DNA of 57,454 nucleotides from Deltaproteobacteria bacterium (GTDB lineage: Bacteria > Desulfobacterota > Dissulfuribacteria > Dissulfuribacterales > QOAL01): assembly GCA_015494395.1 (NCBI GenBank), contig WGBG01000160.1:1-57454 (forward strand), in the 5' to 3' direction. Of this stretch, positions 1 through 57,454 are shown piece after piece; position 1 is the stretch's first letter; the number at the start of each line of letters is the position of its first letter. The notes beneath the pieces were generated by a model. The model did no database searches and was not told where the DNA came from. It saw only the letters and a list, made by a program, of their open reading frames with translations. The position numbers and the translations under genes are program-made.

Positions 1-730
1 CACCTGTAATACGGTCGTCCTCAATGAATGGAGGCTTACGGTGTACGCCAAGGATAGCGATGTCTGAACAGTGAACAGCACCACACATGTTGAGGCAGCA
101 TGCCAGAGCGATGCGGACCTGTGCAGGAAGTTTGTGGCTTCCGAAGTAGTCAAATACCTCGTCCATAACTGCCTTCACAACACCTGATGCGTCAGTAGCA
201 GGTGTGTGGCAGTGTACCCAACCCTGGGTGTGAACGATGTTTGTAACGCCAGCGCCGGTTCCGCCTACAGGGAACTTGTAAGAACCACCGGGGAACTTGC
301 GTCCCATGAGGTCGTCCTTGAGAGCGCGCATCTTATCTTCGCTGTCAACTGTGAACTCGATGTTGTTACGGGTTGTCCACCGAACTGAACCTTCAGAGTA
401 CTTGTCAGCGATTTCACAGATCTCGCGGATAGTGTCAGTAGTGATGAGACGGGGAGATGCACAGCGAACTGCATAGCATACGTCGCCTGTTTCGCTCTCG
501 TACTTGATAACGCCAGGCTCAACGATCTCATGGCTCTTCCATTTGCCGTAGTTGTTCTTGATTACCGGCGGGAAGAACTGCTCATAGTGTGGGGGGCCGA
601 TATCAGTGATCCTGTTAGCCATTGGCTTTGAAGGATCGTACAGTTTTTCGGCAAGGTCTTTGTCGTAAGGCTTGGCGACAGTGTCTTTAATATTGCAACC
701 TGGGTTGTCTACCCATTTTTCTGCGAACAT
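1..730 (-). CDS. dsrB: Dissimilatory sulfite reductase beta subunit (3'-truncated by the window edge; absent from the ORF track)
   Basis: Manual translation from ATG at 730 (RBS GGAGG upstream): ...[34 protein letters not shown]...[10 protein letters not shown]...[17 protein letters not shown]...[19 protein letters not shown]; directly downstream of dsrA. Confidence 0.97.
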
Positions 731-759
731 ATCTTTAATTACCTCCTGTTAGGTTCAGA

Positions 760-2046
760 TTAAGCAGCGTGCCTTGCGCGGAATTCCTTGATGTCGCGAT
801 CCCAACCACCCTCAACTTCATCTGCACTCCAGAATACGTAGGGGTTGGACCTGGGCTCTTTAACATGCTGCGGGATAGGCTTAACGCCAGCACGACGGAA
901 GAGCTCCTGCAGTGACTGACGCTGTATGAGCTCACCGAAACGCTCACGGTTCTTGCCTTCTTCCATCCACCAATCCCAGATGTTCTCAACGAATTCCTTG
1001 AACTCGTCAAGGTCGTCTTCCATCTTGATGAACGGAATTACCAGGGTTGACATCTGAGCGCCGTCCAGGATCGGAGCCTTGGCACCGGTGAGGATTGTTG
1101 CGCCTGTGTCTGTGCCTGGGCGAAGGGCTGCGGGCATTACATTGATGCAGTGCATGCAGCGTGTACATTCGCGGTTGTCGATCTTTAGCTCATCACCTTC
1201 CATCCACATACAGCCTGTGGGGCAAAGATCAATAACCTCTTTCTGAATGTCGAATGCACCCCAGTCCCTGTCGCTGTGTGCGCCGCCATTGGGTGCGATC
1301 TCACCACCGATGTAGGCCTTTACTGCCTCCTGGTCGATGCGGATGTCGTCTCTCCATGTACCGATGATGGAGCAGCATGAACGTGCAATAGCTGCAACGC
1401 AGTCATTGGGGCATCCGGATACCTTGAACTTGAACTTGTAGGGGAATGCCGGCCTGTGAAGCTCATCCTGGTAGGTCTGGGTCAGGTTGTAGCAGATCTC
1501 CTGAGTGTCAAGGCATGACCACTCGCAGCGGGCCTTACCGATGCAGCAGGAAGGGGTACGAAGGTTTGAGCCTGAACCACCGAGGTCAACATCCATCTGA
1601 TGGGTGAGGTCGTAGAATACAGGCTCAAGCTGATCTGTTGAGGTTCCAAGGAGAACCATGTCACCTGTGGAGCCGTGGAGGTTGGTCATTCCGCTGCCGC
1701 GGTAGTCCCACATCTCGCAGATCTTGCGGAGGTAATCTGTGGTGTAAAACTTACTAGCTGGCTGGTTAACACGAATTGTGTGGAAATGAGCAATGCTGGG
1801 GAACTGATCCGGTACGTCAGAGTAACGGCCGATAACGCCGCCGCCGTATCCGAAAACACCAACGATTCCACCGTGCTTCCAGTGTGTTTCCTTGTGCTTG
1901 AATGAGAGTTCAAGCTGACCCAGAAGGTCCAGACATGCCTGCTTGCCGTTCAAGCCTTTCTGCTCGATATCATCGACAAAGCTTGGGAATGGACCTGATT
2001 TTAGGTCATCTAACATCGGAGTGTCATGCTTTTTGACATCTGCCAT
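760..2046 (-). CDS. dsrA: Dissimilatory sulfite reductase alpha subunit
   Basis: HWKHGGIVGVFGYGGGVIGRY, siroheme/4Fe-4S motifs CIGKARC and SGCPNDC, ferredoxin domain CTRCMHC, C-terminal EPRSNPY; strong RBS. Confidence 0.99.
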   Translation of the reverse strand: MADVKKHDTPMLDDLKSGPFPSFVDDIEQKGLNGKQACLDLLGQLELSFKHKETHWKHGGIVGVFGYGGGVIGRYSDVPDQFPSIAHFHTIRVNQPASKFYTTDYLRKICEMWDYRGSGMTNLHGSTGDMVLLGTSTDQLEPVFYDLTHQMDVDLGGSGSNLRTPSCCIGKARCEWSCLDTQEICYNLTQTYQDELHRPAFPYKFKFKVSGCPNDCVAAIARSCCSIIGTWRDDIRIDQEAVKAYIGGEIAPNGGAHSDRDWGAFDIQKEVIDLCPTGCMWMEGDELKIDNRECTRCMHCINVMPAALRPGTDTGATILTGAKAPILDGAQMSTLVIPFIKMEDDLDEFKEFVENIWDWWMEEGKNRERFGELIQRQSLQELFRRAGVKPIPQHVKEPRSNPYVFWSADEVEGGWDRDIKEFRARHAA

Positions 2047-2186
2047 TTAATTCTCCCTCCTTGATGGTGTATTTTTTGCTGGTTATAGTGTAAAACGTCC
2101 GGGACGGCGGAAGCCGATACACAGCCCGGGGCTAAAATGAATAACTATTCGGTGAAAAATGACGCACCTTTTCATAGGTAAAACCG

Positions 2187-2216
2187 TTTATAATATCCAA
2201 CGCCTTTGCTTGTCAA
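2187..2216 (-). promoter_or_regulatory. Probable sigma70 promoter of dsrAB
   Basis: Minus strand TTGACA followed by TATTAT (15-nt spacer) or TATAAA (18-nt spacer), about 140 nt upstream of dsrA. Confidence 0.5.
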
Positions 2217-2346
2217 CCCTAAAAAACATGAGAACTGTCTAAAAATGAATGGATGCTCATTTTTTTTTATATTTCTTGAAATTCGGGTGTTGCGCAATAC
2301 GCAACCCTGTCCATAAAACTGCTCAAATCCTGAATGGAGATTCAAT

Positions 2347-3213
2347 TTGTCTGTTCTTTCATGTGATCTGCACACCCACTCAAACTGTTCCGACGGTTCT
2401 GACCCCCCCGGTATTCTTGTTAAAAAGGCTGCTGATGCAGGGTTGCATGCCATTGCACTCACAGATCACGATACTGTAAGCGGGTTGGCCGAGGCAGGAG
2501 CTGAGGCCCGGGTATTGGGTATGGAGTGTGTACCCGGCATAGAGTTTGGCGTCCGAGCCTCCAAGGGCAACATGCACATCCTCGGGTACTTTGTTGATCC
2601 TTCAGATGGACTGTTCAGCGCAACCCTGAAAAGGGTGCAGGCTGCACGTGCTGAGCGTACGCCCAGACTCATAAAAAGGCTTTCTGATCTTGGTATTTCC
2701 ATCACTGCTGATGAGCTTGAGTCTATTACAACTGGCGGCCAGGTGGGGCGTCCACATTTTGCAAGGCTTCTTGTGGAAAAGGGGTATGTAAAGGATTTCG
2801 GGCAGGCATTCTCAAAGTATCTTGCCCGGGGAGCAAAGGCGTATGTGCCAAAGTCCATACTTTCACCTGATGAGGCAATCCAGGCCATCCATTCAGCCTG
2901 CGGCCTTGCTGTACTTGCCCATCCCTTTTCCCTTCAGTGTACAAGCCGCAGGGAACTTGAGGCTGTGGTTCAGGGACTGTGCCAACAGGGGCTTGACGGC
3001 ATGGAGTGCTGGTACAGTGAACATTCTCCTTCCTTCACAAGACAGTGCCTTGATATAACCGGGAAGTTTAATATTGTTGCAACAGGGGGCAGTGATTATC
3101 ACGGTGCTGCAAAACCTTATATAAAACTTGGGAGGGGGAAGGGAAATCTGATCGTGCCCTACGAATGTGTTGAAGCGTTGAGGGCAAGGCATAAGGAGAA
3201 GTATGGTGCGTAG
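2347..3213 (+). CDS. PHP-domain metal-dependent phosphoesterase (TrpH/YciV-like)
   Basis: DLHTHSNCSDG, ALTDHD, HILGY, GRPH, LAHP and GGSDYHG motifs; TTG start after GGAG. Confidence 0.92.
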   Translation: MSVLSCDLHTHSNCSDGSDPPGILVKKAADAGLHAIALTDHDTVSGLAEAGAEARVLGMECVPGIEFGVRASKGNMHILGYFVDPSDGLFSATLKRVQAARAERTPRLIKRLSDLGISITADELESITTGGQVGRPHFARLLVEKGYVKDFGQAFSKYLARGAKAYVPKSILSPDEAIQAIHSACGLAVLAHPFSLQCTSRRELEAVVQGLCQQGLDGMECWYSEHSPSFTRQCLDITGKFNIVATGGSDYHGAAKPYIKLGRGKGNLIVPYECVEALRARHKEKYGA

Positions 3214-3231
3214 TATGAAGATGTTGAATTT

Positions 3232-4842
3232 ATGAAGAGCTTCAAACATATATTAGTGCTGATTTTAACGGTTTTTTTTGCTGCATCCGGCGTAGCTGAT
3301 GCGGCAGATGGAGGACCTGATTATGGAGGAGCAATAGTTGTCGGCTCAATCGGTGATGCTTCAAACCTTATCCCAATGCTCTCCTCTGATGCCACATCTC
3401 ACAATATAGCAGGTCTTATCTATGCCGGGCTTGTAAAGTATGACAAAAATCTTGAGCTTGTGGGTGATCTGGCCGAGTCGTGGGATATTGAGCAGGATGG
3501 CAGGCTTATAACCTTTCATCTGAGACATGGAGTCAAATGGGAGGATGGCCATGAATTTACGTCTGCTGATGTACTTTTTGGTTTTAATACCATAACATCC
3601 CCTGATACACCCACTGCATACGCTGGAGATTTCCTTGAGGTGGAAAAGGCAGAGGCGCCGGATCCGTACACATTCAGGGTGCTGTACAAAGAGCCTTTTG
3701 CGCCGGCCCTGAGTTCATGGGGTGATATAGTAGTGCTCCCGCGCCATCTCCTTGAGGGAGTAAAGATAACAGAAAGCTCCCTGGCCAGAAAACCCGTTGG
3801 GCTGGGCCCCTTCAGGCTCCGGGAGTGGAAGACCCAGGAGAAGATTGTACTGGAGGAAAGCCCCACCTATTTTGCCGGAAGGCCCTATCTTGACCGGTAC
3901 ATAATGCGTATCATTCCAGATCCTGCAACAATGTTTCTTGAGCTTAAGGCTGGCGGGCTGGACTGGATGGGGCTTTCTCCAATGCAGTATCAGCGACAGA
4001 CAGAAACCCCGTTTTTCAAAAAGAATTTTTCAAGGTACAAGTATCTTTCGTTTTCATACACCTACCTTGGTTATAATCTCAGGCATCCATTTTTCAAGGA
4101 CAGGCGTGTCCGGCAGGCAATATCCTATGCAGTTGACAAGGAGGAGATCATCCGGGGTGTGCTGCTTGGCTACGGGGTTGTTGCCACAGGCCCGTACAAG
4201 CCTGATGCCTGGTATTATAATCCGGATGTGCGCCGTTATCCTTACGATCCTGAGCGTGCCCGCAGTATGCTTGCCCAGGCAGGATGGAAGGACAGTGATG
4301 GTGACGGCTGGCTTGACCGGGATGGGCAGGTTTTTGAGTTCACTGTGCTTACCAACCAGGGAAACAGCCTCAGGGACCGCACTGCACAGATAATACAGTA
4401 CAGGCTTAAACAGATAGGAATCAACATGCACATCAGGGCACTTGAGTGGACTGCCTTTATAAACGATTTTATCGACAAACGGCGTTTTGAGGCGGTAATC
4501 CTTGGCTGGACCCTGGGGCAGGACCCTGATTTATACGATATATGGCATTCTTCTAAAACAGCTCCCAAGCAGCTTAACTTTGTCGGCTATAAAAATCCTG
4601 AGCTTGACAGGTTGCTGGTAGCCGGCAGACGCACCTTTGATCGCAGGGAGAGAAAGCGCATTTATGCAAAGGTGCAGGAGATACTTGCCGAGGATCAGCC
4701 GTACACCTTTCTTTACGTGCCAATGTCCCTTCCGGTTATTCATAAACGCTTCCGCGGCATAAAGCCTGCCCCTGCGGGTATTTCATATAATCTTGAGCGT
4801 TGGTGGGTACCAAGGAACGAACAGAAGTATATTATGCCCTGA
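3232..4842 (+). CDS. Peptide/nickel ABC transporter substrate-binding protein (family 5)
   Basis: Signal peptide; LAESW, FHLRHGVKWEDG..FTSADV, DRRVRQAI family-5 motifs. Confidence 0.95.
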   Translation: MKSFKHILVLILTVFFAASGVADAADGGPDYGGAIVVGSIGDASNLIPMLSSDATSHNIAGLIYAGLVKYDKNLELVGDLAESWDIEQDGRLITFHLRHGVKWEDGHEFTSADVLFGFNTITSPDTPTAYAGDFLEVEKAEAPDPYTFRVLYKEPFAPALSSWGDIVVLPRHLLEGVKITESSLARKPVGLGPFRLREWKTQEKIVLEESPTYFAGRPYLDRYIMRIIPDPATMFLELKAGGLDWMGLSPMQYQRQTETPFFKKNFSRYKYLSFSYTYLGYNLRHPFFKDRRVRQAISYAVDKEEIIRGVLLGYGVVATGPYKPDAWYYNPDVRRYPYDPERARSMLAQAGWKDSDGDGWLDRDGQVFEFTVLTNQGNSLRDRTAQIIQYRLKQIGINMHIRALEWTAFINDFIDKRRFEAVILGWTLGQDPDLYDIWHSSKTAPKQLNFVGYKNPELDRLLVAGRRTFDRRERKRIYAKVQEILAEDQPYTFLYVPMSLPVIHKRFRGIKPAPAGISYNLERWWVPRNEQKYIMP

Positions 4843-4869
4843 GATGGGAGAATAATATCTCTTAATGAT

Positions 4870-5868
4870 ATGAATCTATTCATCTATTTTATAAGGCGTC
4901 TGTGGGGGCTTGTGCCCACCTTTATCGGTATCACACTGATTTCTTTTTTTGTGATGCACCTGGCCCCCGGCGAGCCCATGAGCATACAGGCGGATTTCAA
5001 TCCCAAGATGACACCTGAGATGCGCCAGAGGCTAAGGGCGCAGTATGGTCTGGATAAACCCCTGTATGTCCAGTACCTGAAATGGCTCAAGGGTCTCGCT
5101 GTGCTTGACCTTGGAAAATCCTTTGCCCCGGACAGGAGGCCGGTCTGGGACAAGATCAGAGAGCGTCTCCCAATTACCCTGCTTATAAATGTACTGTCAC
5201 TGGTGCTGGTTATTGTAGTGGCCGTGCCACTGGGCGTAAAGGCAGCGGTGCGCCATAACTCCCTCTTTGATCAGATAACCACGGTGCTGGTCTTTGTTGC
5301 TTACGCTGCACCTGCATTCTGGGTGGCTCTGCTCCTGATGCTCTACTTTGGAGTGGACCTGGGATGGCTGCCAATTTCGGGGATTCACAGTCTCATGGGA
5401 TATGACCAGATGCCCTGGTGGCAGAAGGCGCTGGATTGGGCCAAGCATCTGATACTTCCTGTATTTGTCTCAGCCATAGGTGGGCTTGCGGGGCTTTCAA
5501 GATATACCCGTTCATCAATGCTCGAGGTCATGAGGCAGGACTACATTACCACCGCCAGGGCCAAGGGCGTTCCTGAACACGAAGTTGTTTATCGTCATGC
5601 GCTTCGCAATGCACTTTTACCCCTTATTACCATACTTGGCCTCTCCCTTCCCGGCATGATAGGAGGCAGTGTTATCTTTGAGTCCATATTTGCAATTCCA
5701 GGGGTGGGCCAGCTTATGTGGACCAGTGTTATGGCAAGGGATTACCCTGTTCTCATGGGAAATCTGGTGATAGTTGCCGTACTCACCCTGGTTGGGAATC
5801 TGCTTGCAGATATCGGATATGCCCTTGCTGACCCGCGCATAAGGACCGGAGTGCAGAGTGATGAGTAG
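4870..5868 (+). CDS. Peptide ABC transporter permease (OppB/DppB-like)
   Basis: [20 protein letters not shown] loop, HALRNAL, RDYP, DPRIR. Confidence 0.95.
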
Positions 5869-6712
5869 GCAGGTACGACATAGTCTTTTAAGGGTATTCC
5901 TGGCAAATCCCCTTGCCATTTCGGGCATTACCCTGGTGGGAACCCTCTGTATCATAGCCGTGCTTGCGCCCTGGATCTCACCCTATGATCCCCAGGCCAT
6001 AGATACCTGGCATATCCTTGAGCCACCGTCTGCACAGCACTGGCTGGGTACCGACACCCTGGGAAGAGACTGCCTCTCAAGGCTCATTTATGGTTCCCGC
6101 ATTTCGCTCCTTGTGGGCTTTGTGGCTGTTGGTATTGCCACATTTATCGGCGCATTTCTCGGAGGAATTGCAGGTTATTATGGTGGTAAGGTTGACTGGG
6201 TCATAATGCGCCTGGTGGATATAATGCTCTGTTTCCCCACGATATTTTTGATAATGGCGGTTATTGCGTTTCTTGAGCCATCCATCTGGAATATCATGGC
6301 GGTTATAGGCCTGACAGGATGGATGGGAGTGGCAAGGCTTGTCAGGGCGGAATTTTTGAGCCTCAGAAAGCGGGATTTTGTTCTGGCTGCAAGGATTTCA
6401 GGTGCCTCAGACCTCCGAATCGCCTTCTCCCACATACTGCCCAATGCCATTGCACCTGTGCTGGTCTCTGCAACCCTTGGGGTGGGCGGTGCGATCCTTA
6501 CGGAAAGCGCTCTGAGTTTTCTTGGAATTGGCGTGCAACCCCCTACGCCAAGCTGGGGGAATATGCTTACTGCAGGCAAGGATAACCTTGAGATTGCATG
6601 GTGGCTTTCCGTCTATCCGGGCCTTGCAATCTTGGTAACAGTGCTTGGGTACAACCTGCTTGGCGAGGGGCTGCGGGATGCCCTTGATCCCCGGAGCCGG
6701 GAGAGAGGGTAG
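5858..6712 (+). CDS. Peptide ABC transporter permease (OppC/DppC-like)
   Basis: [34 protein letters not shown]. Confidence 0.95.
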
Positions 6713-6719
6713 GGAGGGT

Positions 6720-6740
6720 GGTGCGCAGTGCGCACCCTGC
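6720..6740 (-). repeat. GTAG-type REP palindrome
   Basis: GGTGCGCA-G-TGCGCACC-CTGC; reverse complement GCAGGGTGCGCACTGCGCACC matches the copies at 7509 and 7622. Confidence 0.7.
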
Positions 6741-6761
6741 AAGAAGAATGTTTTTTCTGGT

Positions 6762-7172
6762 TTAAGGTTCTTTGCGCTGAATTGAATGGATACGTGAGAG
6801 ATGTTTTTTGTCGTAGGAGTATATCACGTCAATTTTTTCCTGGTCCATTAAAGCCGAAATATATCCGTCAATAAAATCTATGTTATGGGTGACATAATAA
6901 TCAATTGCTTTGTCCACAAGCGATCCGTTTATGACTTTTAAACCTGGAGTAGCCAAAATGGCGTGGATCATAGGTTCAATAGTAGTGTTTTTTAGGCCAT
7001 AAAAGGATTCCAGTACCCAGACAATTTCAGCTATTACAAGCTCTGTAGTGATGAGGACTATTTCGCCTTTTTCTGCCCTGTCCAGCAGCAGTTCTACTCG
7101 ATCAGCCTTGGCTGGATCGTCGTTTGTCAGATAGCGAATGGAGATGTTGGTGTCAATAAAGACCTTTTTCAT
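6762..7172 (-). CDS. PIN-domain (VapC-like) toxin
   Basis: FIDTN, VIAE, DFIDG and SYDK acidic PIN tetrad; overlaps the antitoxin stop. Confidence 0.9.
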   Translation of the reverse strand: MKKVFIDTNISIRYLTNDDPAKADRVELLLDRAEKGEIVLITTELVIAEIVWVLESFYGLKNTTIEPMIHAILATPGLKVINGSLVDKAIDYYVTHNIDFIDGYISALMDQEKIDVIYSYDKKHLSRIHSIQRKEP

Positions 7173-7408
7173 TCCATTTCGTCCACAACCCTTTGCCCAA
7201 CTGCCTTTTTGGCTGTAAGCCGTTCTGATTCAGGATTGCCGTTTCCCGGAACAGAACCCCGTAAATCCCGAAGAGTTTTTATGGGCTGAAGGATGATTTG
7301 TTTGCCGTCGGATTTGAAATCGACCTTGTCATGTGGATTCAAATTGAATTTATCCCTCAGAGACTTGGGTATGGTAACTTGACCCTTGGTAGTTATTGTT
7401 GAAAGCAT
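7169..7408 (-). CDS. AbrB/MazE/SpoVT-family antitoxin
   Basis: STITTKGQVTIPKSLR motif; coupled upstream of the PIN gene. Confidence 0.92.
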   Translation of the reverse strand: MLSTITTKGQVTIPKSLRDKFNLNPHDKVDFKSDGKQIILQPIKTLRDLRGSVPGNGNPESERLTAKKAVGQRVVDEME

Positions 7409-7469
7409 ATTTTACTCCTAATACGAAGAAATATTTTAATTTTAAGGCAAATTTTTTTGAAATCAAGTA

Positions 7470-7642
7470 GTAGGGTACGGACAGCGCTCCTTTTTGAGTG
7501 AAATGAATGGTGCGCGATGCGCACCCTACATGATTGTGTGTGGCGATATTAATGCTGCGGGACGTTCTTTTTTTTATGAATGATATGGAGCCTGAATTTT
7601 TTGCCATTGGCATGTAGTCCTGTAGGGTGCGCACTGCGCATC
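7470..7642. repeat. Cluster of three REP units (an inverted doublet 7470-7529 plus a copy at 7622-7642)
   Basis: GTAGGGTACGGACAGCGCTCC (degenerate), GGTGCGCGATGCGCACCCTAC and GTAGGGTGCGCACTGCGCATC; the two forward copies are both followed by TTTTTGAG. Confidence 0.7.
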
Positions 7643-7707
7643 TTTTTGAGCTATCAGCGGTGCTTTTCCCCAGTGTTCAGCGCGTCCCCAGGCATTAAAG
7701 ATGTAAC

Positions 7708-9729
7708 TTACGGCCCCCCGGCCTCCCACCAGTCAACCTTGAGAATATTTTCCCTTGGAACAATGCGCTTTATCCTAACCTGTATCTCCATGTCCATGGC
7801 CCATTCAATCTGTGGACGCAGCGGTATCTCCACAGGAGTAAGGGTGTCACATAGCACCACAAGAAGCCGGTTGCCACGGCCCTTGTCAAGAATCCAGGCG
7901 TTTAGGGGTTCATCTTTTCTGGATTCAAGGTATTTAAGGGTCCAGTAACGGGTACGATTCTGGCGCACTGCCGCTGCTGCGGCAAGTCCCGCTCCAAGCC
8001 TTGCAGCCAACTGTTCCAGTTCTTCCTCGCTGTGGGTTGGCTTTCCTGTCTGGAGAAAAGAGGTGAGTTGCTGTTGCATAAGGAGGTCAAGGCCACGCCT
8101 CAGTGGAGATGTTACTGTGGTGTAGCAGTCAACTCCAAGCCCTGAGTGTTTTTCAGGTTCTGTCCCAAGGTGTCCACGGCTGATCAGCCGCCTCTGCCTG
8201 AAATTGGCAAGCAGGTCCTCCTCTTCCCCAAAGATGATCTGCTGTCTTGGTGGCGGCTGACTCCTGTATAGACCGGGAATGTTGTTATCTCTGAGAAATC
8301 TGGCTGCCACCACGTTCGCAAGTATCATGCACTCGGAAATCAGGAACCTGGCTGGCCCAAGCCTGCATAGATTTACACTGACTTCGCCATCAGTAACATT
8401 TATGATAAGCTCCGGTATGGGTAGAGGCAGTGCCCCGTTTTCGATCCTGCGCTGTTGCATCTTTTTGCACAGTTCATGGAGATGGGACAGTGTGCCCCCT
8501 GACAGTATCTCCTCCTCGGCCTCCCTGTAACTCATGCGTCGTGCTACGTTAATGAGGCTTCGTGAGATTCGGCTGTTTAGAATCTGCCCTTCATTATCAA
8601 TGGTTATGAAAAAGGAAAGTCCGCGCCTGTCTTCACCCTGGACAAGGCTCCACCTGTTATGGGACAGGATGTCCGGAAGCATTGGAATCTGCTGTTCGGG
8701 CAGGTAGATAGATGTAGCCCGGTTAATTGCCTCGTTAAAAAGGGGTGTGCCTGTTTTTATCTCATCGCTTATGTCTGTGATGTGTATGCCAATTTCCCAG
8801 CCCTCGCCCTTTTTGCAGAAGCTTAAGGCATCGTCCAGGTCCTTGCTTTCTGCTCCGTCAATGGTGACAAGGTGAAGTCCGCGGAGGTCCTCTCTGTTTT
8901 CCTTCATTGCATCAGGGAGAGACATTGCAAGCTGTTCTGCCTGTTTTTTTACTTCAGTGGGAAAGTCAGCCTCTATACCCTGTCTTAAAAGCTCAATATT
9001 TTCATCCTTGTCCCATATCCCAGCCCTTACCAGTGTTTCAAAGGCACTGCTGCTGTCAGAAAGCCCGGCATATTTCAGCAGCCCTTTTACAGAGGGTGCG
9101 TAGTCAGAGTCATCCCCCTGAATGCAGTAGTCCTTCAGTGCCGGTATCCAGAATTCCTGTATGGCGTCTTCAAATTCCTCTCCAAGAGTTCCGGTATCCT
9201 CATCTTTCCACACAGCATCAAGCCACCTGGCTCCCTTTGAAATACGCTCCAGCCGTTTTGCCTCTCTGGCACGCTGTTCAAGCAGTCGTTCCACCACCAC
9301 CGGAGGCATTACATTGATCATGCCGTCGCGGTATTTGAAATAGGTATGGTCATCTATTACAGCACGCTGGAATGCAGCAATGTGATCGTCTGTTATCTCT
9401 CCGTCAAAGGCAAGTTCAGCCAGGTCCTGGGGAGGCCATGTTTCAGCATCTTCATTGACTGCCTCCCAGACTTCCTTGATGTTTATCTGTTCCCTTAACT
9501 TATCCCTCCTGGTGTTTGTTGACTGAAGGGCAAGAATGGTACTATTCCTGTCGGAAACAGGAATTTTTTTTCTTGATGCAGCAATTATCCTGCCCGGCGC
9601 AAGGTTGAGTTCACGTCCTGTATGTGTAAGAATACGAACACGAGACCCCTTTCTGCCGATAACTGTGGCTGTGATAAACCGCTGGCTCTCAAGAAACTCT
9701 ATAACAGTACCTTCAGGTATGATGTCCAT
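7708..9729 (-). CDS. Ribonuclease II/R family exoribonuclease (RNB domain)
   Basis: TIDGAESKDLDDA catalytic motif, ECMILAN, HSGLG..YT..TSPLRR; start moved to the ATG at 9729 so that it abuts the upstream gene. Confidence 0.92.
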   Translation of the reverse strand: MDIIPEGTVIEFLESQRFITATVIGRKGSRVRILTHTGRELNLAPGRIIAASRKKIPVSDRNSTILALQSTNTRRDKLREQINIKEVWEAVNEDAETWPPQDLAELAFDGEITDDHIAAFQRAVIDDHTYFKYRDGMINVMPPVVVERLLEQRAREAKRLERISKGARWLDAVWKDEDTGTLGEEFEDAIQEFWIPALKDYCIQGDDSDYAPSVKGLLKYAGLSDSSSAFETLVRAGIWDKDENIELLRQGIEADFPTEVKKQAEQLAMSLPDAMKENREDLRGLHLVTIDGAESKDLDDALSFCKKGEGWEIGIHITDISDEIKTGTPLFNEAINRATSIYLPEQQIPMLPDILSHNRWSLVQGEDRRGLSFFITIDNEGQILNSRISRSLINVARRMSYREAEEEILSGGTLSHLHELCKKMQQRRIENGALPLPIPELIINVTDGEVSVNLCRLGPARFLISECMILANVVAARFLRDNNIPGLYRSQPPPRQQIIFGEEEDLLANFRQRRLISRGHLGTEPEKHSGLGVDCYTTVTSPLRRGLDLLMQQQLTSFLQTGKPTHSEEELEQLAARLGAGLAAAAAVRQNRTRYWTLKYLESRKDEPLNAWILDKGRGNRLLVVLCDTLTPVEIPLRPQIEWAMDMEIQVRIKRIVPRENILKVDWWEAGGP

Positions 9730-9730
9730 T

Positions 9731-10441
9731 TTATTCAGCAGGAGCAAGTCTCTTGTCCAGTTCTTCAAGGGCCTTTTCAAGCCCATAACTAAGCAGTTCA
9801 TCTGCGGTAAGCCAGCGCATACCTTCGCTTCTGTAGAAGCTGAAATCAAAAAGGTTTGCAGTTAGCGCCTGCTGTGTCTTGTCAAAGTTATAACGCCAAA
9901 GCAGGGCACCATCCCTGGTGCGTATCAGGTTCAGGTCAAATCCTACGGAGGCCGGACGTTCCACAGAATACCTGCTGCCTATACGTTCCCTGTACTTGTA
10001 GAGTTTTCCATAGAGCACAGCATCGACATTTAACTGCCTTCCAAATGCTCTTATAAGATTAAGTTGTGACTGGCTAATGTTAGAGGCAAGAAAGTTGTTC
10101 AAGAAACCCATGCACTTGCCTTCAGGTACCTCCACAAATCGGGGGTCATTCTTGTATCTTTCAAAGATTATCCCTGTCATAAATTCCGCAGGCTCGGGTG
10201 GAACAATATTGGTGTCAACAACCGAGTCGCTGATGTTGCACGTTGGTCGGTCACTGACCTTTGCTGATGCCCTGTCCATCGGAAGTATGGCAATACGCTT
10301 CAGTTCGGGAAGCGGCTGCACTGTCTTGTCACGGCTTCCAAATAAACCGCAGCCTGAAATCAGCACAAGGCAGAACAGAACGGTTATGGCACAGCCTGAA
10401 GTTTTTAAGAGCTGGTTTATGTTAAAGCCTTCCCTGTTCAT
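9731..10441 (-). CDS. Putative lipoprotein (CsgG/TolB-N-like fold)
   Basis: Lipobox LISGC; RIAILP...LNVDAVLYG...ASVGFDLNLI..DGALLW pattern. Confidence 0.7.
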   Translation of the reverse strand: MNREGFNINQLLKTSGCAITVLFCLVLISGCGLFGSRDKTVQPLPELKRIAILPMDRASAKVSDRPTCNISDSVVDTNIVPPEPAEFMTGIIFERYKNDPRFVEVPEGKCMGFLNNFLASNISQSQLNLIRAFGRQLNVDAVLYGKLYKYRERIGSRYSVERPASVGFDLNLIRTRDGALLWRYNFDKTQQALTANLFDFSFYRSEGMRWLTADELLSYGLEKALEELDKRLAPAE

Positions 10442-10469
10442 GATTTTACCCCTCCATCCCTCATCAGGG

Positions 10470-11054
10470 CTATATTGTGCCCTTGCTTGATAGTGTGCCG
10501 CTGATTCTTGGATCCATGCCTACGGCCTGATCAAGAGCCCTTCCTAGCGCCTTGAATACTGCCTCTGCCATGTGATGGTTATTTTTCCCGTATGGTACCT
10601 GAACATGGAGCGTCATTCCAGCATTTATGGCCAGTGCCCGCAGGAATTCTTCAATCATTTCTGTTTCAAATCTGCCAATGAATGGTGAATTGAAGGGTAC
10701 ATTAAATACGAGATATGGCCGTCTGCACAGGTCCAGGTCAACCTGTGCCACTGTCTCTTCCATGGGGACCCGGGCGCTTCCATACCTTTTTATTCCACTG
10801 TAGTCATCCAGAGACTGTGCTATGGTCTGTCCCAGGCAGATTCCTACATCCTCTACCGTATGGTGTGAGTCAACATCAAGGTCACCCCTTGCCACAAGAT
10901 CAAGATCAAAAAAGCCATGAACAGTGAACAGTGTGAGCATGTGGTCCATAAAGCCCACGCCGGTTGCTATTGAGGCACGACCGGTTCCGTCAAGGTTAAG
11001 GCTGAGTTCAATGGAGGTTTCTTTGGTTTTGCGCGATATTTCGCCTTTTCGCAT
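10470..11054 (-). CDS. hisB: Imidazoleglycerol-phosphate dehydratase
   Basis: RKTKET, FMDHML, DSHHTVED, NNHHMAEAVFKA, STKG-like end. Confidence 0.98.
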   Translation of the reverse strand: MRKGEISRKTKETSIELSLNLDGTGRASIATGVGFMDHMLTLFTVHGFFDLDLVARGDLDVDSHHTVEDVGICLGQTIAQSLDDYSGIKRYGSARVPMEETVAQVDLDLCRRPYLVFNVPFNSPFIGRFETEMIEEFLRALAINAGMTLHVQVPYGKNNHHMAEAVFKALGRALDQAVGMDPRISGTLSSKGTI

Positions 11055-11157
11055 CTGTTTACCCTTAGAATATGTTAAGCACCAGAATCATGAGACTAAA
11101 TTTTCATTACTAAACTTTCATGACATGGGCTTGTCACCACTGATATGAAAGTCGGCT

Positions 11158-11589
11158 TTGAGCTGTCTCCGGATAAAAGTTTTAAGAACTTTCAAAGCAC
11201 AGCCGATGAGAATTTTGAATGTGACCTCAATGGCTGAGTACGCAAATTTTCAAGGAGTCCTGTATATTTTGGCACGCCGCAAGAAAAAAACGCTTCCCGA
11301 TATAAGTGGCATACTCTCATCCCTTTCAGAGGACTGTCATGTCCGGTTTTTCAAACTGACCGACATCCCGGAAGCCGTAACATGGGCTGAACGGGGATTT
11401 ATAGCCATACATGAGAATTATCACTCACTCAGGCGCCAGTCATATCATGTTATCTGCGGTAACCGGGATAACCTTGTAAATTTTTGCAAGATAATGGGGA
11501 TTCCTGAAGATTATATATGTGCCTCGGAATTTTATCGTTTCTGGCACCTGACATGGTTCCCCAACCTTGATTCCAGGGAGGCTGCCTGA
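11158..11589 (+). CDS. Hypothetical protein (true start may be the ATG at 11230)
   Basis: Fills the gap between hisB and the DsrE gene; no recognised motif. Confidence 0.5.
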   Translation: MSCLRIKVLRTFKAQPMRILNVTSMAEYANFQGVLYILARRKKKTLPDISGILSSLSEDCHVRFFKLTDIPEAVTWAERGFIAIHENYHSLRRQSYHVICGNRDNLVNFCKIMGIPEDYICASEFYRFWHLTWFPNLDSREAA

Positions 11590-11627
11590 GATGGCAGTCA
11601 AAGTTCTGATAACCTGTGTCCTGTAAT

Positions 11628-11975
11628 CTATGCCCTGATATAAAGCCATCCCTCTGCCTGCCAGTCTGCGATGGCCCGCACTGCAGCAGGCACTGTCCTG
11701 AACACCTCGGGAAGCCTTTCCTTTGGAATTTCAAAATCACGAAGCGAGTTGGAGCAGAGATAAATCTCACCTCCATCAAGAACAAGCTGTTTCAGATTAT
11801 CAAACAGTGGCCGGTCACACTTGGTGCACTGGGTAACGCTGTCGGCATTTGCTACAATTCTTACCCTTAGTGTATCCCAATCTTCCGCGCTTCTGAGAAA
11901 GTTAAGGGCATTTTTTACCCCTACCATCCATCTTTCTTTCTGGGCAACGTGAACAATGAGTTTGAGTTCTGCCAT
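11628..11975 (-). CDS. DsrE/DsrF-like family protein
   Basis: KNALNFL, IVANADSV, YLCSNSL, VPAAV..I...Q.EGWLYIR pattern; strong RBS. Confidence 0.85.
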   Translation of the reverse strand: MAELKLIVHVAQKERWMVGVKNALNFLRSAEDWDTLRVRIVANADSVTQCTKCDRPLFDNLKQLVLDGGEIYLCSNSLRDFEIPKERLPEVFRTVPAAVRAIADWQAEGWLYIRA

Positions 11976-12017
11976 TAAATGGTTCCTCCTGTGTTGATTA
12001 TCTGGCCTGTCCAGTGC

Positions 12018-13682
12018 CTACGGCTGTTTAAGTACAGCGCCCTGGGCGCCACTGGTCACCTGGGCTGCATACCTGGCAAGATATCCTTTCTTGATTCTGG
12101 GTGCCGGTGGCTTCCACTGTGATCTTCTCTCTGCAAGTTCCTGTTCCGGCACATTAAGAGTAAGTTTGCGGGCCGGGATGTCTATCTCAATAATATCTCC
12201 CTCTTTGACCAATCCAATCAGCCCACCTTCAGCCGCTTCTGGTGATATGTGGCCAATGGCAGCCCCCTGGGTGCCTCCGCTGAAACGGCCATCTGTAAGC
12301 AGGGCCACCTGTTTATCCAGTCCCATTCCAACAATTGCAGCGGTTGGAGAGAGCATTTCCGGCATGCCAGGCCCGCCCTTTGGCCCTTCATACCGAATTA
12401 CAACAATATCACCAGGCTTTATCTTGCCGCCGAGTATGGCATCGTATGCGTCAGCTTCGCCCTCAAATACACGGGCTGGCCCCTTATGTTTAAGCATTTC
12501 AGGAGCAACTGCTGACTGCTTCACCACTGAACCGTCAGCGGCAAGGTTGCCGTAAAGAATGGCGATTCCGCCTTCCTTGTGATACGGGTCTGATACCGGC
12601 CTTATGACTTCTCTGTTCCTTACCACGGCATTTTTGATGTTTTCCCCAACTGTTTTGCCTGTTACGGTAAGTGCATCCTTGTCAATCACTCCCAATTCAT
12701 CAAGTTCATGCATTATTGCCTGTATGCCACCTGCCAGGTTAAGGTCATAAAGGCTGTGGGGACCTGCCGGGATCAGGCTGCAGAGGTGGGCAGTTCTGGT
12801 GCTCATTTCATTAAATGCCTCAAGCGGAAGGTCCACTTCTGCCTCATGGGCAACAGCTGGAACGTGGAGCACAGTGTTTGTTGAGCATCCCAGGGCCATA
12901 TCAACCGCTATGGCGTTTTTGAATGCCTGGGCCGTTGCTATATCTCTGGGTTTTATGTCCTTTTCAACAAGATGCATTACCTGCATGCCGGTCTGTTTGG
13001 CAAGTCTTATGCGTGCGGCATCCACAGCCGGTATTGTGCCATTACCAGGCAATGCAAGCCCCAGTGCCTCTGAGAGGCAGTTCATGGAATTGGCAGTGAA
13101 CATGCCGGCACATGAGCCGCATGTGGGGCAAGCGCAGGATTCTAGCTCGTTCAGCTCATCTTCTGTCATGTCTCCACGCTTTACCTTTCCAATTCCTTCA
13201 AATACAGAGATGAGATTTACCTTTTTACCATTCCAGTTTCCTGTAAGCATGGGCCCGCCAGTAACCACTATTGAGGGAATGTTCAGGCGGAGGATTGCCA
13301 TTAGCATGCCAGGGGTAATCTTGTCGCAGCTTGGAATCACCACTAGTCCGTCAAAGGGGTGTCCCTGGGCCATAACTTCAACGGAGTCAGCGATAAGTTC
13401 ACGGCTTGCCAGGGAGTAACGCATGCCAAGATGATTCATGGCAATTCCGTCGCAGATGCCTATGCCGCCAAACTCAACCGGCGTGCCGCCTGCCATACGA
13501 ATCCCGGCCTTCACCGCTTCGGTTATCTGGCGAAGATGGATGTGTCCGGGAATAATTTCGTTAAAGGAGTTGGCTACTCCTATAAGCGGGCGCTGTATCT
13601 CCTCATCAGTATATCCCATTGCCTTGAAGAGTGAGCGGTGGGGCGCCCTCTCCATGCCCTTTTTCATCTGGTCGCTTCTCAT
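12018..13682 (-). CDS. ilvD: Dihydroxy-acid dehydratase
   Basis: [49 protein letters not shown]. Confidence 0.98.
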
Positions 13683-13715
13683 CTTGTGAATCCTTATACT
13701 CTAATGTTTGTTGTA

Positions 13716-13922
13716 CCTGAATTGAGCGTTTCAAAAGTTTGAAGAAATGATTTTATACGATATTAAAAGGAGTTACATGTATCGTACTCTTCAACTTTTG
13801 AAACCCTTCGGGATTGCCGGATTCACTGCATCTCCTTTGCAGAGGAATTTCCATATAGCTGACTATTATGGAAATTCCTCTTTCGCGGATCTGCAGCAAA
13901 GCCGACAATCGTTCAATCCAGG
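13716..13922. mobile_element. MITE family A, copy 1 (IS1380/ISEcp1-like ends)
   Basis: TIRs CCTGAATTGAGCG / CGTTCAATCCAGG; perfect 5-bp TSD TTGTA; homologous to four other copies. Confidence 0.88.
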
Positions 13923-14001
13923 TTGTAATATTGTGACTGTTCAGCTTGCTGAACCGACATTTACATGTGCTGAATTAAGTTGATGTCTTACAGTCGGGTT
14001 G

Positions 14002-14610
14002 TCAGGCAGATAATTTTTCCCATATAGGCAGATCAATGTGAAGCTTGCGAAACCGGTTATCCTGTTTGATAGCATCGCTTCGTTTGTAGTTTGCAATTAG
14101 GATGGTACCTGCCCGCATTGTGTCTTCAACCTTATGTTCAAACTCCCGCTGCAAGTTGCCATCTGTAAGGGGGCAGAAGTAATATATCACGTCAAAATCA
14201 GCATAATTTTTATATTCCAGTATGTCATCCCGGGTTATCCGGCTGCTTCCGAGCATGCGCGAGGCAACGTAAAAGGGATATTCATCCTTTTCAATTCCGT
14301 AAACATCAAAGCCGGCCTGCTCTGCAAAGAGCAGTACATTCCCTATGCCACACCCTACGTCAAGGAATGTGGGCGGGGTTGAGGCCGGGGAACCGTTCCC
14401 TTCTGAAAAATAGTCCCATGCCAGCATGACTTCCTGAAAGAGCTGACGTGTGTCCATTGCCACAAAGGGGTACTGGGAATCTGTATCAATGGTGCTGCGA
14501 TTCTGTATTTCCCTTGTGAAAAATGCAATAAATCTGTTTATAATATTGAAAAAAGGCTGCTGATCTTCATTTATCTCAACAGCCTTTCTGTAATTTTTTC
14601 TGTTGTTCAT
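14002..14610 (-). CDS. Class I SAM-dependent methyltransferase
   Basis: FLDVGCGIG motif I, YGIE, DVIYYFCP; start set at the ATG at 14610 behind GAGG. Confidence 0.85.
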   Translation of the reverse strand: MNNRKNYRKAVEINEDQQPFFNIINRFIAFFTREIQNRSTIDTDSQYPFVAMDTRQLFQEVMLAWDYFSEGNGSPASTPPTFLDVGCGIGNVLLFAEQAGFDVYGIEKDEYPFYVASRMLGSSRITRDDILEYKNYADFDVIYYFCPLTDGNLQREFEHKVEDTMRAGTILIANYKRSDAIKQDNRFRKLHIDLPIWEKLSA

Positions 14611-14660
14611 TGATACTTCCTCATAAACACAAAATTGTAAAAATACCCTATGATTCGGCA

Positions 14661-16370
14661 TTATTCAATGCCGGTATCAACAAGCAGTGATGACAGGAAC
14701 CTGCCCTGAAGGGCGTCCGGTTCCTTTACTGGCAAAATTTCCTCCATGACCGGGGAGACGGCTTTTTCCAGTATGCTTTTGGCCATCTCTGGGTTGATGT
14801 TTGATAACTGGCTGAATTCCTGTGCTATTTGGGCGCTTGTTGTGCCCCACTTGCCTGTTTCAAAGGTGTTTTTTAGCTCAAAGAGCCTGGATTCGGCAAC
14901 AGGCACAACTACGGCACTTCCATCCAGTATGAAATTGGCAACGGCAGTGGCAAGTCCGTGCTGCCAGGTAAACTCGTTCCAGGTAAGGAAGTTGGTATTC
15001 TCCCAGGCTATAACATCCCTCCACCTGTGCCAGTGAGGTGTTATCTTTTCCATTATCCGGTGCCACGCCTCCAGTTCATCCACGGTTTTTTCTGCATCCT
15101 CCACCTGTTCAAGAGAGTAGAACGGCACGGCTTCCTGCAGGTTTTCATCCCACCGCATGGGCACCGGCCTGGCAAGGGCTTCAAAAATTTCACTGTATTC
15201 AGGTGGCAGAAGCCTTGTTTCTGTATCCCTTGCTATATTCCGCACCCGTTGCCTTATGCCTGAAAGCCGCCAGATTGCTGCACGAACAAGGTCTTCCAGG
15301 ACATATTGCGAAAGTATTTTTACCGGGCCAGTTACAGGATATTCATCTGCCGTGGTTTCAATGCCAAGGTTTATGAGAGAGGCTGCTTTGGAAAGAGCCT
15401 TTTTCATGGTGTCCGGATCGTCAAGATCAATCCGGTCTGTCATAAGTATCTTGTTTGCAACACCGGTCCACTCCCTGATGATGCGGGCTATGTCCGGGGT
15501 ATCTGAAAGTTCAGCAAGGGCAGTGGCAAGGCCTGGAAAGTCTGTTATGTACAGTGTGGGCACAAAGGCCGGCATGTCCGAGCCTTCTGTTCCATCAAGC
15601 ATTGCAGCCGGGGCTGCACGCCTCAAATCATGCGGTTTTACCGGGGCGTAGATATCAAGCGCGCTGAAGTAGTCTGGAATTCCAAAGTCTGCAAGCCTGC
15701 CGCAGCGAAGCCTCCATGCCTTTTCAATGCACTCTGTACGGGTTTCTGTTAGGATGGTTTCCATGCAGTCCCTGTAAAAACCGTCCGAGATCTCCAGAAT
15801 TTTCATTGTCATGCGTTCCCACATGGGTACAAACTTTTCATTTTTGAAGGCAATATAGTAAACATTGTCAATGGTGAAGGGGTTAAGTACGTCCTTTGCC
15901 TCCTCTATCTCCATGTCATCAGGTCGTTTCTGGACATCCACGAAGTGGCGCATGATGGCAGGTATAAGATAAGGGTCCTTTGAACGGAGAGTGCTGAGCC
16001 AGGAGTTTACGGTATCTTCTCCTGCCTCAAACAGCATGATTAGCCATGCCGATACCCTGTCCAGCCTCAAATTGTCCTTGTCCCACCAGTCAAGGTCAAG
16101 GATGAACTGTAGCTGTTCAAATGAAGCAGCTGATATCAGTGGCAGGCTGTCTTCCGGCCCTGTGCTCTTGATGGTCCAGAACAGCTCTTCCACTGGCATG
16201 GAACGCACAAGTGCCGGGAATTTTTTTGAGAGCAGCATTATCTCCTGGCGTTTTTCCCAGGGAGTCAGCAGGGTTAGCATTGCCTGAGAGGAGGTGGAGA
16301 GTGCATTGAACTCTCTTTCTGCCTCCTGCTTTGGCAGGGTAAGTAGTTTGTTTGGAGATAAATCAGTCAA
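14661..16370 (-). CDS. Conserved deltaproteobacterial protein (DUF6178-like)
   Basis: LVRSMPVEEL...EQLQFILDLDWW...RLADFGIPD pattern; 569-aa open frame with TTG start. Confidence 0.7.
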   Translation of the reverse strand: MTDLSPNKLLTLPKQEAEREFNALSTSSQAMLTLLTPWEKRQEIMLLSKKFPALVRSMPVEELFWTIKSTGPEDSLPLISAASFEQLQFILDLDWWDKDNLRLDRVSAWLIMLFEAGEDTVNSWLSTLRSKDPYLIPAIMRHFVDVQKRPDDMEIEEAKDVLNPFTIDNVYYIAFKNEKFVPMWERMTMKILEISDGFYRDCMETILTETRTECIEKAWRLRCGRLADFGIPDYFSALDIYAPVKPHDLRRAAPAAMLDGTEGSDMPAFVPTLYITDFPGLATALAELSDTPDIARIIREWTGVANKILMTDRIDLDDPDTMKKALSKAASLINLGIETTADEYPVTGPVKILSQYVLEDLVRAAIWRLSGIRQRVRNIARDTETRLLPPEYSEIFEALARPVPMRWDENLQEAVPFYSLEQVEDAEKTVDELEAWHRIMEKITPHWHRWRDVIAWENTNFLTWNEFTWQHGLATAVANFILDGSAVVVPVAESRLFELKNTFETGKWGTTSAQIAQEFSQLSNINPEMAKSILEKAVSPVMEEILPVKEPDALQGRFLSSLLVDTGIE

Positions 16371-16486
16371 GTTTAAGATCCTTTATTCCGATAAAATATA
16401 ATGAGTGCAGGTTCTGGCCCGCGATGATTTTAACGTAGCGTTCCTCTGTTAAAACAGGTAATTTTGCACTTGGAGGAAAACAATAC

Positions 16487-16694
16487 CCTAAGTTGAGCGA
16501 TTGTCAGATTTGCTCCATATCCGCGAAAGAGGGCTTTCCACTCTAGTAACCTATGTGGGAAGCCCGATGACAAAGAAGATGCAGTGAAGCTGGCAATCTC
16601 GAAGGGTTTCAAAATTGGAAAGTTATAATCAATTTAACTCCTTTTAATTTCATGGGGAAAATAATTTTCCATATTTTGAAATGCTCAATTTATG
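16487..16694. mobile_element. MITE family A, copy 2
   Basis: TIRs CCTAAGTTGAGC / GCTCAATTTATG; perfect 5-bp TSD AATAC. Confidence 0.88.
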
Positions 16695-16905
16695 AATACC
16701 ATTTTTATGCGATAAAGATAAGCTTGAAAGTTGCGCAGTCAATCAAGGCTCTTTGTAAGACTTGGAAAATTCTGGCCTGGTAGGGGTTTGATCCAGGTAT
16801 TGTTATGTTACTGTAGCAAGTCTCGCATGACGGATTAACTGTTGCTGGGTTGAGCGGTTGTAGGATTTGCTGCTGCATATTCGCGAAAATGGAGGAAAAA
16901 AGGGG

Positions 16906-17607
16906 ATGGGATATGATATCCCGCAGGATTTAAGGAACTTTAGCATGGTACCAAATGAACGGCTGAATCACATGGAGATACTTATCGCTGAAGATGAGAA
17001 GAATATCGGCGATCTTCTTGTGGAGTTGCTGTCTGACAAAAACAGGGAAATTACAGTAGTGCATAATGGCCTTGAGGCAATTCAGCTGCTTGATCAGCGG
17101 CCTTTTGATCTTCTAATTACAGACCTGATGATGCCCGAGGTTGACGGTATGGAGGTGCTTCATCATGCCAAATCTCTGTATCCGGACATTCAGGCAATTA
17201 TTATCACCGGGTATGCCTCTCTGGAAACAGCAATTCAGGCGGTGAAGGAGGGGGCATATGACTACCTCAGGAAACCGTTCAGGCTGGAGGAGCTTAAAAT
17301 CAGTGTTGACAATGCATGTGAACGTATAGCCCTGATTCGTGAAAATAACCGGCTTATTGAGAACATAAAGCGCATGCAGGGCGAATTCCCCCAAGGGGAA
17401 ACAGATTCCCAGGGAGAGAGCGAAGATGCTGTATCTTCACTGATGGGCGGAGCTGATATTTTTCAGCCACTTATGCTTGAAACTGGTGTTGCTGCGGGCA
17501 CCAGGACTCTGGACGAGCTGGAGCGTCTGGGTAAACTTCGGCAGCAGGGCGTAATTACAGAGGAAGAGTTTGTGCGCCTTAAGGAAAAACTTTTGAATAG
17601 GCTTTAG
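16906..17607 (+). CDS. Response regulator receiver with C-terminal SHOCT domain
   Basis: LIAEDE, ITDLMMP, YLRKPF; C-terminal LERLGKLRQQGVITEEEFVRLKEKLL; start taken at the ATG after GGAGG. Confidence 0.88.
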   Translation: MGYDIPQDLRNFSMVPNERLNHMEILIAEDEKNIGDLLVELLSDKNREITVVHNGLEAIQLLDQRPFDLLITDLMMPEVDGMEVLHHAKSLYPDIQAIIITGYASLETAIQAVKEGAYDYLRKPFRLEELKISVDNACERIALIRENNRLIENIKRMQGEFPQGETDSQGESEDAVSSLMGGADIFQPLMLETGVAAGTRTLDELERLGKLRQQGVITEEEFVRLKEKLLNRL

Positions 17608-19224
17608 GTGCCTAATATCATGTCTTCTCCTTCAGTAGATCAGGGAATATCTTCTGTTAAGTCAGAGTCACTGTACGGACACAGGTGGAAAGTTCTCATT
17701 GTTGATGACGAGGATGTGGTGCGTCAGACTTTGGGTGCGTACCTTAATGGGCTTGATCATTTTGAGATTTTTCAGGCATCCAATGCCCTTGAGGGCCTAT
17801 CCATTGTAAAAAAACAGGGTGGAATGGATGGCGTGTTTGTGGATATTAACATGCCTGGAATGGATGGGATAGAGTTCCTGGGCCGTCTTAAGGCCATTGA
17901 CCGCACCATTGTAGCAACCATTATTACCGGTCAACCTTCCATGAATGTTATTGTCAGCGCCATGAGGGCTGGAGCCTCAGATTTTCTTACAAAACCATTC
18001 AAGTTTGACCAGTTTCAGGTGGCTGTTGAGCGCATGATCAGAGAGAGGAGTATCCTTAAGGAGAATGAGATCCTGACTGAAGAGGTAAAATTAAAGAAGG
18101 CACTTGAGCAGATTAATAAAAAACTGGAAAGTAAGGTCAGGGAGCAGGCAGTACTCTTTGCCATAAGTGATACGCTCAGTCACATCAAGAATACCAACGA
18201 GCTCTACAACAGCATTGTAAAACTTGCATGTGCTCTTACCGGTGCGTCCCAGAGTTATTTCTGGGTTGTGAACAGGGAGGAGGGGCAACTTATTCTCATG
18301 GGGGCTTCCGGTCCTTATGATTCTGCCATGGAAACCGTCAGCATGGACAGGCTTGACGTGCCCTGTGTACGGGTAGCTGTTGAGGAGCTGCCCATTTACG
18401 TAACCAAGAGTGCTGATAATGACGGTGGTGGGTCAAGTTCCAATACTCCGGGCTTAAAGAATCAGGTTCTGGTGCCATTTAATATTCGAAACGAGATCTT
18501 TGGAGTTCTGGCTGTATGCGGTGATAATCACGGAAGTTATCTTGGTGAGGAGGCGATTTTCCTTATGCACCTCCTGGCAGAGCGAGCCAGCCTCACCATG
18601 GAAAATCTGTTGTTATACGACAGCCTTTCCATGAACCTGTATGCAACCCTTCGTGCACTTGTCCGTTCTCTTGAGGCAAAGGACCCTTATACCAAGCTTC
18701 ATTCCCAGCGGGTTACTCACATTGCCTTGCGGCTTGGGGAGTTCATGGGGGTTAATGATGAAGACCTTGAGGTGCTGGAGTTTGCAGGCAATCTTCACGA
18801 TATAGGCAAGATAGGAATTCGGGATCAGGTCCTGATGAAACCTGGCCGCCTTACCAGGGATGAGTACGAGATTATTAAGGCCCATCCGGTTATAGGTGAG
18901 GAGATTGTAAGTCATCTGGGGTTAATGACTGAGGCAAAGGGAATTATTCGGCATCACCATGAGAGATGGGATGGCAAGGGGTATCCTGATGGGCTTGCCG
19001 GAGATTCCATCCCTGCCTTGGCAAGGATACTTGCAGTGGCTGATACCTATGATGCCATGACCACCGACCGACCCTACCGCAAAGGGCATTCGCCAGCAGA
19101 GGCACATGAGGAAATAGTAGCCAACTCGGCTACACAGTTTGATCCAGACGCGGTTGCCGCCTTTAGTGACCTCTTCAAAAGCAAGCCAGCCCAGTTTGTT
19201 CCGGTAGATCTGGAAAACGATTAG
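17608..19224 (+). CDS. REC-GAF-HD-GYP c-di-GMP phosphodiesterase
   Basis: LIVDDE/VDINMP receiver; central GAF domain; LHDIGK, HHHERWDGKGYP and VADTYDAMT..RPYR. Confidence 0.93.
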   Translation: MPNIMSSPSVDQGISSVKSESLYGHRWKVLIVDDEDVVRQTLGAYLNGLDHFEIFQASNALEGLSIVKKQGGMDGVFVDINMPGMDGIEFLGRLKAIDRTIVATIITGQPSMNVIVSAMRAGASDFLTKPFKFDQFQVAVERMIRERSILKENEILTEEVKLKKALEQINKKLESKVREQAVLFAISDTLSHIKNTNELYNSIVKLACALTGASQSYFWVVNREEGQLILMGASGPYDSAMETVSMDRLDVPCVRVAVEELPIYVTKSADNDGGGSSSNTPGLKNQVLVPFNIRNEIFGVLAVCGDNHGSYLGEEAIFLMHLLAERASLTMENLLLYDSLSMNLYATLRALVRSLEAKDPYTKLHSQRVTHIALRLGEFMGVNDEDLEVLEFAGNLHDIGKIGIRDQVLMKPGRLTRDEYEIIKAHPVIGEEIVSHLGLMTEAKGIIRHHHERWDGKGYPDGLAGDSIPALARILAVADTYDAMTTDRPYRKGHSPAEAHEEIVANSATQFDPDAVAAFSDLFKSKPAQFVPVDLEND

Positions 19225-19409
19225 GCTGTTTTTTGCATTTTCTATCCCGGCGTTAAAATTTTTTAATACTTATTGTGTCCAGTCCTTTACAATTCAAAAA
19301 AGAGCTGCCATAACATATTTACAATCCATGCAAAAAGGTCTGATTTGGTTTTTTGCGCATGGGCTGAACGCTGTTTATGACCGGAAGAGGATGAATATTA
19401 AAGGCGATT

Positions 19410-20210
19410 ATGAATAGTTCAAATTCGCAACTGAATAATTTTTTGCTTAAATGTTTCCAGTACAGCCTTACTGGACGAATGGGGCATGGACTTGTGCATA
19501 ACCTCAATGGCCCTCTGCAGATCCTTTCCATGCAGATAGAGATGCTCAAAATGGGTTTTAGCCAGGAGGAGATGAGGGCACAGGGTGGCGGTGAAAAACA
19601 AGCTGGTAGTGATTTTATTGGCTCTGCAAGGGAGAGGGTTGAAGAAATTTCCAGGGTCATCTCCCGCCTGGAATCAATGATACATATCATAGGATACCGC
19701 GGGGAAAATCAGCAGGAAGAAATGCAGAAAAGGCCAGTGGAGATAGGGTCTTTTATAAGGGATTTTATCGAATTCTGGCAGGCTGATCTCTATTTCAAAC
19801 ACCGGGTTGAGAAGGAGATAAATATTCCCGAAACTGCCATATTTGCCGTTATGGAAGAGTCCGTTGTGCTTGGTATGCTTGACGGTTTGATGGCTGCATT
19901 CCTGTACTGCATAAAGAAACGTGAAGGTGCATCGTTTTTTCTTGATGTCAATCACATTGATTCCGGTGGCTGCAGGATTGAAATGGGACAATCCGGAGAG
20001 CCTGTACAGGATGAAATATGTAGTATCGTAACTACTCTCAGAAAAGAATATGTGAAAGACAGGGAATCTGTGCTGATAGATTGCAGTACCATCCCAAAAT
20101 ACCCGCCTGATCTGATGGTAGGACTTATTCTTGGGGCTGTTCGTTCTGTTGATGCAGGGTGGAGTTTTGATCTTTCTCCAAAGAAGGTGGTGGTTAGTAC
20201 AGGAGAGTAG
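19410..20210 (+). CDS. HisKA-like protein with degenerate ATPase domain
   Basis: H-box GLVHNLNGPLQIL; no recognisable N, G1 or G2 boxes. Confidence 0.65.
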   Translation: MNSSNSQLNNFLLKCFQYSLTGRMGHGLVHNLNGPLQILSMQIEMLKMGFSQEEMRAQGGGEKQAGSDFIGSARERVEEISRVISRLESMIHIIGYRGENQQEEMQKRPVEIGSFIRDFIEFWQADLYFKHRVEKEINIPETAIFAVMEESVVLGMLDGLMAAFLYCIKKREGASFFLDVNHIDSGGCRIEMGQSGEPVQDEICSIVTTLRKEYVKDRESVLIDCSTIPKYPPDLMVGLILGAVRSVDAGWSFDLSPKKVVVSTGE

Positions 20211-20264
20211 TTCTTAATGCATTAAGAATCTGTGCCAAAATAACTTGGTGATCTTGCATCTTAA

Positions 20265-20491
20265 GTAACTGTTCAGCGTATTGATGGTAATTGAGGTTAG
20301 TGAATGGTCTTGTTTTTCCGTTCCGGTGAACAATTTCTTGTTTTTCCAAGGCTTGCTCCGCCAAAATCGCGAAACTCGCTCGTCCCTCGCTCAGACAGAC
20401 GCGATTTTTATGGCTGCGCTTCGCCAGGAAAAACTACGAAATTCTTCATAGTCACTCCAAAACAAGATCATTCACTAAGCTGAATAGATAC
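20265..20491. mobile_element. MITE family B, copy 1
   Basis: TIRs GTAACTGTTCAGC / GCTGAATAGATAC; perfect 8-bp TSD CATCTTAA. Confidence 0.9.
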
Positions 20492-20664
20492 CATCTTAAT
20501 TCTTAACGGCATTCTAAGCCGAACTTTTATCACTCAATCATCAACGTCACCAGGCTGCGCCTGAGTCCAGAAGCAGTGTACTTACTGCAACTGCCTTTTC
20601 AGTTTCAATAGACATACAAATTTCCCTTGGCAATGACGTCCTGCAGTGATGACCGTTAAAAGAT

Positions 20665-20695
20665 TGCAATTTGACGATTTTGTCGTCATATTGCA
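20665..20695. promoter_or_regulatory. Inverted-repeat operator candidate upstream of the AAA ATPase gene
   Basis: TGCAAT-T-TGACGA-TTTTG-TCGTCA-T-ATTGCA, containing a TTGACG -35-like hexamer. Confidence 0.4.
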
Positions 20696-20750
20696 TTGCT
20701 ATTTAATGATTAAAACGTTAAAATGAGGTATATCTTATTGCGGAGGCACC

Positions 20751-22007
20751 ATGAAGCTTGTAAAACGCAGGCTCACACCACTTGTTGAGCATTCACTTGA
20801 AACAGACCGGGTAACAGCCTTGATGGGGCCAAGGCAGTCCGGCAAGACAACACTTGTTCGCCATCTGCTTAAAACTGACAGAGAACTAAAATACTATAAC
20901 CTAAAAGATCCTGAAATCAGGCAAATACTGAAAAAAAATGCCAGAAAGGAATTTGCTCTCTTCAGAAACGCAACCATCATACTTGACGAGGTACAGACAG
21001 TTCCCCAGCTTCTTGAGTATGTACAGCTCCAGGTTGATGATGCTCCGGAGAAAAGGGGGCAGTTTTTGTTGCTTGGTTCAAACCATCTGTTGCTGAACAG
21101 GCATATAAAGGAGTCTCTGGCAGGGAGGGTAGCGCTTTTTACGCTGTTGCCGTTTGCCGTAACAGAAATCCTTGAATCAGAGAACCTTACGCTGTTTGAG
21201 AAACTGCTTGCCGCAGATGACCAGGCCTGTATTTCCTTGCTTGATAATGAATATGTTCCTCTGGCACAACACAGGCGGAATAGTCAGGCGCTGGATGAAA
21301 TGAACCTGTACGGAGGATACCCGGAATTTTTATTCAGAAAAGCCCCTGATGACAGGAAGGCATGGCTCAACAACTACCACCAGACCTATCTTGAGACTGA
21401 TTTGAGACAGCTTGTTGATCTTAGAAATATAGAGTCTTTTGAAGTTTTTGAAAAGCTCTTTGCCATGCGTACAGGAAATCTCCTGAATATAAGCGAACTT
21501 GCCAGGGACTGCGGTCTGAGCGCAGACACCATAAGACGGTTCATCAGTTACTACAAACAGCTTTTTGTCTGTTGGCAGTTACGCCCGTACTTTGCAAACC
21601 TGGGGAAGCGGATGATGAAGATGTCAAAATATTACTTTTTTGACTCAGGGCTGTTGAGAGCAGTGCTTGGAGATTTTTCAGGCGAATCAGGAAATATGTT
21701 TGAAAATACCGTGATGGCAGAGATGAAAAAACTCCTCTGCGCCAGGGGGGCTAGCCAGGAACTGAACTTTTGCCGCACATCCACAGGGGTTGAGGCGGAT
21801 GCGTTTGTAAAATCGGATAGCGGAAAATTTGCCATTTTTTTTGAAATAAAACAGACAGCCCATGCTGACAAAAAGTCTATCCGTCACCTGAAAAAGTACG
21901 TGGCAGCCAATGACAACAGCATTGGAATACTCATCAACAACGGTTCGGACATTATAAAAATGGAATACAGGATATGGGTAGTGCCTGCGGCATGGATGTT
22001 TGGGTAA
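20751..22007 (+). CDS. AAA+ ATPase with DUF4143 (AAA_14 / wHTH / PD-(D/E)xK)
   Basis: GPRQSGKTT, ILDEVQ, LLGS, ESLAGR, GGYPE, K.YFFDSG, EAD...EIK. Confidence 0.92.
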   Translation: MKLVKRRLTPLVEHSLETDRVTALMGPRQSGKTTLVRHLLKTDRELKYYNLKDPEIRQILKKNARKEFALFRNATIILDEVQTVPQLLEYVQLQVDDAPEKRGQFLLLGSNHLLLNRHIKESLAGRVALFTLLPFAVTEILESENLTLFEKLLAADDQACISLLDNEYVPLAQHRRNSQALDEMNLYGGYPEFLFRKAPDDRKAWLNNYHQTYLETDLRQLVDLRNIESFEVFEKLFAMRTGNLLNISELARDCGLSADTIRRFISYYKQLFVCWQLRPYFANLGKRMMKMSKYYFFDSGLLRAVLGDFSGESGNMFENTVMAEMKKLLCARGASQELNFCRTSTGVEADAFVKSDSGKFAIFFEIKQTAHADKKSIRHLKKYVAANDNSIGILINNGSDIIKMEYRIWVVPAAWMFG

Positions 22008-22039
22008 CTTGTTTTGGGGCAACCTTTTAATGCCGGTAA

Positions 22040-22059
22040 GGCCGGGACCATGCCCGGCC
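22040..22059. terminator. GC-rich hairpin (REP-like or bidirectional terminator) between convergent genes
   Basis: GGCCGGG-ACCATG-CCCGGCC between the AAA ATPase and serC stops. Confidence 0.4.
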
Positions 22060-22095
22060 CATGAGCTGAAAATTGCGGTTTGATCCGCTGTCTTT

Positions 22096-23178
22096 TTATC
22101 CGTTCTTTCTCTCAAACTCCTTCATGAAATCCACAAGATCCACAACACCCTGCTTTGGAAATGCATTGTAAATTGATGCCCTGCATCCCCCGATGGAGCG
22201 GTGCCCCTTAAGCCCGTCAAGTCCATTTTCAGATGCCTCTTTGATAAATTTGGCCTCGAGTTCAGGTGTAGGTAGGTTGAATGTCACATTCATCAAGGAG
22301 CGTGAATCCTTCCTTGCATGGCCTTTGTAGAACTCCGTGGAGTCTATCATATCATAGAGAAGTGCTGCCTTTTCCCTGTTTATCTTCTCGATGGCCTGGA
22401 CACCACCCTGTTTTTTGAGCCATTTTGCCACGAGACCAACCACGTAAATGGCAAAACATGGCGGGGTATTGAACATTGATCCCTTGTCTGCGTGGGTCTT
22501 GTAGCGGAACATGGTGGGAAGATTCTCTGGTGCCCGGTCAAGGAGGTCATCCCTGATGATTACAACCGTTACTCCGGCAGGCCCCATGTTTTTCTGAGCA
22601 CCGGCAAAGACCAGTCCAAAGGGTGATATGTCAAAGGGGCGCGACAGTATGTCTGAAGACATGTCGCTGACCAGCATCTTGTCGGATTTTGGAAACTGGG
22701 CAAACTGCGTTCCGTATATGGTGTTGTTTGACACAAAGTAGAGGTATTCCGAGTCATCATCCACTGTATAGTCACCATCTGAGGGTACATGATCAAAGGA
22801 AGAGTCCTCGCTGGAGTATGCAACCTGGGCCTTTGCTACTATGCTGGCCTCCTTTATGGCCTTCTTTGCCCAGGTTCCGGTGTTCAGGTATGTGCCCTTT
22901 TTGTCAGGGGCAAGCAGGTTCAGAGGGACCATGGCAAACTGGGTTGATGCCCCGCCCTGGAGGAACAGGATCTTGTAGTTCTCGGGTATGGACATGAGTT
23001 CCCTGATAAGGCTCTCTGCCTCCTGGGCTACTTCCATAAAGGCCTTTGAACGATGGGACAGTTCAATCAGGCCTATGCCAATATTGTTGTAGTTGACTAT
23101 GTCTTTGGCTGCCTGGGCAAGTACTTCCTGGGGCAGTGTGGCTGGTCCTGGACTGAAATTGTAAATACGATCCGGCAT
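22096..23178 (-). CDS. serC: Phosphoserine aminotransferase
   Basis: YNFSPGPA, ELSHRS, QGGAS.QF, DMSS, AGAQKN.GPAG, NTPP, GHRSIGGCRASIYNA. Confidence 0.98.
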   Translation of the reverse strand: MPDRIYNFSPGPATLPQEVLAQAAKDIVNYNNIGIGLIELSHRSKAFMEVAQEAESLIRELMSIPENYKILFLQGGASTQFAMVPLNLLAPDKKGTYLNTGTWAKKAIKEASIVAKAQVAYSSEDSSFDHVPSDGDYTVDDDSEYLYFVSNNTIYGTQFAQFPKSDKMLVSDMSSDILSRPFDISPFGLVFAGAQKNMGPAGVTVVIIRDDLLDRAPENLPTMFRYKTHADKGSMFNTPPCFAIYVVGLVAKWLKKQGGVQAIEKINREKAALLYDMIDSTEFYKGHARKDSRSLMNVTFNLPTPELEAKFIKEASENGLDGLKGHRSIGGCRASIYNAFPKQGVVDLVDFMKEFERKNG

Positions 23179-23301
23179 GATTAATCCTCATATGATAAAA
23201 TCTTGGAGTTTGTTCAGGTGGGCATTGGTTACCCATTTTCAGGGATGCACTATAAAGTAAAAAAAACGCTGTTGCAATTCAGTGTGCCCTGAAGTTCATT
23301 T

Positions 23302-24351
23302 CTACGTCTGAAACAGTTTATCCTGTGGAAATACCCGGCCAAGCCTGTCTTTTATGAAACTCAGTATTTTGTGTCTGATTTCCAAAGGGTAGGTGTAAAC
23401 CCCGCCTTCCAGAATATATGGATATTGGAGAATCGGAGATGCAGGGTTTACCTTGCGAGCCCTTTTAAGAAACTGTTTCCCCATCCTGAATACACCAAAG
23501 CTGATACTCTCGATGCTGTCTGTGTTAAGCTCTCTGGAGATATCCTTAACAAGACCTGCATAAAGTTCCTCCCAGTTGTTTACAAACAAGACGGGATCAA
23601 TGCAGAGCCTTACACGCCACCCGTTATCAACAGCCTTTGCTGCAGCCTTGAGCCGGACTGAAAGCGGAGGTGTTCCCTTTTCAAAGGTGTCTGCCACAGG
23701 ATCAGGGGAAAGTGTCCAGGCAATTATGACATTTTTGGCGGGTTTTCTTTTTGAAAACAGGGAAGTTGCCGTACTCTTGGTACGCATCTCTATCAGAACA
23801 TCCTGTCTGGTATCAGCAAAGTCCAGCCATCTGTCTGCAAGGGGAATGATTCTTCTTATGGCAAGAAGGTCGGTATCGTATGAATTGCAAATGTAAAGAG
23901 GGGCAGGGGCCAAACTGTTTCCTTTGGAGAGTTTTTCTGCTGCGAGTTCCACTTCCAGAAAGATTTTTTCAATATCCACAAATACCACCAGGTTGGCAGA
24001 TGGATACATGCCTTGAAGGTAACAGTACTGGCAGTTGTAAATGCAGTTCATTACGCTTGAAGCGTAGTAGAATGAGGGATTGCCAAACGATGGGCAGACG
24101 TCAGCTCCTCTGTATAAAAATGGGGGCCTGCCTGCTGCCAGGATGAGCTTCTGGCTCTCTTTTTGTGCTGAAAATTCCTGCCCGGCCCTTGAGAATACAT
24201 CTTTGTAGTGATGTATGGGTATAATCCTGGATTCAGAAAAACAGTTTATAATATCTTTTGAAACAGGGTGGTATGCCACATCTTTTTCAACGTATATGTG
24301 GCTGAAATGGGGTTGAATAACATCATATTTAGCTGATGAACTGTGCGGCAT
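23302..24351 (-). CDS. Spore-photoproduct-lyase-like radical SAM protein
   Basis: CIYNCQYCYLQGM, SYDTDLLA, EMRTKS and AWTLSP motifs. Confidence 0.88.
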   Translation of the reverse strand: MPHSSSAKYDVIQPHFSHIYVEKDVAYHPVSKDIINCFSESRIIPIHHYKDVFSRAGQEFSAQKESQKLILAAGRPPFLYRGADVCPSFGNPSFYYASSVMNCIYNCQYCYLQGMYPSANLVVFVDIEKIFLEVELAAEKLSKGNSLAPAPLYICNSYDTDLLAIRRIIPLADRWLDFADTRQDVLIEMRTKSTATSLFSKRKPAKNVIIAWTLSPDPVADTFEKGTPPLSVRLKAAAKAVDNGWRVRLCIDPVLFVNNWEELYAGLVKDISRELNTDSIESISFGVFRMGKQFLKRARKVNPASPILQYPYILEGGVYTYPLEIRHKILSFIKDRLGRVFPQDKLFQT

Positions 24352-24369
24352 GCCTGAAACAACGGTGTT

Positions 24370-25032
24370 TTATGGTTTGGCACAAGGAGGAGATGAAGGC
24401 TGGCGGTTGATGATACATGCCATTTGCCTGAGTATGACAGTAAATCCCTCAGACACCGAAGGGGCATCGGCATGTGGTGCATCCCCAAACAGTGACCACT
24501 TGGTGGGGGCCGGGATAAGAGAGGCCTGGCCGTAGATATGCCATACTGTCATACGGGTTTTTGTATTTATGATTTTCATATCAAAACCCACCCACCCGCT
24601 GGTGTTTCCTGAAGGGAAGATGACAGGGGGGATGCGTCCCTTAAGGACATAATCAAAGCCATTATCCAGGGCATAGTCAAGAAAGTGGTCCTCAGATTCA
24701 AATTTTCGCTGTTCAGTAATAATGACCTTGAATACCCGTTCCTGGCTAAAAATATCCTGCACAAGACTGGTGACGGCAGGTGTCCATTCCTTTGCCTGCG
24801 GGCTGTAAAGTGCAATGGGGGCGATTAAAAGTTTTTTTCTGGAGAGATCAAGCGGGTTTTCCGGCTGTATGTAAACAGAGCTTTCAGGAACAAGGCAGCC
24901 ATACTGCTTTACGGCAGGAGCACAGCCACACAAAATTGTGCAGCATAACAGTAAAACAGTGTATTTTGGGCTGTTTTTGTGGATATGCCCCACGATTTCA
25001 GGCAATTTGCAAATAAGCAAAAGGTGTGTCAT
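24370..25032 (-). CDS. Putative lipoprotein
   Basis: Lipobox LCGC after a hydrophobic stretch; the true start may lie downstream of the ORF-track start. Confidence 0.6.
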   Translation of the reverse strand: MTHLLLICKLPEIVGHIHKNSPKYTVLLLCCTILCGCAPAVKQYGCLVPESSVYIQPENPLDLSRKKLLIAPIALYSPQAKEWTPAVTSLVQDIFSQERVFKVIITEQRKFESEDHFLDYALDNGFDYVLKGRIPPVIFPSGNTSGWVGFDMKIINTKTRMTVWHIYGQASLIPAPTKWSLFGDAPHADAPSVSEGFTVILRQMACIINRQPSSPPCAKP

Positions 25033-25652
25033 GGGAGCCTGTCATATACTGTGGGAATAGGTTCAAACGATGCATCAAGCAGTGAGTCTACTGCCTCTGT
25101 TCTGCCCACTTCTGTCATTGCAACTGACAGGACGTTACCATTGGTGATATCAATGAGTTTTACCGTAATGGCAACAGAATCAATTCCCACTCCATAGGTC
25201 CCGGCCACAATGGAGCTTGCAGAGACCGCCTTTGCCGTCTCTACTGCATTCCTGCTCAGACCAAATTCACCTTCACCGGGGGCAAGGGCGACGGTGCCGG
25301 TCATCTTGGCCTCCCTTACCACGCCGCCTATTCTGAATATCTCTGCCGCAATGGCCTCTGCCATAACCCTTCCGAAACGTGAAGAACGTGACAGGTCATC
25401 TACATCTGCCAGGGTAGTGACTATGCAGGGGTATTCTGCAAGGGAGCCATCACGCATGTTCTGCTGTAGCTGAAGTGCAAGCCCCTGTGCCACATTGAAT
25501 ATCGTTGGATACATGGCAGAGTACACATGGGACCCCGGTTCATGTTCAGTAACAACAGAAGAGTTGGGGGCTGCATTAGACATGCAGCCCTGGCATAGTA
25601 TGGGTAATAGCAGAAGTGCAAATTTGAAAATATCTGTTTTTTGTTGCATCAA
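25029..25652 (-). CDS. FlgO-domain lipoprotein
   Basis: Lipobox CQGC; TTLADVDDL..SSRFGR, GEFGLSR, VAGTY. Confidence 0.8.
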   Translation of the reverse strand: MMQQKTDIFKFALLLLPILCQGCMSNAAPNSSVVTEHEPGSHVYSAMYPTIFNVAQGLALQLQQNMRDGSLAEYPCIVTTLADVDDLSRSSRFGRVMAEAIAAEIFRIGGVVREAKMTGTVALAPGEGEFGLSRNAVETAKAVSASSIVAGTYGVGIDSVAITVKLIDITNGNVLSVAMTEVGRTEAVDSLLDASFEPIPTVYDRLP

Positions 25653-25680
25653 AGGTTGATGTTCCCGTGCAGTTCTTAAA

Positions 25681-26520
25681 TCAGGAACCCTGGATTATTC
25701 TGACTTCAGTGGGTTCTCCAAATGCCTTGATAGGAATGGTTATATTTTTCTTGTCCATTTCCGGCGGGGCAGCGGATGGCCACAGCATGCTCCGCATGAA
25801 TTTGTTGTTGGGAATAATCTTCATTGCAGATGATGCTACCATGCCATTGCCGGTTGAGACAAGTCTTGCGTTAATAAAGACATAGTTTCCCTTAACTATG
25901 TAGGTTCCCACAAGAATGATGTTTGCTGATGTATGGTTTGCAATTTCGTCCAGCTCTCTTGAAAGGCTGTACTCCCCGAATTTTTTCTTGATAAGAATCG
26001 CGTCTGTTTTTCTTATTTCTACCACCTGGTATCCTGCCCGCTGCAGTTCACCCATGAGCTGTTCGGCAAGGTAACGGCCAAGGGGAGATGTGCGGTACAG
26101 ATAGTTAAGGTCAACAAAGGTGGAAACGCCTATCACCCCTTGAATTCCTGCATCTGCATTCATGTTTTCAATAAGCTGAATGGCAATATCGTGCACCTGT
26201 GCGTTAAACAGGGAGGCGTCATCCATGCTGTAAAAAGATGCTGGCTTTATGGGCTGAGCTGGCGGTGATGCCGTACTGTATTGAGGCATCTTTTTAGGTG
26301 GATGCTTAGGTGGATACGGCGTATCTGCATGCGAGGCATAATGTTCATTACATGTGCTGTCAGGCATTGCCGGATCTCCTGGCTGAACAGCCTGGTGAGC
26401 CGCCGGTGCCCCTGGATTGCCTGCCTGTGCGTTAACAGGCTGCCTCATGCAGCCGGTAAATATTAATGTGCAGAAAATAAACATGAAGCTGGTTGTTAGA
26501 CAAAAGAGTTTTCTTTTCAT
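25681..26520 (-). CDS. FlgO-domain lipoprotein with Pro-rich linker
   Basis: Lipobox FTGC; VSTFVDLN.L..TSPLGRYLAEQL, GEYSLSR, LVGTY, INARLV. Confidence 0.82.
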   Translation of the reverse strand: MKRKLFCLTTSFMFIFCTLIFTGCMRQPVNAQAGNPGAPAAHQAVQPGDPAMPDSTCNEHYASHADTPYPPKHPPKKMPQYSTASPPAQPIKPASFYSMDDASLFNAQVHDIAIQLIENMNADAGIQGVIGVSTFVDLNYLYRTSPLGRYLAEQLMGELQRAGYQVVEIRKTDAILIKKKFGEYSLSRELDEIANHTSANIILVGTYIVKGNYVFINARLVSTGNGMVASSAMKIIPNNKFMRSMLWPSAAPPEMDKKNITIPIKAFGEPTEVRIIQGS

Positions 26521-26567
26521 GGTTTTGCCCTTGGCCTGTTTCCTGACTTGTCCAGGTTGAGAAATGT

Positions 26568-27026
26568 TTATCGCTGTTCGAACACTAAAGGCCCGTTAAA
26601 GGAAATGACTGGCGGGATTGGTCTGGCAGGAGCCTGCCCTCGGTCAACTATACCGTAAGTAACGTATGCGGGTACAGGGACCACTCTCTCTGTGTAATAG
26701 ACCTCTGTTCTTCTTGGGGCAACATCAGCTACACAGCCGGGACAGTGCACTGCTGAACATCCCCTGGGGTAACAGGCATATCCGCAGCAATTATTCGCAT
26801 AGCAACCGCAATTATATCCCCAGCCGGTCAGCGAGCCTATTATCCTGGCAGGGATTGCCAGCAGTGCGTCTGCTGCACTGCCAACCGGTCCGCATGCCGA
26901 GTTACATCCACAGGGATGTGCAATGACATATTCATTGCAGCAGCCCGCCCCTGCTTGTTGAACAAAGCCAAAACAGAACATGATGGTTATTAAGGCTGCA
27001 CAACCGTAACTCATAAGTGTTTTCAT
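26568..27026 (-). CDS. Secreted cysteine-rich protein
   Basis: RBS AAGGAGG before the ATG at 27026; signal peptide ending AGA; 13 Cys in the mature part. Confidence 0.7.
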   Translation of the reverse strand: MKTLMSYGCAALITIMFCFGFVQQAGAGCCNEYVIAHPCGCNSACGPVGSAADALLAIPARIIGSLTGWGYNCGCYANNCCGYACYPRGCSAVHCPGCVADVAPRRTEVYYTERVVPVPAYVTYGIVDRGQAPARPIPPVISFNGPLVFEQR

Positions 27027-27443
27027 TAAATTACCCTCCTTGGTTTTGAATTGAATTTGGCATTTCAAAGTTCAAATAATTAATTTACGATAGTATCCTT
27101 TTGCCCAATATATATTCTGTTTCGGCTCAGAAGATTTTTTTCTTAAAGAGTATTATTGCTGATTAACCTGCTCCCTGGATAGCAATATGTCTTTTCATGT
27201 GGACATTATCTCAAAAAATATGCCGTGGGTGCAGGCAACGGAAACTGGATGGAATCAACCCCGTTTTTATGACAGGGGCTTTTTGAGGTGGGAGAGAGAA
27301 ATCTTCGATATTTTAGAAGGTTAGGTTGGATAGATTGCTGGAAGGTGTTGAAAGGGATGAAAGTGACGGAGTTGTTTTGTTAGTGGGCAGGGGGGTAAAA
27401 TGGCAGGTGAGTGGGCAAGGTTTGCCCTGAAAAAGATACCAAC

Positions 27444-28175
27444 TCAACGTCCTGAAGTTGAGCACGCCGGGCATTCAGGGTCAGGCCATATTTCCAGCTC
27501 CTGGAACTTCATTGCAGCGAAGTCCATGATTAACATGCGTCCTTTAAGGGACATGTCCTGACCGGCAAGGAAACGTATGGCCTCTATTGCCTGCATGCTC
27601 CCCACAGCGCTGGTCACTCCCCCCATCACAGGGGTTTCTCCTGTTGATGGTGCGTTTGGAAACATGCATTCAAGGCACGGGGTTTCAGGGGAATGAAAAA
27701 CAGTTATGCGTCCCTCCATGCCCCAGACCGCCCCGTGAACCAAGGGAATATTTTTTTTTAGAGCCGCCCTGTTCAGGGCATAGCGGGCTTCAAAGTTATC
27801 AAGACAGTCAATGATGATATGTGAGTTTCCAAGAAGACTTTCAATATTCTCATGGGTTATTTTGTACTGTACTGTTTTGATTGAAATTTCTGAATTTATA
27901 GCTTCAAGGGCTTTTTGGGCAGATACAGTCTTTTCCAGGCCTATACTTTTTTCGTTATGAAGGAATTGCCTGTTAAGGTTGGTAATATCTACGGTATCAG
28001 TATCGCATATTGTCAGGTGTCCTACACCAGCCAGGGCAAGAGTCATTGCCACTGGGCAGCCGAGGCCTCCAGCCCCTGCTATGAATGCATGGGCTTTTGA
28101 GAGCCGTTCCTGGGTCTCCTTGCCCCATCCGTCAATGGCAAGCTGCCGTTTATAACGTCTGAAGTCTTGGGTCAT
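27444..28175 (-). CDS. ThiF/MoeB/HesA family E1-like adenylyltransferase
   Basis: YKRQ, GAGGLG, DTDTVDITNLNRQ, DCLDN, CLEC and CPAC Zn motifs; no rhodanese domain. Confidence 0.93.
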   Translation of the reverse strand: MTQDFRRYKRQLAIDGWGKETQERLSKAHAFIAGAGGLGCPVAMTLALAGVGHLTICDTDTVDITNLNRQFLHNEKSIGLEKTVSAQKALEAINSEISIKTVQYKITHENIESLLGNSHIIIDCLDNFEARYALNRAALKKNIPLVHGAVWGMEGRITVFHSPETPCLECMFPNAPSTGETPVMGGVTSAVGSMQAIEAIRFLAGQDMSLKGRMLIMDFAAMKFQELEIWPDPECPACSTSGR

Positions 28176-29632
28176 GGATTTGCTCTGCCTGTTAGATCAG
28201 GACATGTTCCATAAGAAAGCGATACTGGGCATATCCGTTCTGATGAATCTTGAGTATGCTTTTCAGTCCATTCCTTTGCCTTTGAGACTATGCTTTTTGT
28301 TATTTCCTGGGAAAGCCCTGTGTGCTGTTCAGGAAGAAGTACTTTTTCAATAGCTTCTCTTGGGAACAGATTGCTTATTTCAGACTCTTTCATCAGGATG
28401 TCAAGGTATGAGCCTTTTGATTCAGCAGCCTTCATGGCAGCCTGATAAATAAGGGTATGTGCCTTGTCCTTTCCTATCTTGCTGCCAAGAAAGAACATCA
28501 GGGCTTCACTGCAAATAAATGGGGCGGCAGCTTCAGTGTTTTTATTAACTCTTTCGGTGTGAATAATCAGATCTTCCAGGATATGTTTCATCAGTGAAAG
28601 CATGCAGCAGAAAAACATTGAAGAATCTGCAACCGTAACCCATTCCAGACGGACTGCCCGGTAGTCCCTTTCGTGTTCGTTTATAAGCCCGTCCATGCCG
28701 GACAATGCGTTTGCCTTTATAAGCCTTGCCAGTACTACAACCTGTTCACAGAGTTCAGGGTTGCGTTTGTGCGGCATGGTGCTTGACCCTATCTTGCCTG
28801 TATGAAAAGGTTCTTCCATCTCGCCAGTTTCACTTCTTGCTAGACACCTGATTTCATCAGCCATGCGTGCACAGGTGCCGGCGGCAATGGCAATTACGTT
28901 AAGGAATTCAGCTATGCGGTCTCTTGAGGCATGCCAGGCAGAGTAAGTGGCGTTAAGCCCGAGTTTTTTTGAAAATAACTTCAGGACTTCAAAACCCTTG
29001 TTCCCAAAAGCATCCATGGTGCCTACGCCCCCAAATAGTTGGCTTGAAAGCACACGGGGTTTGATCTCTTCAAATCTTTCTGCACTTCGCAGGAGTTCAT
29101 CAAGCCAGCCCGCCATTTTAAGGCCCATGGTCATGGGAAGCGCGTGCTGGGTATGGGTGCGGCCTATGGTGACCAACGAGGTGTACTGTTCTGCGAGCCT
29201 TGAAAGCTGTAATACCATGACGTGGATGTCCCGGTTTACTATCCCCAGTACATCCCGAATCTCAAGAGACTGGGCCGTGTCCTGGATATCCTGTGTAGTG
29301 GCGCCAAAGTGAATATATCTTCGAGACCGCTCTGGGCATACCTTTGAAAGAGCACCAAGAAGGGGCATGAGAGAGTGGCTGGTAATGGCAATCTGTTCCT
29401 TGATAAATTCAAGATCGAGCAGTGTAATCTTAGCGCTGTCTCGTATGTCCGCTGCTGCTGTTTCCGGAATGATGCCCAGTTCCGCCTCTGTCTCGGCAAG
29501 TGCGCTTTCCACATCAAGCCAGCGCTGGTAGCGGTACATGTCACAGAAAATTCTCCTTGCCTCAGGAGTTGAGTAGCCGCCTGAGTGGAAACGGGAATCA
29601 ACTATGTGGCTTCTTGGAGAGCAGGCGGTCAT
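28172..29632 (-). CDS. Adenylosuccinate lyase / PcaB-like fumarate-lyase superfamily enzyme (copy 2)
   Basis: YIHFGATTQD, GRTHTQHA, GSSTMPHKRNP, EHERD. Confidence 0.9.
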   Translation of the reverse strand: MTACSPRSHIVDSRFHSGGYSTPEARRIFCDMYRYQRWLDVESALAETEAELGIIPETAAADIRDSAKITLLDLEFIKEQIAITSHSLMPLLGALSKVCPERSRRYIHFGATTQDIQDTAQSLEIRDVLGIVNRDIHVMVLQLSRLAEQYTSLVTIGRTHTQHALPMTMGLKMAGWLDELLRSAERFEEIKPRVLSSQLFGGVGTMDAFGNKGFEVLKLFSKKLGLNATYSAWHASRDRIAEFLNVIAIAAGTCARMADEIRCLARSETGEMEEPFHTGKIGSSTMPHKRNPELCEQVVVLARLIKANALSGMDGLINEHERDYRAVRLEWVTVADSSMFFCCMLSLMKHILEDLIIHTERVNKNTEAAAPFICSEALMFFLGSKIGKDKAHTLIYQAAMKAAESKGSYLDILMKESEISNLFPREAIEKVLLPEQHTGLSQEITKSIVSKAKEWTEKHTQDSSERICPVSLSYGTCPDLTGRANP

Positions 29633-31047
29633 GTTGAGATTCTCCTGTGTTCCAGAGATGCTGGGTCTTTGGCACGCTGCCTTTTAACAGTATCCAGGAC
29701 CTTTGATACAATCGCCTCTGCCTGGCCAGTGTACAGTTCAGGTCTGTCAAGGGGCGCAAGGTCTTCTGCATTAAATATTGCTCCGGTCTCATGGTCTGCC
29801 AGCACAATATCCTTAAGTCTGCTCCCTGTTGAAACTGCCTTGTGGGCAAGCTCCTTTACCTTTGCCTGTGCATTGGTCCTGCCCATGGTTTCTGCAAGCC
29901 GAAACATGAGCCATTCACTTACCACCATGTCTGAATGTATGTGTAGATTTTCGTACATTTTCTCCGCGCGTACAGAAAGCCCTGATATGACTGTTTTTAT
30001 GTAATGGCTCAATGTGCCCGAGTAGATGCAGATCTGTGGCATGGCAAGCCATTCAGACCAGAGAGATCGTGGATCACGTTCGTGTTCGTGACACATGCTT
30101 TCCATAACAGTGGCTGAAAGCGCACGGATGTGCATGGATAGCGTAACCGCACGCTGACATATTACAGGGTTTTGCTTGTGTGGCATTGTTGAAGATGCAG
30201 CGCCATCTGGTGGCGGCTCAAAGAGTTCCCCTGTCTCTGTCTTTTGGAGCTGGAAAATTTCATTGGCAATCTTGCCAAGACTCATGGAGCTGATAGTAAG
30301 TGCAGATGCAGTTTCTGCCATACGGTCCCGGGCTGTATGCCATGAGGCGGGATCATGTTCAAGACCAAGCAGGCGCAGGGTTTCTTCAGCCACCTCAAAT
30401 GCCCTGGGGCCAAGGGCTGCCATGGTACCTGCTGCCCCGCCAAGCTGCCCATATTTCATGTTGTCAAATGCTGTCTTTAGCCGCTGGATATTACGCCTTG
30501 TCTCACCTGTCCAGACTGAGACCTTGAGGCCAAAGGTGTAGGGCAGGGCGTATTGTCCGTGGGTACGGCCTATCATGGGAGTGGATGAGTGTTCCCGGGC
30601 TAGTTTTATGCATACTGCCTCAATCTCACGGAGATCATCATAAATTATTGAGATGGCCTTTCTGATGCCGATCACAAGTGCGGTGTCCAGCACATCCTGG
30701 GTGGTGGCCCCGTGATGAACATACTGACCACTATCTCCGCACGCCTTTCTCAGGGCTGCAAGTACCGGTATAACTGAATTGCGGCTTTTTTTGTACCCTT
30801 GGCGTACAGTATCAAGGTCTATGCTGGATATATCAGCGTTTCGGTAAATGGTATCCGCTGCCTCTTTTGGGATTATTCCAAGCCTTCCCTGTGCTTGAGC
30901 CAGTGCAGATTCAAAATCAAGCCACCTCTGCATGATATTTTTTTCTTCAAAAATGTCACGCAGTTGTGGTGTGCTGAAAACGTCAGGGTTTATGTCAAAA
31001 TCTATTGGGTGAGATGGCATGGGATTAAAAATTATTTCATGCTCCAA
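29629..31047 (-). CDS. Adenylosuccinate lyase / PcaB-like fumarate-lyase superfamily enzyme (copy 1)
   Basis: YVHHGATTQD, GRTHGQYA, SSTMPHKQNP, EHERD. Confidence 0.9.
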   Translation of the reverse strand: MEHEIIFNPMPSHPIDFDINPDVFSTPQLRDIFEEKNIMQRWLDFESALAQAQGRLGIIPKEAADTIYRNADISSIDLDTVRQGYKKSRNSVIPVLAALRKACGDSGQYVHHGATTQDVLDTALVIGIRKAISIIYDDLREIEAVCIKLAREHSSTPMIGRTHGQYALPYTFGLKVSVWTGETRRNIQRLKTAFDNMKYGQLGGAAGTMAALGPRAFEVAEETLRLLGLEHDPASWHTARDRMAETASALTISSMSLGKIANEIFQLQKTETGELFEPPPDGAASSTMPHKQNPVICQRAVTLSMHIRALSATVMESMCHEHERDPRSLWSEWLAMPQICIYSGTLSHYIKTVISGLSVRAEKMYENLHIHSDMVVSEWLMFRLAETMGRTNAQAKVKELAHKAVSTGSRLKDIVLADHETGAIFNAEDLAPLDRPELYTGQAEAIVSKVLDTVKRQRAKDPASLEHRRIST

Positions 31048-32224
31048 GTGGGCCGTAGGGTTTTTCTCCTGGCATCAGTGGCGCCTCGGCACAAAGTTGA
31101 AGCGCTGCCTTCCTGGGACTGATTCCTGTACTTTTGCTGCGTTTGCAAACCCTGTAAACCATGTCCCGCATATGTTCGTCCACAAAATTAAGAACCTCCT
31201 GTTCAGTTGGGACCTTTGCCGGCCCGAATAGCCCTGCCATTGAAAGCGAGCCGCCGCAGCCTGCCACCATGTCCGGGACAAGAAGAATTCCGCGCTGGTG
31301 AAGTATCTCTTCTGCCTCAGGTGTAACAGCAAGATTTGCCCCGCACACCACAGCCCTTGCCCGCATGGTACGGGCCTCCTTTTCCGTGACGGTTCCCTCC
31401 ATGGCTGCAGGTATAAAAACATCACATTCAATTTCGTGGATCTTGCTGTTTTCAGCCAGCACGCCCCCGTAATCATCTACAAGTGAAATGAGTCCATGGC
31501 GGGAATACTTGAACAGTTTTTCCACATCAAGAGGGCTGTTTTCATATGTTTTGATCATCTTTTCCCTGTCGGAAACAGCAATGATCTTTATTCCCGCCCG
31601 GTTAAGGCACCAGATTGCACCGCTTGCAAGCCCTCCAAATCCCTGCACGGTTACAGTGGCTTTGCGGCACGGAATCCCCATGAAGTCCAGAGTGCCAAGA
31701 ACTGCGTAGCCAAGCCCTGCCCCAGCCCTGAAACTTGCAAGGGTGTTAAGGCCAGCGGGCCTTGAGAGGACTTTAAGCCGTTTTGCAAACTCCCTGTCTG
31801 AAAATCCCTGGGCCCTGGCAACTGCAATCTTTATTGAGGGAAGGCCGAACCGAGCAGCAATGGCATTCAGTTCTGCCATGGTGGTGTTCATGTCAGGGCC
31901 TACGGAATATCTTTCCAGCATGTAGGGGACAATGGCCCTGAAAAATCTCTCAAGTGCCTGATCCTTTCCCGGTGAGAGGGGATCATAGTCAATGCCGCTT
32001 TTTGCTCCGTCTGCACGTATCCCTGCTATGCGCATCTTGAGGGTCATATTGCGGGCAAGCCGGGTAATACTTTCTCTGGTCAGGCCCTTCTGCACCCTGA
32101 GTCCGCCTGCGCACAGCCGGTGGGTAAGAGAGTCTATCACCAGCCATCCCCTGAATCCTTCCACATGGTCAACATATTCCACTACAAGTTCAGGGGGAAC
32201 ATCATAGGCGCTGTGTCCTGACAT
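31037..32224 (-). CDS. Glu/Leu/Phe/Val dehydrogenase family protein
   Basis: GGLR, MTLK, GAKSGI, GPDMNT, VQGFG, DVFIPAA, GAN, PD. Confidence 0.88.
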   Translation of the reverse strand: MSGHSAYDVPPELVVEYVDHVEGFRGWLVIDSLTHRLCAGGLRVQKGLTRESITRLARNMTLKMRIAGIRADGAKSGIDYDPLSPGKDQALERFFRAIVPYMLERYSVGPDMNTTMAELNAIAARFGLPSIKIAVARAQGFSDREFAKRLKVLSRPAGLNTLASFRAGAGLGYAVLGTLDFMGIPCRKATVTVQGFGGLASGAIWCLNRAGIKIIAVSDREKMIKTYENSPLDVEKLFKYSRHGLISLVDDYGGVLAENSKIHEIECDVFIPAAMEGTVTEKEARTMRARAVVCGANLAVTPEAEEILHQRGILLVPDMVAGCGGSLSMAGLFGPAKVPTEQEVLNFVDEHMRDMVYRVCKRSKSTGISPRKAALQLCAEAPLMPGEKPYGPLGA

Positions 32225-32784
32225 CAGGAGCCGGCCTCTAGGATTATGGGCACTTCCCTTTGGGGATCACCCTCCATAAATGCTCGTATCATTGGCCTTG
32301 ATTCATCAACCAGGGAGATAATAAACATGAAGAGACCGGAGTCCCGGGCCAGGACTGTGTCCAGACGGGTAGGTTTGTCTCTTACAGGGTCATGCTCCCA
32401 GGGGACTATATGCATGTGATAGGTTCCCAAAACGGTCAGACCCTGCCGGTCACAAAGTTCATAGCTTGCCATGAGCTCTTCCGGGTCAGTAATCCAGCCA
32501 CGCTGTTCAAGGGGGGTGGTTGATGGCGTGGCATAACGGCCCATGACATCATCCATGTAGCTTTTGAGAGGCTCTACTGTCCTGGCATTTATCTTGAAGA
32601 TTATCACCTTGCGTACAATGGCAAGGTCATGGTGAATATCACCGGCAAGCATGCCATATGCACGTCGTACAGGGGTTTCCCCTTCAATGAAATCGCCTGC
32701 CAGCTTACGTCTGCAGTGGCTTTTGATTTCATCCCATAATGCTGCTGAAAGATTTATGGATTTAACCTGCGAGAGTTGCGCCAT
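32224..32784 (-). CDS. JAB/MPN (Mov34)-like metalloprotein, atypical
   Basis: YGMLAG, INAR, DPEEL, GTYHMH...PTRLD, FIISL, IRAF; adjacent to the Ubl gene. Confidence 0.75.
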   Translation of the reverse strand: MAQLSQVKSINLSAALWDEIKSHCRRKLAGDFIEGETPVRRAYGMLAGDIHHDLAIVRKVIIFKINARTVEPLKSYMDDVMGRYATPSTTPLEQRGWITDPEELMASYELCDRQGLTVLGTYHMHIVPWEHDPVRDKPTRLDTVLARDSGLFMFIISLVDESRPMIRAFMEGDPQREVPIILEAGS

Positions 32785-32818
32785 GTTTCAAATAGTCAGT
32801 TTCTAATGCCAACAAATG

Positions 32819-33082
32819 TTACCCCCCTGCAATGGGTATTATAAGGGTAACTTCGTCCTGTTCTGCCAGACTTACAGAGCCCCATGCCACCGGCTTTTCT
32901 CTTAACATACTGCCGTTTATGAAAACCGATATAAGTGCAGGTCTGTCAAAAAGCGTTTTCAGCCCGGGATGTGAGGCGACCAGCTCCTTCATGGCATCTT
33001 CAAGGTTGCTTCTTTCCACCTGAACTTCCCGTTTGCCCCCTGTATGTTTTCTCAGTGGAGAGGGTATTATTATTTGAGCCAT
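32819..33082 (-). CDS. Ubiquitin-like sulfur carrier (MoaD/ThiS/CysO-like)
   Basis: IPSPLRKHTGG, VFING, DEVTLIIPIAGG-stop. Confidence 0.9.
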   Translation of the reverse strand: MAQIIIPSPLRKHTGGKREVQVERSNLEDAMKELVASHPGLKTLFDRPALISVFINGSMLREKPVAWGSVSLAEQDEVTLIIPIAGG

Positions 33083-33121
33083 AGTTAAACCTGGGTAAGA
33101 ATGCGTACTTTGATAATGATT

Positions 33122-33985
33122 TTACTGGACAGAAGATGCTGCTTTTGCCAATGCTTCCGGGAGGAATTTAATGATGCTGTCAATCTGTGTTGCAGGGGTG
33201 GGGTTTGAAAGTTCTCCTGCCAGCCTGTTTGCCCTGCCGGCTATAAGGCATGCCTCAATATGGTTTTTACCGGCAAAAACCATTCCGCTTATCATGCCGG
33301 TTATCAGATCACCTGTGCCGCCTATCGGTTCCATGGTTTCAACACTGGGAGAGTCAATGGTATGCACTATTTTCCCGTTGTGGCAGACATAATCTGTTTT
33401 CCCCTTTACAAACATTGTAGGTGGGGCATTACCTGCTTCGTATGCCCTGCGTATAAGCTCTGGTGTATCACTTTCCATGTGAAATATAAAACCCCTGGTA
33501 AATGAAGGGTGATCGGCCTTTTCATCCGCCAGAAACGCCACTTCACCAAGGTCAGGGGTGAAGATATCGTAAAATTCCGCATGTCCTCCGGCCTTGGCAA
33601 CATACATGGAACCGGCATCTGCTATAAGTACCGGTTTGTTTTTCATGTTTTTTACGGTTTCAACCACCTTGTTGTTGAGTTTTATGTCCGGCATGACATA
33701 ATGAAGAGTCATAACATCCACTCCCATTTCAGGAAGATGCTTTGCAAGATGGTTATAGATTGCCTCGCTGCCCTGACGGGTTCCGATATCTCCTGCCACC
33801 ATGCCCACAGGTCTTTCAACACCAAAATGATCGCAGGCAATGCATGCGGCTGTCATCATTGCCTCATTGCCCCTGTTTATTGGCAGGGGATGACCGTCAA
33901 CGGTTATTCCATCTGGTGAATAGTCAACAGGGCCAATGGTTAGCGGCATTTTGTCTATGGGTACTGAACCCGCAAGTAAAAGCAT
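33122..33985 (-). CDS. Ribokinase-fold / YjeF C-terminal-like protein
   Basis: GDIG..GS, LIADAG.MY, FTPDLGE.AFLADE.A.HP, VKG.TD, GGTGD anion-hole motif. Confidence 0.8.
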   Translation of the reverse strand: MLLLAGSVPIDKMPLTIGPVDYSPDGITVDGHPLPINRGNEAMMTAACIACDHFGVERPVGMVAGDIGTRQGSEAIYNHLAKHLPEMGVDVMTLHYVMPDIKLNNKVVETVKNMKNKPVLIADAGSMYVAKAGGHAEFYDIFTPDLGEVAFLADEKADHPSFTRGFIFHMESDTPELIRRAYEAGNAPPTMFVKGKTDYVCHNGKIVHTIDSPSVETMEPIGGTGDLITGMISGMVFAGKNHIEACLIAGRANRLAGELSNPTPATQIDSIIKFLPEALAKAASSVQ

Positions 33986-33991
33986 TATGAG

Positions 33992-34546
33992 TTATACCCC
34001 TACAGCCTTTATAATTTCTTCTCTGGCAGTATTCAGCGAGTAAGCACATAGTGAGAAACCGACTTCACCGGGATCAGGGGCCTCTGCCAGGGTTTTGCCA
34101 AGCATGGAGGTGGCCAGGTAGGGCACATCCGGACATCCACCGCCTGATATATTAACAATTTTGCCCGTGCTCTTTTCAACTGTCATCTTCATGTTGGCTG
34201 CCCGTACCATAAGATAGTCCCCGAAATCTTTCTCCCTTACGAAGTGCAGGGGTTCCATGCCCTGGGCGGTAATGGGAACAACATCCATTGGTGTCATGTT
34301 TACTGAGTTAAGCAGTGCAGTAATCTCTGCCTCTGCCTCCATTGGAATCTCAACGCTGAGATCACACCCGGTCCTGTAGGACGGTGGAGGGCTCACTACC
34401 CTGATGGAGTATCCCTCATCCCTGAGGAGATCTTCTACTGCAATTACCGTTGTGGGATGAGCAAAGATAAGCAGTCCGCGGGTGACTTCATCAGGTTTTT
34501 GTGTCTTTTTCTGTTCTTTTTCTTTTTTTCGGAACCAACCAAACAT
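33992..34546 (-). CDS. DUF3343-domain protein
   Basis: VIAVE..L...G...RVVSPP...RTGCDL; C-terminal NISGGGCPDVPYL and LCAYSL; start set at MFGWF. Confidence 0.75.
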   Translation of the reverse strand: MFGWFRKKEKEQKKTQKPDEVTRGLLIFAHPTTVIAVEDLLRDEGYSIRVVSPPPSYRTGCDLSVEIPMEAEAEITALLNSVNMTPMDVVPITAQGMEPLHFVREKDFGDYLMVRAANMKMTVEKSTGKIVNISGGGCPDVPYLATSMLGKTLAEAPDPGEVGFSLCAYSLNTAREEIIKAVGV

Positions 34547-34644
34547 TTTTTTAATCCTGTGTAATCTTTTCTGCCCGTGCAGAGCAAAAGCATGTCTGCA
34601 TATTGAAAATTTAGTGAGTTGGCCATTAAAGGATGGCGTACTGA

Positions 34645-35712
34645 TTAGCGGCGGAGGCCTTGAGGCCGCCTGTAATTGAGAGCTATTATCAGGCACATGG
34701 CAAGTCCTGCAAGCACCGCAATTTTACCTCCAAATTCCGGTCCTGCTGACGTGGCACGTAAAGACCACCCTACTGCAATTGCTGCGCCTAATAACATGCC
34801 AAATGATGTAATTGCTGCATCTACATCCCCTTGTCCTGTTTTAATAATCTGTCTGAATGGGCAGCCGTCTATTATTGTAGAGGCCAGTCCCACAAGGACC
34901 ATGGCAAGAAAAGACCAGAAATGGTCAAGATGGGATGCAGGCTGTCCGTGAAGCCCGGGGTGAAACTGTCCGGTTACAAGGCTTACAATAAATGCTGAGA
35001 CAAGGGTGGCGATTACACCCATGAACAGGGTTTTTTCACCCACTAAAAAAAGATTTCTGATACCACCTGTAATGCACAGCCCTGATGCCTGTGCAAATCC
35101 TCCAATGATGAGTCCGGCGGCAATGGCAACTGTCCAGGGTGCATGAAGGGCAGCGGGGCCCTTCTGCCCAAAAACAATAAAAGTCGGTTTAAGGAAGAAG
35201 AACACCAGCAACAGAATTGCGAAGATGGTGAACAAGTAGCCGTTCATTGCAGGGAGATGTCCAGCCCTGTCAAGGGCTACTCCTGCACGAATGTAACGGG
35301 TTCCCAGCCACACACCTGCAACGAGCCCTGCAGTGGCTGCAACTGCAGTGAGGTCACCGGCAGCAAGGCGCAGAATCATCTTTATAGGGCAGCCTATAAA
35401 AACAGCACAGCCAAGAATTATAAAGAGTCCCAGGAAAAAACGAATCACCGGGGATGAACCACCGGTCACCCTGAACCGTTTTGTCTTTTTTGCAACAAGG
35501 AAAGAGCCAAGAACAAAACCTATGAGCTCAGGTCTGATATAGCTCATCCTGACTTCATTATGAAGCTTCATGGCTCCTGCAAGATTTTCCAGGAAACATG
35601 ACAGACATATGCCGGAATTTACAGGATTTCCCAGGTAGGATAGAAGAACGCTTCCCCCGCCTAACAGAAGCCCTGTGATAATGGCTATGTCAAATATTTT
35701 TTTAAGGCTCAC
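34645..35712 (-). CDS. yedE: YedE/YeeE family sulfur/selenium-compound transporter
   Basis: GNP.NSGICLSCF, YIRPE, FIGCP, GLCITGG, DGCPFRQ; about 10 TM segments. Confidence 0.88.
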   Translation of the reverse strand: MSLKKIFDIAIITGLLLGGGSVLLSYLGNPVNSGICLSCFLENLAGAMKLHNEVRMSYIRPELIGFVLGSFLVAKKTKRFRVTGGSSPVIRFFLGLFIILGCAVFIGCPIKMILRLAAGDLTAVAATAGLVAGVWLGTRYIRAGVALDRAGHLPAMNGYLFTIFAILLLVFFFLKPTFIVFGQKGPAALHAPWTVAIAAGLIIGGFAQASGLCITGGIRNLFLVGEKTLFMGVIATLVSAFIVSLVTGQFHPGLHGQPASHLDHFWSFLAMVLVGLASTIIDGCPFRQIIKTGQGDVDAAITSFGMLLGAAIAVGWSLRATSAGPEFGGKIAVLAGLAMCLIIALNYRRPQGLRR

Positions 35713-36249
35713 TTACTCACATCCTCCGGCAATTCGCCTTTGAAGGTAGTATATGTCATTTACTGCGGCTCTTATTTTAGGGTCCCCCGGCTTAAGTTTC
35801 CGTTCCCTGTTTATTTTTCCCCGGGATTTTGTGATAACGTCCATGATTTCCGTGCCTATGAAAAGCGGGGTGGTCTTGTCCACATAATCAGGATCAAGTT
35901 CCACAGCCTTTCTGTATGCATGAAGCGCATTGGTAAGGCTTCCCTGGGCGTATTCCAGCCGGGCAAGAAGCACATAACCATACGCATTATCACCATGTTT
36001 TGCCATAAGTGTCTTTAGCCTGTTCATGGCGGCGTCGTACTTGCCGGATTCTTTCAGGGCAATAATCTTGGCAAAGATACGGGCATTTTTTCTTTGAAGC
36101 TCAGCATAGTGCTGTTGAAGCTTCATGGCAGGATCAGTGGTATGTGCTGCTGAGCTTTTTGCATGAAGTTCATGGTCAATCAGCATCCAGCCAGTGGCAC
36201 CAATGACCACAACCAGTGCTGTCAGTACTATTCGTTGAAACCAGTCCAT
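35713..36249 (-). CDS. Membrane-anchored TPR protein with C-terminal GGCE
   Basis: N-terminal TM, TPR-like A...YRKAVELDPDY, ends YYLQRRIAGGCE. Confidence 0.75.
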   Translation of the reverse strand: MDWFQRIVLTALVVVIGATGWMLIDHELHAKSSAAHTTDPAMKLQQHYAELQRKNARIFAKIIALKESGKYDAAMNRLKTLMAKHGDNAYGYVLLARLEYAQGSLTNALHAYRKAVELDPDYVDKTTPLFIGTEIMDVITKSRGKINRERKLKPGDPKIRAAVNDIYYLQRRIAGGCE

Positions 36250-36259
36250 ACAGGAGTTC

Positions 36260-37255
36260 CTAAATCAGCCCGGCACCTTGAACAGGGCCGGAGGCCGCAT
36301 TGTCAAAGTAGAGGGTTCCAAGTTCCTGATCCCGATGTCTGTCCCTTATCATGCCGCTGATAGCCTTGGGGGTTGTGGTTCCCCACCAGTTATACTCTGC
36401 ATTGATTGATTCTGTCTGCCCTTCAAGCAGGGAGATATTGTAATCAAGGTTGTCCGAGATGTTATTCTCTCTGATTATAATATCCTTTACAGCGTACAGG
36501 ATAATGCCCTTGCCATTCCGGGTGATGTTGTTGTACCGGATAGACGCCTTGCCACTCTTTTTGGCATAGATACCAAAGAACTTGTTGTTGCTGATTTCGT
36601 TATGAAAAATTACAGGGCTGGTGCCACCGCCAAACAGGATCCCTCCTCCGTTTTCCGTGATGGTGTTATAAAGCATGGGAACTGATGATTTTATCTTCAG
36701 TGTCTTTACATTTTTCTGGCCAATGGCCACACCGTTATGGTGGAATGTGCAATGGCTGATAACCACCTGGGCAGAGTGGCAATGGACTGAAGTGTGTCCA
36801 TAGCTCAGTTCGCAAAACTCCATGACGTTGTTTCTGCTCCCGATGAAATTAACTGCCCCCCAGTCGGCTACAGACGGGTTATGCTCGGCGCTGGTGAATA
36901 CGATTGGTTTTTCAGGCAACCCCTGGGCTATGAGCCTTCCCCGTATAACAAGCTCTGCCCTGGGGAAGTGGTCGTTTTTGTCCTTGCTGAGTTTTTCGTT
37001 CCCGAACTCAGCAATTTTTGCAAAAGATATCTTGGAGCCGGGCATAATGATAAGTGTTGCCCCTGGCTCCACCCGTACATCACCTTTAAGCAGCAAGTCG
37101 CCCTGCCAGACTGTGTCTTTTTTAATGACAGAGAGTGCTGGAATTTCGGTTACTGCCAGGCAAACGGAGGTTGTAAGGGCGATTAATGTTGCAATGCTTA
37201 AACTAGTGAAAAGTGCTAGCGGGTAAAAGCGGGATAAGAGTTTTTTGTATATCAT
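36260..37255 (-). CDS. Secreted right-handed parallel beta-helix protein
   Basis: Signal peptide; DTVWQG, GATLIIMPG, PIVFTS, DWG, Asn-ladder repeats, NWWG. Confidence 0.82.
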   Translation of the reverse strand: MIYKKLLSRFYPLALFTSLSIATLIALTTSVCLAVTEIPALSVIKKDTVWQGDLLLKGDVRVEPGATLIIMPGSKISFAKIAEFGNEKLSKDKNDHFPRAELVIRGRLIAQGLPEKPIVFTSAEHNPSVADWGAVNFIGSRNNVMEFCELSYGHTSVHCHSAQVVISHCTFHHNGVAIGQKNVKTLKIKSSVPMLYNTITENGGGILFGGGTSPVIFHNEISNNKFFGIYAKKSGKASIRYNNITRNGKGIILYAVKDIIIRENNISDNLDYNISLLEGQTESINAEYNWWGTTTPKAISGMIRDRHRDQELGTLYFDNAASGPVQGAGLI

Positions 37256-37276
37256 AATGAGATCTCTTGGCGTGTC

Positions 37277-37783
37277 TTATTTGGAATCTGCTTTTTTACC
37301 TGACAGAAATGCAATTTCCTTTTCAATGCGTTTTGCATCCTCAGGAGATTTGGCAAGGGCCTTTGCACGGGTAAGTTCCGCTTTTGCCTTATCTTGCTGG
37401 TTAAGCTGGGATAAAGCCTGATATTTGTGTACGTGTACCATCATGTCATCCGGATTGATTGTGGCAGCACGATCAAAATATTCAAGAGCCTCTTTATATT
37501 TGCCCTGTCTGAACCTGATAAGCCCCATTTCATCAAGTGCATCAAAGTTGTTTTTATCCTTATCAAGCACTTGCTGAATGTTTGTCTCAGCTTCATCCAG
37601 TTTTCCAGTGGCAATATATGCAAGGGCAATTTTGTTTCTGGTGCCCATGTCGTCAGGGTTCATGTACAACTGCATTTTGTACTGAAGTATCTGGACCGAC
37701 GGGGGGAGTTTTGAAATATCTCCGTGCCCCAGTGCAACTGAGGGTGTGACAAACAGTAACATTATAAGTACAAAGGTGCGCAT
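37277..37783 (-). CDS. Secreted TPR protein
   Basis: Signal peptide (ALG-HGD), three TPR-like repeats. Confidence 0.8.
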   Translation of the reverse strand: MRTFVLIMLLFVTPSVALGHGDISKLPPSVQILQYKMQLYMNPDDMGTRNKIALAYIATGKLDEAETNIQQVLDKDKNNFDALDEMGLIRFRQGKYKEALEYFDRAATINPDDMMVHVHKYQALSQLNQQDKAKAELTRAKALAKSPEDAKRIEKEIAFLSGKKADSK

Positions 37784-37816
37784 TGGTTCTCTCTCTTTTG
37801 GAATTCAGAAGATGAT

Positions 37817-38743
37817 TCAGTTTTTCCTGTAAGGAGCCATGTTGCAGAGTTTGAGCTTTTCCCTGATGATGTCATACTCGCTGTCCTCAGCCTTGACGAA
37901 ACCTTCGGTAAGCATGCGTTTAAGGACATTAAGCACTTCACCCTCAACCAGGACTGTCTCGTCTTTTTTCAGGTTGAGCAGAATATCCAGGACCTGCCTT
38001 TGGACATCTTCAGGTACATGCGGCAGGGCGCCGATGGTGCAGTATGGCATGGGGACACTTTCTGCAATGATGTTAAAGTCGTTTTTGGTGATTCTGTGGT
38101 CATTTATCATGAGGTCATAATCAATTCGCGGTGCAGCTCCCACATCATACTTTCCAAAGTAAACGCCGTATATAACCTTTTCATGTTTGGCTGCCCCTGG
38201 AGGAATTGCATAAAAGGAGAGGTCTGTTTCAGGATCAAAGCCTGCTTCAAGCATCATGGCGTACTGTGCCATGTATCCAAACGGGGCAAGCGCCGGACCA
38301 AATATCATGCTCTTGCCCTTCATGTCCTGGATGGTCTTTATGCCGCTGCCTTTTCTTGAAATTATGGTGCCTGTGGATTTATGGCCGTTACGTCCCCTTT
38401 TGTCCACGGCAAGGAGCTTCAGGTTAAATCTTTCCTGCAGGATCAGGGCTACTATTGAATTTACATGCACAAGGTCAACCTTTTTGTCTCTGGCAAGGTC
38501 TTCAAATTCAAAAGTATTTGCAAGGACCATCTCCACGGGGCGTCCCAGTTTTTCACTCAGGTAGGCTGTAAGCGGTGCAAATCTTGCCTTTGAGAGCTCC
38601 CTGCTGTCACATATCATGTAACCAATGCGCAGAGGTGGCTGACTTGAAATGTTGGCAGAGTCATTTCCTTGTTCATTGCAGCCAGCAAGGCTGAAAACAA
38701 TGGAAGTGCAGAGCATTATGGAAAAAAGCTTCAAAAAATTCAT
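37817..38743 (-). CDS. PhnD/phosphonate-type periplasmic binding lipoprotein
   Basis: Lipobox LAGC; F.PLTAYLSEKLGRPV, SGIKTIQDMKGK, HEKVIYGV. Confidence 0.85.
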   Translation of the reverse strand: MNFLKLFSIMLCTSIVFSLAGCNEQGNDSANISSQPPLRIGYMICDSRELSKARFAPLTAYLSEKLGRPVEMVLANTFEFEDLARDKKVDLVHVNSIVALILQERFNLKLLAVDKRGRNGHKSTGTIISRKGSGIKTIQDMKGKSMIFGPALAPFGYMAQYAMMLEAGFDPETDLSFYAIPPGAAKHEKVIYGVYFGKYDVGAAPRIDYDLMINDHRITKNDFNIIAESVPMPYCTIGALPHVPEDVQRQVLDILLNLKKDETVLVEGEVLNVLKRMLTEGFVKAEDSEYDIIREKLKLCNMAPYRKN

Positions 38744-38840
38744 CGTGGACCCTCTGGAAATTTTCAGGTAGTCAAGATAGTGCTTCAGGGTTGTGGTTGC
38801 TGTTATTGTACCTTAATCGTATATGAGCAGGCGGGTATTC

Positions 38841-39467
38841 TCAGATCATGTTTCTCGTTTTCAGGAAATTCTTTATAACCTGTTCTCCGTTTTCCTTTTT
38901 GAACTTCTCAATAAGTATTTCTAATGTGTCATCATCAATCTTGTCGCTTAGCTTGTTGATTACCCTGTCTAGAATTGGAAAGCGATCAAGCACCTTGCGC
39001 GTGGTAATGGGCACTGCCAGGGAAGCCCCGGGTACCGGGCCTGATCCTTTTACAGGGCCCTTGTAACCGAAAGGTTTAAGAATAACCATGCCATACTGTT
39101 CCCTATAGTACTGTTTGACCAGTGAATATGTTTCGTCGGTGGAGCTTCCAACAAATTTTTTTGTGCCTTTTGTAACGGGTGATCCTATGTAACCGATGAA
39201 GATGTCTGCATCGCCTTTTTTTACCAGTTCAAAGCACTCTTCAGGGGTGGCCGCCTGTTTCAGCTCAATAGTGGTGCCTGTCCTTTCGTTAATAAAAACG
39301 GCAAGCATCTGCCCTAATATATTTTGATCTGTGGTGTCATAAATTGCCACATGAAGTACCCTGCCTACACAGCTAAAGGTATCGGATGGTTGTATCAGTT
39401 GGATAAGAGGCATGGTTAACATGAGGCATGTCAGGAGCAGTTTGAATCTGTTCATTAATTCCTCCAT
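38841..39467 (-). CDS. OpuAC/glycine-betaine-binding-like periplasmic protein (short)
   Basis: Signal peptide then CVGR; IL.QML..FINERTGT, DI.IGY, VK.YY.EQYG.V.LKPFG. Confidence 0.65.
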   Translation of the reverse strand: MEELMNRFKLLLTCLMLTMPLIQLIQPSDTFSCVGRVLHVAIYDTTDQNILGQMLAVFINERTGTTIELKQAATPEECFELVKKGDADIFIGYIGSPVTKGTKKFVGSSTDETYSLVKQYYREQYGMVILKPFGYKGPVKGSGPVPGASLAVPITTRKVLDRFPILDRVINKLSDKIDDDTLEILIEKFKKENGEQVIKNFLKTRNMI

Positions 39468-39552
39468 ATAATCAGCCAGTAAGTTATTGGCTGTATGTTT
39501 TTAGAATAATTCGAGGGAGTGTTTGTGCTGTCCCGATTCAAGAACAACTGTA

Positions 39553-40932
39553 TTATATCACCCCTCTAAATTTCCACCACATGAGATCAAGCGGGAATAA
39601 AACCAGAATGGTTATAACGGCAAGAACAAGGCAGCATTTTAACGCTGGGGTAAATTTTTCGTCTGCAATTTGCATGCCTACTACTATGGGCGGGGCCTGG
39701 TATGGGAAAAATACCGTTGCAAAACCTACTACCTGAAGCATTATTATGTTCTCAATACTGAAGCCCGTAGCCCTGGCAAGTGGTTCGGAAAAAGGTGTAA
39801 AAACTGCTGGAATTCCGGGCAGGGTGGTAAAAATTCCTGTTGTTGCCGCGGCAAGGCTTACCGACATGAAATTTATGAAATTCTTGCCCGGCGCCAGGGG
39901 CAGGAATTTAATAAGCTCGCCAGCCAGAGCATGGCCAAGCCCTGATTTGTTGATCAGGGCACCCAGGCCAAGGATTCCTGCCACAAAGATAATAGATGCC
40001 CAGTTCATCTTTTCGTTAAACACCTTGGCAGGCACCACTGATATTCCAGGAAGCATGAGAAATACAGCTCCAGCCATAGCGATCCAGGCTGGAGAAATAT
40101 GGTGCAGGAAATCCGTTGCCCATAGTATCAGCATGACTATCAAAACAGTCGATAGCATCTTTTCCTTGGATGACAACGGGTTATTGTTTTTATAGGAATC
40201 CATCTCATTTTTCTCTGAGGGCGTGTCCGGAAAGAGCCATACAATTATGGCTGTGATGAGCAGAGCCTTTAAAAATCCCATAATGGGGAAGTGAAGCATC
40301 AAGTAGGGGCCGTAAAGCAGGGAAATGTGAAACTGGCTTTCTGTCATCCCTGCCAGGACCATGTTTGGAACATTTGCCGGAAGAATTGCAAAAGCCGGTA
40401 TGAATGAACCCAGGATTACCGCAAGTATTACACCAGTTCTGCCCCGGGTATTTTGGGAAAATCCAAAATGTTCTGCCATGGATGATGCTATGGGTGTCAA
40501 GAGAACGGCCCGGCCCATGGCAGACGGCATTACAAAGCTGAACATCACGCCACCTGCAACCAGCCCTGCAATGATACCACTGTATCTGCCGTGCAGGTTA
40601 TGGGCAATTATTCTTGCTACCCTCTTCCCAAGACCCGTGGTGTTGATTCCAATACCAAGTATCAGGCCGCCAAATATGAGCCATACTGCTGACGAGGTAA
40701 AACCTGAAAATATGGTTCCTGCCGGTGCAAGGGAGAGTAGCATACTTACAACGAAAAAGCATAGTGATGTCATAAACTCCGGGATAATGCCTGTTGCCCA
40801 GAAACAGATTGTGAGTACTGAGATGGCTGCAACCATGGTTTGGTGGAATGTAAGTATCTTGGGGGGGAGAAGGAGTAAGAGGGTAGACGATGCGATCACC
40901 AGTGCTATGACGGCATATTTGAATTTAAGCAT
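39553..40932 (-). CDS. SLC13/DASS family anion transporter
   Basis: WATG.IPE, FSGFTS, TGLGKR, MPSAMGR, LPANVPN, PYQAPP; about 12 TM segments. Confidence 0.88.
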   Translation of the reverse strand: MLKFKYAVIALVIASSTLLLLLPPKILTFHQTMVAAISVLTICFWATGIIPEFMTSLCFFVVSMLLSLAPAGTIFSGFTSSAVWLIFGGLILGIGINTTGLGKRVARIIAHNLHGRYSGIIAGLVAGGVMFSFVMPSAMGRAVLLTPIASSMAEHFGFSQNTRGRTGVILAVILGSFIPAFAILPANVPNMVLAGMTESQFHISLLYGPYLMLHFPIMGFLKALLITAIIVWLFPDTPSEKNEMDSYKNNNPLSSKEKMLSTVLIVMLILWATDFLHHISPAWIAMAGAVFLMLPGISVVPAKVFNEKMNWASIIFVAGILGLGALINKSGLGHALAGELIKFLPLAPGKNFINFMSVSLAAATTGIFTTLPGIPAVFTPFSEPLARATGFSIENIIMLQVVGFATVFFPYQAPPIVVGMQIADEKFTPALKCCLVLAVITILVLFPLDLMWWKFRGVI

Positions 40933-41132
40933 GGGTTATAAACACGTCAAACTTGATCTTTGGAGAGAGTACTCCTAAGCGCTTTGGGTTAGGCAGGCCG
41001 AAATTTGGAATGAGGATATATAATAAAGTTTTTGAGTCCAGGCAACACAAAAAGTGAAATTTGAAAAAACTATTGAGAATATGGGAGTTCTTTGGTAAAA
41101 AGCTGAATGTCCATTGCAATGATGGATATTTA

Positions 41133-41152
41133 AGCCACTAATTATAGTGGCT
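41133..41152. promoter_or_regulatory. Palindromic operator candidate in the divergent intergenic region
   Basis: AGCCACTA-ATTA-TAGTGGCT between the DASS gene and the EPS operon. Confidence 0.35.
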
Positions 41153-41230
41153 GGGGGAGAAGTGATTCTGCCGCATATAATATTGTGAAGATGGCTATTC
41201 TTCTCATTGATGTGGCAGGGCAGGAGAGAG

Positions 41231-42667
41231 ATGAGAGAATCTTCAGGAGATTATAGTAGCCTTAATGTGCTGTGGAGTTTGCTCAAGCGGCACAGAAAGG
41301 GCATGTTAATCGTATTTGCAGTTGTCATGCTGCTGACGATTCTTGTGACTTTTCTTCAGACACCTATCTATGTTGCTGATTCCCGCATACTGATAAGATA
41401 CGGCAGGGAATACACATACCGCCCAGTGGATCCGATTTTAAGGGGAGAGGTACAACCCCTTGTTTCATTTAATCGTGAGGAGATCCTTAATACGGAGATC
41501 CAGATCTTTACAAGCGCTGAACTTATTCAAAAGGTTATATCTACCATTGGTATTGAAACACTCTTTCCCAAGCTGGCAGAAAAAGGTGGTGATTCACAGA
41601 CACTCATGGCTCGTGCTGTGGCGCGTTTCAGAAAGAAACTCACGGTGCAGCAGATTAAGGGGGCAGGGGTTCTGCGCGTGTCCTATGAAGACTCCAATCC
41701 GGATATAACAGTCAAAGTAGTAGATCTGCTGATAGATTATTTCAAGGAGAGGCACCTTGAGGTTTTTAAGGATCCACGCATGCCGTTTCTTGAGAATCAG
41801 CTTGCCGTTTACAGAAAAAAACTTGAGCAGGCAAAAAAGAAACTTCAGGCATTCATGGCAAAGCACCATATTATCTCCTTGAAAGATCAGCAGAAACTTT
41901 TGCTCGAACAATACAAGGAAATAAGTACCCTTATTGTTCAGGGCGATAGTTATCTTCATTCCCTTGATGAAAAGATAGCCTCTCTTACGTCCATTATTAA
42001 ATCTGTGAAACCCGAGGCGGTGCTTTCGGATGAAAAGGGCACCAATAATGATGTAAATACTGCACGAGCACAGCTCCTTACATTAAAGCTCAGGGAAAAG
42101 GATCTTCTTCAAAAGTATAAGGGAAACAACAGACTGGTAAAAAAGGTTCGGGAACAGATTGAAATAGTAGAGGATTTTCTGGCTAATCAGCCGGTTGGTA
42201 ATAATGAAAGAGTTAGAACCGGAATTAATCCTCTGCATCATTTTGTTGAGCAGGCACTAGTTGAAGCCCGGGTGCAGAAAAATTCACAGTTAGCCAAGAA
42301 TGAGGCACTGAAGAAAAAACTGGAAGGTATTGCATCTGATCTAGAAAAATACGGTGATGTAGAGCCTGAGCTCAATATGCTCATGAAAGATGTAGAAATA
42401 ACAGAATCAAATTACGAGAATTTTGTTGCCAAACTGGAGGAAACCCGGATTCTAGAGGCAATGGATACTCATAAGATAGTGAATGTGGTTGTTATTGAAA
42501 AGCCTATAAAACCAATTAAGCCAGTAAAACCTAAGAAAAAGATCAATCTGCTGGTGGGAATCATACTGGGTGCGGCGTTAAGTTTGGCCTATGCGCTGTT
42601 TTATGACCATCTTTTTAGACCATGGAAAGTGAAACAGGATACCAGGAAATATGTCACGTTTTCCTGA
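41231..42667 (+). CDS. Polysaccharide co-polymerase (Wzz/GumC-like)
   Basis: Two TMs flanking a coiled-coil; TPIY.A, NTEIQI, P.KPVKPKK; start after AGGAG. Confidence 0.9.
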   Translation: MRESSGDYSSLNVLWSLLKRHRKGMLIVFAVVMLLTILVTFLQTPIYVADSRILIRYGREYTYRPVDPILRGEVQPLVSFNREEILNTEIQIFTSAELIQKVISTIGIETLFPKLAEKGGDSQTLMARAVARFRKKLTVQQIKGAGVLRVSYEDSNPDITVKVVDLLIDYFKERHLEVFKDPRMPFLENQLAVYRKKLEQAKKKLQAFMAKHHIISLKDQQKLLLEQYKEISTLIVQGDSYLHSLDEKIASLTSIIKSVKPEAVLSDEKGTNNDVNTARAQLLTLKLREKDLLQKYKGNNRLVKKVREQIEIVEDFLANQPVGNNERVRTGINPLHHFVEQALVEARVQKNSQLAKNEALKKKLEGIASDLEKYGDVEPELNMLMKDVEITESNYENFVAKLEETRILEAMDTHKIVNVVVIEKPIKPIKPVKPKKKINLLVGIILGAALSLAYALFYDHLFRPWKVKQDTRKYVTFS

Positions 42668-43439
42668 AAACATAAATTACAGCCGTTGTTATCGTCCTTA
42701 TTTGACGGCATTCGGTATTTGTGAGATGTGCAGGATATTTATGGTGATGCTGGCAGCAGTTATTCTGCAGGGATGTTCAGCCAGAATCCAGCAACCGGTT
42801 ATGTTGACTCAGCCTGGAATGCCGCCCCAGCCTGCACCGTCTGTTAGCAGGGCCATGCCAAAGTATGTGATTCACCCCGGCGATGAGCTTCAGATAAAGT
42901 TCTTCTACAATAAGGAACTTAATGAAGAGGTGGTTGTGCGGCCTGATGGCAGAATTTCCCTGCAGCTTGTTCATGATGTGATGGCAGCAGGTCTTTTCCC
43001 ATCGGAATTGGTCAAGGTATTGACAGAAAAATATGATTCATACCTATCAAATCCAGAATTAACGGTAATAGTAAAGAAATTTGAAGCCCAGAAGGTGTAC
43101 GTAGACGGTGAGGTGCAAAAACCGGGCGTTGTGAAGATAGATGGTTATCTTAATGTACTTCAGGCAATCGCCATGGCCGGGGGGATGAAAGATACTGCCA
43201 TAGAAGATGAAATCCTCATTATACGTCATAGTGGCTTAGCAAAACCATCTGTTCTAAGGGTGGATATGGAAAAGGTCCTTGAAGGATCCGATACGTCTCA
43301 GAATATTACGCTTCAGGCATATGACATTGTTTACGTGCCCAAATCAGTTATCGCCAATGTCAACACATGGGTTGATCTCTATATACGAAAGAACATCCCC
43401 ATCAACTTCAGCTTTGCTGTTTATAAGCCGGTATTTTAG
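42651..43439 (+). CDS. wza: Polysaccharide export outer-membrane lipoprotein (Wza-like)
   Basis: LQGC lipobox; YVIHPGD, VRPDGRISL, GEVQKPG, AIAMAGG, DIVYVP; the true start is probably downstream. Confidence 0.88.
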   Translation: MSRFPENINYSRCYRPYLTAFGICEMCRIFMVMLAAVILQGCSARIQQPVMLTQPGMPPQPAPSVSRAMPKYVIHPGDELQIKFFYNKELNEEVVVRPDGRISLQLVHDVMAAGLFPSELVKVLTEKYDSYLSNPELTVIVKKFEAQKVYVDGEVQKPGVVKIDGYLNVLQAIAMAGGMKDTAIEDEILIIRHSGLAKPSVLRVDMEKVLEGSDTSQNITLQAYDIVYVPKSVIANVNTWVDLYIRKNIPINFSFAVYKPVF

Positions 43440-43542
43440 CCGCGAGGGGTGTTGACTGCACTGTTCCTTTTTCAGGCGAATCCGTAACTGTTCGTGCTCT
43501 CCAGTCTTGGAGATGCTGCCCCCTGTGTGCATACATCTTTTA

Positions 43543-43750
43543 CCTAGATTGAGCGATTGTCGGATTTACTGCAGATCCGCGAAAGAGGAATTCCCATAAT
43601 AGTCGGCTATATGGGGATTCCTCTGACAAAGGAGATGCAGTAAATACGGCAATCCCGAAGGGTTTCAAGGCTGGAAAGCTATAATCGACATAACTCCTTT
43701 TAATTCCGTTAAAACAACATTTGTCCAGATTTTGAAACGCTCAATCTAAG
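43543..43750. mobile_element. MITE family A, copy 3
   Basis: TIRs CCTAGATTGAGCG / CGCTCAATCTAAG; flanks TTTTA / GTTTA (4 of 5 match). Confidence 0.88.
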
Positions 43751-43762
43751 GTTTAATCTTTT

Positions 43763-43988
43763 GTATATATTCAGCGTGGTAAATGGTCTTGTTTTGGAGT
43801 GACTATGAAGAATTTCGTAGTTTTTCTTGGCGAAGCGCAGCCACAAAAATCGCGTCTGTCTGAGCGAGGAACGAGCGAGTTTCGCGATTTTGGCGGAGTA
43901 AGCCTTAGAAAAACAAGAAATTGTTCACCGGAACGGAAAAACAAGACCTTTTACCAACCTTCATTAAAAAAATACGCTAAACAGTTAC
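43763..43988. mobile_element. MITE family B, copy 2 (opposite orientation to copy 1)
   Basis: GTATATATTCAGCG ... CGCTAAACAGTTAC; flanks AATCTTTT / AGTCTTTT (7 of 8 match). Confidence 0.88.
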
Positions 43989-44071
43989 AGTCTTTTTTGA
44001 GTCATACTTCCTCGTTTAGCAGTTGTGTCCTTTGAAGGGCAGGTTGACTGTCTGATTCTGTTTTTTAATTT

Positions 44072-44088
44072 TCGGCACAAAAAATGCA
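44072..44088 (+). promoter_or_regulatory. Sigma54 (-24/-12) promoter candidate
   Basis: TCGGCAC-AAAAAA-TGCA with exact GG-N10-GC spacing, about 110 nt upstream of the sugar transferase. Confidence 0.55.
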
Positions 44089-44195
44089 TATTTACAATCT
44101 TTTGTTGTATTTTTTGGTGTATGGCTAAGCAATAACCGCGCCTTCTTTTACTTTGAGCTCTCAGAGTTGAGCCATTTTCGGATAAAAACGATTAT

Positions 44196-45635
44196 ATGCA
44201 GCAATACAGATTTCAGCTACTGTTAAGATATTTTCAGGTAATAGATCTTCTATGTGTAGTCTTTGCCTTTGGGGTTGCTACAATTGCTGTCAATTGGCGC
44301 ATGGGGGAGTTCTCCCTGGAAGAGTTTCTGGCCATGCGCATCAGCCTTGATAACTTAATTCTATTTCTTGCGCTTGTACTTTCCTGGCACATTGTTTTTT
44401 CCCTCTACGGCCTTTATGAAACCGGAAGACTCTCCTCCCGGTGGGCAGAGGCAAGGGATATCTTAAAATCGGTGACTGTTAATACAGTGGTACTGTTTGT
44501 TGCCTCAGGCATATTTGACGTAATTATGGTAACACCCTTGTTTTTGGCGGTGTTCTGGCTGGTTTCCGGGGTGATGATGGTGCTCACCAGAAATATTATA
44601 CGAATTGTTCTAGCCAGGACAGGGGGCATGGGTATAACTCGAGAAAGACTTCTGATGGTTGGCACTAACAGCCGGGCAATCAATTTTGCCAAGCGGCTCT
44701 TGTCAAACAGACACCAGAACTATGAACTTCTTGGATTTGCCGATACCAAGTGGGTAAATGGCGCTGATGAAGAGTTTAAAAGGCGATATCCCCTGATTCC
44801 TCTAGGATGTCTGCCTGCATATTTAAGGGGAAATGTGGTGGATGAAGTTGTGCTCTGTCTGCCTGTAAAATCATCATACTCAAAATATAATGAGATAATA
44901 GGGCTGTGCGTAGAGCAGGGGATTACAGTCCGGATACTGGCAGATTTCTTTTTTGTAAGCCTTGCAAAATCAAAACTTGAGTATTTTGAAGACAATGCTG
45001 TAATGACCCTTTTTACCGGGAATATGAACTCGGGCTTCCTGATCATTAAGAGGATAATTGATATAGCCGTTTCTTCAGTCTTGCTGCTTGCGCTTTCACC
45101 TGTTTTTGCCCTGACTGCACTGGCCGTCAAGCTTACCTCGCCAGGTCCGGTCTTTTTTGTTCAGAAGAGGCTGGGGTTGAACAAGCGTCTTTTCAAGCTA
45201 TATAAATTCCGTACCATGGTGGAGAATGCCGAGGAGCTTCAAAAAGAGCTTGAGGCCCTTAATGAGGCAGATGGCCCGGTTTTTAAAATCAGGAATGATC
45301 CACGGGTTACACCAATAGGCCGGTTCCTCAGAAAAAGCAGTATTGATGAACTGCCCCAGCTTTTTAATGTGCTAAAGGGTGATATGAGCCTGGTAGGACC
45401 AAGACCTTTACCTGTAAGAGATTATAATGAATTTGACAAGCACTGGTTTAACAGGCGTTTCAGTGTACGTCCCGGTATAACATGTCTTTGGCAGATAAGC
45501 GGCCGCAGTAATATATCCTTTACACAGTGGATAGAGATGGATCTTAAATATATTGATAACTGGTCGCTTGGGCTTGATTTTAGGATTCTGCTCAAGACAA
45601 TTCCGGTTGTGCTTTCCGGAAAAGGAGCCGTGTGA
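44196..45635 (+). CDS. Undecaprenyl-phosphate sugar phosphotransferase (WcaJ/CpsE-like priming GT)
   Basis: KRIIDI, YKFRTM, DPRVT.IGRFLRKSSIDELPQLFNVLKGDMSLVGPRP, PGIT. Confidence 0.95.
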   Translation: MQQYRFQLLLRYFQVIDLLCVVFAFGVATIAVNWRMGEFSLEEFLAMRISLDNLILFLALVLSWHIVFSLYGLYETGRLSSRWAEARDILKSVTVNTVVLFVASGIFDVIMVTPLFLAVFWLVSGVMMVLTRNIIRIVLARTGGMGITRERLLMVGTNSRAINFAKRLLSNRHQNYELLGFADTKWVNGADEEFKRRYPLIPLGCLPAYLRGNVVDEVVLCLPVKSSYSKYNEIIGLCVEQGITVRILADFFFVSLAKSKLEYFEDNAVMTLFTGNMNSGFLIIKRIIDIAVSSVLLLALSPVFALTALAVKLTSPGPVFFVQKRLGLNKRLFKLYKFRTMVENAEELQKELEALNEADGPVFKIRNDPRVTPIGRFLRKSSIDELPQLFNVLKGDMSLVGPRPLPVRDYNEFDKHWFNRRFSVRPGITCLWQISGRSNISFTQWIEMDLKYIDNWSLGLDFRILLKTIPVVLSGKGAV

Positions 45636-45848
45636 GGTGTTGAGCCTGAATGTAACTGCTTGGCCCTTTCATGAGAATTCTTATAGCGGAAAATACTTTT
45701 TATGTAACGTAGCTACTCACAGGGTGCTGCAGATGCAAGGCGGAGGGGGTGAAGGCGTATTCCCTGTACTTCGATTCCCCGACAACAAAGCAGATGCGGT
45801 ACCATGTGAGTAGATACGCCGTAATGTCTGTATGGAGATGTGCCATAA

Positions 45849-47312
45849 ATGAAGATAATGATCGCTTATCCCCGGCTTGAAGGTAAGGGGAGCCCTATGC
45901 TTACCCAGAACAGGCAGTTTCAGTGGATGAGTATTGGTTCATACATCTATCCGTTGGTAACCGCGTCTGCCGCCACTTTGCTGGACAGGTCCGGCCACGA
46001 TGTGATCTGGTATGATGGCATTGCAGAAGGCCTTCCGTACAGCCATTTCCTTGAGACAGTGGAGCATGAACGCCCTGATCTGGTGGCAATGGAGACAAAG
46101 ACCCCTGTGGTCAAGCTCCATTGGGATATCGTCAGAGACATAAAGCAGAGGACGCCAGATGTGCGTACCCTGCTTATGGGTGATCATGTGACAGCCCTCC
46201 CTGAGGAGTCCATGCACCAGGCACCGGTTGATTTTGTTCTTACCGGCGGTGATTATGATTTTTCACTTCAAGACCTGGTAAACGCCCTCTCTGGACATGG
46301 GGACATGCCCAGGGGCATGTACTACAGGGATGGAGATACTGTAGGCAATACCGGGCACTTTGTGCTTGATGGCGACCTGAAATCCCTTCCCTTTATTGAC
46401 AGAGATCTTACAAAGGCCCATCTGTATTTTGAAAAATGGAAAAAACGTGAGCCCTTCAGATATACAATGGCAGGTAGGGACTGCCAGTGGGGTAAATGCA
46501 CCTTTTGTTCATGGACAACTACATTTCCCTCATTCAGGCGGCGTTCTGTGGAAAGTCTGCTGGATGAGATAGAGATGCTGGTTGACCACTATGGTGTGCG
46601 GGAGATCTTTGATGATACAGGTAACTTCCCGGCAGGAAGGTGGTTAAAGGAGTTTTGTGAAGGCATGATAGAAAGGGGGCTTAACAAGGAGATCCTCTTT
46701 TCATGCAACATGCGTTTTGATTTCCTTGTCAAGAATCCGGAGCTGCTGCCACTTATGAAAAGGGCCGGGTTCAGGAAGATGAAGTCCGGCCTTGAGTCTG
46801 CAAATCAGGCCACCCTTGACCGCATCAACAAAAACATAAAGGTGGAGCATATTGTGGAAGGGTGCCGCATGGCGTCTGAGGCAGGTATAGATATTCAACT
46901 GACCGTTATGGTGGGCTATCCCTGGGAAACACGTTCTGATGCGGTTCGTACCCTTGATCTTGCAAGAAGTCTTATGGCAAAGGGACATGCAGAGATGCTG
47001 CAAAGCACAGTTGTGGTTCCGTATCCTGGCACTCCCCTGTTTAAGGAGGCGGTGGAAAAGGGTTGGATACGGTTTTCGCCTGTAGATGCCTGGGAGCGTT
47101 ACGATATGACAGAACCAGTGCTTGTCACTCCTGATATGGAGGCTGAGGAGGTAATGAAGCTCTGCAGCGACATATACAAGTCCTTTATGACCCCGCGTTT
47201 TGTCTTGCGCCAGGTCATGAATGTAAGGAGCATGGAGGACCTTGGTTATCTGCTCAGGGGAGGAAAGGCAGTTCTGGGACACATCCTTGACTTTGCAAGG
47301 ATAAGAGCCTGA
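45849..47312 (+). CDS. B12-binding-domain radical SAM protein
   Basis: N-terminal cobalamin-binding domain (GDHVTALPEE, TGGDYD); CQWGKCTFC; GLESANQ, PYPGTPLF. Confidence 0.9.
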   Translation: MKIMIAYPRLEGKGSPMLTQNRQFQWMSIGSYIYPLVTASAATLLDRSGHDVIWYDGIAEGLPYSHFLETVEHERPDLVAMETKTPVVKLHWDIVRDIKQRTPDVRTLLMGDHVTALPEESMHQAPVDFVLTGGDYDFSLQDLVNALSGHGDMPRGMYYRDGDTVGNTGHFVLDGDLKSLPFIDRDLTKAHLYFEKWKKREPFRYTMAGRDCQWGKCTFCSWTTTFPSFRRRSVESLLDEIEMLVDHYGVREIFDDTGNFPAGRWLKEFCEGMIERGLNKEILFSCNMRFDFLVKNPELLPLMKRAGFRKMKSGLESANQATLDRINKNIKVEHIVEGCRMASEAGIDIQLTVMVGYPWETRSDAVRTLDLARSLMAKGHAEMLQSTVVVPYPGTPLFKEAVEKGWIRFSPVDAWERYDMTEPVLVTPDMEAEEVMKLCSDIYKSFMTPRFVLRQVMNVRSMEDLGYLLRGGKAVLGHILDFARIRA

Positions 47313-47313
47313 C

Positions 47314-48099
47314 GTGCAGGCAGGGATGCAGATGTCTGGATGTTGCAGCCCCAGGGATTGCATTGATTTTTTGGGTGTGTGCGTAGACAGGGTTGATACT
47401 TCTGCCCTTGTTGATGCAATTACCAGCTTTGCCCTGGGGCAGGAGCAGAAAACAGTGATGTATGTAAATGCCGACTGCATGCTCCTTTCCCAGAAAAATA
47501 ATAAGTATAGAGATGCCTTGAACCGCGCAAGTCTGGTTTATGCCGATGGCATAGGGGTTGTTCTTGGGGCGAGATTGTGGGGGCATCGCCTTCCTGGAAG
47601 GTCAACCGCTGCGGATTTTATCTATGATGTGTGCAGAAAGTGTGCTGTCAAGGATGTACCGATTTTCCTCCTTGGAGCAGCAGAAGGGGTGGCTAAAGAG
47701 GCTGCAGAGAGGCTTGTGCATAGGGTGCCAGGGCTTGATATAGCAGGTACCCATCACGGTTATTTTTCATCACAGGAAACAGACAGGATAATTGACATGA
47801 TTAACAGCAGTGGTGCAAAACTCCTTGTTGTGGGCTTTGGAGCCCCTAAACAGGAGTTGTGGATGCTCGAACATGCCTCAAGGCTTGCGCCACGCTGCCT
47901 TTGGGGGGTAGGTGGGCTTTTTGATTTCGTATCCGGCAGAACCGCCCGGGGTCCCCAGTGGCTGCTTGATAATGGCTTTGAGTGGCTGTGCCGGCTGGCA
48001 GTGGAGCCCCGAAGGCTCTGGAAGCGCTATATTCCGGGGAATATGCTGTTTGTGCTGACCGTGTTGAGGCACCGCCTTTTTGCCAGCCGTAAGCCATGA
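47314..48099 (+). CDS. WecB/TagA/CpsF family glycosyltransferase
   Basis: YADGIG, FLLGA, HHGYF, VGFGAPKQE, GVGGLFDF, EWLCRL..EPRRL..RY. Confidence 0.93.
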   Translation: MQAGMQMSGCCSPRDCIDFLGVCVDRVDTSALVDAITSFALGQEQKTVMYVNADCMLLSQKNNKYRDALNRASLVYADGIGVVLGARLWGHRLPGRSTAADFIYDVCRKCAVKDVPIFLLGAAEGVAKEAAERLVHRVPGLDIAGTHHGYFSSQETDRIIDMINSSGAKLLVVGFGAPKQELWMLEHASRLAPRCLWGVGGLFDFVSGRTARGPQWLLDNGFEWLCRLAVEPRRLWKRYIPGNMLFVLTVLRHRLFASRKP

Positions 48100-48170
48100 T
48101 AATGGTATGGCCGTTTTGGGAAATCATTATATTTCATGATGTATCCACCCTGACCGCCTCTTTTTATTTT

Positions 48171-48397
48171 GTAACTGTTCAGCGTATTGATGGTAATTGA
48201 GGTTAGTGAATGGTCTTGTTTTTCCGTTCCGGTGAACAATTTCTTGTTTTTCCAAGGCTTGCTACGCCAAAATCGCGAAACTCGCTCGTCCCTCGCTCAG
48301 ACAGACTCGATTTTTATGGCTGCGCTTCGCCAGGAAAAACTACGAAATTCTTCATAGTCACTCCAAAACAAGACCATTCACGAAGCTGAATAGATAC
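48171..48397. mobile_element. MITE family B, copy 3
   Basis: Nearly identical to copy 1; perfect 8-bp TSD TTTATTTT. Confidence 0.9.
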
Positions 48398-48437
48398 TTT
48401 ATTTTTTACAAATTCTTCTGAATATCCATTAACCAAG

Positions 48438-49610
48438 ATGATAATAATAGAGACTATCGCAGCAATAACGGGCCTGGTGTTCCTGCTTGCCCTGTTTTAT
48501 CTTTTTGTGCTTGCTGTAGCCTCTTTGCTTCCTGAAAGACGGATAAGGCACCATGCCCCTGGCACCATTTTCTGTATAGTTATTCCCGCACACAATGAGG
48601 AGAGCTGCATTGCTGATACCATAAACGCGGCAAGATCGGTTGAGTATCCAGGGAGCCTGTTTGACATTGTTGTTGTGGCTGACAAGTGCGATGATAATAC
48701 CGCAGGTATTGCCAAAAAGATGGGAGCCAGGGTGCTTGAGCGTCATGAGCCTGGGCCTGCTGGCAAGGGCTTTGTCCTGAAGTGGGCATTTGAAAGGCTT
48801 CTTCCAACATGTTCTCATGATGCCTTTATTGTAATCGATGCGGATACCTGGGTGGACAGGTCTTTTTTAGACGTTATGAATGACTGCATTTGCAGTGGTG
48901 AAAAGGCGATTCAGGCTTACTCCCAGGTAAGGCACCCTGAAAATTCCGTATTTGAAAGCCTTTCGTTCCTGGGTTTTGCTCTAAATCGTAACCTTCGTTA
49001 TCGTGGCAGAAGCAGGCTTGGGTGGTCTGCAAACCTCATGGGTACAGGGATGTGCTTTTCAAGGGAAATACTTGAGAGGTTTGGCTGGCCCACCACCACC
49101 CTTGTAGAGGATGTTGAGTTTACCATGTTTTTGAGGTTGCACGGGATCAGGGTGTGTTTTGCTGACAAGGCAAGGATCAGTGTTGAGCTTCACAACAGTA
49201 TCCGTGGGACAGAGAGGCAGAGGCTCCGCTGGGACCTTGGGAAACTGGAGGTGCGAAATCGCTATGTCCCGTTGCTCCTTAAGGCCTCATTTACGAGGGG
49301 TGAGCTTGCCTGTCTTGATAGTGCACTTGAGCTTCTGTTTCCACCCTTTCCTGTATTTTTCCTCATGGTTCTTGGCGGAGGGGCGCTGTTTCTGCCAGTT
49401 TTATGGGTTTCAGGAAGCACAGGTGTTGTGTGCTTGATCTGGTTTTTTAATATTAGTGCCATAATTGTTTATACGTTTGCAGGACTTTTTTCTGCCAGGG
49501 CTCCCATAGGCGTGTATCGTGCCCTTTTGTTCGCTCCATTTATCATGTTGTGGAGGGCGTGGATATTACTTCGGGAGTCTTTTAAAAAGCAACGCCGCAG
49601 GAGCTGGTAA
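48438..49610 (+). CDS. GT2 family glycosyltransferase with C-terminal TMs
   Basis: IPAHNEE, ADKCDD, GKG, IDAD, ED, QRLRW. Confidence 0.92.
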   Translation: MIIIETIAAITGLVFLLALFYLFVLAVASLLPERRIRHHAPGTIFCIVIPAHNEESCIADTINAARSVEYPGSLFDIVVVADKCDDNTAGIAKKMGARVLERHEPGPAGKGFVLKWAFERLLPTCSHDAFIVIDADTWVDRSFLDVMNDCICSGEKAIQAYSQVRHPENSVFESLSFLGFALNRNLRYRGRSRLGWSANLMGTGMCFSREILERFGWPTTTLVEDVEFTMFLRLHGIRVCFADKARISVELHNSIRGTERQRLRWDLGKLEVRNRYVPLLLKASFTRGELACLDSALELLFPPFPVFFLMVLGGGALFLPVLWVSGSTGVVCLIWFFNISAIIVYTFAGLFSARAPIGVYRALLFAPFIMLWRAWILLRESFKKQRRRSW

Positions 49611-49653
49611 TCCTTGATAAATGATTTTGACTTAGATTTGATATAAAAAGATT

Positions 49654-49877
49654 GTATCTATTCAGCGTGGTAAATAGTCTTGTTTTGGAGTGACTTTGAA
49701 GAATTTCGTAGTTTTTCTTGGCGAAGCGCAGTCATAAAATCGCGTCTGTTTGAGCGAGGTACGAGTGAGTTTCGCGATTTTGGCGGAGCAAGCCTTAGAA
49801 AAACAAGAAATTGTTCTCCGGAACGGAAAAACAAGACCATTTACCAACCTCGTTGAATAAATGCGCTGAACAGTTAC
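49654..49877. mobile_element. MITE family B, copy 4
   Basis: GTATCTATTCAGCG ... CGCTGAACAGTTAC; perfect 8-bp TSD AAAAGATT. Confidence 0.9.
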
Positions 49878-49928
49878 AAAAGATTTAACATGTTTTAAGT
49901 TTGTTTATAAAATTTTTTAATTTTTTCA

Positions 49929-50921
49929 ATGAAGCCCGGCAAAACAAGTAAAACAATTTTATACTTGATATATCTTGGTTTGGTCTCTGTGATACTGCTT
50001 GAGGTTGCAGTTCGTCTATGGGGATACTCAAACCATTACATTTACGATCCCATATACACACCTTTTCCATCATGCCAGGATATTCCCTACGTTCATAAGC
50101 CCTGTCTTGAGCATGCAAGGGCAAGGGGGCTTGCAGTGATAAATACTGACTCCCTTGGTCTGCGGTCAGATGAGGCATGTGCCAGGTACGGCCAGAAGAA
50201 TGAACAAGAGATACGAATTGCAGTGGCAGGAGATTCAGTTACCTTCGGTGAGGGAGTGCCTGAGACCTCGGGGACGTACTGTTTTCAGCTTGAAAAGATA
50301 TTGGCGAAGTGCCTTGAACGTCAGGTTACTGTATTTAACTTCGGGGTCTCTGCCTACAGTGTTCGTGAGATGGCTGCAACAGCGGCATGCAGGATGCCTG
50401 AGGTACAGCCCGATATAATGATAATGGCAGTGATTCCGGAGGATTTTAATCTCGGGCGGACCGGTACAGTGGACAGGTGGGGATACACAGTGCACGCTTC
50501 TTCAGATATTGCTGAAAAGGATTCAAAAATAAAGAAGGTGCTGCGCTCAATCCATCTTACCTATCTGATAAGAGATGTTTATTATAGTTTATCCAATAAA
50601 AACGAGACAGATAAGCAAGAGGAAGTGCCGGAATCCTATGAGTATTTAAAGAAATTCCGCAAGGCAGCCATTACACATAATGCTATCCCTGTAGTGGCGC
50701 TGCTTCCCTCGCTGGGTCACAGCTTTTCAGATGAGTTCAAAGAACGCCTGCACCGGGATAATGTCCTGTTTATCGACCTTTCCGATATTGTCAGCCAGTT
50801 CAGCAAGCGGGACTATATGGCCAGCGCATTTGATCCTCATCCGTCTCCCCCTGTGCATAGGGTCATTGCCGAAAGAATTGCTGATTATCTCCTGTCGCAC
50901 AACATAGTGCCTCAGAAGTAA
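49929..50921 (+). CDS. SGNH/GDSL hydrolase-family protein (possible polysaccharide O-acyl modifier)
   Basis: N-terminal TM; GDSVTFG, NFGVSAY, DPHP. Confidence 0.85.
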   Translation: MKPGKTSKTILYLIYLGLVSVILLEVAVRLWGYSNHYIYDPIYTPFPSCQDIPYVHKPCLEHARARGLAVINTDSLGLRSDEACARYGQKNEQEIRIAVAGDSVTFGEGVPETSGTYCFQLEKILAKCLERQVTVFNFGVSAYSVREMAATAACRMPEVQPDIMIMAVIPEDFNLGRTGTVDRWGYTVHASSDIAEKDSKIKKVLRSIHLTYLIRDVYYSLSNKNETDKQEEVPESYEYLKKFRKAAITHNAIPVVALLPSLGHSFSDEFKERLHRDNVLFIDLSDIVSQFSKRDYMASAFDPHPSPPVHRVIAERIADYLLSHNIVPQK

Positions 50922-50958
50922 GACAGTGAGTATATTGATAAAGTGCAAGAGTGTATTT

Positions 50959-51167
50959 CCTAGATTGAGCGTTTCAAAATCTGGAAAATTATTTTTTTAA
51001 TGGGATTAAAAGGAGTTATGTCGATTATAGCTTTCCAGATTTTGAAACCCTTCTGGATTGCCGTATTTACTGCATCTCCTTTGTCAGAGGAATCCCCATA
51101 TAGCCGACTATTATGGGAATTCCTCTTTCGCGGATCTGCAGCAAATCCGACAATCGCTCAATCTAGG
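50959..51167. mobile_element. MITE family A, copy 4
   Basis: Perfect 13-bp TIR CCTAGATTGAGCG / CGCTCAATCTAGG; no TSD (TATTT vs AAGAA). Confidence 0.9.
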
Positions 51168-51242
51168 AAGAAATTGTTCTCCGGAACGGAAAAACAGGAC
51201 CATTTACCAACATTTATTAACATAAGTACACTGAACAGTTAC
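51168..51242. mobile_element. MITE family B, truncated terminal fragment
   Basis: AAGAAATTGTTCTCCGGAACGGAAAAAC...CTGAACAGTTAC matches the last ~75 nt of copy 4; fused directly to MITE A copy 4. Confidence 0.85.
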
Positions 51243-51243
51243 A

Positions 51244-52131
51244 ATGGAATTTATTTATAACATCATAAGCGGCTGGGCATCGGCAGGCTACCTGCCTGAA
51301 ATTTTTCAGCACACCTTCATGATAAGGGGTATGCTTGCTGCCCTTATTGCAGGCCCCATGCTTGGTGCGCTGGGAACAGTGGTCATAACCAAAAAACTGT
51401 CTTTTTTCACGCAGACCATCGGTAATGCTGCCATGTCCGGCGTTGCAATAGGCCTGTTATTCGGTGAGCCGGTTGACGGCACCTATGCCGGGCTGTACGG
51501 GTTCTGCCTTATTGTTGCCCTGGTTATGACCTTTGTTAAAAACCGCTCACGCCTTCCAAACGATACAATCATTGGCGTAGTACTTGCCCAGGTGTTGGGC
51601 ATAGGTATTGTGCTAATGACCATTGTTACCAGCCAGTTCAACATACACCAGGTTGAGGCAATACTCTTTGGAAGCCTGATAACACTGAATGACCAGGACC
51701 TTCTTGCCCTTGCAGCGGCATCCACCGGGGCAGGCATAGTATTCCTGCTGCTCTTTAACCGGGTGATGCTTGGAAGTTTCAACCCAGTGCTTGCAAAGGC
51801 ACGCGGTTTACGTCCAGTCCTGCTGGAATACATTTTTGTGACCCTTATGACAGTGGTCGTGGTTTCAAGCCTCAAGCTCATAGGCGCGCTGCTGGTGCTG
51901 GTGCTGATAGTTGTTCCTGCGGCAGGCGCCCAGAATGTTGTCAATAACCTGCGTCAGTTTGTGTGGGTAAGCATCCTGTTTGCCACAATAAGCACTGCTG
52001 CAGGGCTCTTTCTGGCAGGATTCCTGCCGGTACCCACCGGGGCTGTAATTGTGCTGGTATCAAGCTTCCTCTTCTATGGCTCACTTTTGTTAAAACCGCT
52101 CATAACAAAGAGGAGCGTAAGCCAGGCTTGA
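51244..52131 (+). CDS. Metal (Zn/Mn/Fe) ABC transporter permease, ZnuB-like
   Basis: FMIRG, DTIIG, ILFGS, FNPVLAKARG, GALLV, PTGA. Confidence 0.88.
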   Translation: MEFIYNIISGWASAGYLPEIFQHTFMIRGMLAALIAGPMLGALGTVVITKKLSFFTQTIGNAAMSGVAIGLLFGEPVDGTYAGLYGFCLIVALVMTFVKNRSRLPNDTIIGVVLAQVLGIGIVLMTIVTSQFNIHQVEAILFGSLITLNDQDLLALAAASTGAGIVFLLLFNRVMLGSFNPVLAKARGLRPVLLEYIFVTLMTVVVVSSLKLIGALLVLVLIVVPAAGAQNVVNNLRQFVWVSILFATISTAAGLFLAGFLPVPTGAVIVLVSSFLFYGSLLLKPLITKRSVSQA

Positions 52132-52177
52132 AGCATCACAGACCATAACATTTCACCATTAAAAGGGAGGAAATATC

Positions 52178-52564
52178 ATGTATCCCCATCTGTTAATTGA
52201 CAGGTTAACCACGAAAAAGTTTATGGCTGCCGCCGCAGTTTTAGCCACTGTTATGGCGCTCTCAGTCACCGCGCTTGCCCACGCACCTGTTCTGTGGTGC
52301 TATGTTGAGGGCGGAAAGGTGCATGTTGAGGCATTTTTCAGTAGCGGTGCAAAGATTCAGGGTGGAAAGATCTATGTAGTTGACCAGTCAGGCAAAAAAC
52401 TCCTTGAGGGAACTACTGACAAACAGGGGAATTTTGAATTTACCCCGCCGGTAAAGGACAACATGACAATTGTGCTGAGGGTGGACTCCGGCCACACTGC
52501 GGACTTTGAAATCACGAAACAGGATTTTATTGACGCAGAAAAAGACGAAGCAGGGAAGGAATAA
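52178..52564 (+). CDS. Secreted NikL/CbiL-like metal-uptake accessory protein
   Basis: Signal peptide ALA-H; VEGGKVHVEAFFSSG, G.TD.QG.F.F, GH. Confidence 0.6.
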   Translation: MYPHLLIDRLTTKKFMAAAAVLATVMALSVTALAHAPVLWCYVEGGKVHVEAFFSSGAKIQGGKIYVVDQSGKKLLEGTTDKQGNFEFTPPVKDNMTIVLRVDSGHTADFEITKQDFIDAEKDEAGKE

Positions 52565-52565
52565 T

Positions 52566-52773
52566 CCTAAGTTGTGCGATTGTCAGATTTGCTGCATATC
52601 CGCGAAAGAGGGCTTCCCACTATAGTAGGCTATGTGGGAAGACCGATGACAAAGGAGATGCAGTGAATCCGGCAATCCCGAAGGGTTTCAAAATTGGAAA
52701 GCTATTATTGATATAACTCCTTTTAATTCCACTGTAAAAATAGTTTTTCCCATTTTGAAACGCTCAACTTAGG
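52566..52773. mobile_element. MITE family A, copy 5
   Basis: TIRs CCTAAGTTGTGCG / CGCTCAACTTAGG; flanks ATAAT / ATATT (4 of 5 match). Confidence 0.88.
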
Positions 52774-52787
52774 ATATTATTACCCGG

Positions 52788-52807
52788 GGGCACGGCCCGC
52801 CGTGCCC
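52788..52807. repeat. REP-like GC hairpin between convergent genes
   Basis: GGGCACGG-CCCG-CCGTGCCC. Confidence 0.45.
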
Positions 52808-52821
52808 TTAGAGACTGTCCC

Positions 52822-54222
52822 TTAGGGTTCCAGGCATGTTTCAATCATAGCCCTGAATTTTTCTTCTGCCTCTGCATCCCTCCCTACTGATTTTCCTGTG
52901 GCATATCTGAAAAACCGTTCACATACCTTTTGTCTTTGCCTGTCCCATCCTGCTGTAACCCCTTGGGCGCTGGCCTGTTTACCCAATTTTTCAGCATTTT
53001 CATAATCCCGCCGCCCATGAGCCCAACCTGTAATGTGGCTGTAAAAGATAAGTGCGCGGTCAATCAGTATGTAGAGAAGCTGGATGTTTGCCGCAGGCCC
53101 TACCCTTATCAGGTGACGGTCAAGGTTCATGCCCATGACCCTGACTCCGGACAGGAGCTTCCTTGCCTTAAATGCCGTGCCGGCTGCCCCAAGGATGCCA
53201 CCGGCTGCAGAAAACAGCCCAAGAGAAAGCCCGCCATGCCCAAGATCCAGAGCTGCTCCGGCTGCTGCACCTGTCACAGCACCTGCAAACACAAGCTGTT
53301 TTCCGGTAAGGCCAAGAAACTCCCATGATGCCTCACTGAATATATCTTCCTTCAATATGTCAGGTTCAGGCATGGGGCAGTTAAACACATTATGCCTGTA
53401 AATCTTCCTTATCCTGCTGAATGCATCCTGCTCACACCGCCATGCAAATCTTCTGTATCTTTCAAAAAGCCTCTCCTCCACCCCTTTCCTGTCCTGATGA
53501 TTCCTGATTGCAGCCCCATCAGTGTATGAGAGTATATCCTGAAACATCCGGATAAAGATCTCTGAGGTGCGCTCCTTCCTGGCCCTCCAGTCATTTTTTA
53601 TGGTACGGATAACAGTACTCAGTTCAGGAGAAAGCTCCTGGTCAATCCCCTTAAGGCTCTCAAGCAGCTCTATTCGGCCCTGATAGGTTTCCCTGCATGA
53701 GTTAAAGATACGGACCAGGTTAAAGTGCCGCCTGAACTCGTGCCTCCACTCATCAAGCCAGCCGGTTTCATCCTCCTTGCAGTTAATTACAGCCATTCTG
53801 GGCTTGCCTGTAAGACGGAGAATCTCCATCTCTGCCCTGTCGCTTTTTCTCATGGGCCTTGAGCCATCCACCACAAAGATAATCCCGGAGGCATGGATCA
53901 TGGGCTCAAGAAGGGTGCAGTCATCATGAAATTCAGGAATTTGTTTGTGTGCAGCTATAAAATCAGGAAGCAGTTTATTATAGGGGCCGCTAAAATCCCG
54001 CATCCACCGTAATGTCTTGAAAGGGTTCTGAAAGCCCGGAGTGTCAACAAAGCGGATTATCTCTTCCCCGTCGATTACAACAGGAAAGCTCCTGCACTCC
54101 CTTGTCTCTCCGGGAATGGGGCTTATACGCACACTGTCATCCTCGGCAAGTGTTGATAGCACAGAGGATTTTCCCTCATTGGGATGGCCTGCAATTACAA
54201 ATTCCGGGACTTTCCTGTTCAT
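52822..54222 (-). CDS. GTPase / DUF3482 domain protein
   Basis: GHPNEGKSS, DTPG, INCK; Gly/Ala-rich hydrophobic hairpin; RALI...AHGRRD. Confidence 0.88.
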   Translation of the reverse strand: MNRKVPEFVIAGHPNEGKSSVLSTLAEDDSVRISPIPGETRECRSFPVVIDGEEIIRFVDTPGFQNPFKTLRWMRDFSGPYNKLLPDFIAAHKQIPEFHDDCTLLEPMIHASGIIFVVDGSRPMRKSDRAEMEILRLTGKPRMAVINCKEDETGWLDEWRHEFRRHFNLVRIFNSCRETYQGRIELLESLKGIDQELSPELSTVIRTIKNDWRARKERTSEIFIRMFQDILSYTDGAAIRNHQDRKGVEERLFERYRRFAWRCEQDAFSRIRKIYRHNVFNCPMPEPDILKEDIFSEASWEFLGLTGKQLVFAGAVTGAAAGAALDLGHGGLSLGLFSAAGGILGAAGTAFKARKLLSGVRVMGMNLDRHLIRVGPAANIQLLYILIDRALIFYSHITGWAHGRRDYENAEKLGKQASAQGVTAGWDRQRQKVCERFFRYATGKSVGRDAEAEEKFRAMIETCLEP

Positions 54223-55823
54223 GTTAAATCAAATTCCATGACCATCATGCACGGGTCCCCAATGGCTGCAACCTGTCTTTGCCACTGTTCCACATCCTGT
54301 CTGGCTGCTGACCTCAAGCCTCCATCCGGTTCAGGACGGCCTGCAAGCAGGATGATAATGGCATTATCCTGCCTGGACATGCGCCTGACCTGTTTCAGGA
54401 AATCAATGGTCTCTCTAAGTGGAGGCATCCATGCCTCCCTGACAACCACCACCGGCCCGATGTGTTCCTGCAGGCGTGAACGTATTGCCTGGCCGCAGGG
54501 CTCTTTTTCAATCTGGCACTCTTCATCAACAACCTCTGTCTCCGTCACATTAAAGCCTGCCTTATGCCCAAAGCGCTCAAGACTTTCCCGGTCAAGCACT
54601 TCCGCAATGTCTTCAGGAACAAGCACCAGGGCAGGCTGAGGTAAGAAAGATTTAGAAACACCCCCTGCCTCATTACCTGTTTTTTCAACCTCCTGCTCAA
54701 TATTGCTGCCGGATTTATCAGTAACAGGGGACTTCCCCTTGATCGTCACCTGCTCAGTCAGCCCTGATGTACTCAATGTTTCAACGGTCATGCGTCTTAT
54801 AACCGGCCTGAAACGGGCTGCCTCAAAATTTATTTGACGCAGCGAACGCCTCAGCATGAACTGCCCGAATACAAAAAGCCCTAGGCGGGGAAGCAGGCCG
54901 TAAACCAGTATGCACATGCACAGAAAGGGCCACCATGAGACAAGGTCTGTTGTTGCAAGGTGATAAATACCCTCTTTTAATATCATCCTGCTCCCAGCAA
55001 TCTGCCCTGCATCAGGAAATCCAACTCCCGGAGGAAGCATCCAGGCCCAGGGCGCTGCCAGGAAACGGACTATGCTGTACGCAGTATCAGGGCCAAGCTC
55101 AAGGGTGGACTGCCACCCAAAGGCAAGATCCACACAGGTTATCCGTAAAAGGGTGGCTGCAAGGGCACCCAGGTTAAATCCTGTTCCAAAGAGCTGAATC
55201 AGCAGGAAAAAGGGCCAGATGTACACGGAGCCGTACACCTGCCGCATCATTCTCATGTTGCCGATGGCTGCCTGGAAATCCTGCAATGATTTTACAGGAA
55301 TCTTTGAAGCGAGCCACTTAAGTAGAAGAGAAAAGAGGCGTGAAACAAGGGATATGGCAGGGCGTGCAGCCTTGTCCCAGTTACTAAATCTGCTCAAAAT
55401 GAGAAAAATGGTGGTGAGGATAACTAGAAATAACTGGGAGAAGACGAGCACAAGCAGGAAGATGGAGACATTTATTGGCTCCCTGCCGTTATAGACAAGC
55501 AGAGACAGGGCTACCCCTGCCCCCATGACAGCTCCAATGCACAGGGCAAGGATTGAAGCAAGCCGGTATGCCTCATACCATAACTTACCTGGAAGCAGGC
55601 CGTCTGCGTGATGCTTGCGCATTGAATCAAGCCACTGCCTCAGGAGTATGGCAGTCCCTGCGGCATCTTTTCCTTTAAGGCGCTTAAGATACAGCGCCCT
55701 GTCCCTTTTAATCAGCGCATCTTCACCTTCTTCCTCTTCAATTCGCCTGTCAAGGTTCAGGAAATATTCAAGGTCAATTATATCGGGCAGTTGCCATACC
55801 TGTTTCATGGAAAGCCCTGCCAC
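54219..55823 (-). CDS. DUF2868 domain membrane protein
   Basis: YNGREPIN, DLAFGWQSTL, WWPFL...YGLLPR, EAWMPP; coupled to the GTPase. Confidence 0.8.
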   Translation of the reverse strand: MAGLSMKQVWQLPDIIDLEYFLNLDRRIEEEEGEDALIKRDRALYLKRLKGKDAAGTAILLRQWLDSMRKHHADGLLPGKLWYEAYRLASILALCIGAVMGAGVALSLLVYNGREPINVSIFLLVLVFSQLFLVILTTIFLILSRFSNWDKAARPAISLVSRLFSLLLKWLASKIPVKSLQDFQAAIGNMRMMRQVYGSVYIWPFFLLIQLFGTGFNLGALAATLLRITCVDLAFGWQSTLELGPDTAYSIVRFLAAPWAWMLPPGVGFPDAGQIAGSRMILKEGIYHLATTDLVSWWPFLCMCILVYGLLPRLGLFVFGQFMLRRSLRQINFEAARFRPVIRRMTVETLSTSGLTEQVTIKGKSPVTDKSGSNIEQEVEKTGNEAGGVSKSFLPQPALVLVPEDIAEVLDRESLERFGHKAGFNVTETEVVDEECQIEKEPCGQAIRSRLQEHIGPVVVVREAWMPPLRETIDFLKQVRRMSRQDNAIIILLAGRPEPDGGLRSAARQDVEQWQRQVAAIGDPCMMVMEFDLT

Positions 55824-55826
55824 CTG

Positions 55827-57287
55827 CTACCAGTCATATATGATTTCCCACTGGGTGTTAAAGGGCTGGCTGTCAGGGGTAAAGGTTATGTACTGGGTCT
55901 CACCCTGCCCCTGGCCACTGCTCTTCTGCTCTGCCCAGAGCCGTAATTCTATGGCTGGCACTGCCATGTTTTCAGGGCCTTCAAGCCAGAATTCCCTCTC
56001 CTCTATCACCTTCCAGAGAGTGCCGTCACGCCGGTCCCTGCACCGCTCCCCTACCCTTGGAAGCCCAAGCTTTATCCGCAGGTCCTTGAACTTGTAGGGA
56101 GAGCGTTCGCCATAATCCAGGACCTTCTCACCCAGTATCATTATGCCAATGGCGCCAAGAGGCGCTGTAAGGAGTATGGAGAGCACTGCAACAGCAAGGA
56201 TAAGGTCACCTGAGGCAACGCCGTATGCAAGAGGCACTGCCCCGATTGCAGCCTGAACAGTAGCCTTGGGGATGTAGGCAACAATGGTAAATATCTTCTC
56301 CTGCATGGTAAAGGGCGTTCCGATGAGACTGATATAGGTACCCACGCTCCTGAATATCAGACCCACAAGGATCACAATGGATCCTGCAAAGCCTGCATCC
56401 CATGCAACATGGATGTTTACCTGTGCGCCAACAAGGACAAAGAGCAGGAGCTCGGCAAAGACCCATAGTTTTTTGAGTTTCTGTGACATCAGGTGGGCAA
56501 TTGGCTCGGATTTTTCAAGGATTATAAAGCCTATTGCCATAACCCCGAGAAGGCTTGCCACTGGCACAATACCCTCAAGCCTCTTTTCAATCCATGTGAG
56601 CACTATGGAAACACCAAGCACCATCAAAGTGCGCTTGGGAGGTCTCCAGTCATACTTTTCAAACAGCCGCCAGAGGATATAGCCTGGAATTAGACCTATG
56701 AGGATTCCAAGGGTAATTGAGACAGGAATTTCTCCCAGCTTTGCCCAGATATTTACATCACCGCCCCCATACATCCCAAGGAATATGGTAAAAAGCACAA
56801 TGACAAAAACATCGTCAATACTTGATGCCGCAAGTATCATGGTGGGGATGCCCTTCTTTGCCCCCCTTCCCCTGTCCATGAAATCTATCATCAGGGGAAC
56901 AACCACTGCAGGGGATACAGCGGCAAGGATTGAGCCTAAAATTGCCGAATCCAGCCAGGATAAACCAAGCAGGGGAGGGGCAACCAGCATGACCCCTGCA
57001 ATTTCAAACACCGCCGGGATACAACTCAGGAGAAGAGCGCTTTTGCCAACGCGGTTCAGGGTATCCCGCCTCAGCTCAAATCCGGCCCTGAGGAGTATCA
57101 CAATCAGGGCAATCTTCCTGAAATCCCCGGAGACCTGCATCATCTCAGGCCTTATAAGCCCCAGGACATACGGCCCTGCCACAATGCCTACAAGCAGCAT
57201 GCCCACAAGTCCGGGCAGCTTCATCTTCTTGAAGATATAATCACCGGCCAGGCCGCACAGGATTATGACTGCAATGCTGAAATCCAT
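55827..57287 (-). CDS. Cation:proton antiporter (CPA1, NHA2-like) with extra C-terminal domain
   Basis: ALIVILLRAG, AVSPAVVVP, AASSIDDV, LFVLVGA, PKATVQAA. Confidence 0.92.
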   Translation of the reverse strand: MDFSIAVIILCGLAGDYIFKKMKLPGLVGMLLVGIVAGPYVLGLIRPEMMQVSGDFRKIALIVILLRAGFELRRDTLNRVGKSALLLSCIPAVFEIAGVMLVAPPLLGLSWLDSAILGSILAAVSPAVVVPLMIDFMDRGRGAKKGIPTMILAASSIDDVFVIVLFTIFLGMYGGGDVNIWAKLGEIPVSITLGILIGLIPGYILWRLFEKYDWRPPKRTLMVLGVSIVLTWIEKRLEGIVPVASLLGVMAIGFIILEKSEPIAHLMSQKLKKLWVFAELLLFVLVGAQVNIHVAWDAGFAGSIVILVGLIFRSVGTYISLIGTPFTMQEKIFTIVAYIPKATVQAAIGAVPLAYGVASGDLILAVAVLSILLTAPLGAIGIMILGEKVLDYGERSPYKFKDLRIKLGLPRVGERCRDRRDGTLWKVIEEREFWLEGPENMAVPAIELRLWAEQKSSGQGQGETQYITFTPDSQPFNTQWEIIYDW

Positions 57288-57454
57288 TACATTCTCCTTT
57301 CAGGATATAATTCAGAGCATGATACACCCTGATGACTTTTTTGGTAAGGTTTGGACTGATTAGAACCTTCACAACCGTATTGTCTTTTGCTGTGGTTAAA
57401 TGCTATTGTTGAACAGATACATTATATGTAAAGTTTGTTCACCACCCGCTTCGC

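Follow-up and report, generated by a model that had tools for sequence, protein, structure and literature searches.

Why would a bacterium encode a ubiquitin-like (Ubl) carrier, a JAB-fold metalloenzyme, and an E1 adenylyltransferase alongside two lyases and an amino-acid dehydrogenase? These six genes lie closely spaced on the minus strand, at 27444-33082 of a 57,454-nucleotide contig from a deltaproteobacterium (the window). From the upstream end, they encode an 87-aa ThiS/MoaD-type Ubl carrier with the C-terminus PIAGG (32819..33082; Pfam ThiS, 32 bits); a 186-aa divergent JAB/MPN+ metalloenzyme, which is the family marker of the module (32224..32784; recognized with AF2 and Foldseek); a 395-aa ELFV-family amino-acid dehydrogenase (GDH; 31037..32224; Pfam ELFV_dehydrog and its N domain); a 472-aa adenylosuccinate-lyase/CMLE-like lyase (ASL1; 29629..31047); a 486-aa lyase related to XcbD (ASL2; 28172..29632; like ASL1, Pfam Lyase_1 and ADSL_C); and a 243-aa E1 of the MoeB/ThiF type (27444..28175; Pfam ThiF, 248 bits). 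A preliminary description gave this order, with a Ubl ending in IAGG, and it is borne out by the list of open reading frames, by Pfam, and by a model of the JAB fold. It also had the last five genes overlapping. JAB and GDH do overlap (by 1 nt), as do ASL1 and ASL2 (4 nt) and ASL2 and E1 (4 nt), but GDH and ASL1 overlap (by 11 nt) only with the listed TTG start of ASL1. The ASL1 ortholog from Salmonella starts at the residue that matches an ATG 27 nt downstream of this TTG. That ATG (at 31020) is probably the true start, which would leave a gap of 16 nt. Ubl and JAB are separated by 34 nt. There is a terminator-like hairpin at the end of E1 (27463-27442), of a kind that is no commoner than in shuffled sequences.

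The preliminary description had overlooked that these six genes belong to a larger unit and that transporters accompany them, in some loci nickel-type ones. The core is the distal end of a block of 15 genes on the same (minus) strand (27444-40932), of which E1 is the last. To describe co-occurrence, we used 52 genome loci with the JAB gene, and for each other gene the total is the number of loci that have it or that show enough flank to reveal it. The block's first gene encodes a DASS/SLC13-family permease (39553..40932; Pfam Na_sulph_symp; 20/34 loci), which is 39% identical to its ortholog in a Salmonella island. Then come a 208-aa OpuAC-like exported binding protein with a signal-like N-terminus (38841..39467; Pfam OpuAC; 29/38 loci) and a PhnD-family periplasmic oxyanion-type binding lipoprotein (37817..38743; Pfam Phosphonate-bd, 166 bits; lipobox LAGC; 30/39 loci), whose top sequence match in PDB is the arsenate-binding protein ArrX (44 bits). 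Neither has an ABC permease or ATPase partner within the block. A 168-aa exported TPR protein with a signal peptide-like N-terminus (37277..37783; Pfam TPR families; 29/40 loci), a NosD-like right-handed beta-helix protein that is exported or membrane-anchored (36260..37255; Pfam Beta_helix and NosD; 32/42 loci), and a 178-aa membrane-anchored TPR protein (35713..36249; Pfam TPR; 32/43 loci) follow. A NicO/RcnA-type nickel transporter gene lies within the block in at least 6 loci (L013, L014, L017, L021, L043, L050, and L130), which is a minority; the NicO of the window's genome is on a separate contig (C204). We counted both the permease-less binding proteins and the rarity of NicO against the reading that we prefer.

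The next gene encodes a YedE-family membrane protein (34645..35712) of the type named "putative selenium transporter" (TIGR04112, 392 bits versus a cut-off of 200); the name of this model was counted against a reading based on sulfur. After it comes a fusion of DUF3343 (Se/S carrier-like; Pfam Se_S_carrier) to an uncharacterised C-terminal domain (33992..34546). Its start is likely Met51 of the listed 234-aa GTG reading frame (33992-34696). Three of its cysteines (C61, C138, and C167) are invariant across an alignment of 27 rows, and its AF2 model (pLDDT 84) has no fold match in PDB at E ≤ 0.001. The last gene before the core encodes a small-molecule kinase of the Carb_kinase / NAD(P)HX-dehydratase-like type (33122..33985; Pfam PF01256; 42/51 loci), whose Atlas neighbours are all Carb_kinase clusters from Thermodesulfobacteriota. 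As had been claimed for the core, acceptor enzymes of the known Ubl pathways (CysM/MetY, ThiG, and MoaE) are absent from all 15 genes; elsewhere in the genome, CysK/M is on contig C8 and MoaE is on C122.

Many of the 52 loci, which are of the Desulfobulbales type, show synteny with the block. JAB is accompanied by Ubl in 31/51 loci, GDH in 41/50, ASL1 in 38/46, ASL2 in 28/43, and E1 in 23/41, and the misses come mostly from 15 loci of cable bacteria. An integrase-flanked Salmonella island has all six core genes and the DASS permease in a different order (E1 32% identical and fused to rhodanese, JAB 42%, ASL2 41%, GDH 38%, and ASL1 39% and fused to TrmO_N), adjoined by a Peripla_BP_2 binding protein, a FecCD permease, an ATPase, and a porin; this ABC importer is predicted to be of the metal-chelate type. 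Because orthologs of all six genes co-occur both in Desulfobulbales-type genomes and in the Salmonella island, the combination exceeds chance, and the expectation that the genes would be co-conserved holds across phyla. The metagenomic locus L143 encodes Ubl, E1, and rhodanese as a single protein. Its special JAB is accompanied by a canonical Prok-JAB, and the locus also has GDH, an ASL2-like lyase, a methyltransferase, and an MFS transporter. In another locus, L139, GDH-ASL2-JAB occurs together with an ABC-2 exporter and two further enzymes, one AsnB-like and one a 2OG oxygenase.

The smallest set that is conserved, which had also been overlooked, consists of JAB, the dehydrogenase, and one lyase. 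Cable bacteria keep JAB-GDH-ASL1 and have no orthologous Ubl or E1, so the trio can work without this carrier or with a carrier in trans. Electronema keeps the YedE/DUF3343 part, and Ubl and E1 are absent. GDH is missing from 8 loci that are otherwise complete. We counted all three observations against our preferred reading. Among 41 relatives, the block is patchy (about 9 or 10 holders), and we did not find the suggested link to sulfur disproportionation. In the available text of its published description, the YTD marker cluster contains another YedE and is distinct from this block. A full-text literature search found no paper on this gene cluster.

What do the dehydrogenase and the lyases do? 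The dehydrogenase scores just 119 bits against the GdhA model (cut-off 750), and we rejected its identification as glutamate dehydrogenase on this score; the lysines of its GAK and MTxK motifs are conserved in 7 distant rows. ASL1 and ASL2 are 35% identical to each other. As the preliminary description had supposed, they are not ordinary PurB or PcaB: they lie below the cut-offs for PurB, PcaB, and XcbD, and they form their own clades. ASL1 and the Salmonella ASL-TrmO fusion form a separate clade in the tree (SH-aLRT 97). The ASL2 clade has an SH-aLRT of 99, and its sister (at 88) and closest characterised relative in this tree is XcbD, a lyase that forms C-S bonds and is 35.6% identical to ASL2. 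ASL2 scores 543 bits on NF006500, 440 bits on the XcbD model (cut-off 600; ASL1 scores 393), and 324.9 bits on the purB model TIGR00928 (cut-off 326.2). A separate housekeeping purB was found on contig C92, with 422.8 bits, and we rejected both lyases as housekeeping PurB. C4, H9, C30, C295, and C468-P469 of ASL2 are invariant in 28 rows; the N-terminal Cys/His are conserved, and the C-terminal CPx(n)C tail is lineage-specific. Of the 41 relatives, 8 have both lyases, and one more (G026) has a single match in the ASL1 range at a contig end.

The carrier and its partners may form a sulfur-transfer system. All 31 Ubl orthologs (31/31) end in AGG right at the stop codon; the Salmonella ortholog ends in PIAGG, and in L143 the Ubl is joined to E1 after AIAGG. 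Since the block's Ubl already ends in GG, JAB is not needed for its maturation (the exception is the L143 fusion, with its second, canonical JAB). The E1 in the window has two CxxC pairs and no rhodanese domain, which we counted against our preferred reading. The E1 orthologs from Salmonella and L143 have a rhodanese domain, and both these proteins and the Ubl-E1 fusion would fit a thiocarboxylate carrier. The JAB gene had no match in the Pfam scan, and its AF2 model (pLDDT 93) matches JAB/MPN structures (top Foldseek matches: a bacterial Ubl-deubiquitinase, DSY2949, BRCC36, Rpn11, and JAMM1). The columns that are invariant in 16 rows include its HxH, T139, and D142, and the HxH is retained in distant variants.

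Several known systems resemble parts of the block. The CysO-MoeZ-CysM-Mec+ pathway makes cysteine in Mycobacterium, and HcyS/HcyF/HcyD-MetY make methionine in Wolinella. These share with the block a GG-ending ThiS/MoaD-type carrier, a MoeB-type E1, and an adjoining JAB. Unlike them, the block lacks a PLP sulfhydrylase (CysM or MetY), its carrier is partnered with two ASL lyases and an ELFV dehydrogenase, and its JAB is of a divergent family. CysK/M is present in 36 of the 41 relatives regardless. In the thiocarboxylate siderophore systems for thioquinolobactin (QbsCDE) and PDTC (PdtFGH), the Ubl/E1/JAB triad is part of a metallophore cluster that also includes uptake genes. On the Salmonella island, the same triad occurs with a metal-chelate-type importer and a porin, but the block has no AMP-ligase and no quinoline or pyridine enzymes. 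In the catabolic S-(2-succino)cysteine lyase pathway, an ASL-family enzyme acts on the C-S bond to a succinyl group, without the Ubl, E1, and JAB that the block has. In chuangxinmycin biosynthesis, as far as the available account goes, CxnF (a JAMM-like sulfurtransferase) and CxnE (a Ubl carrier) thionate an alpha-keto acid, and there is also an aminotransferase (CxnB) and a reductase (CxnC) (PMC12087186). Going by that description of CxnF, the block would similarly convert an amino acid to a 2-oxo acid and then insert sulfur with a JAMM enzyme and a Ubl-thiocarboxylate. E1 can come in trans, as may hold for cable bacteria. The block has a dehydrogenase instead of an aminotransferase, and its lyases have no counterpart in the account of that pathway. 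In bacterial coenzyme M synthesis, XcbC and XcbD are a tandem pair from the aspartase/fumarase superfamily, and XcbD is described as forming a C-S bond by adding the thiol of cysteine to an enoate, sulfoacrylate; the sulfur donor is free cysteine, not a Ubl (PMC9457059). The block has no XcbA, XcbB, or XcbE, and XcbC, which is ArgH-like, falls with ArgH in the tree, while ASL1 does not.

Might the genes instead serve another purpose? An organosulfur dicarboxylate (S-succinyl or mercaptosuccinyl) could be imported with the help of the binding proteins and the DASS permease, cleaved by the lyases in the C-S lyase direction, and deaminated by the dehydrogenase, which would recover sulfur and carbon. 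Binding proteins do point to uptake, the DASS family transports dicarboxylates or sulfate (according to Pfam), and C-S lyases occur within the ASL family. Also, a Pantoea homolog (~38-39% identical to ASL2 and ASL1) is clustered with an amino-acid ABC importer as well as a GNAT and an amidohydrolase, a layout that we take to resemble the 2SC-lyase pathway; as an example of C-S chemistry in relatives, we also counted it for our preferred reading. We nevertheless consider salvage unlikely: an ATP-consuming E1 and a Ubl carrier have no obvious role in breakdown, and other variants have exporters (ABC-2 or MFS) and biosynthetic enzymes (AsnB-like, 2OG oxygenase, or methyltransferases). Selenium is a somewhat poorer candidate still. 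YedE would import it, the cysteines of DUF3343 would carry it, E1 would form a Ubl-selenocarboxylate, and the lyases would fix it on a C4 acid, giving an organoselenium metabolite or a protected store for SelD. The block has no SelD, SelA, or Sec lyase, and the Salmonella, L143, and L139 versions have neither YedE nor DUF3343. The organism does use Sec (its own SelD carries an in-frame TGA), but SelD is present in 38/41 relatives, compared to about 9 or 10 with the block, so Sec use does not require the block. In favor of selenium are the high score of YedE on TIGR04112 and its distribution: among the relatives, Se-type YedE occurs where the lyase pair or the partial match does, and also in G028 and the fragmentary G006. 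Comparative genomics led to the proposal that DUF3343 and YedE are linked to selenium; against this version, the same source states that no subfamily of DUF3343 is Se-specific (PMC5322559).

It is very unlikely, in our view, that the Ubl is instead conjugated to proteins, perhaps the neighbouring enzymes, in an E2-free, SAMP- or TtuB-like manner and removed by JAB, in a regulatory or defence-type system. The top fold match of JAB is a bacterial Ubl-deubiquitinase complex (8tyx_B), the Ubl's weak NCBIfam matches are SAMP1 and archaeal MoaD, and E1 scores 207 bits on the model for SAMP-activating E1. But the partners that recur are metabolic enzymes and transporters, the rhodanese-fused E1 orthologs are typical of thiocarboxylate formation, and the scanned block proteins include no E2 or UBC-like domain. 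Finally, housekeeping genes for molybdopterin (MoaD/MoeB), PurB/PcaB, and glutamate dehydrogenase might adjoin by accident. The genome has just two genes each for ThiF and ThiS, so the block's pair could serve MoaE too, and ASL2 falls just short of the purB cut-off. This explanation is already largely refuted, and we give it almost no weight, given the better purB elsewhere, the low GDH score, and a block that is patchy in relatives and whose genes move together onto a Salmonella island.

Our best reading, to which we give a little less than an even chance, is that the module is a Ubl-thiocarboxylate pathway that would thiolate a C4-dicarboxylate-type skeleton and yield an exported, sulfur-bearing acid that is probably metal-binding. 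Compared to the preliminary description, this idea has gained from co-conservation, the separate purB, the distinct lyases, and the thiocarboxylate-type fusions, and it has lost the link to disproportionation. The C-S bond formed by XcbD and the thionation by CxnF and CxnE are precedents in its favor. E1 would adenylate the C-terminal glycine of the Ubl, and a persulfide donor (the rhodanese domain in other lineages) would convert the adenylate to a thiocarboxylate. In the window, the donor would probably be YedE and the three-cysteine DUF3343 protein, although a sulfur relay through these two is our guess. The dehydrogenase would interconvert an amino acid and its 2-oxo or imino acid, most simply in the aspartate/oxaloacetate family. 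JAB might, with the Ubl, pass sulfur to the oxo acid, like CxnF, or else hydrolyse an amide between the Ubl and the product, in the way that Mec+ acts on CysO-cysteine. The lyases would make C-S or C-N bonds over a fumarate-like double bond, with XcbD and the S-(2-succino) lyase as models, and the DASS permease would move the product, a di- or poly-carboxylate. That this product binds a thiophilic metal, as a thiol-type metallophore would, is suggested by the binding proteins that are exported, by the NosD-like protein and the TPR proteins, and by the NicO/RcnA nickel transporter in several relatives.

The preliminary description placed six genes at 27444-33082, and we found co-directional open reading frames on the minus strand at exactly those positions. 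In order of transcription, they encode a ubiquitin-like protein (Ubl; 32819-33082, 87 amino acids, ending in PIAGG), a JAB-like protein (32224-32784, 186 amino acids), an ELFV dehydrogenase-like protein (GDH; 31037-32224, 395 amino acids), the two lyases ASL1 (29629-31047, 472 amino acids) and ASL2 (28172-29632, 486 amino acids), and an E1 (27444-28175, 243 amino acids). Pfam identifies these as ThiS, ELFV_dehydrog with its N domain, Lyase_1 plus ADSL_C (twice), and ThiF, and gives no match for the JAB-like protein. The last five genes had also been said to overlap at their stop and start codons. This holds for overlaps of 1, 4, and 4 nt, but the 11-nt overlap of GDH and ASL1 hinges on a TTG start. 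(The ASL1 ortholog from Salmonella, discussed below, starts at a residue that matches an ATG 27 nt inside the listed start.) When we scanned the block for promoters and terminators, the number of sites was not above that in shuffled sequence.

Ubl is a ThiS/MoaD-type beta-grasp protein (32.1 bits against Pfam ThiS, with a cut-off of 22.5), and its Gly-Gly end is free: AGG lies immediately before the stop codon in 31/31 orthologs. E1 is an adenylating enzyme of the MoeB/ThiF type (248 bits against Pfam ThiF) with two CxxC pairs. In Pfam searches, we did not find a rhodanese domain on this E1, whose 243 amino acids comprise the ThiF domain alone; the E1 orthologs from Salmonella and from the metagenome locus L143 do have one. 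A three-cysteine protein with a DUF3343 domain, which is encoded upstream, could possibly substitute as the persulfide donor. Modelled as a complex from our alignments A4 and A3, ASL2 and Ubl scored 0.00, which speaks neither for nor against an interaction. The only other ThiF and ThiS proteins that we matched in this genome form a second pair on contig C177 (L058:1444-3387), with a 74-amino-acid MoaD-like Ubl ending in GGG and a 265-amino-acid ThiF. That pair immediately follows the C-terminal part of what we take to be an ORF for aldehyde:ferredoxin oxidoreductase.

The JAB-like protein is a JAB-fold protein from a divergent family. H123 and H125 (the HxH motif), T139, and D142 are among the invariant columns in an alignment of its homologs (A1, 16 rows); profile searches gave weak matches to DSY2949, JAMM1, and AMSH-LP; and the fold of its AF2 model (pLDDT 93) matches a bacterial Ubl-deubiquitinase (8tyx_B, Foldseek E = 1.6e-8) as well as DSY2949, BRCC36, Rpn11, and JAMM1. 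The loop in its metal-site motif (HxH...S/TxxD) is longer than the spacing that we take to be canonical. Among 1.84 billion representative sequences, HMMER found 93 clusters with this JAB at E ≤ 0.001 and 71 at E ≤ 1e-10, and the named members are from Salmonella isolates and a Gammaproteobacteria MAG. The gene is present in just 2 of 401 genomes in a phylum-wide sample and in 1 of 72,556 plasmid records (the Salmonella record).

Nine more minus-strand genes lie upstream of the six, with gaps of 0-98 nt. According to family scans with Pfam and NCBIfam, they encode a Carb_kinase-like protein, the DUF3343 fusion, YedE, a NosD-like beta-helix protein between two TPR proteins, a PhnD-family lipoprotein (ArrX is its best relative in PDB), and, at the far upstream end, an OpuAC-like protein and a DASS permease. 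The DUF3343 fusion has three invariant cysteines (A2, 27 rows). Its gene is probably at 33992-34546, because the orthologs start near Met51 (M-x-W-F-K/R-K-K); the listed ORF, which has a GTG start (33992-34696), shares 52 nt with the end of yedE. Its predicted structure had no fold match in PDB at E ≤ 0.001, just generic ACT/ferredoxin-like matches at E of about 0.01, and comparing its sequence to PDB gave nothing useful. For the kinase-like protein, Atlas gave Carb_kinase-type clusters exclusively, with a weak match to Nnr in PDB. YedE scores 392 bits against the selenium-type model (TIGR04112, cut-off 200), a model whose name rests on comparative genomics rather than on an assay, and no solved chain is detectably similar to it.

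The flanks of the block are unrelated to it, with FlgO-like lipoproteins and a radical-SAM gene on one side and polysaccharide genes on the other. Just downstream of E1 is a 166-amino-acid, cysteine-rich exported protein (26568-27068, minus strand; motifs GCCNEY, CGCNSAC, and CCGYAC) with no match in Pfam or NCBIfam. It is probably not a member of the block, because the only locus in which we found it was L005, a relative with 94% identity. Beyond it are two FlgO-domain lipoprotein-like genes and a family-less protein of 220 amino acids (24370-26520, minus strand), an SPL-like radical-SAM gene (23302-24351), and a class-V aminotransferase (22096-23178). On the other side, divergent from the block, genes for polysaccharide export and biosynthesis occupy 41207-50921 on the plus strand (Wzz/GNVR, Poly_export, a sugar transferase, a B12-binding radical-SAM protein, WecG, and GT2), and at 52822-55823 on the minus strand, a DUF3482 GTPase is paired with a DUF2868 protein.

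If the six genes form a pathway, as the preliminary description proposed, then they should be found together elsewhere, and the core genes do recur across 52 loci with the JAB gene and on an island in Salmonella. The 52 loci come from a scan for the JAB in which each species was represented by one genome, and they are labelled Desulfobulbales, Thermodesulfobacteriota, or "Deltaproteobacteria." We counted each gene using tblastn with the window's proteins, relative to the loci that had the gene or had enough flanking sequence to see it; short or divergent genes may be missed at the thresholds used. For the core, we found GDH at 41/50 loci, ASL1 at 38/46, Ubl at 31/51, ASL2 at 28/43, and E1 at 23/41. 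Upstream, the counts were 42/51 for the kinase-like gene, 40/50 for DUF3343, 33/44 for YedE, 32/43 and 29/40 for the two TPR proteins (TPR178 and TPR168), 32/42 for NosD, 30/39 for PhnD, 29/38 for OpuAC, and 20/34 for DASS. Eight loci (L008, L009, L010, L025, L028, L033, L039, and L040) lack GDH and are otherwise complete.

Among 41 related genomes, the lyase pair is present in eight (the window's own genome G000, G004, G005, G009, G012, G013, G018, and G022), and G026 has a single match in the range of ASL1, at the end of a contig. The selenium-type YedE is found in exactly these genomes, plus the fragmentary G006. Therefore, both halves of the block come and go together (these genomes are kin, so this is not a statistical test).

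The cable bacteria retain part of the set. In the 15 loci whose titles name Electrothrix or Electronema, we found neither Ubl nor E1 with tblastn. Eight Electrothrix-titled loci keep the JAB and GDH, with ASL1 in seven of them, amidst unrelated neighbors; in Electronema, the upstream block is kept. In Candidatus Electronema aureum (L037:9134-9975), the place of Ubl, between the kinase-like gene and the JAB, is occupied by ORFs that we take, from reading their translations by eye, to be a HicB-like/HicA-like pair and a diacylglycerol-kinase-like membrane protein. Three cable-bacterium genomes gave just one ThiF-family match, at 33% identity.

A more distant version was found by comparing ASL2 to plasmid records with tblastn. 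A 473-kb record from Salmonella enterica (NZ_CP022016.1, 296000-334000; L081) carries orthologs of all six core genes and of the DASS permease, by annotation and blastp. Identities are 42% for the JAB, 41% for ASL2, 39% for ASL1 (which is fused to a TrmO_N domain), 39% for DASS, 38% for GDH, and 32% for E1 (with its rhodanese domain). The Salmonella Ubl had no blastp match at E ≤ 1e-3; it is annotated as MoaD/ThiS and ends in PIAGG. Their neighbors encode a Peripla_BP_2 binding protein together with a FecCD permease and an ATPase, as well as a KdgM porin. The genes are flanked by integrase and AlpA genes and lie between integrase genes, as in a genomic island. The record is labelled as a plasmid, but it may be a piece of chromosome because it carries cob genes and yeeO, which we understand to be chromosomal in Salmonella.

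A metagenome scan gave 64 loci, part of which are the same contigs as the genome loci. In L130 and L131, NosD, YedE, and TPR genes are divergent from JAB-GDH-ASL1; L130 continues with ASL2, a NicO-family gene, and binding proteins, and L131 stops at the contig's edge inside ASL1. L143 encodes an MFS transporter, an ECF sigma/anti-sigma pair, GDH, an ASL2-like lyase, a methyltransferase, the divergent JAB, a canonical Prok-JAB, and a single protein that combines Ubl (ending in AIAGG), E1, and rhodanese. There, the divergent JAB and the canonical one (PF14464) are side by side, next to the fusion (L143:8840-11332), which implies separate roles, with just one of the two freeing Ubl. L139 has an aldolase, an AsnB-like enzyme, a 2OG oxygenase, GDH, ASL2, the JAB, and an ABC-2 exporter, and L144 has GDH-ASL2-JAB. 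Given these metagenomic and distant architectures, the minimal recurring unit is the JAB, the dehydrogenase, and one lyase, usually along with Ubl and E1 and always with a transporter.

What do the lyases do? ASL1 and ASL2 are 35% identical, and the best model for both is NF006500 (543 bits for ASL2 and 410 for ASL1, cut-off 626). The next-best model, ahead of those for PcaB and PurB, is XcbD (3-sulfopropionylcysteine synthase, NF052536), with 439.8 bits for ASL2 and 393.4 for ASL1; these too are below the cut-off (600), and no Xcb partners, as in the coenzyme M cluster, were found in the block. In a quick IQ-TREE phylogeny (30 rows, with some long branches), the ASL1 clade includes the Salmonella fusion (SH-aLRT 97), and the ASL2 clade includes proteins from Salmonella, L130, L139, and L142-L144 (SH-aLRT 99). 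XcbD is sister to the ASL2 clade (SH-aLRT 88), and both types of PurB, ArgH, and XcbC fall outside the two clades. XcbD adds cysteine to sulfoacrylate (PMC9457059). A family-wide Fe-S cluster on the terminal cysteines of ASL2 seems less plausible now, as the Salmonella ortholog lacks both the C-terminal CPx(n)C tail and C295. The dehydrogenase scores just 118.8 bits against the GdhA model (cut-off 750), which argues against glutamate dehydrogenase. Both catalytic-type lysines are kept in seven distant orthologs, and by our motif assignment, alanine occupies the position of the lysine for the side chain of glutamate.

We tentatively favor a pathway in which a Ubl thiocarboxylate leads to an exported and probably metal-binding sulfur-bearing acid. 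This is based on the gene families, their co-inheritance, the Ubl-E1 fusion, the rhodanese domains on orthologous E1s, and the relationship to XcbD. Ubl would be converted to its thiocarboxylate, and the JAB and the lyases would thiolate a C4-dicarboxylate-type skeleton. The JAB might act in sulfur transfer like the JAMM-like CxnF (PMC12087186) or, alternatively, like Mec+. The product would then be exported and would bind metal. Metal-related genes are found at several loci: in L013, L014, L017, L021, L043, and L050, a NicO-family gene (Pfam) separates the OpuAC-like and TPR genes, besides the one after ASL2 in L130, and the FecCD/Peripla_BP_2 importer on the Salmonella island belongs to the metal-chelate class. 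The NicO homolog in the window's genome is elsewhere (contig C204), with neighbors that, from the starts of their sequences, we take to be CbiMNQO-like.

This reading has four rivals. The genes might have housekeeping roles, with the lyases as ordinary PurB or PcaB. ASL2 is close to the cut-off of the purB model TIGR00928 (324.9 bits, with 300.3 for ASL1; cut-off 326.2), and the lyases are further below those for PcaB (299/255 bits vs. 355.75 for TIGR02426 and 373/331 vs. 595 for NF006554). The pair is absent from most relatives, and the genome has a separate purB on contig C92 (422.8 bits) as well as an ArgH-like gene on C140; the lyases are not housekeeping enzymes. Nor does the block replace cysteine synthase: CysK/M scores above the cut-off in 36/41 relatives, including those with the block. 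The block might instead salvage a compound. A homolog on a Pantoea piersonii plasmid (L080:8995-14402), annotated as purB, is near a GNAT acetyltransferase, an amino-acid ABC importer, and an amidohydrolase. To us, this layout resembles the breakdown pathway with S-(2-succino)cysteine lyase, so the purB label is probably wrong. Among plasmid records, the homologs most similar to ASL2 (Streptomyces rimosus at 45% identity, Cupriavidus, and Proteus) have no other gene from the block within about 8-9 kb.

Protein tagging would suit the deubiquitinase-like fold of the JAB; Pfam scans of the 15 block proteins found no E2/UBC domain of the kind that bacterial ubiquitination of the Bil/Bub type has. 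Finally, selenium rather than sulfur might be carried, given the selenium-type YedE. Comparing the block's presence to selenium use does not discriminate, as SelD is found in 38/41 relatives. (SelD of the window's genome, at C68:53802-54728, has one in-frame TGA and hence is a selenoprotein itself; 37 of the 39 SelD matches listed, from 41 genomes searched, have an in-frame TGA.)

A far more specific version of our favored reading is that the block both makes and handles a sulfur-rich nickel ligand. Ubl thiocarboxylate would supply the sulfur for a thiolated or dithiolene-type short-chain acid, which would be exported to the periplasm; the NosD-like and TPR proteins, the binding proteins, and NicO/RcnA would bring nickel; and the JAB-dehydrogenase-ASL1 trio of cable bacteria would be part of the route to their nickel bis(dithiolene) conductor. 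We consider this very improbable. The accessible text of the studies of that cofactor (PMC11247825, PMC13534509) does not name its biosynthetic genes. The YedE cluster known as YTD, from sulfur disproportionators, is not the one described here. In main texts, we found no description of this gene combination (gene lists in supplements could bear on it).

To our knowledge, the known acceptors of sulfur from Ubl thiocarboxylates are limited to ThiG, MoaE, PLP-dependent sulfhydrylases, tRNA thiolases, and a few natural-product enzymes. In this set, the constant partners are lyases of the aspartase/fumarase superfamily, an amino-acid dehydrogenase, and a new family of JABs. It is also mobile enough to occur in Desulfobulbales from hydrothermal sites and sediments as well as on a genomic island in Salmonella. 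If our favored reading holds, then these genes would provide a new route to C-S bonds and an exported sulfur metabolite, possibly a thiol metallophore that would suit sulfidic habitats, in which sulfides tie up nickel and cobalt; they would be a candidate system for metal acquisition in an enteric bacterium; and about 90 representative clusters of unannotated JAB-like proteins would gain a function.
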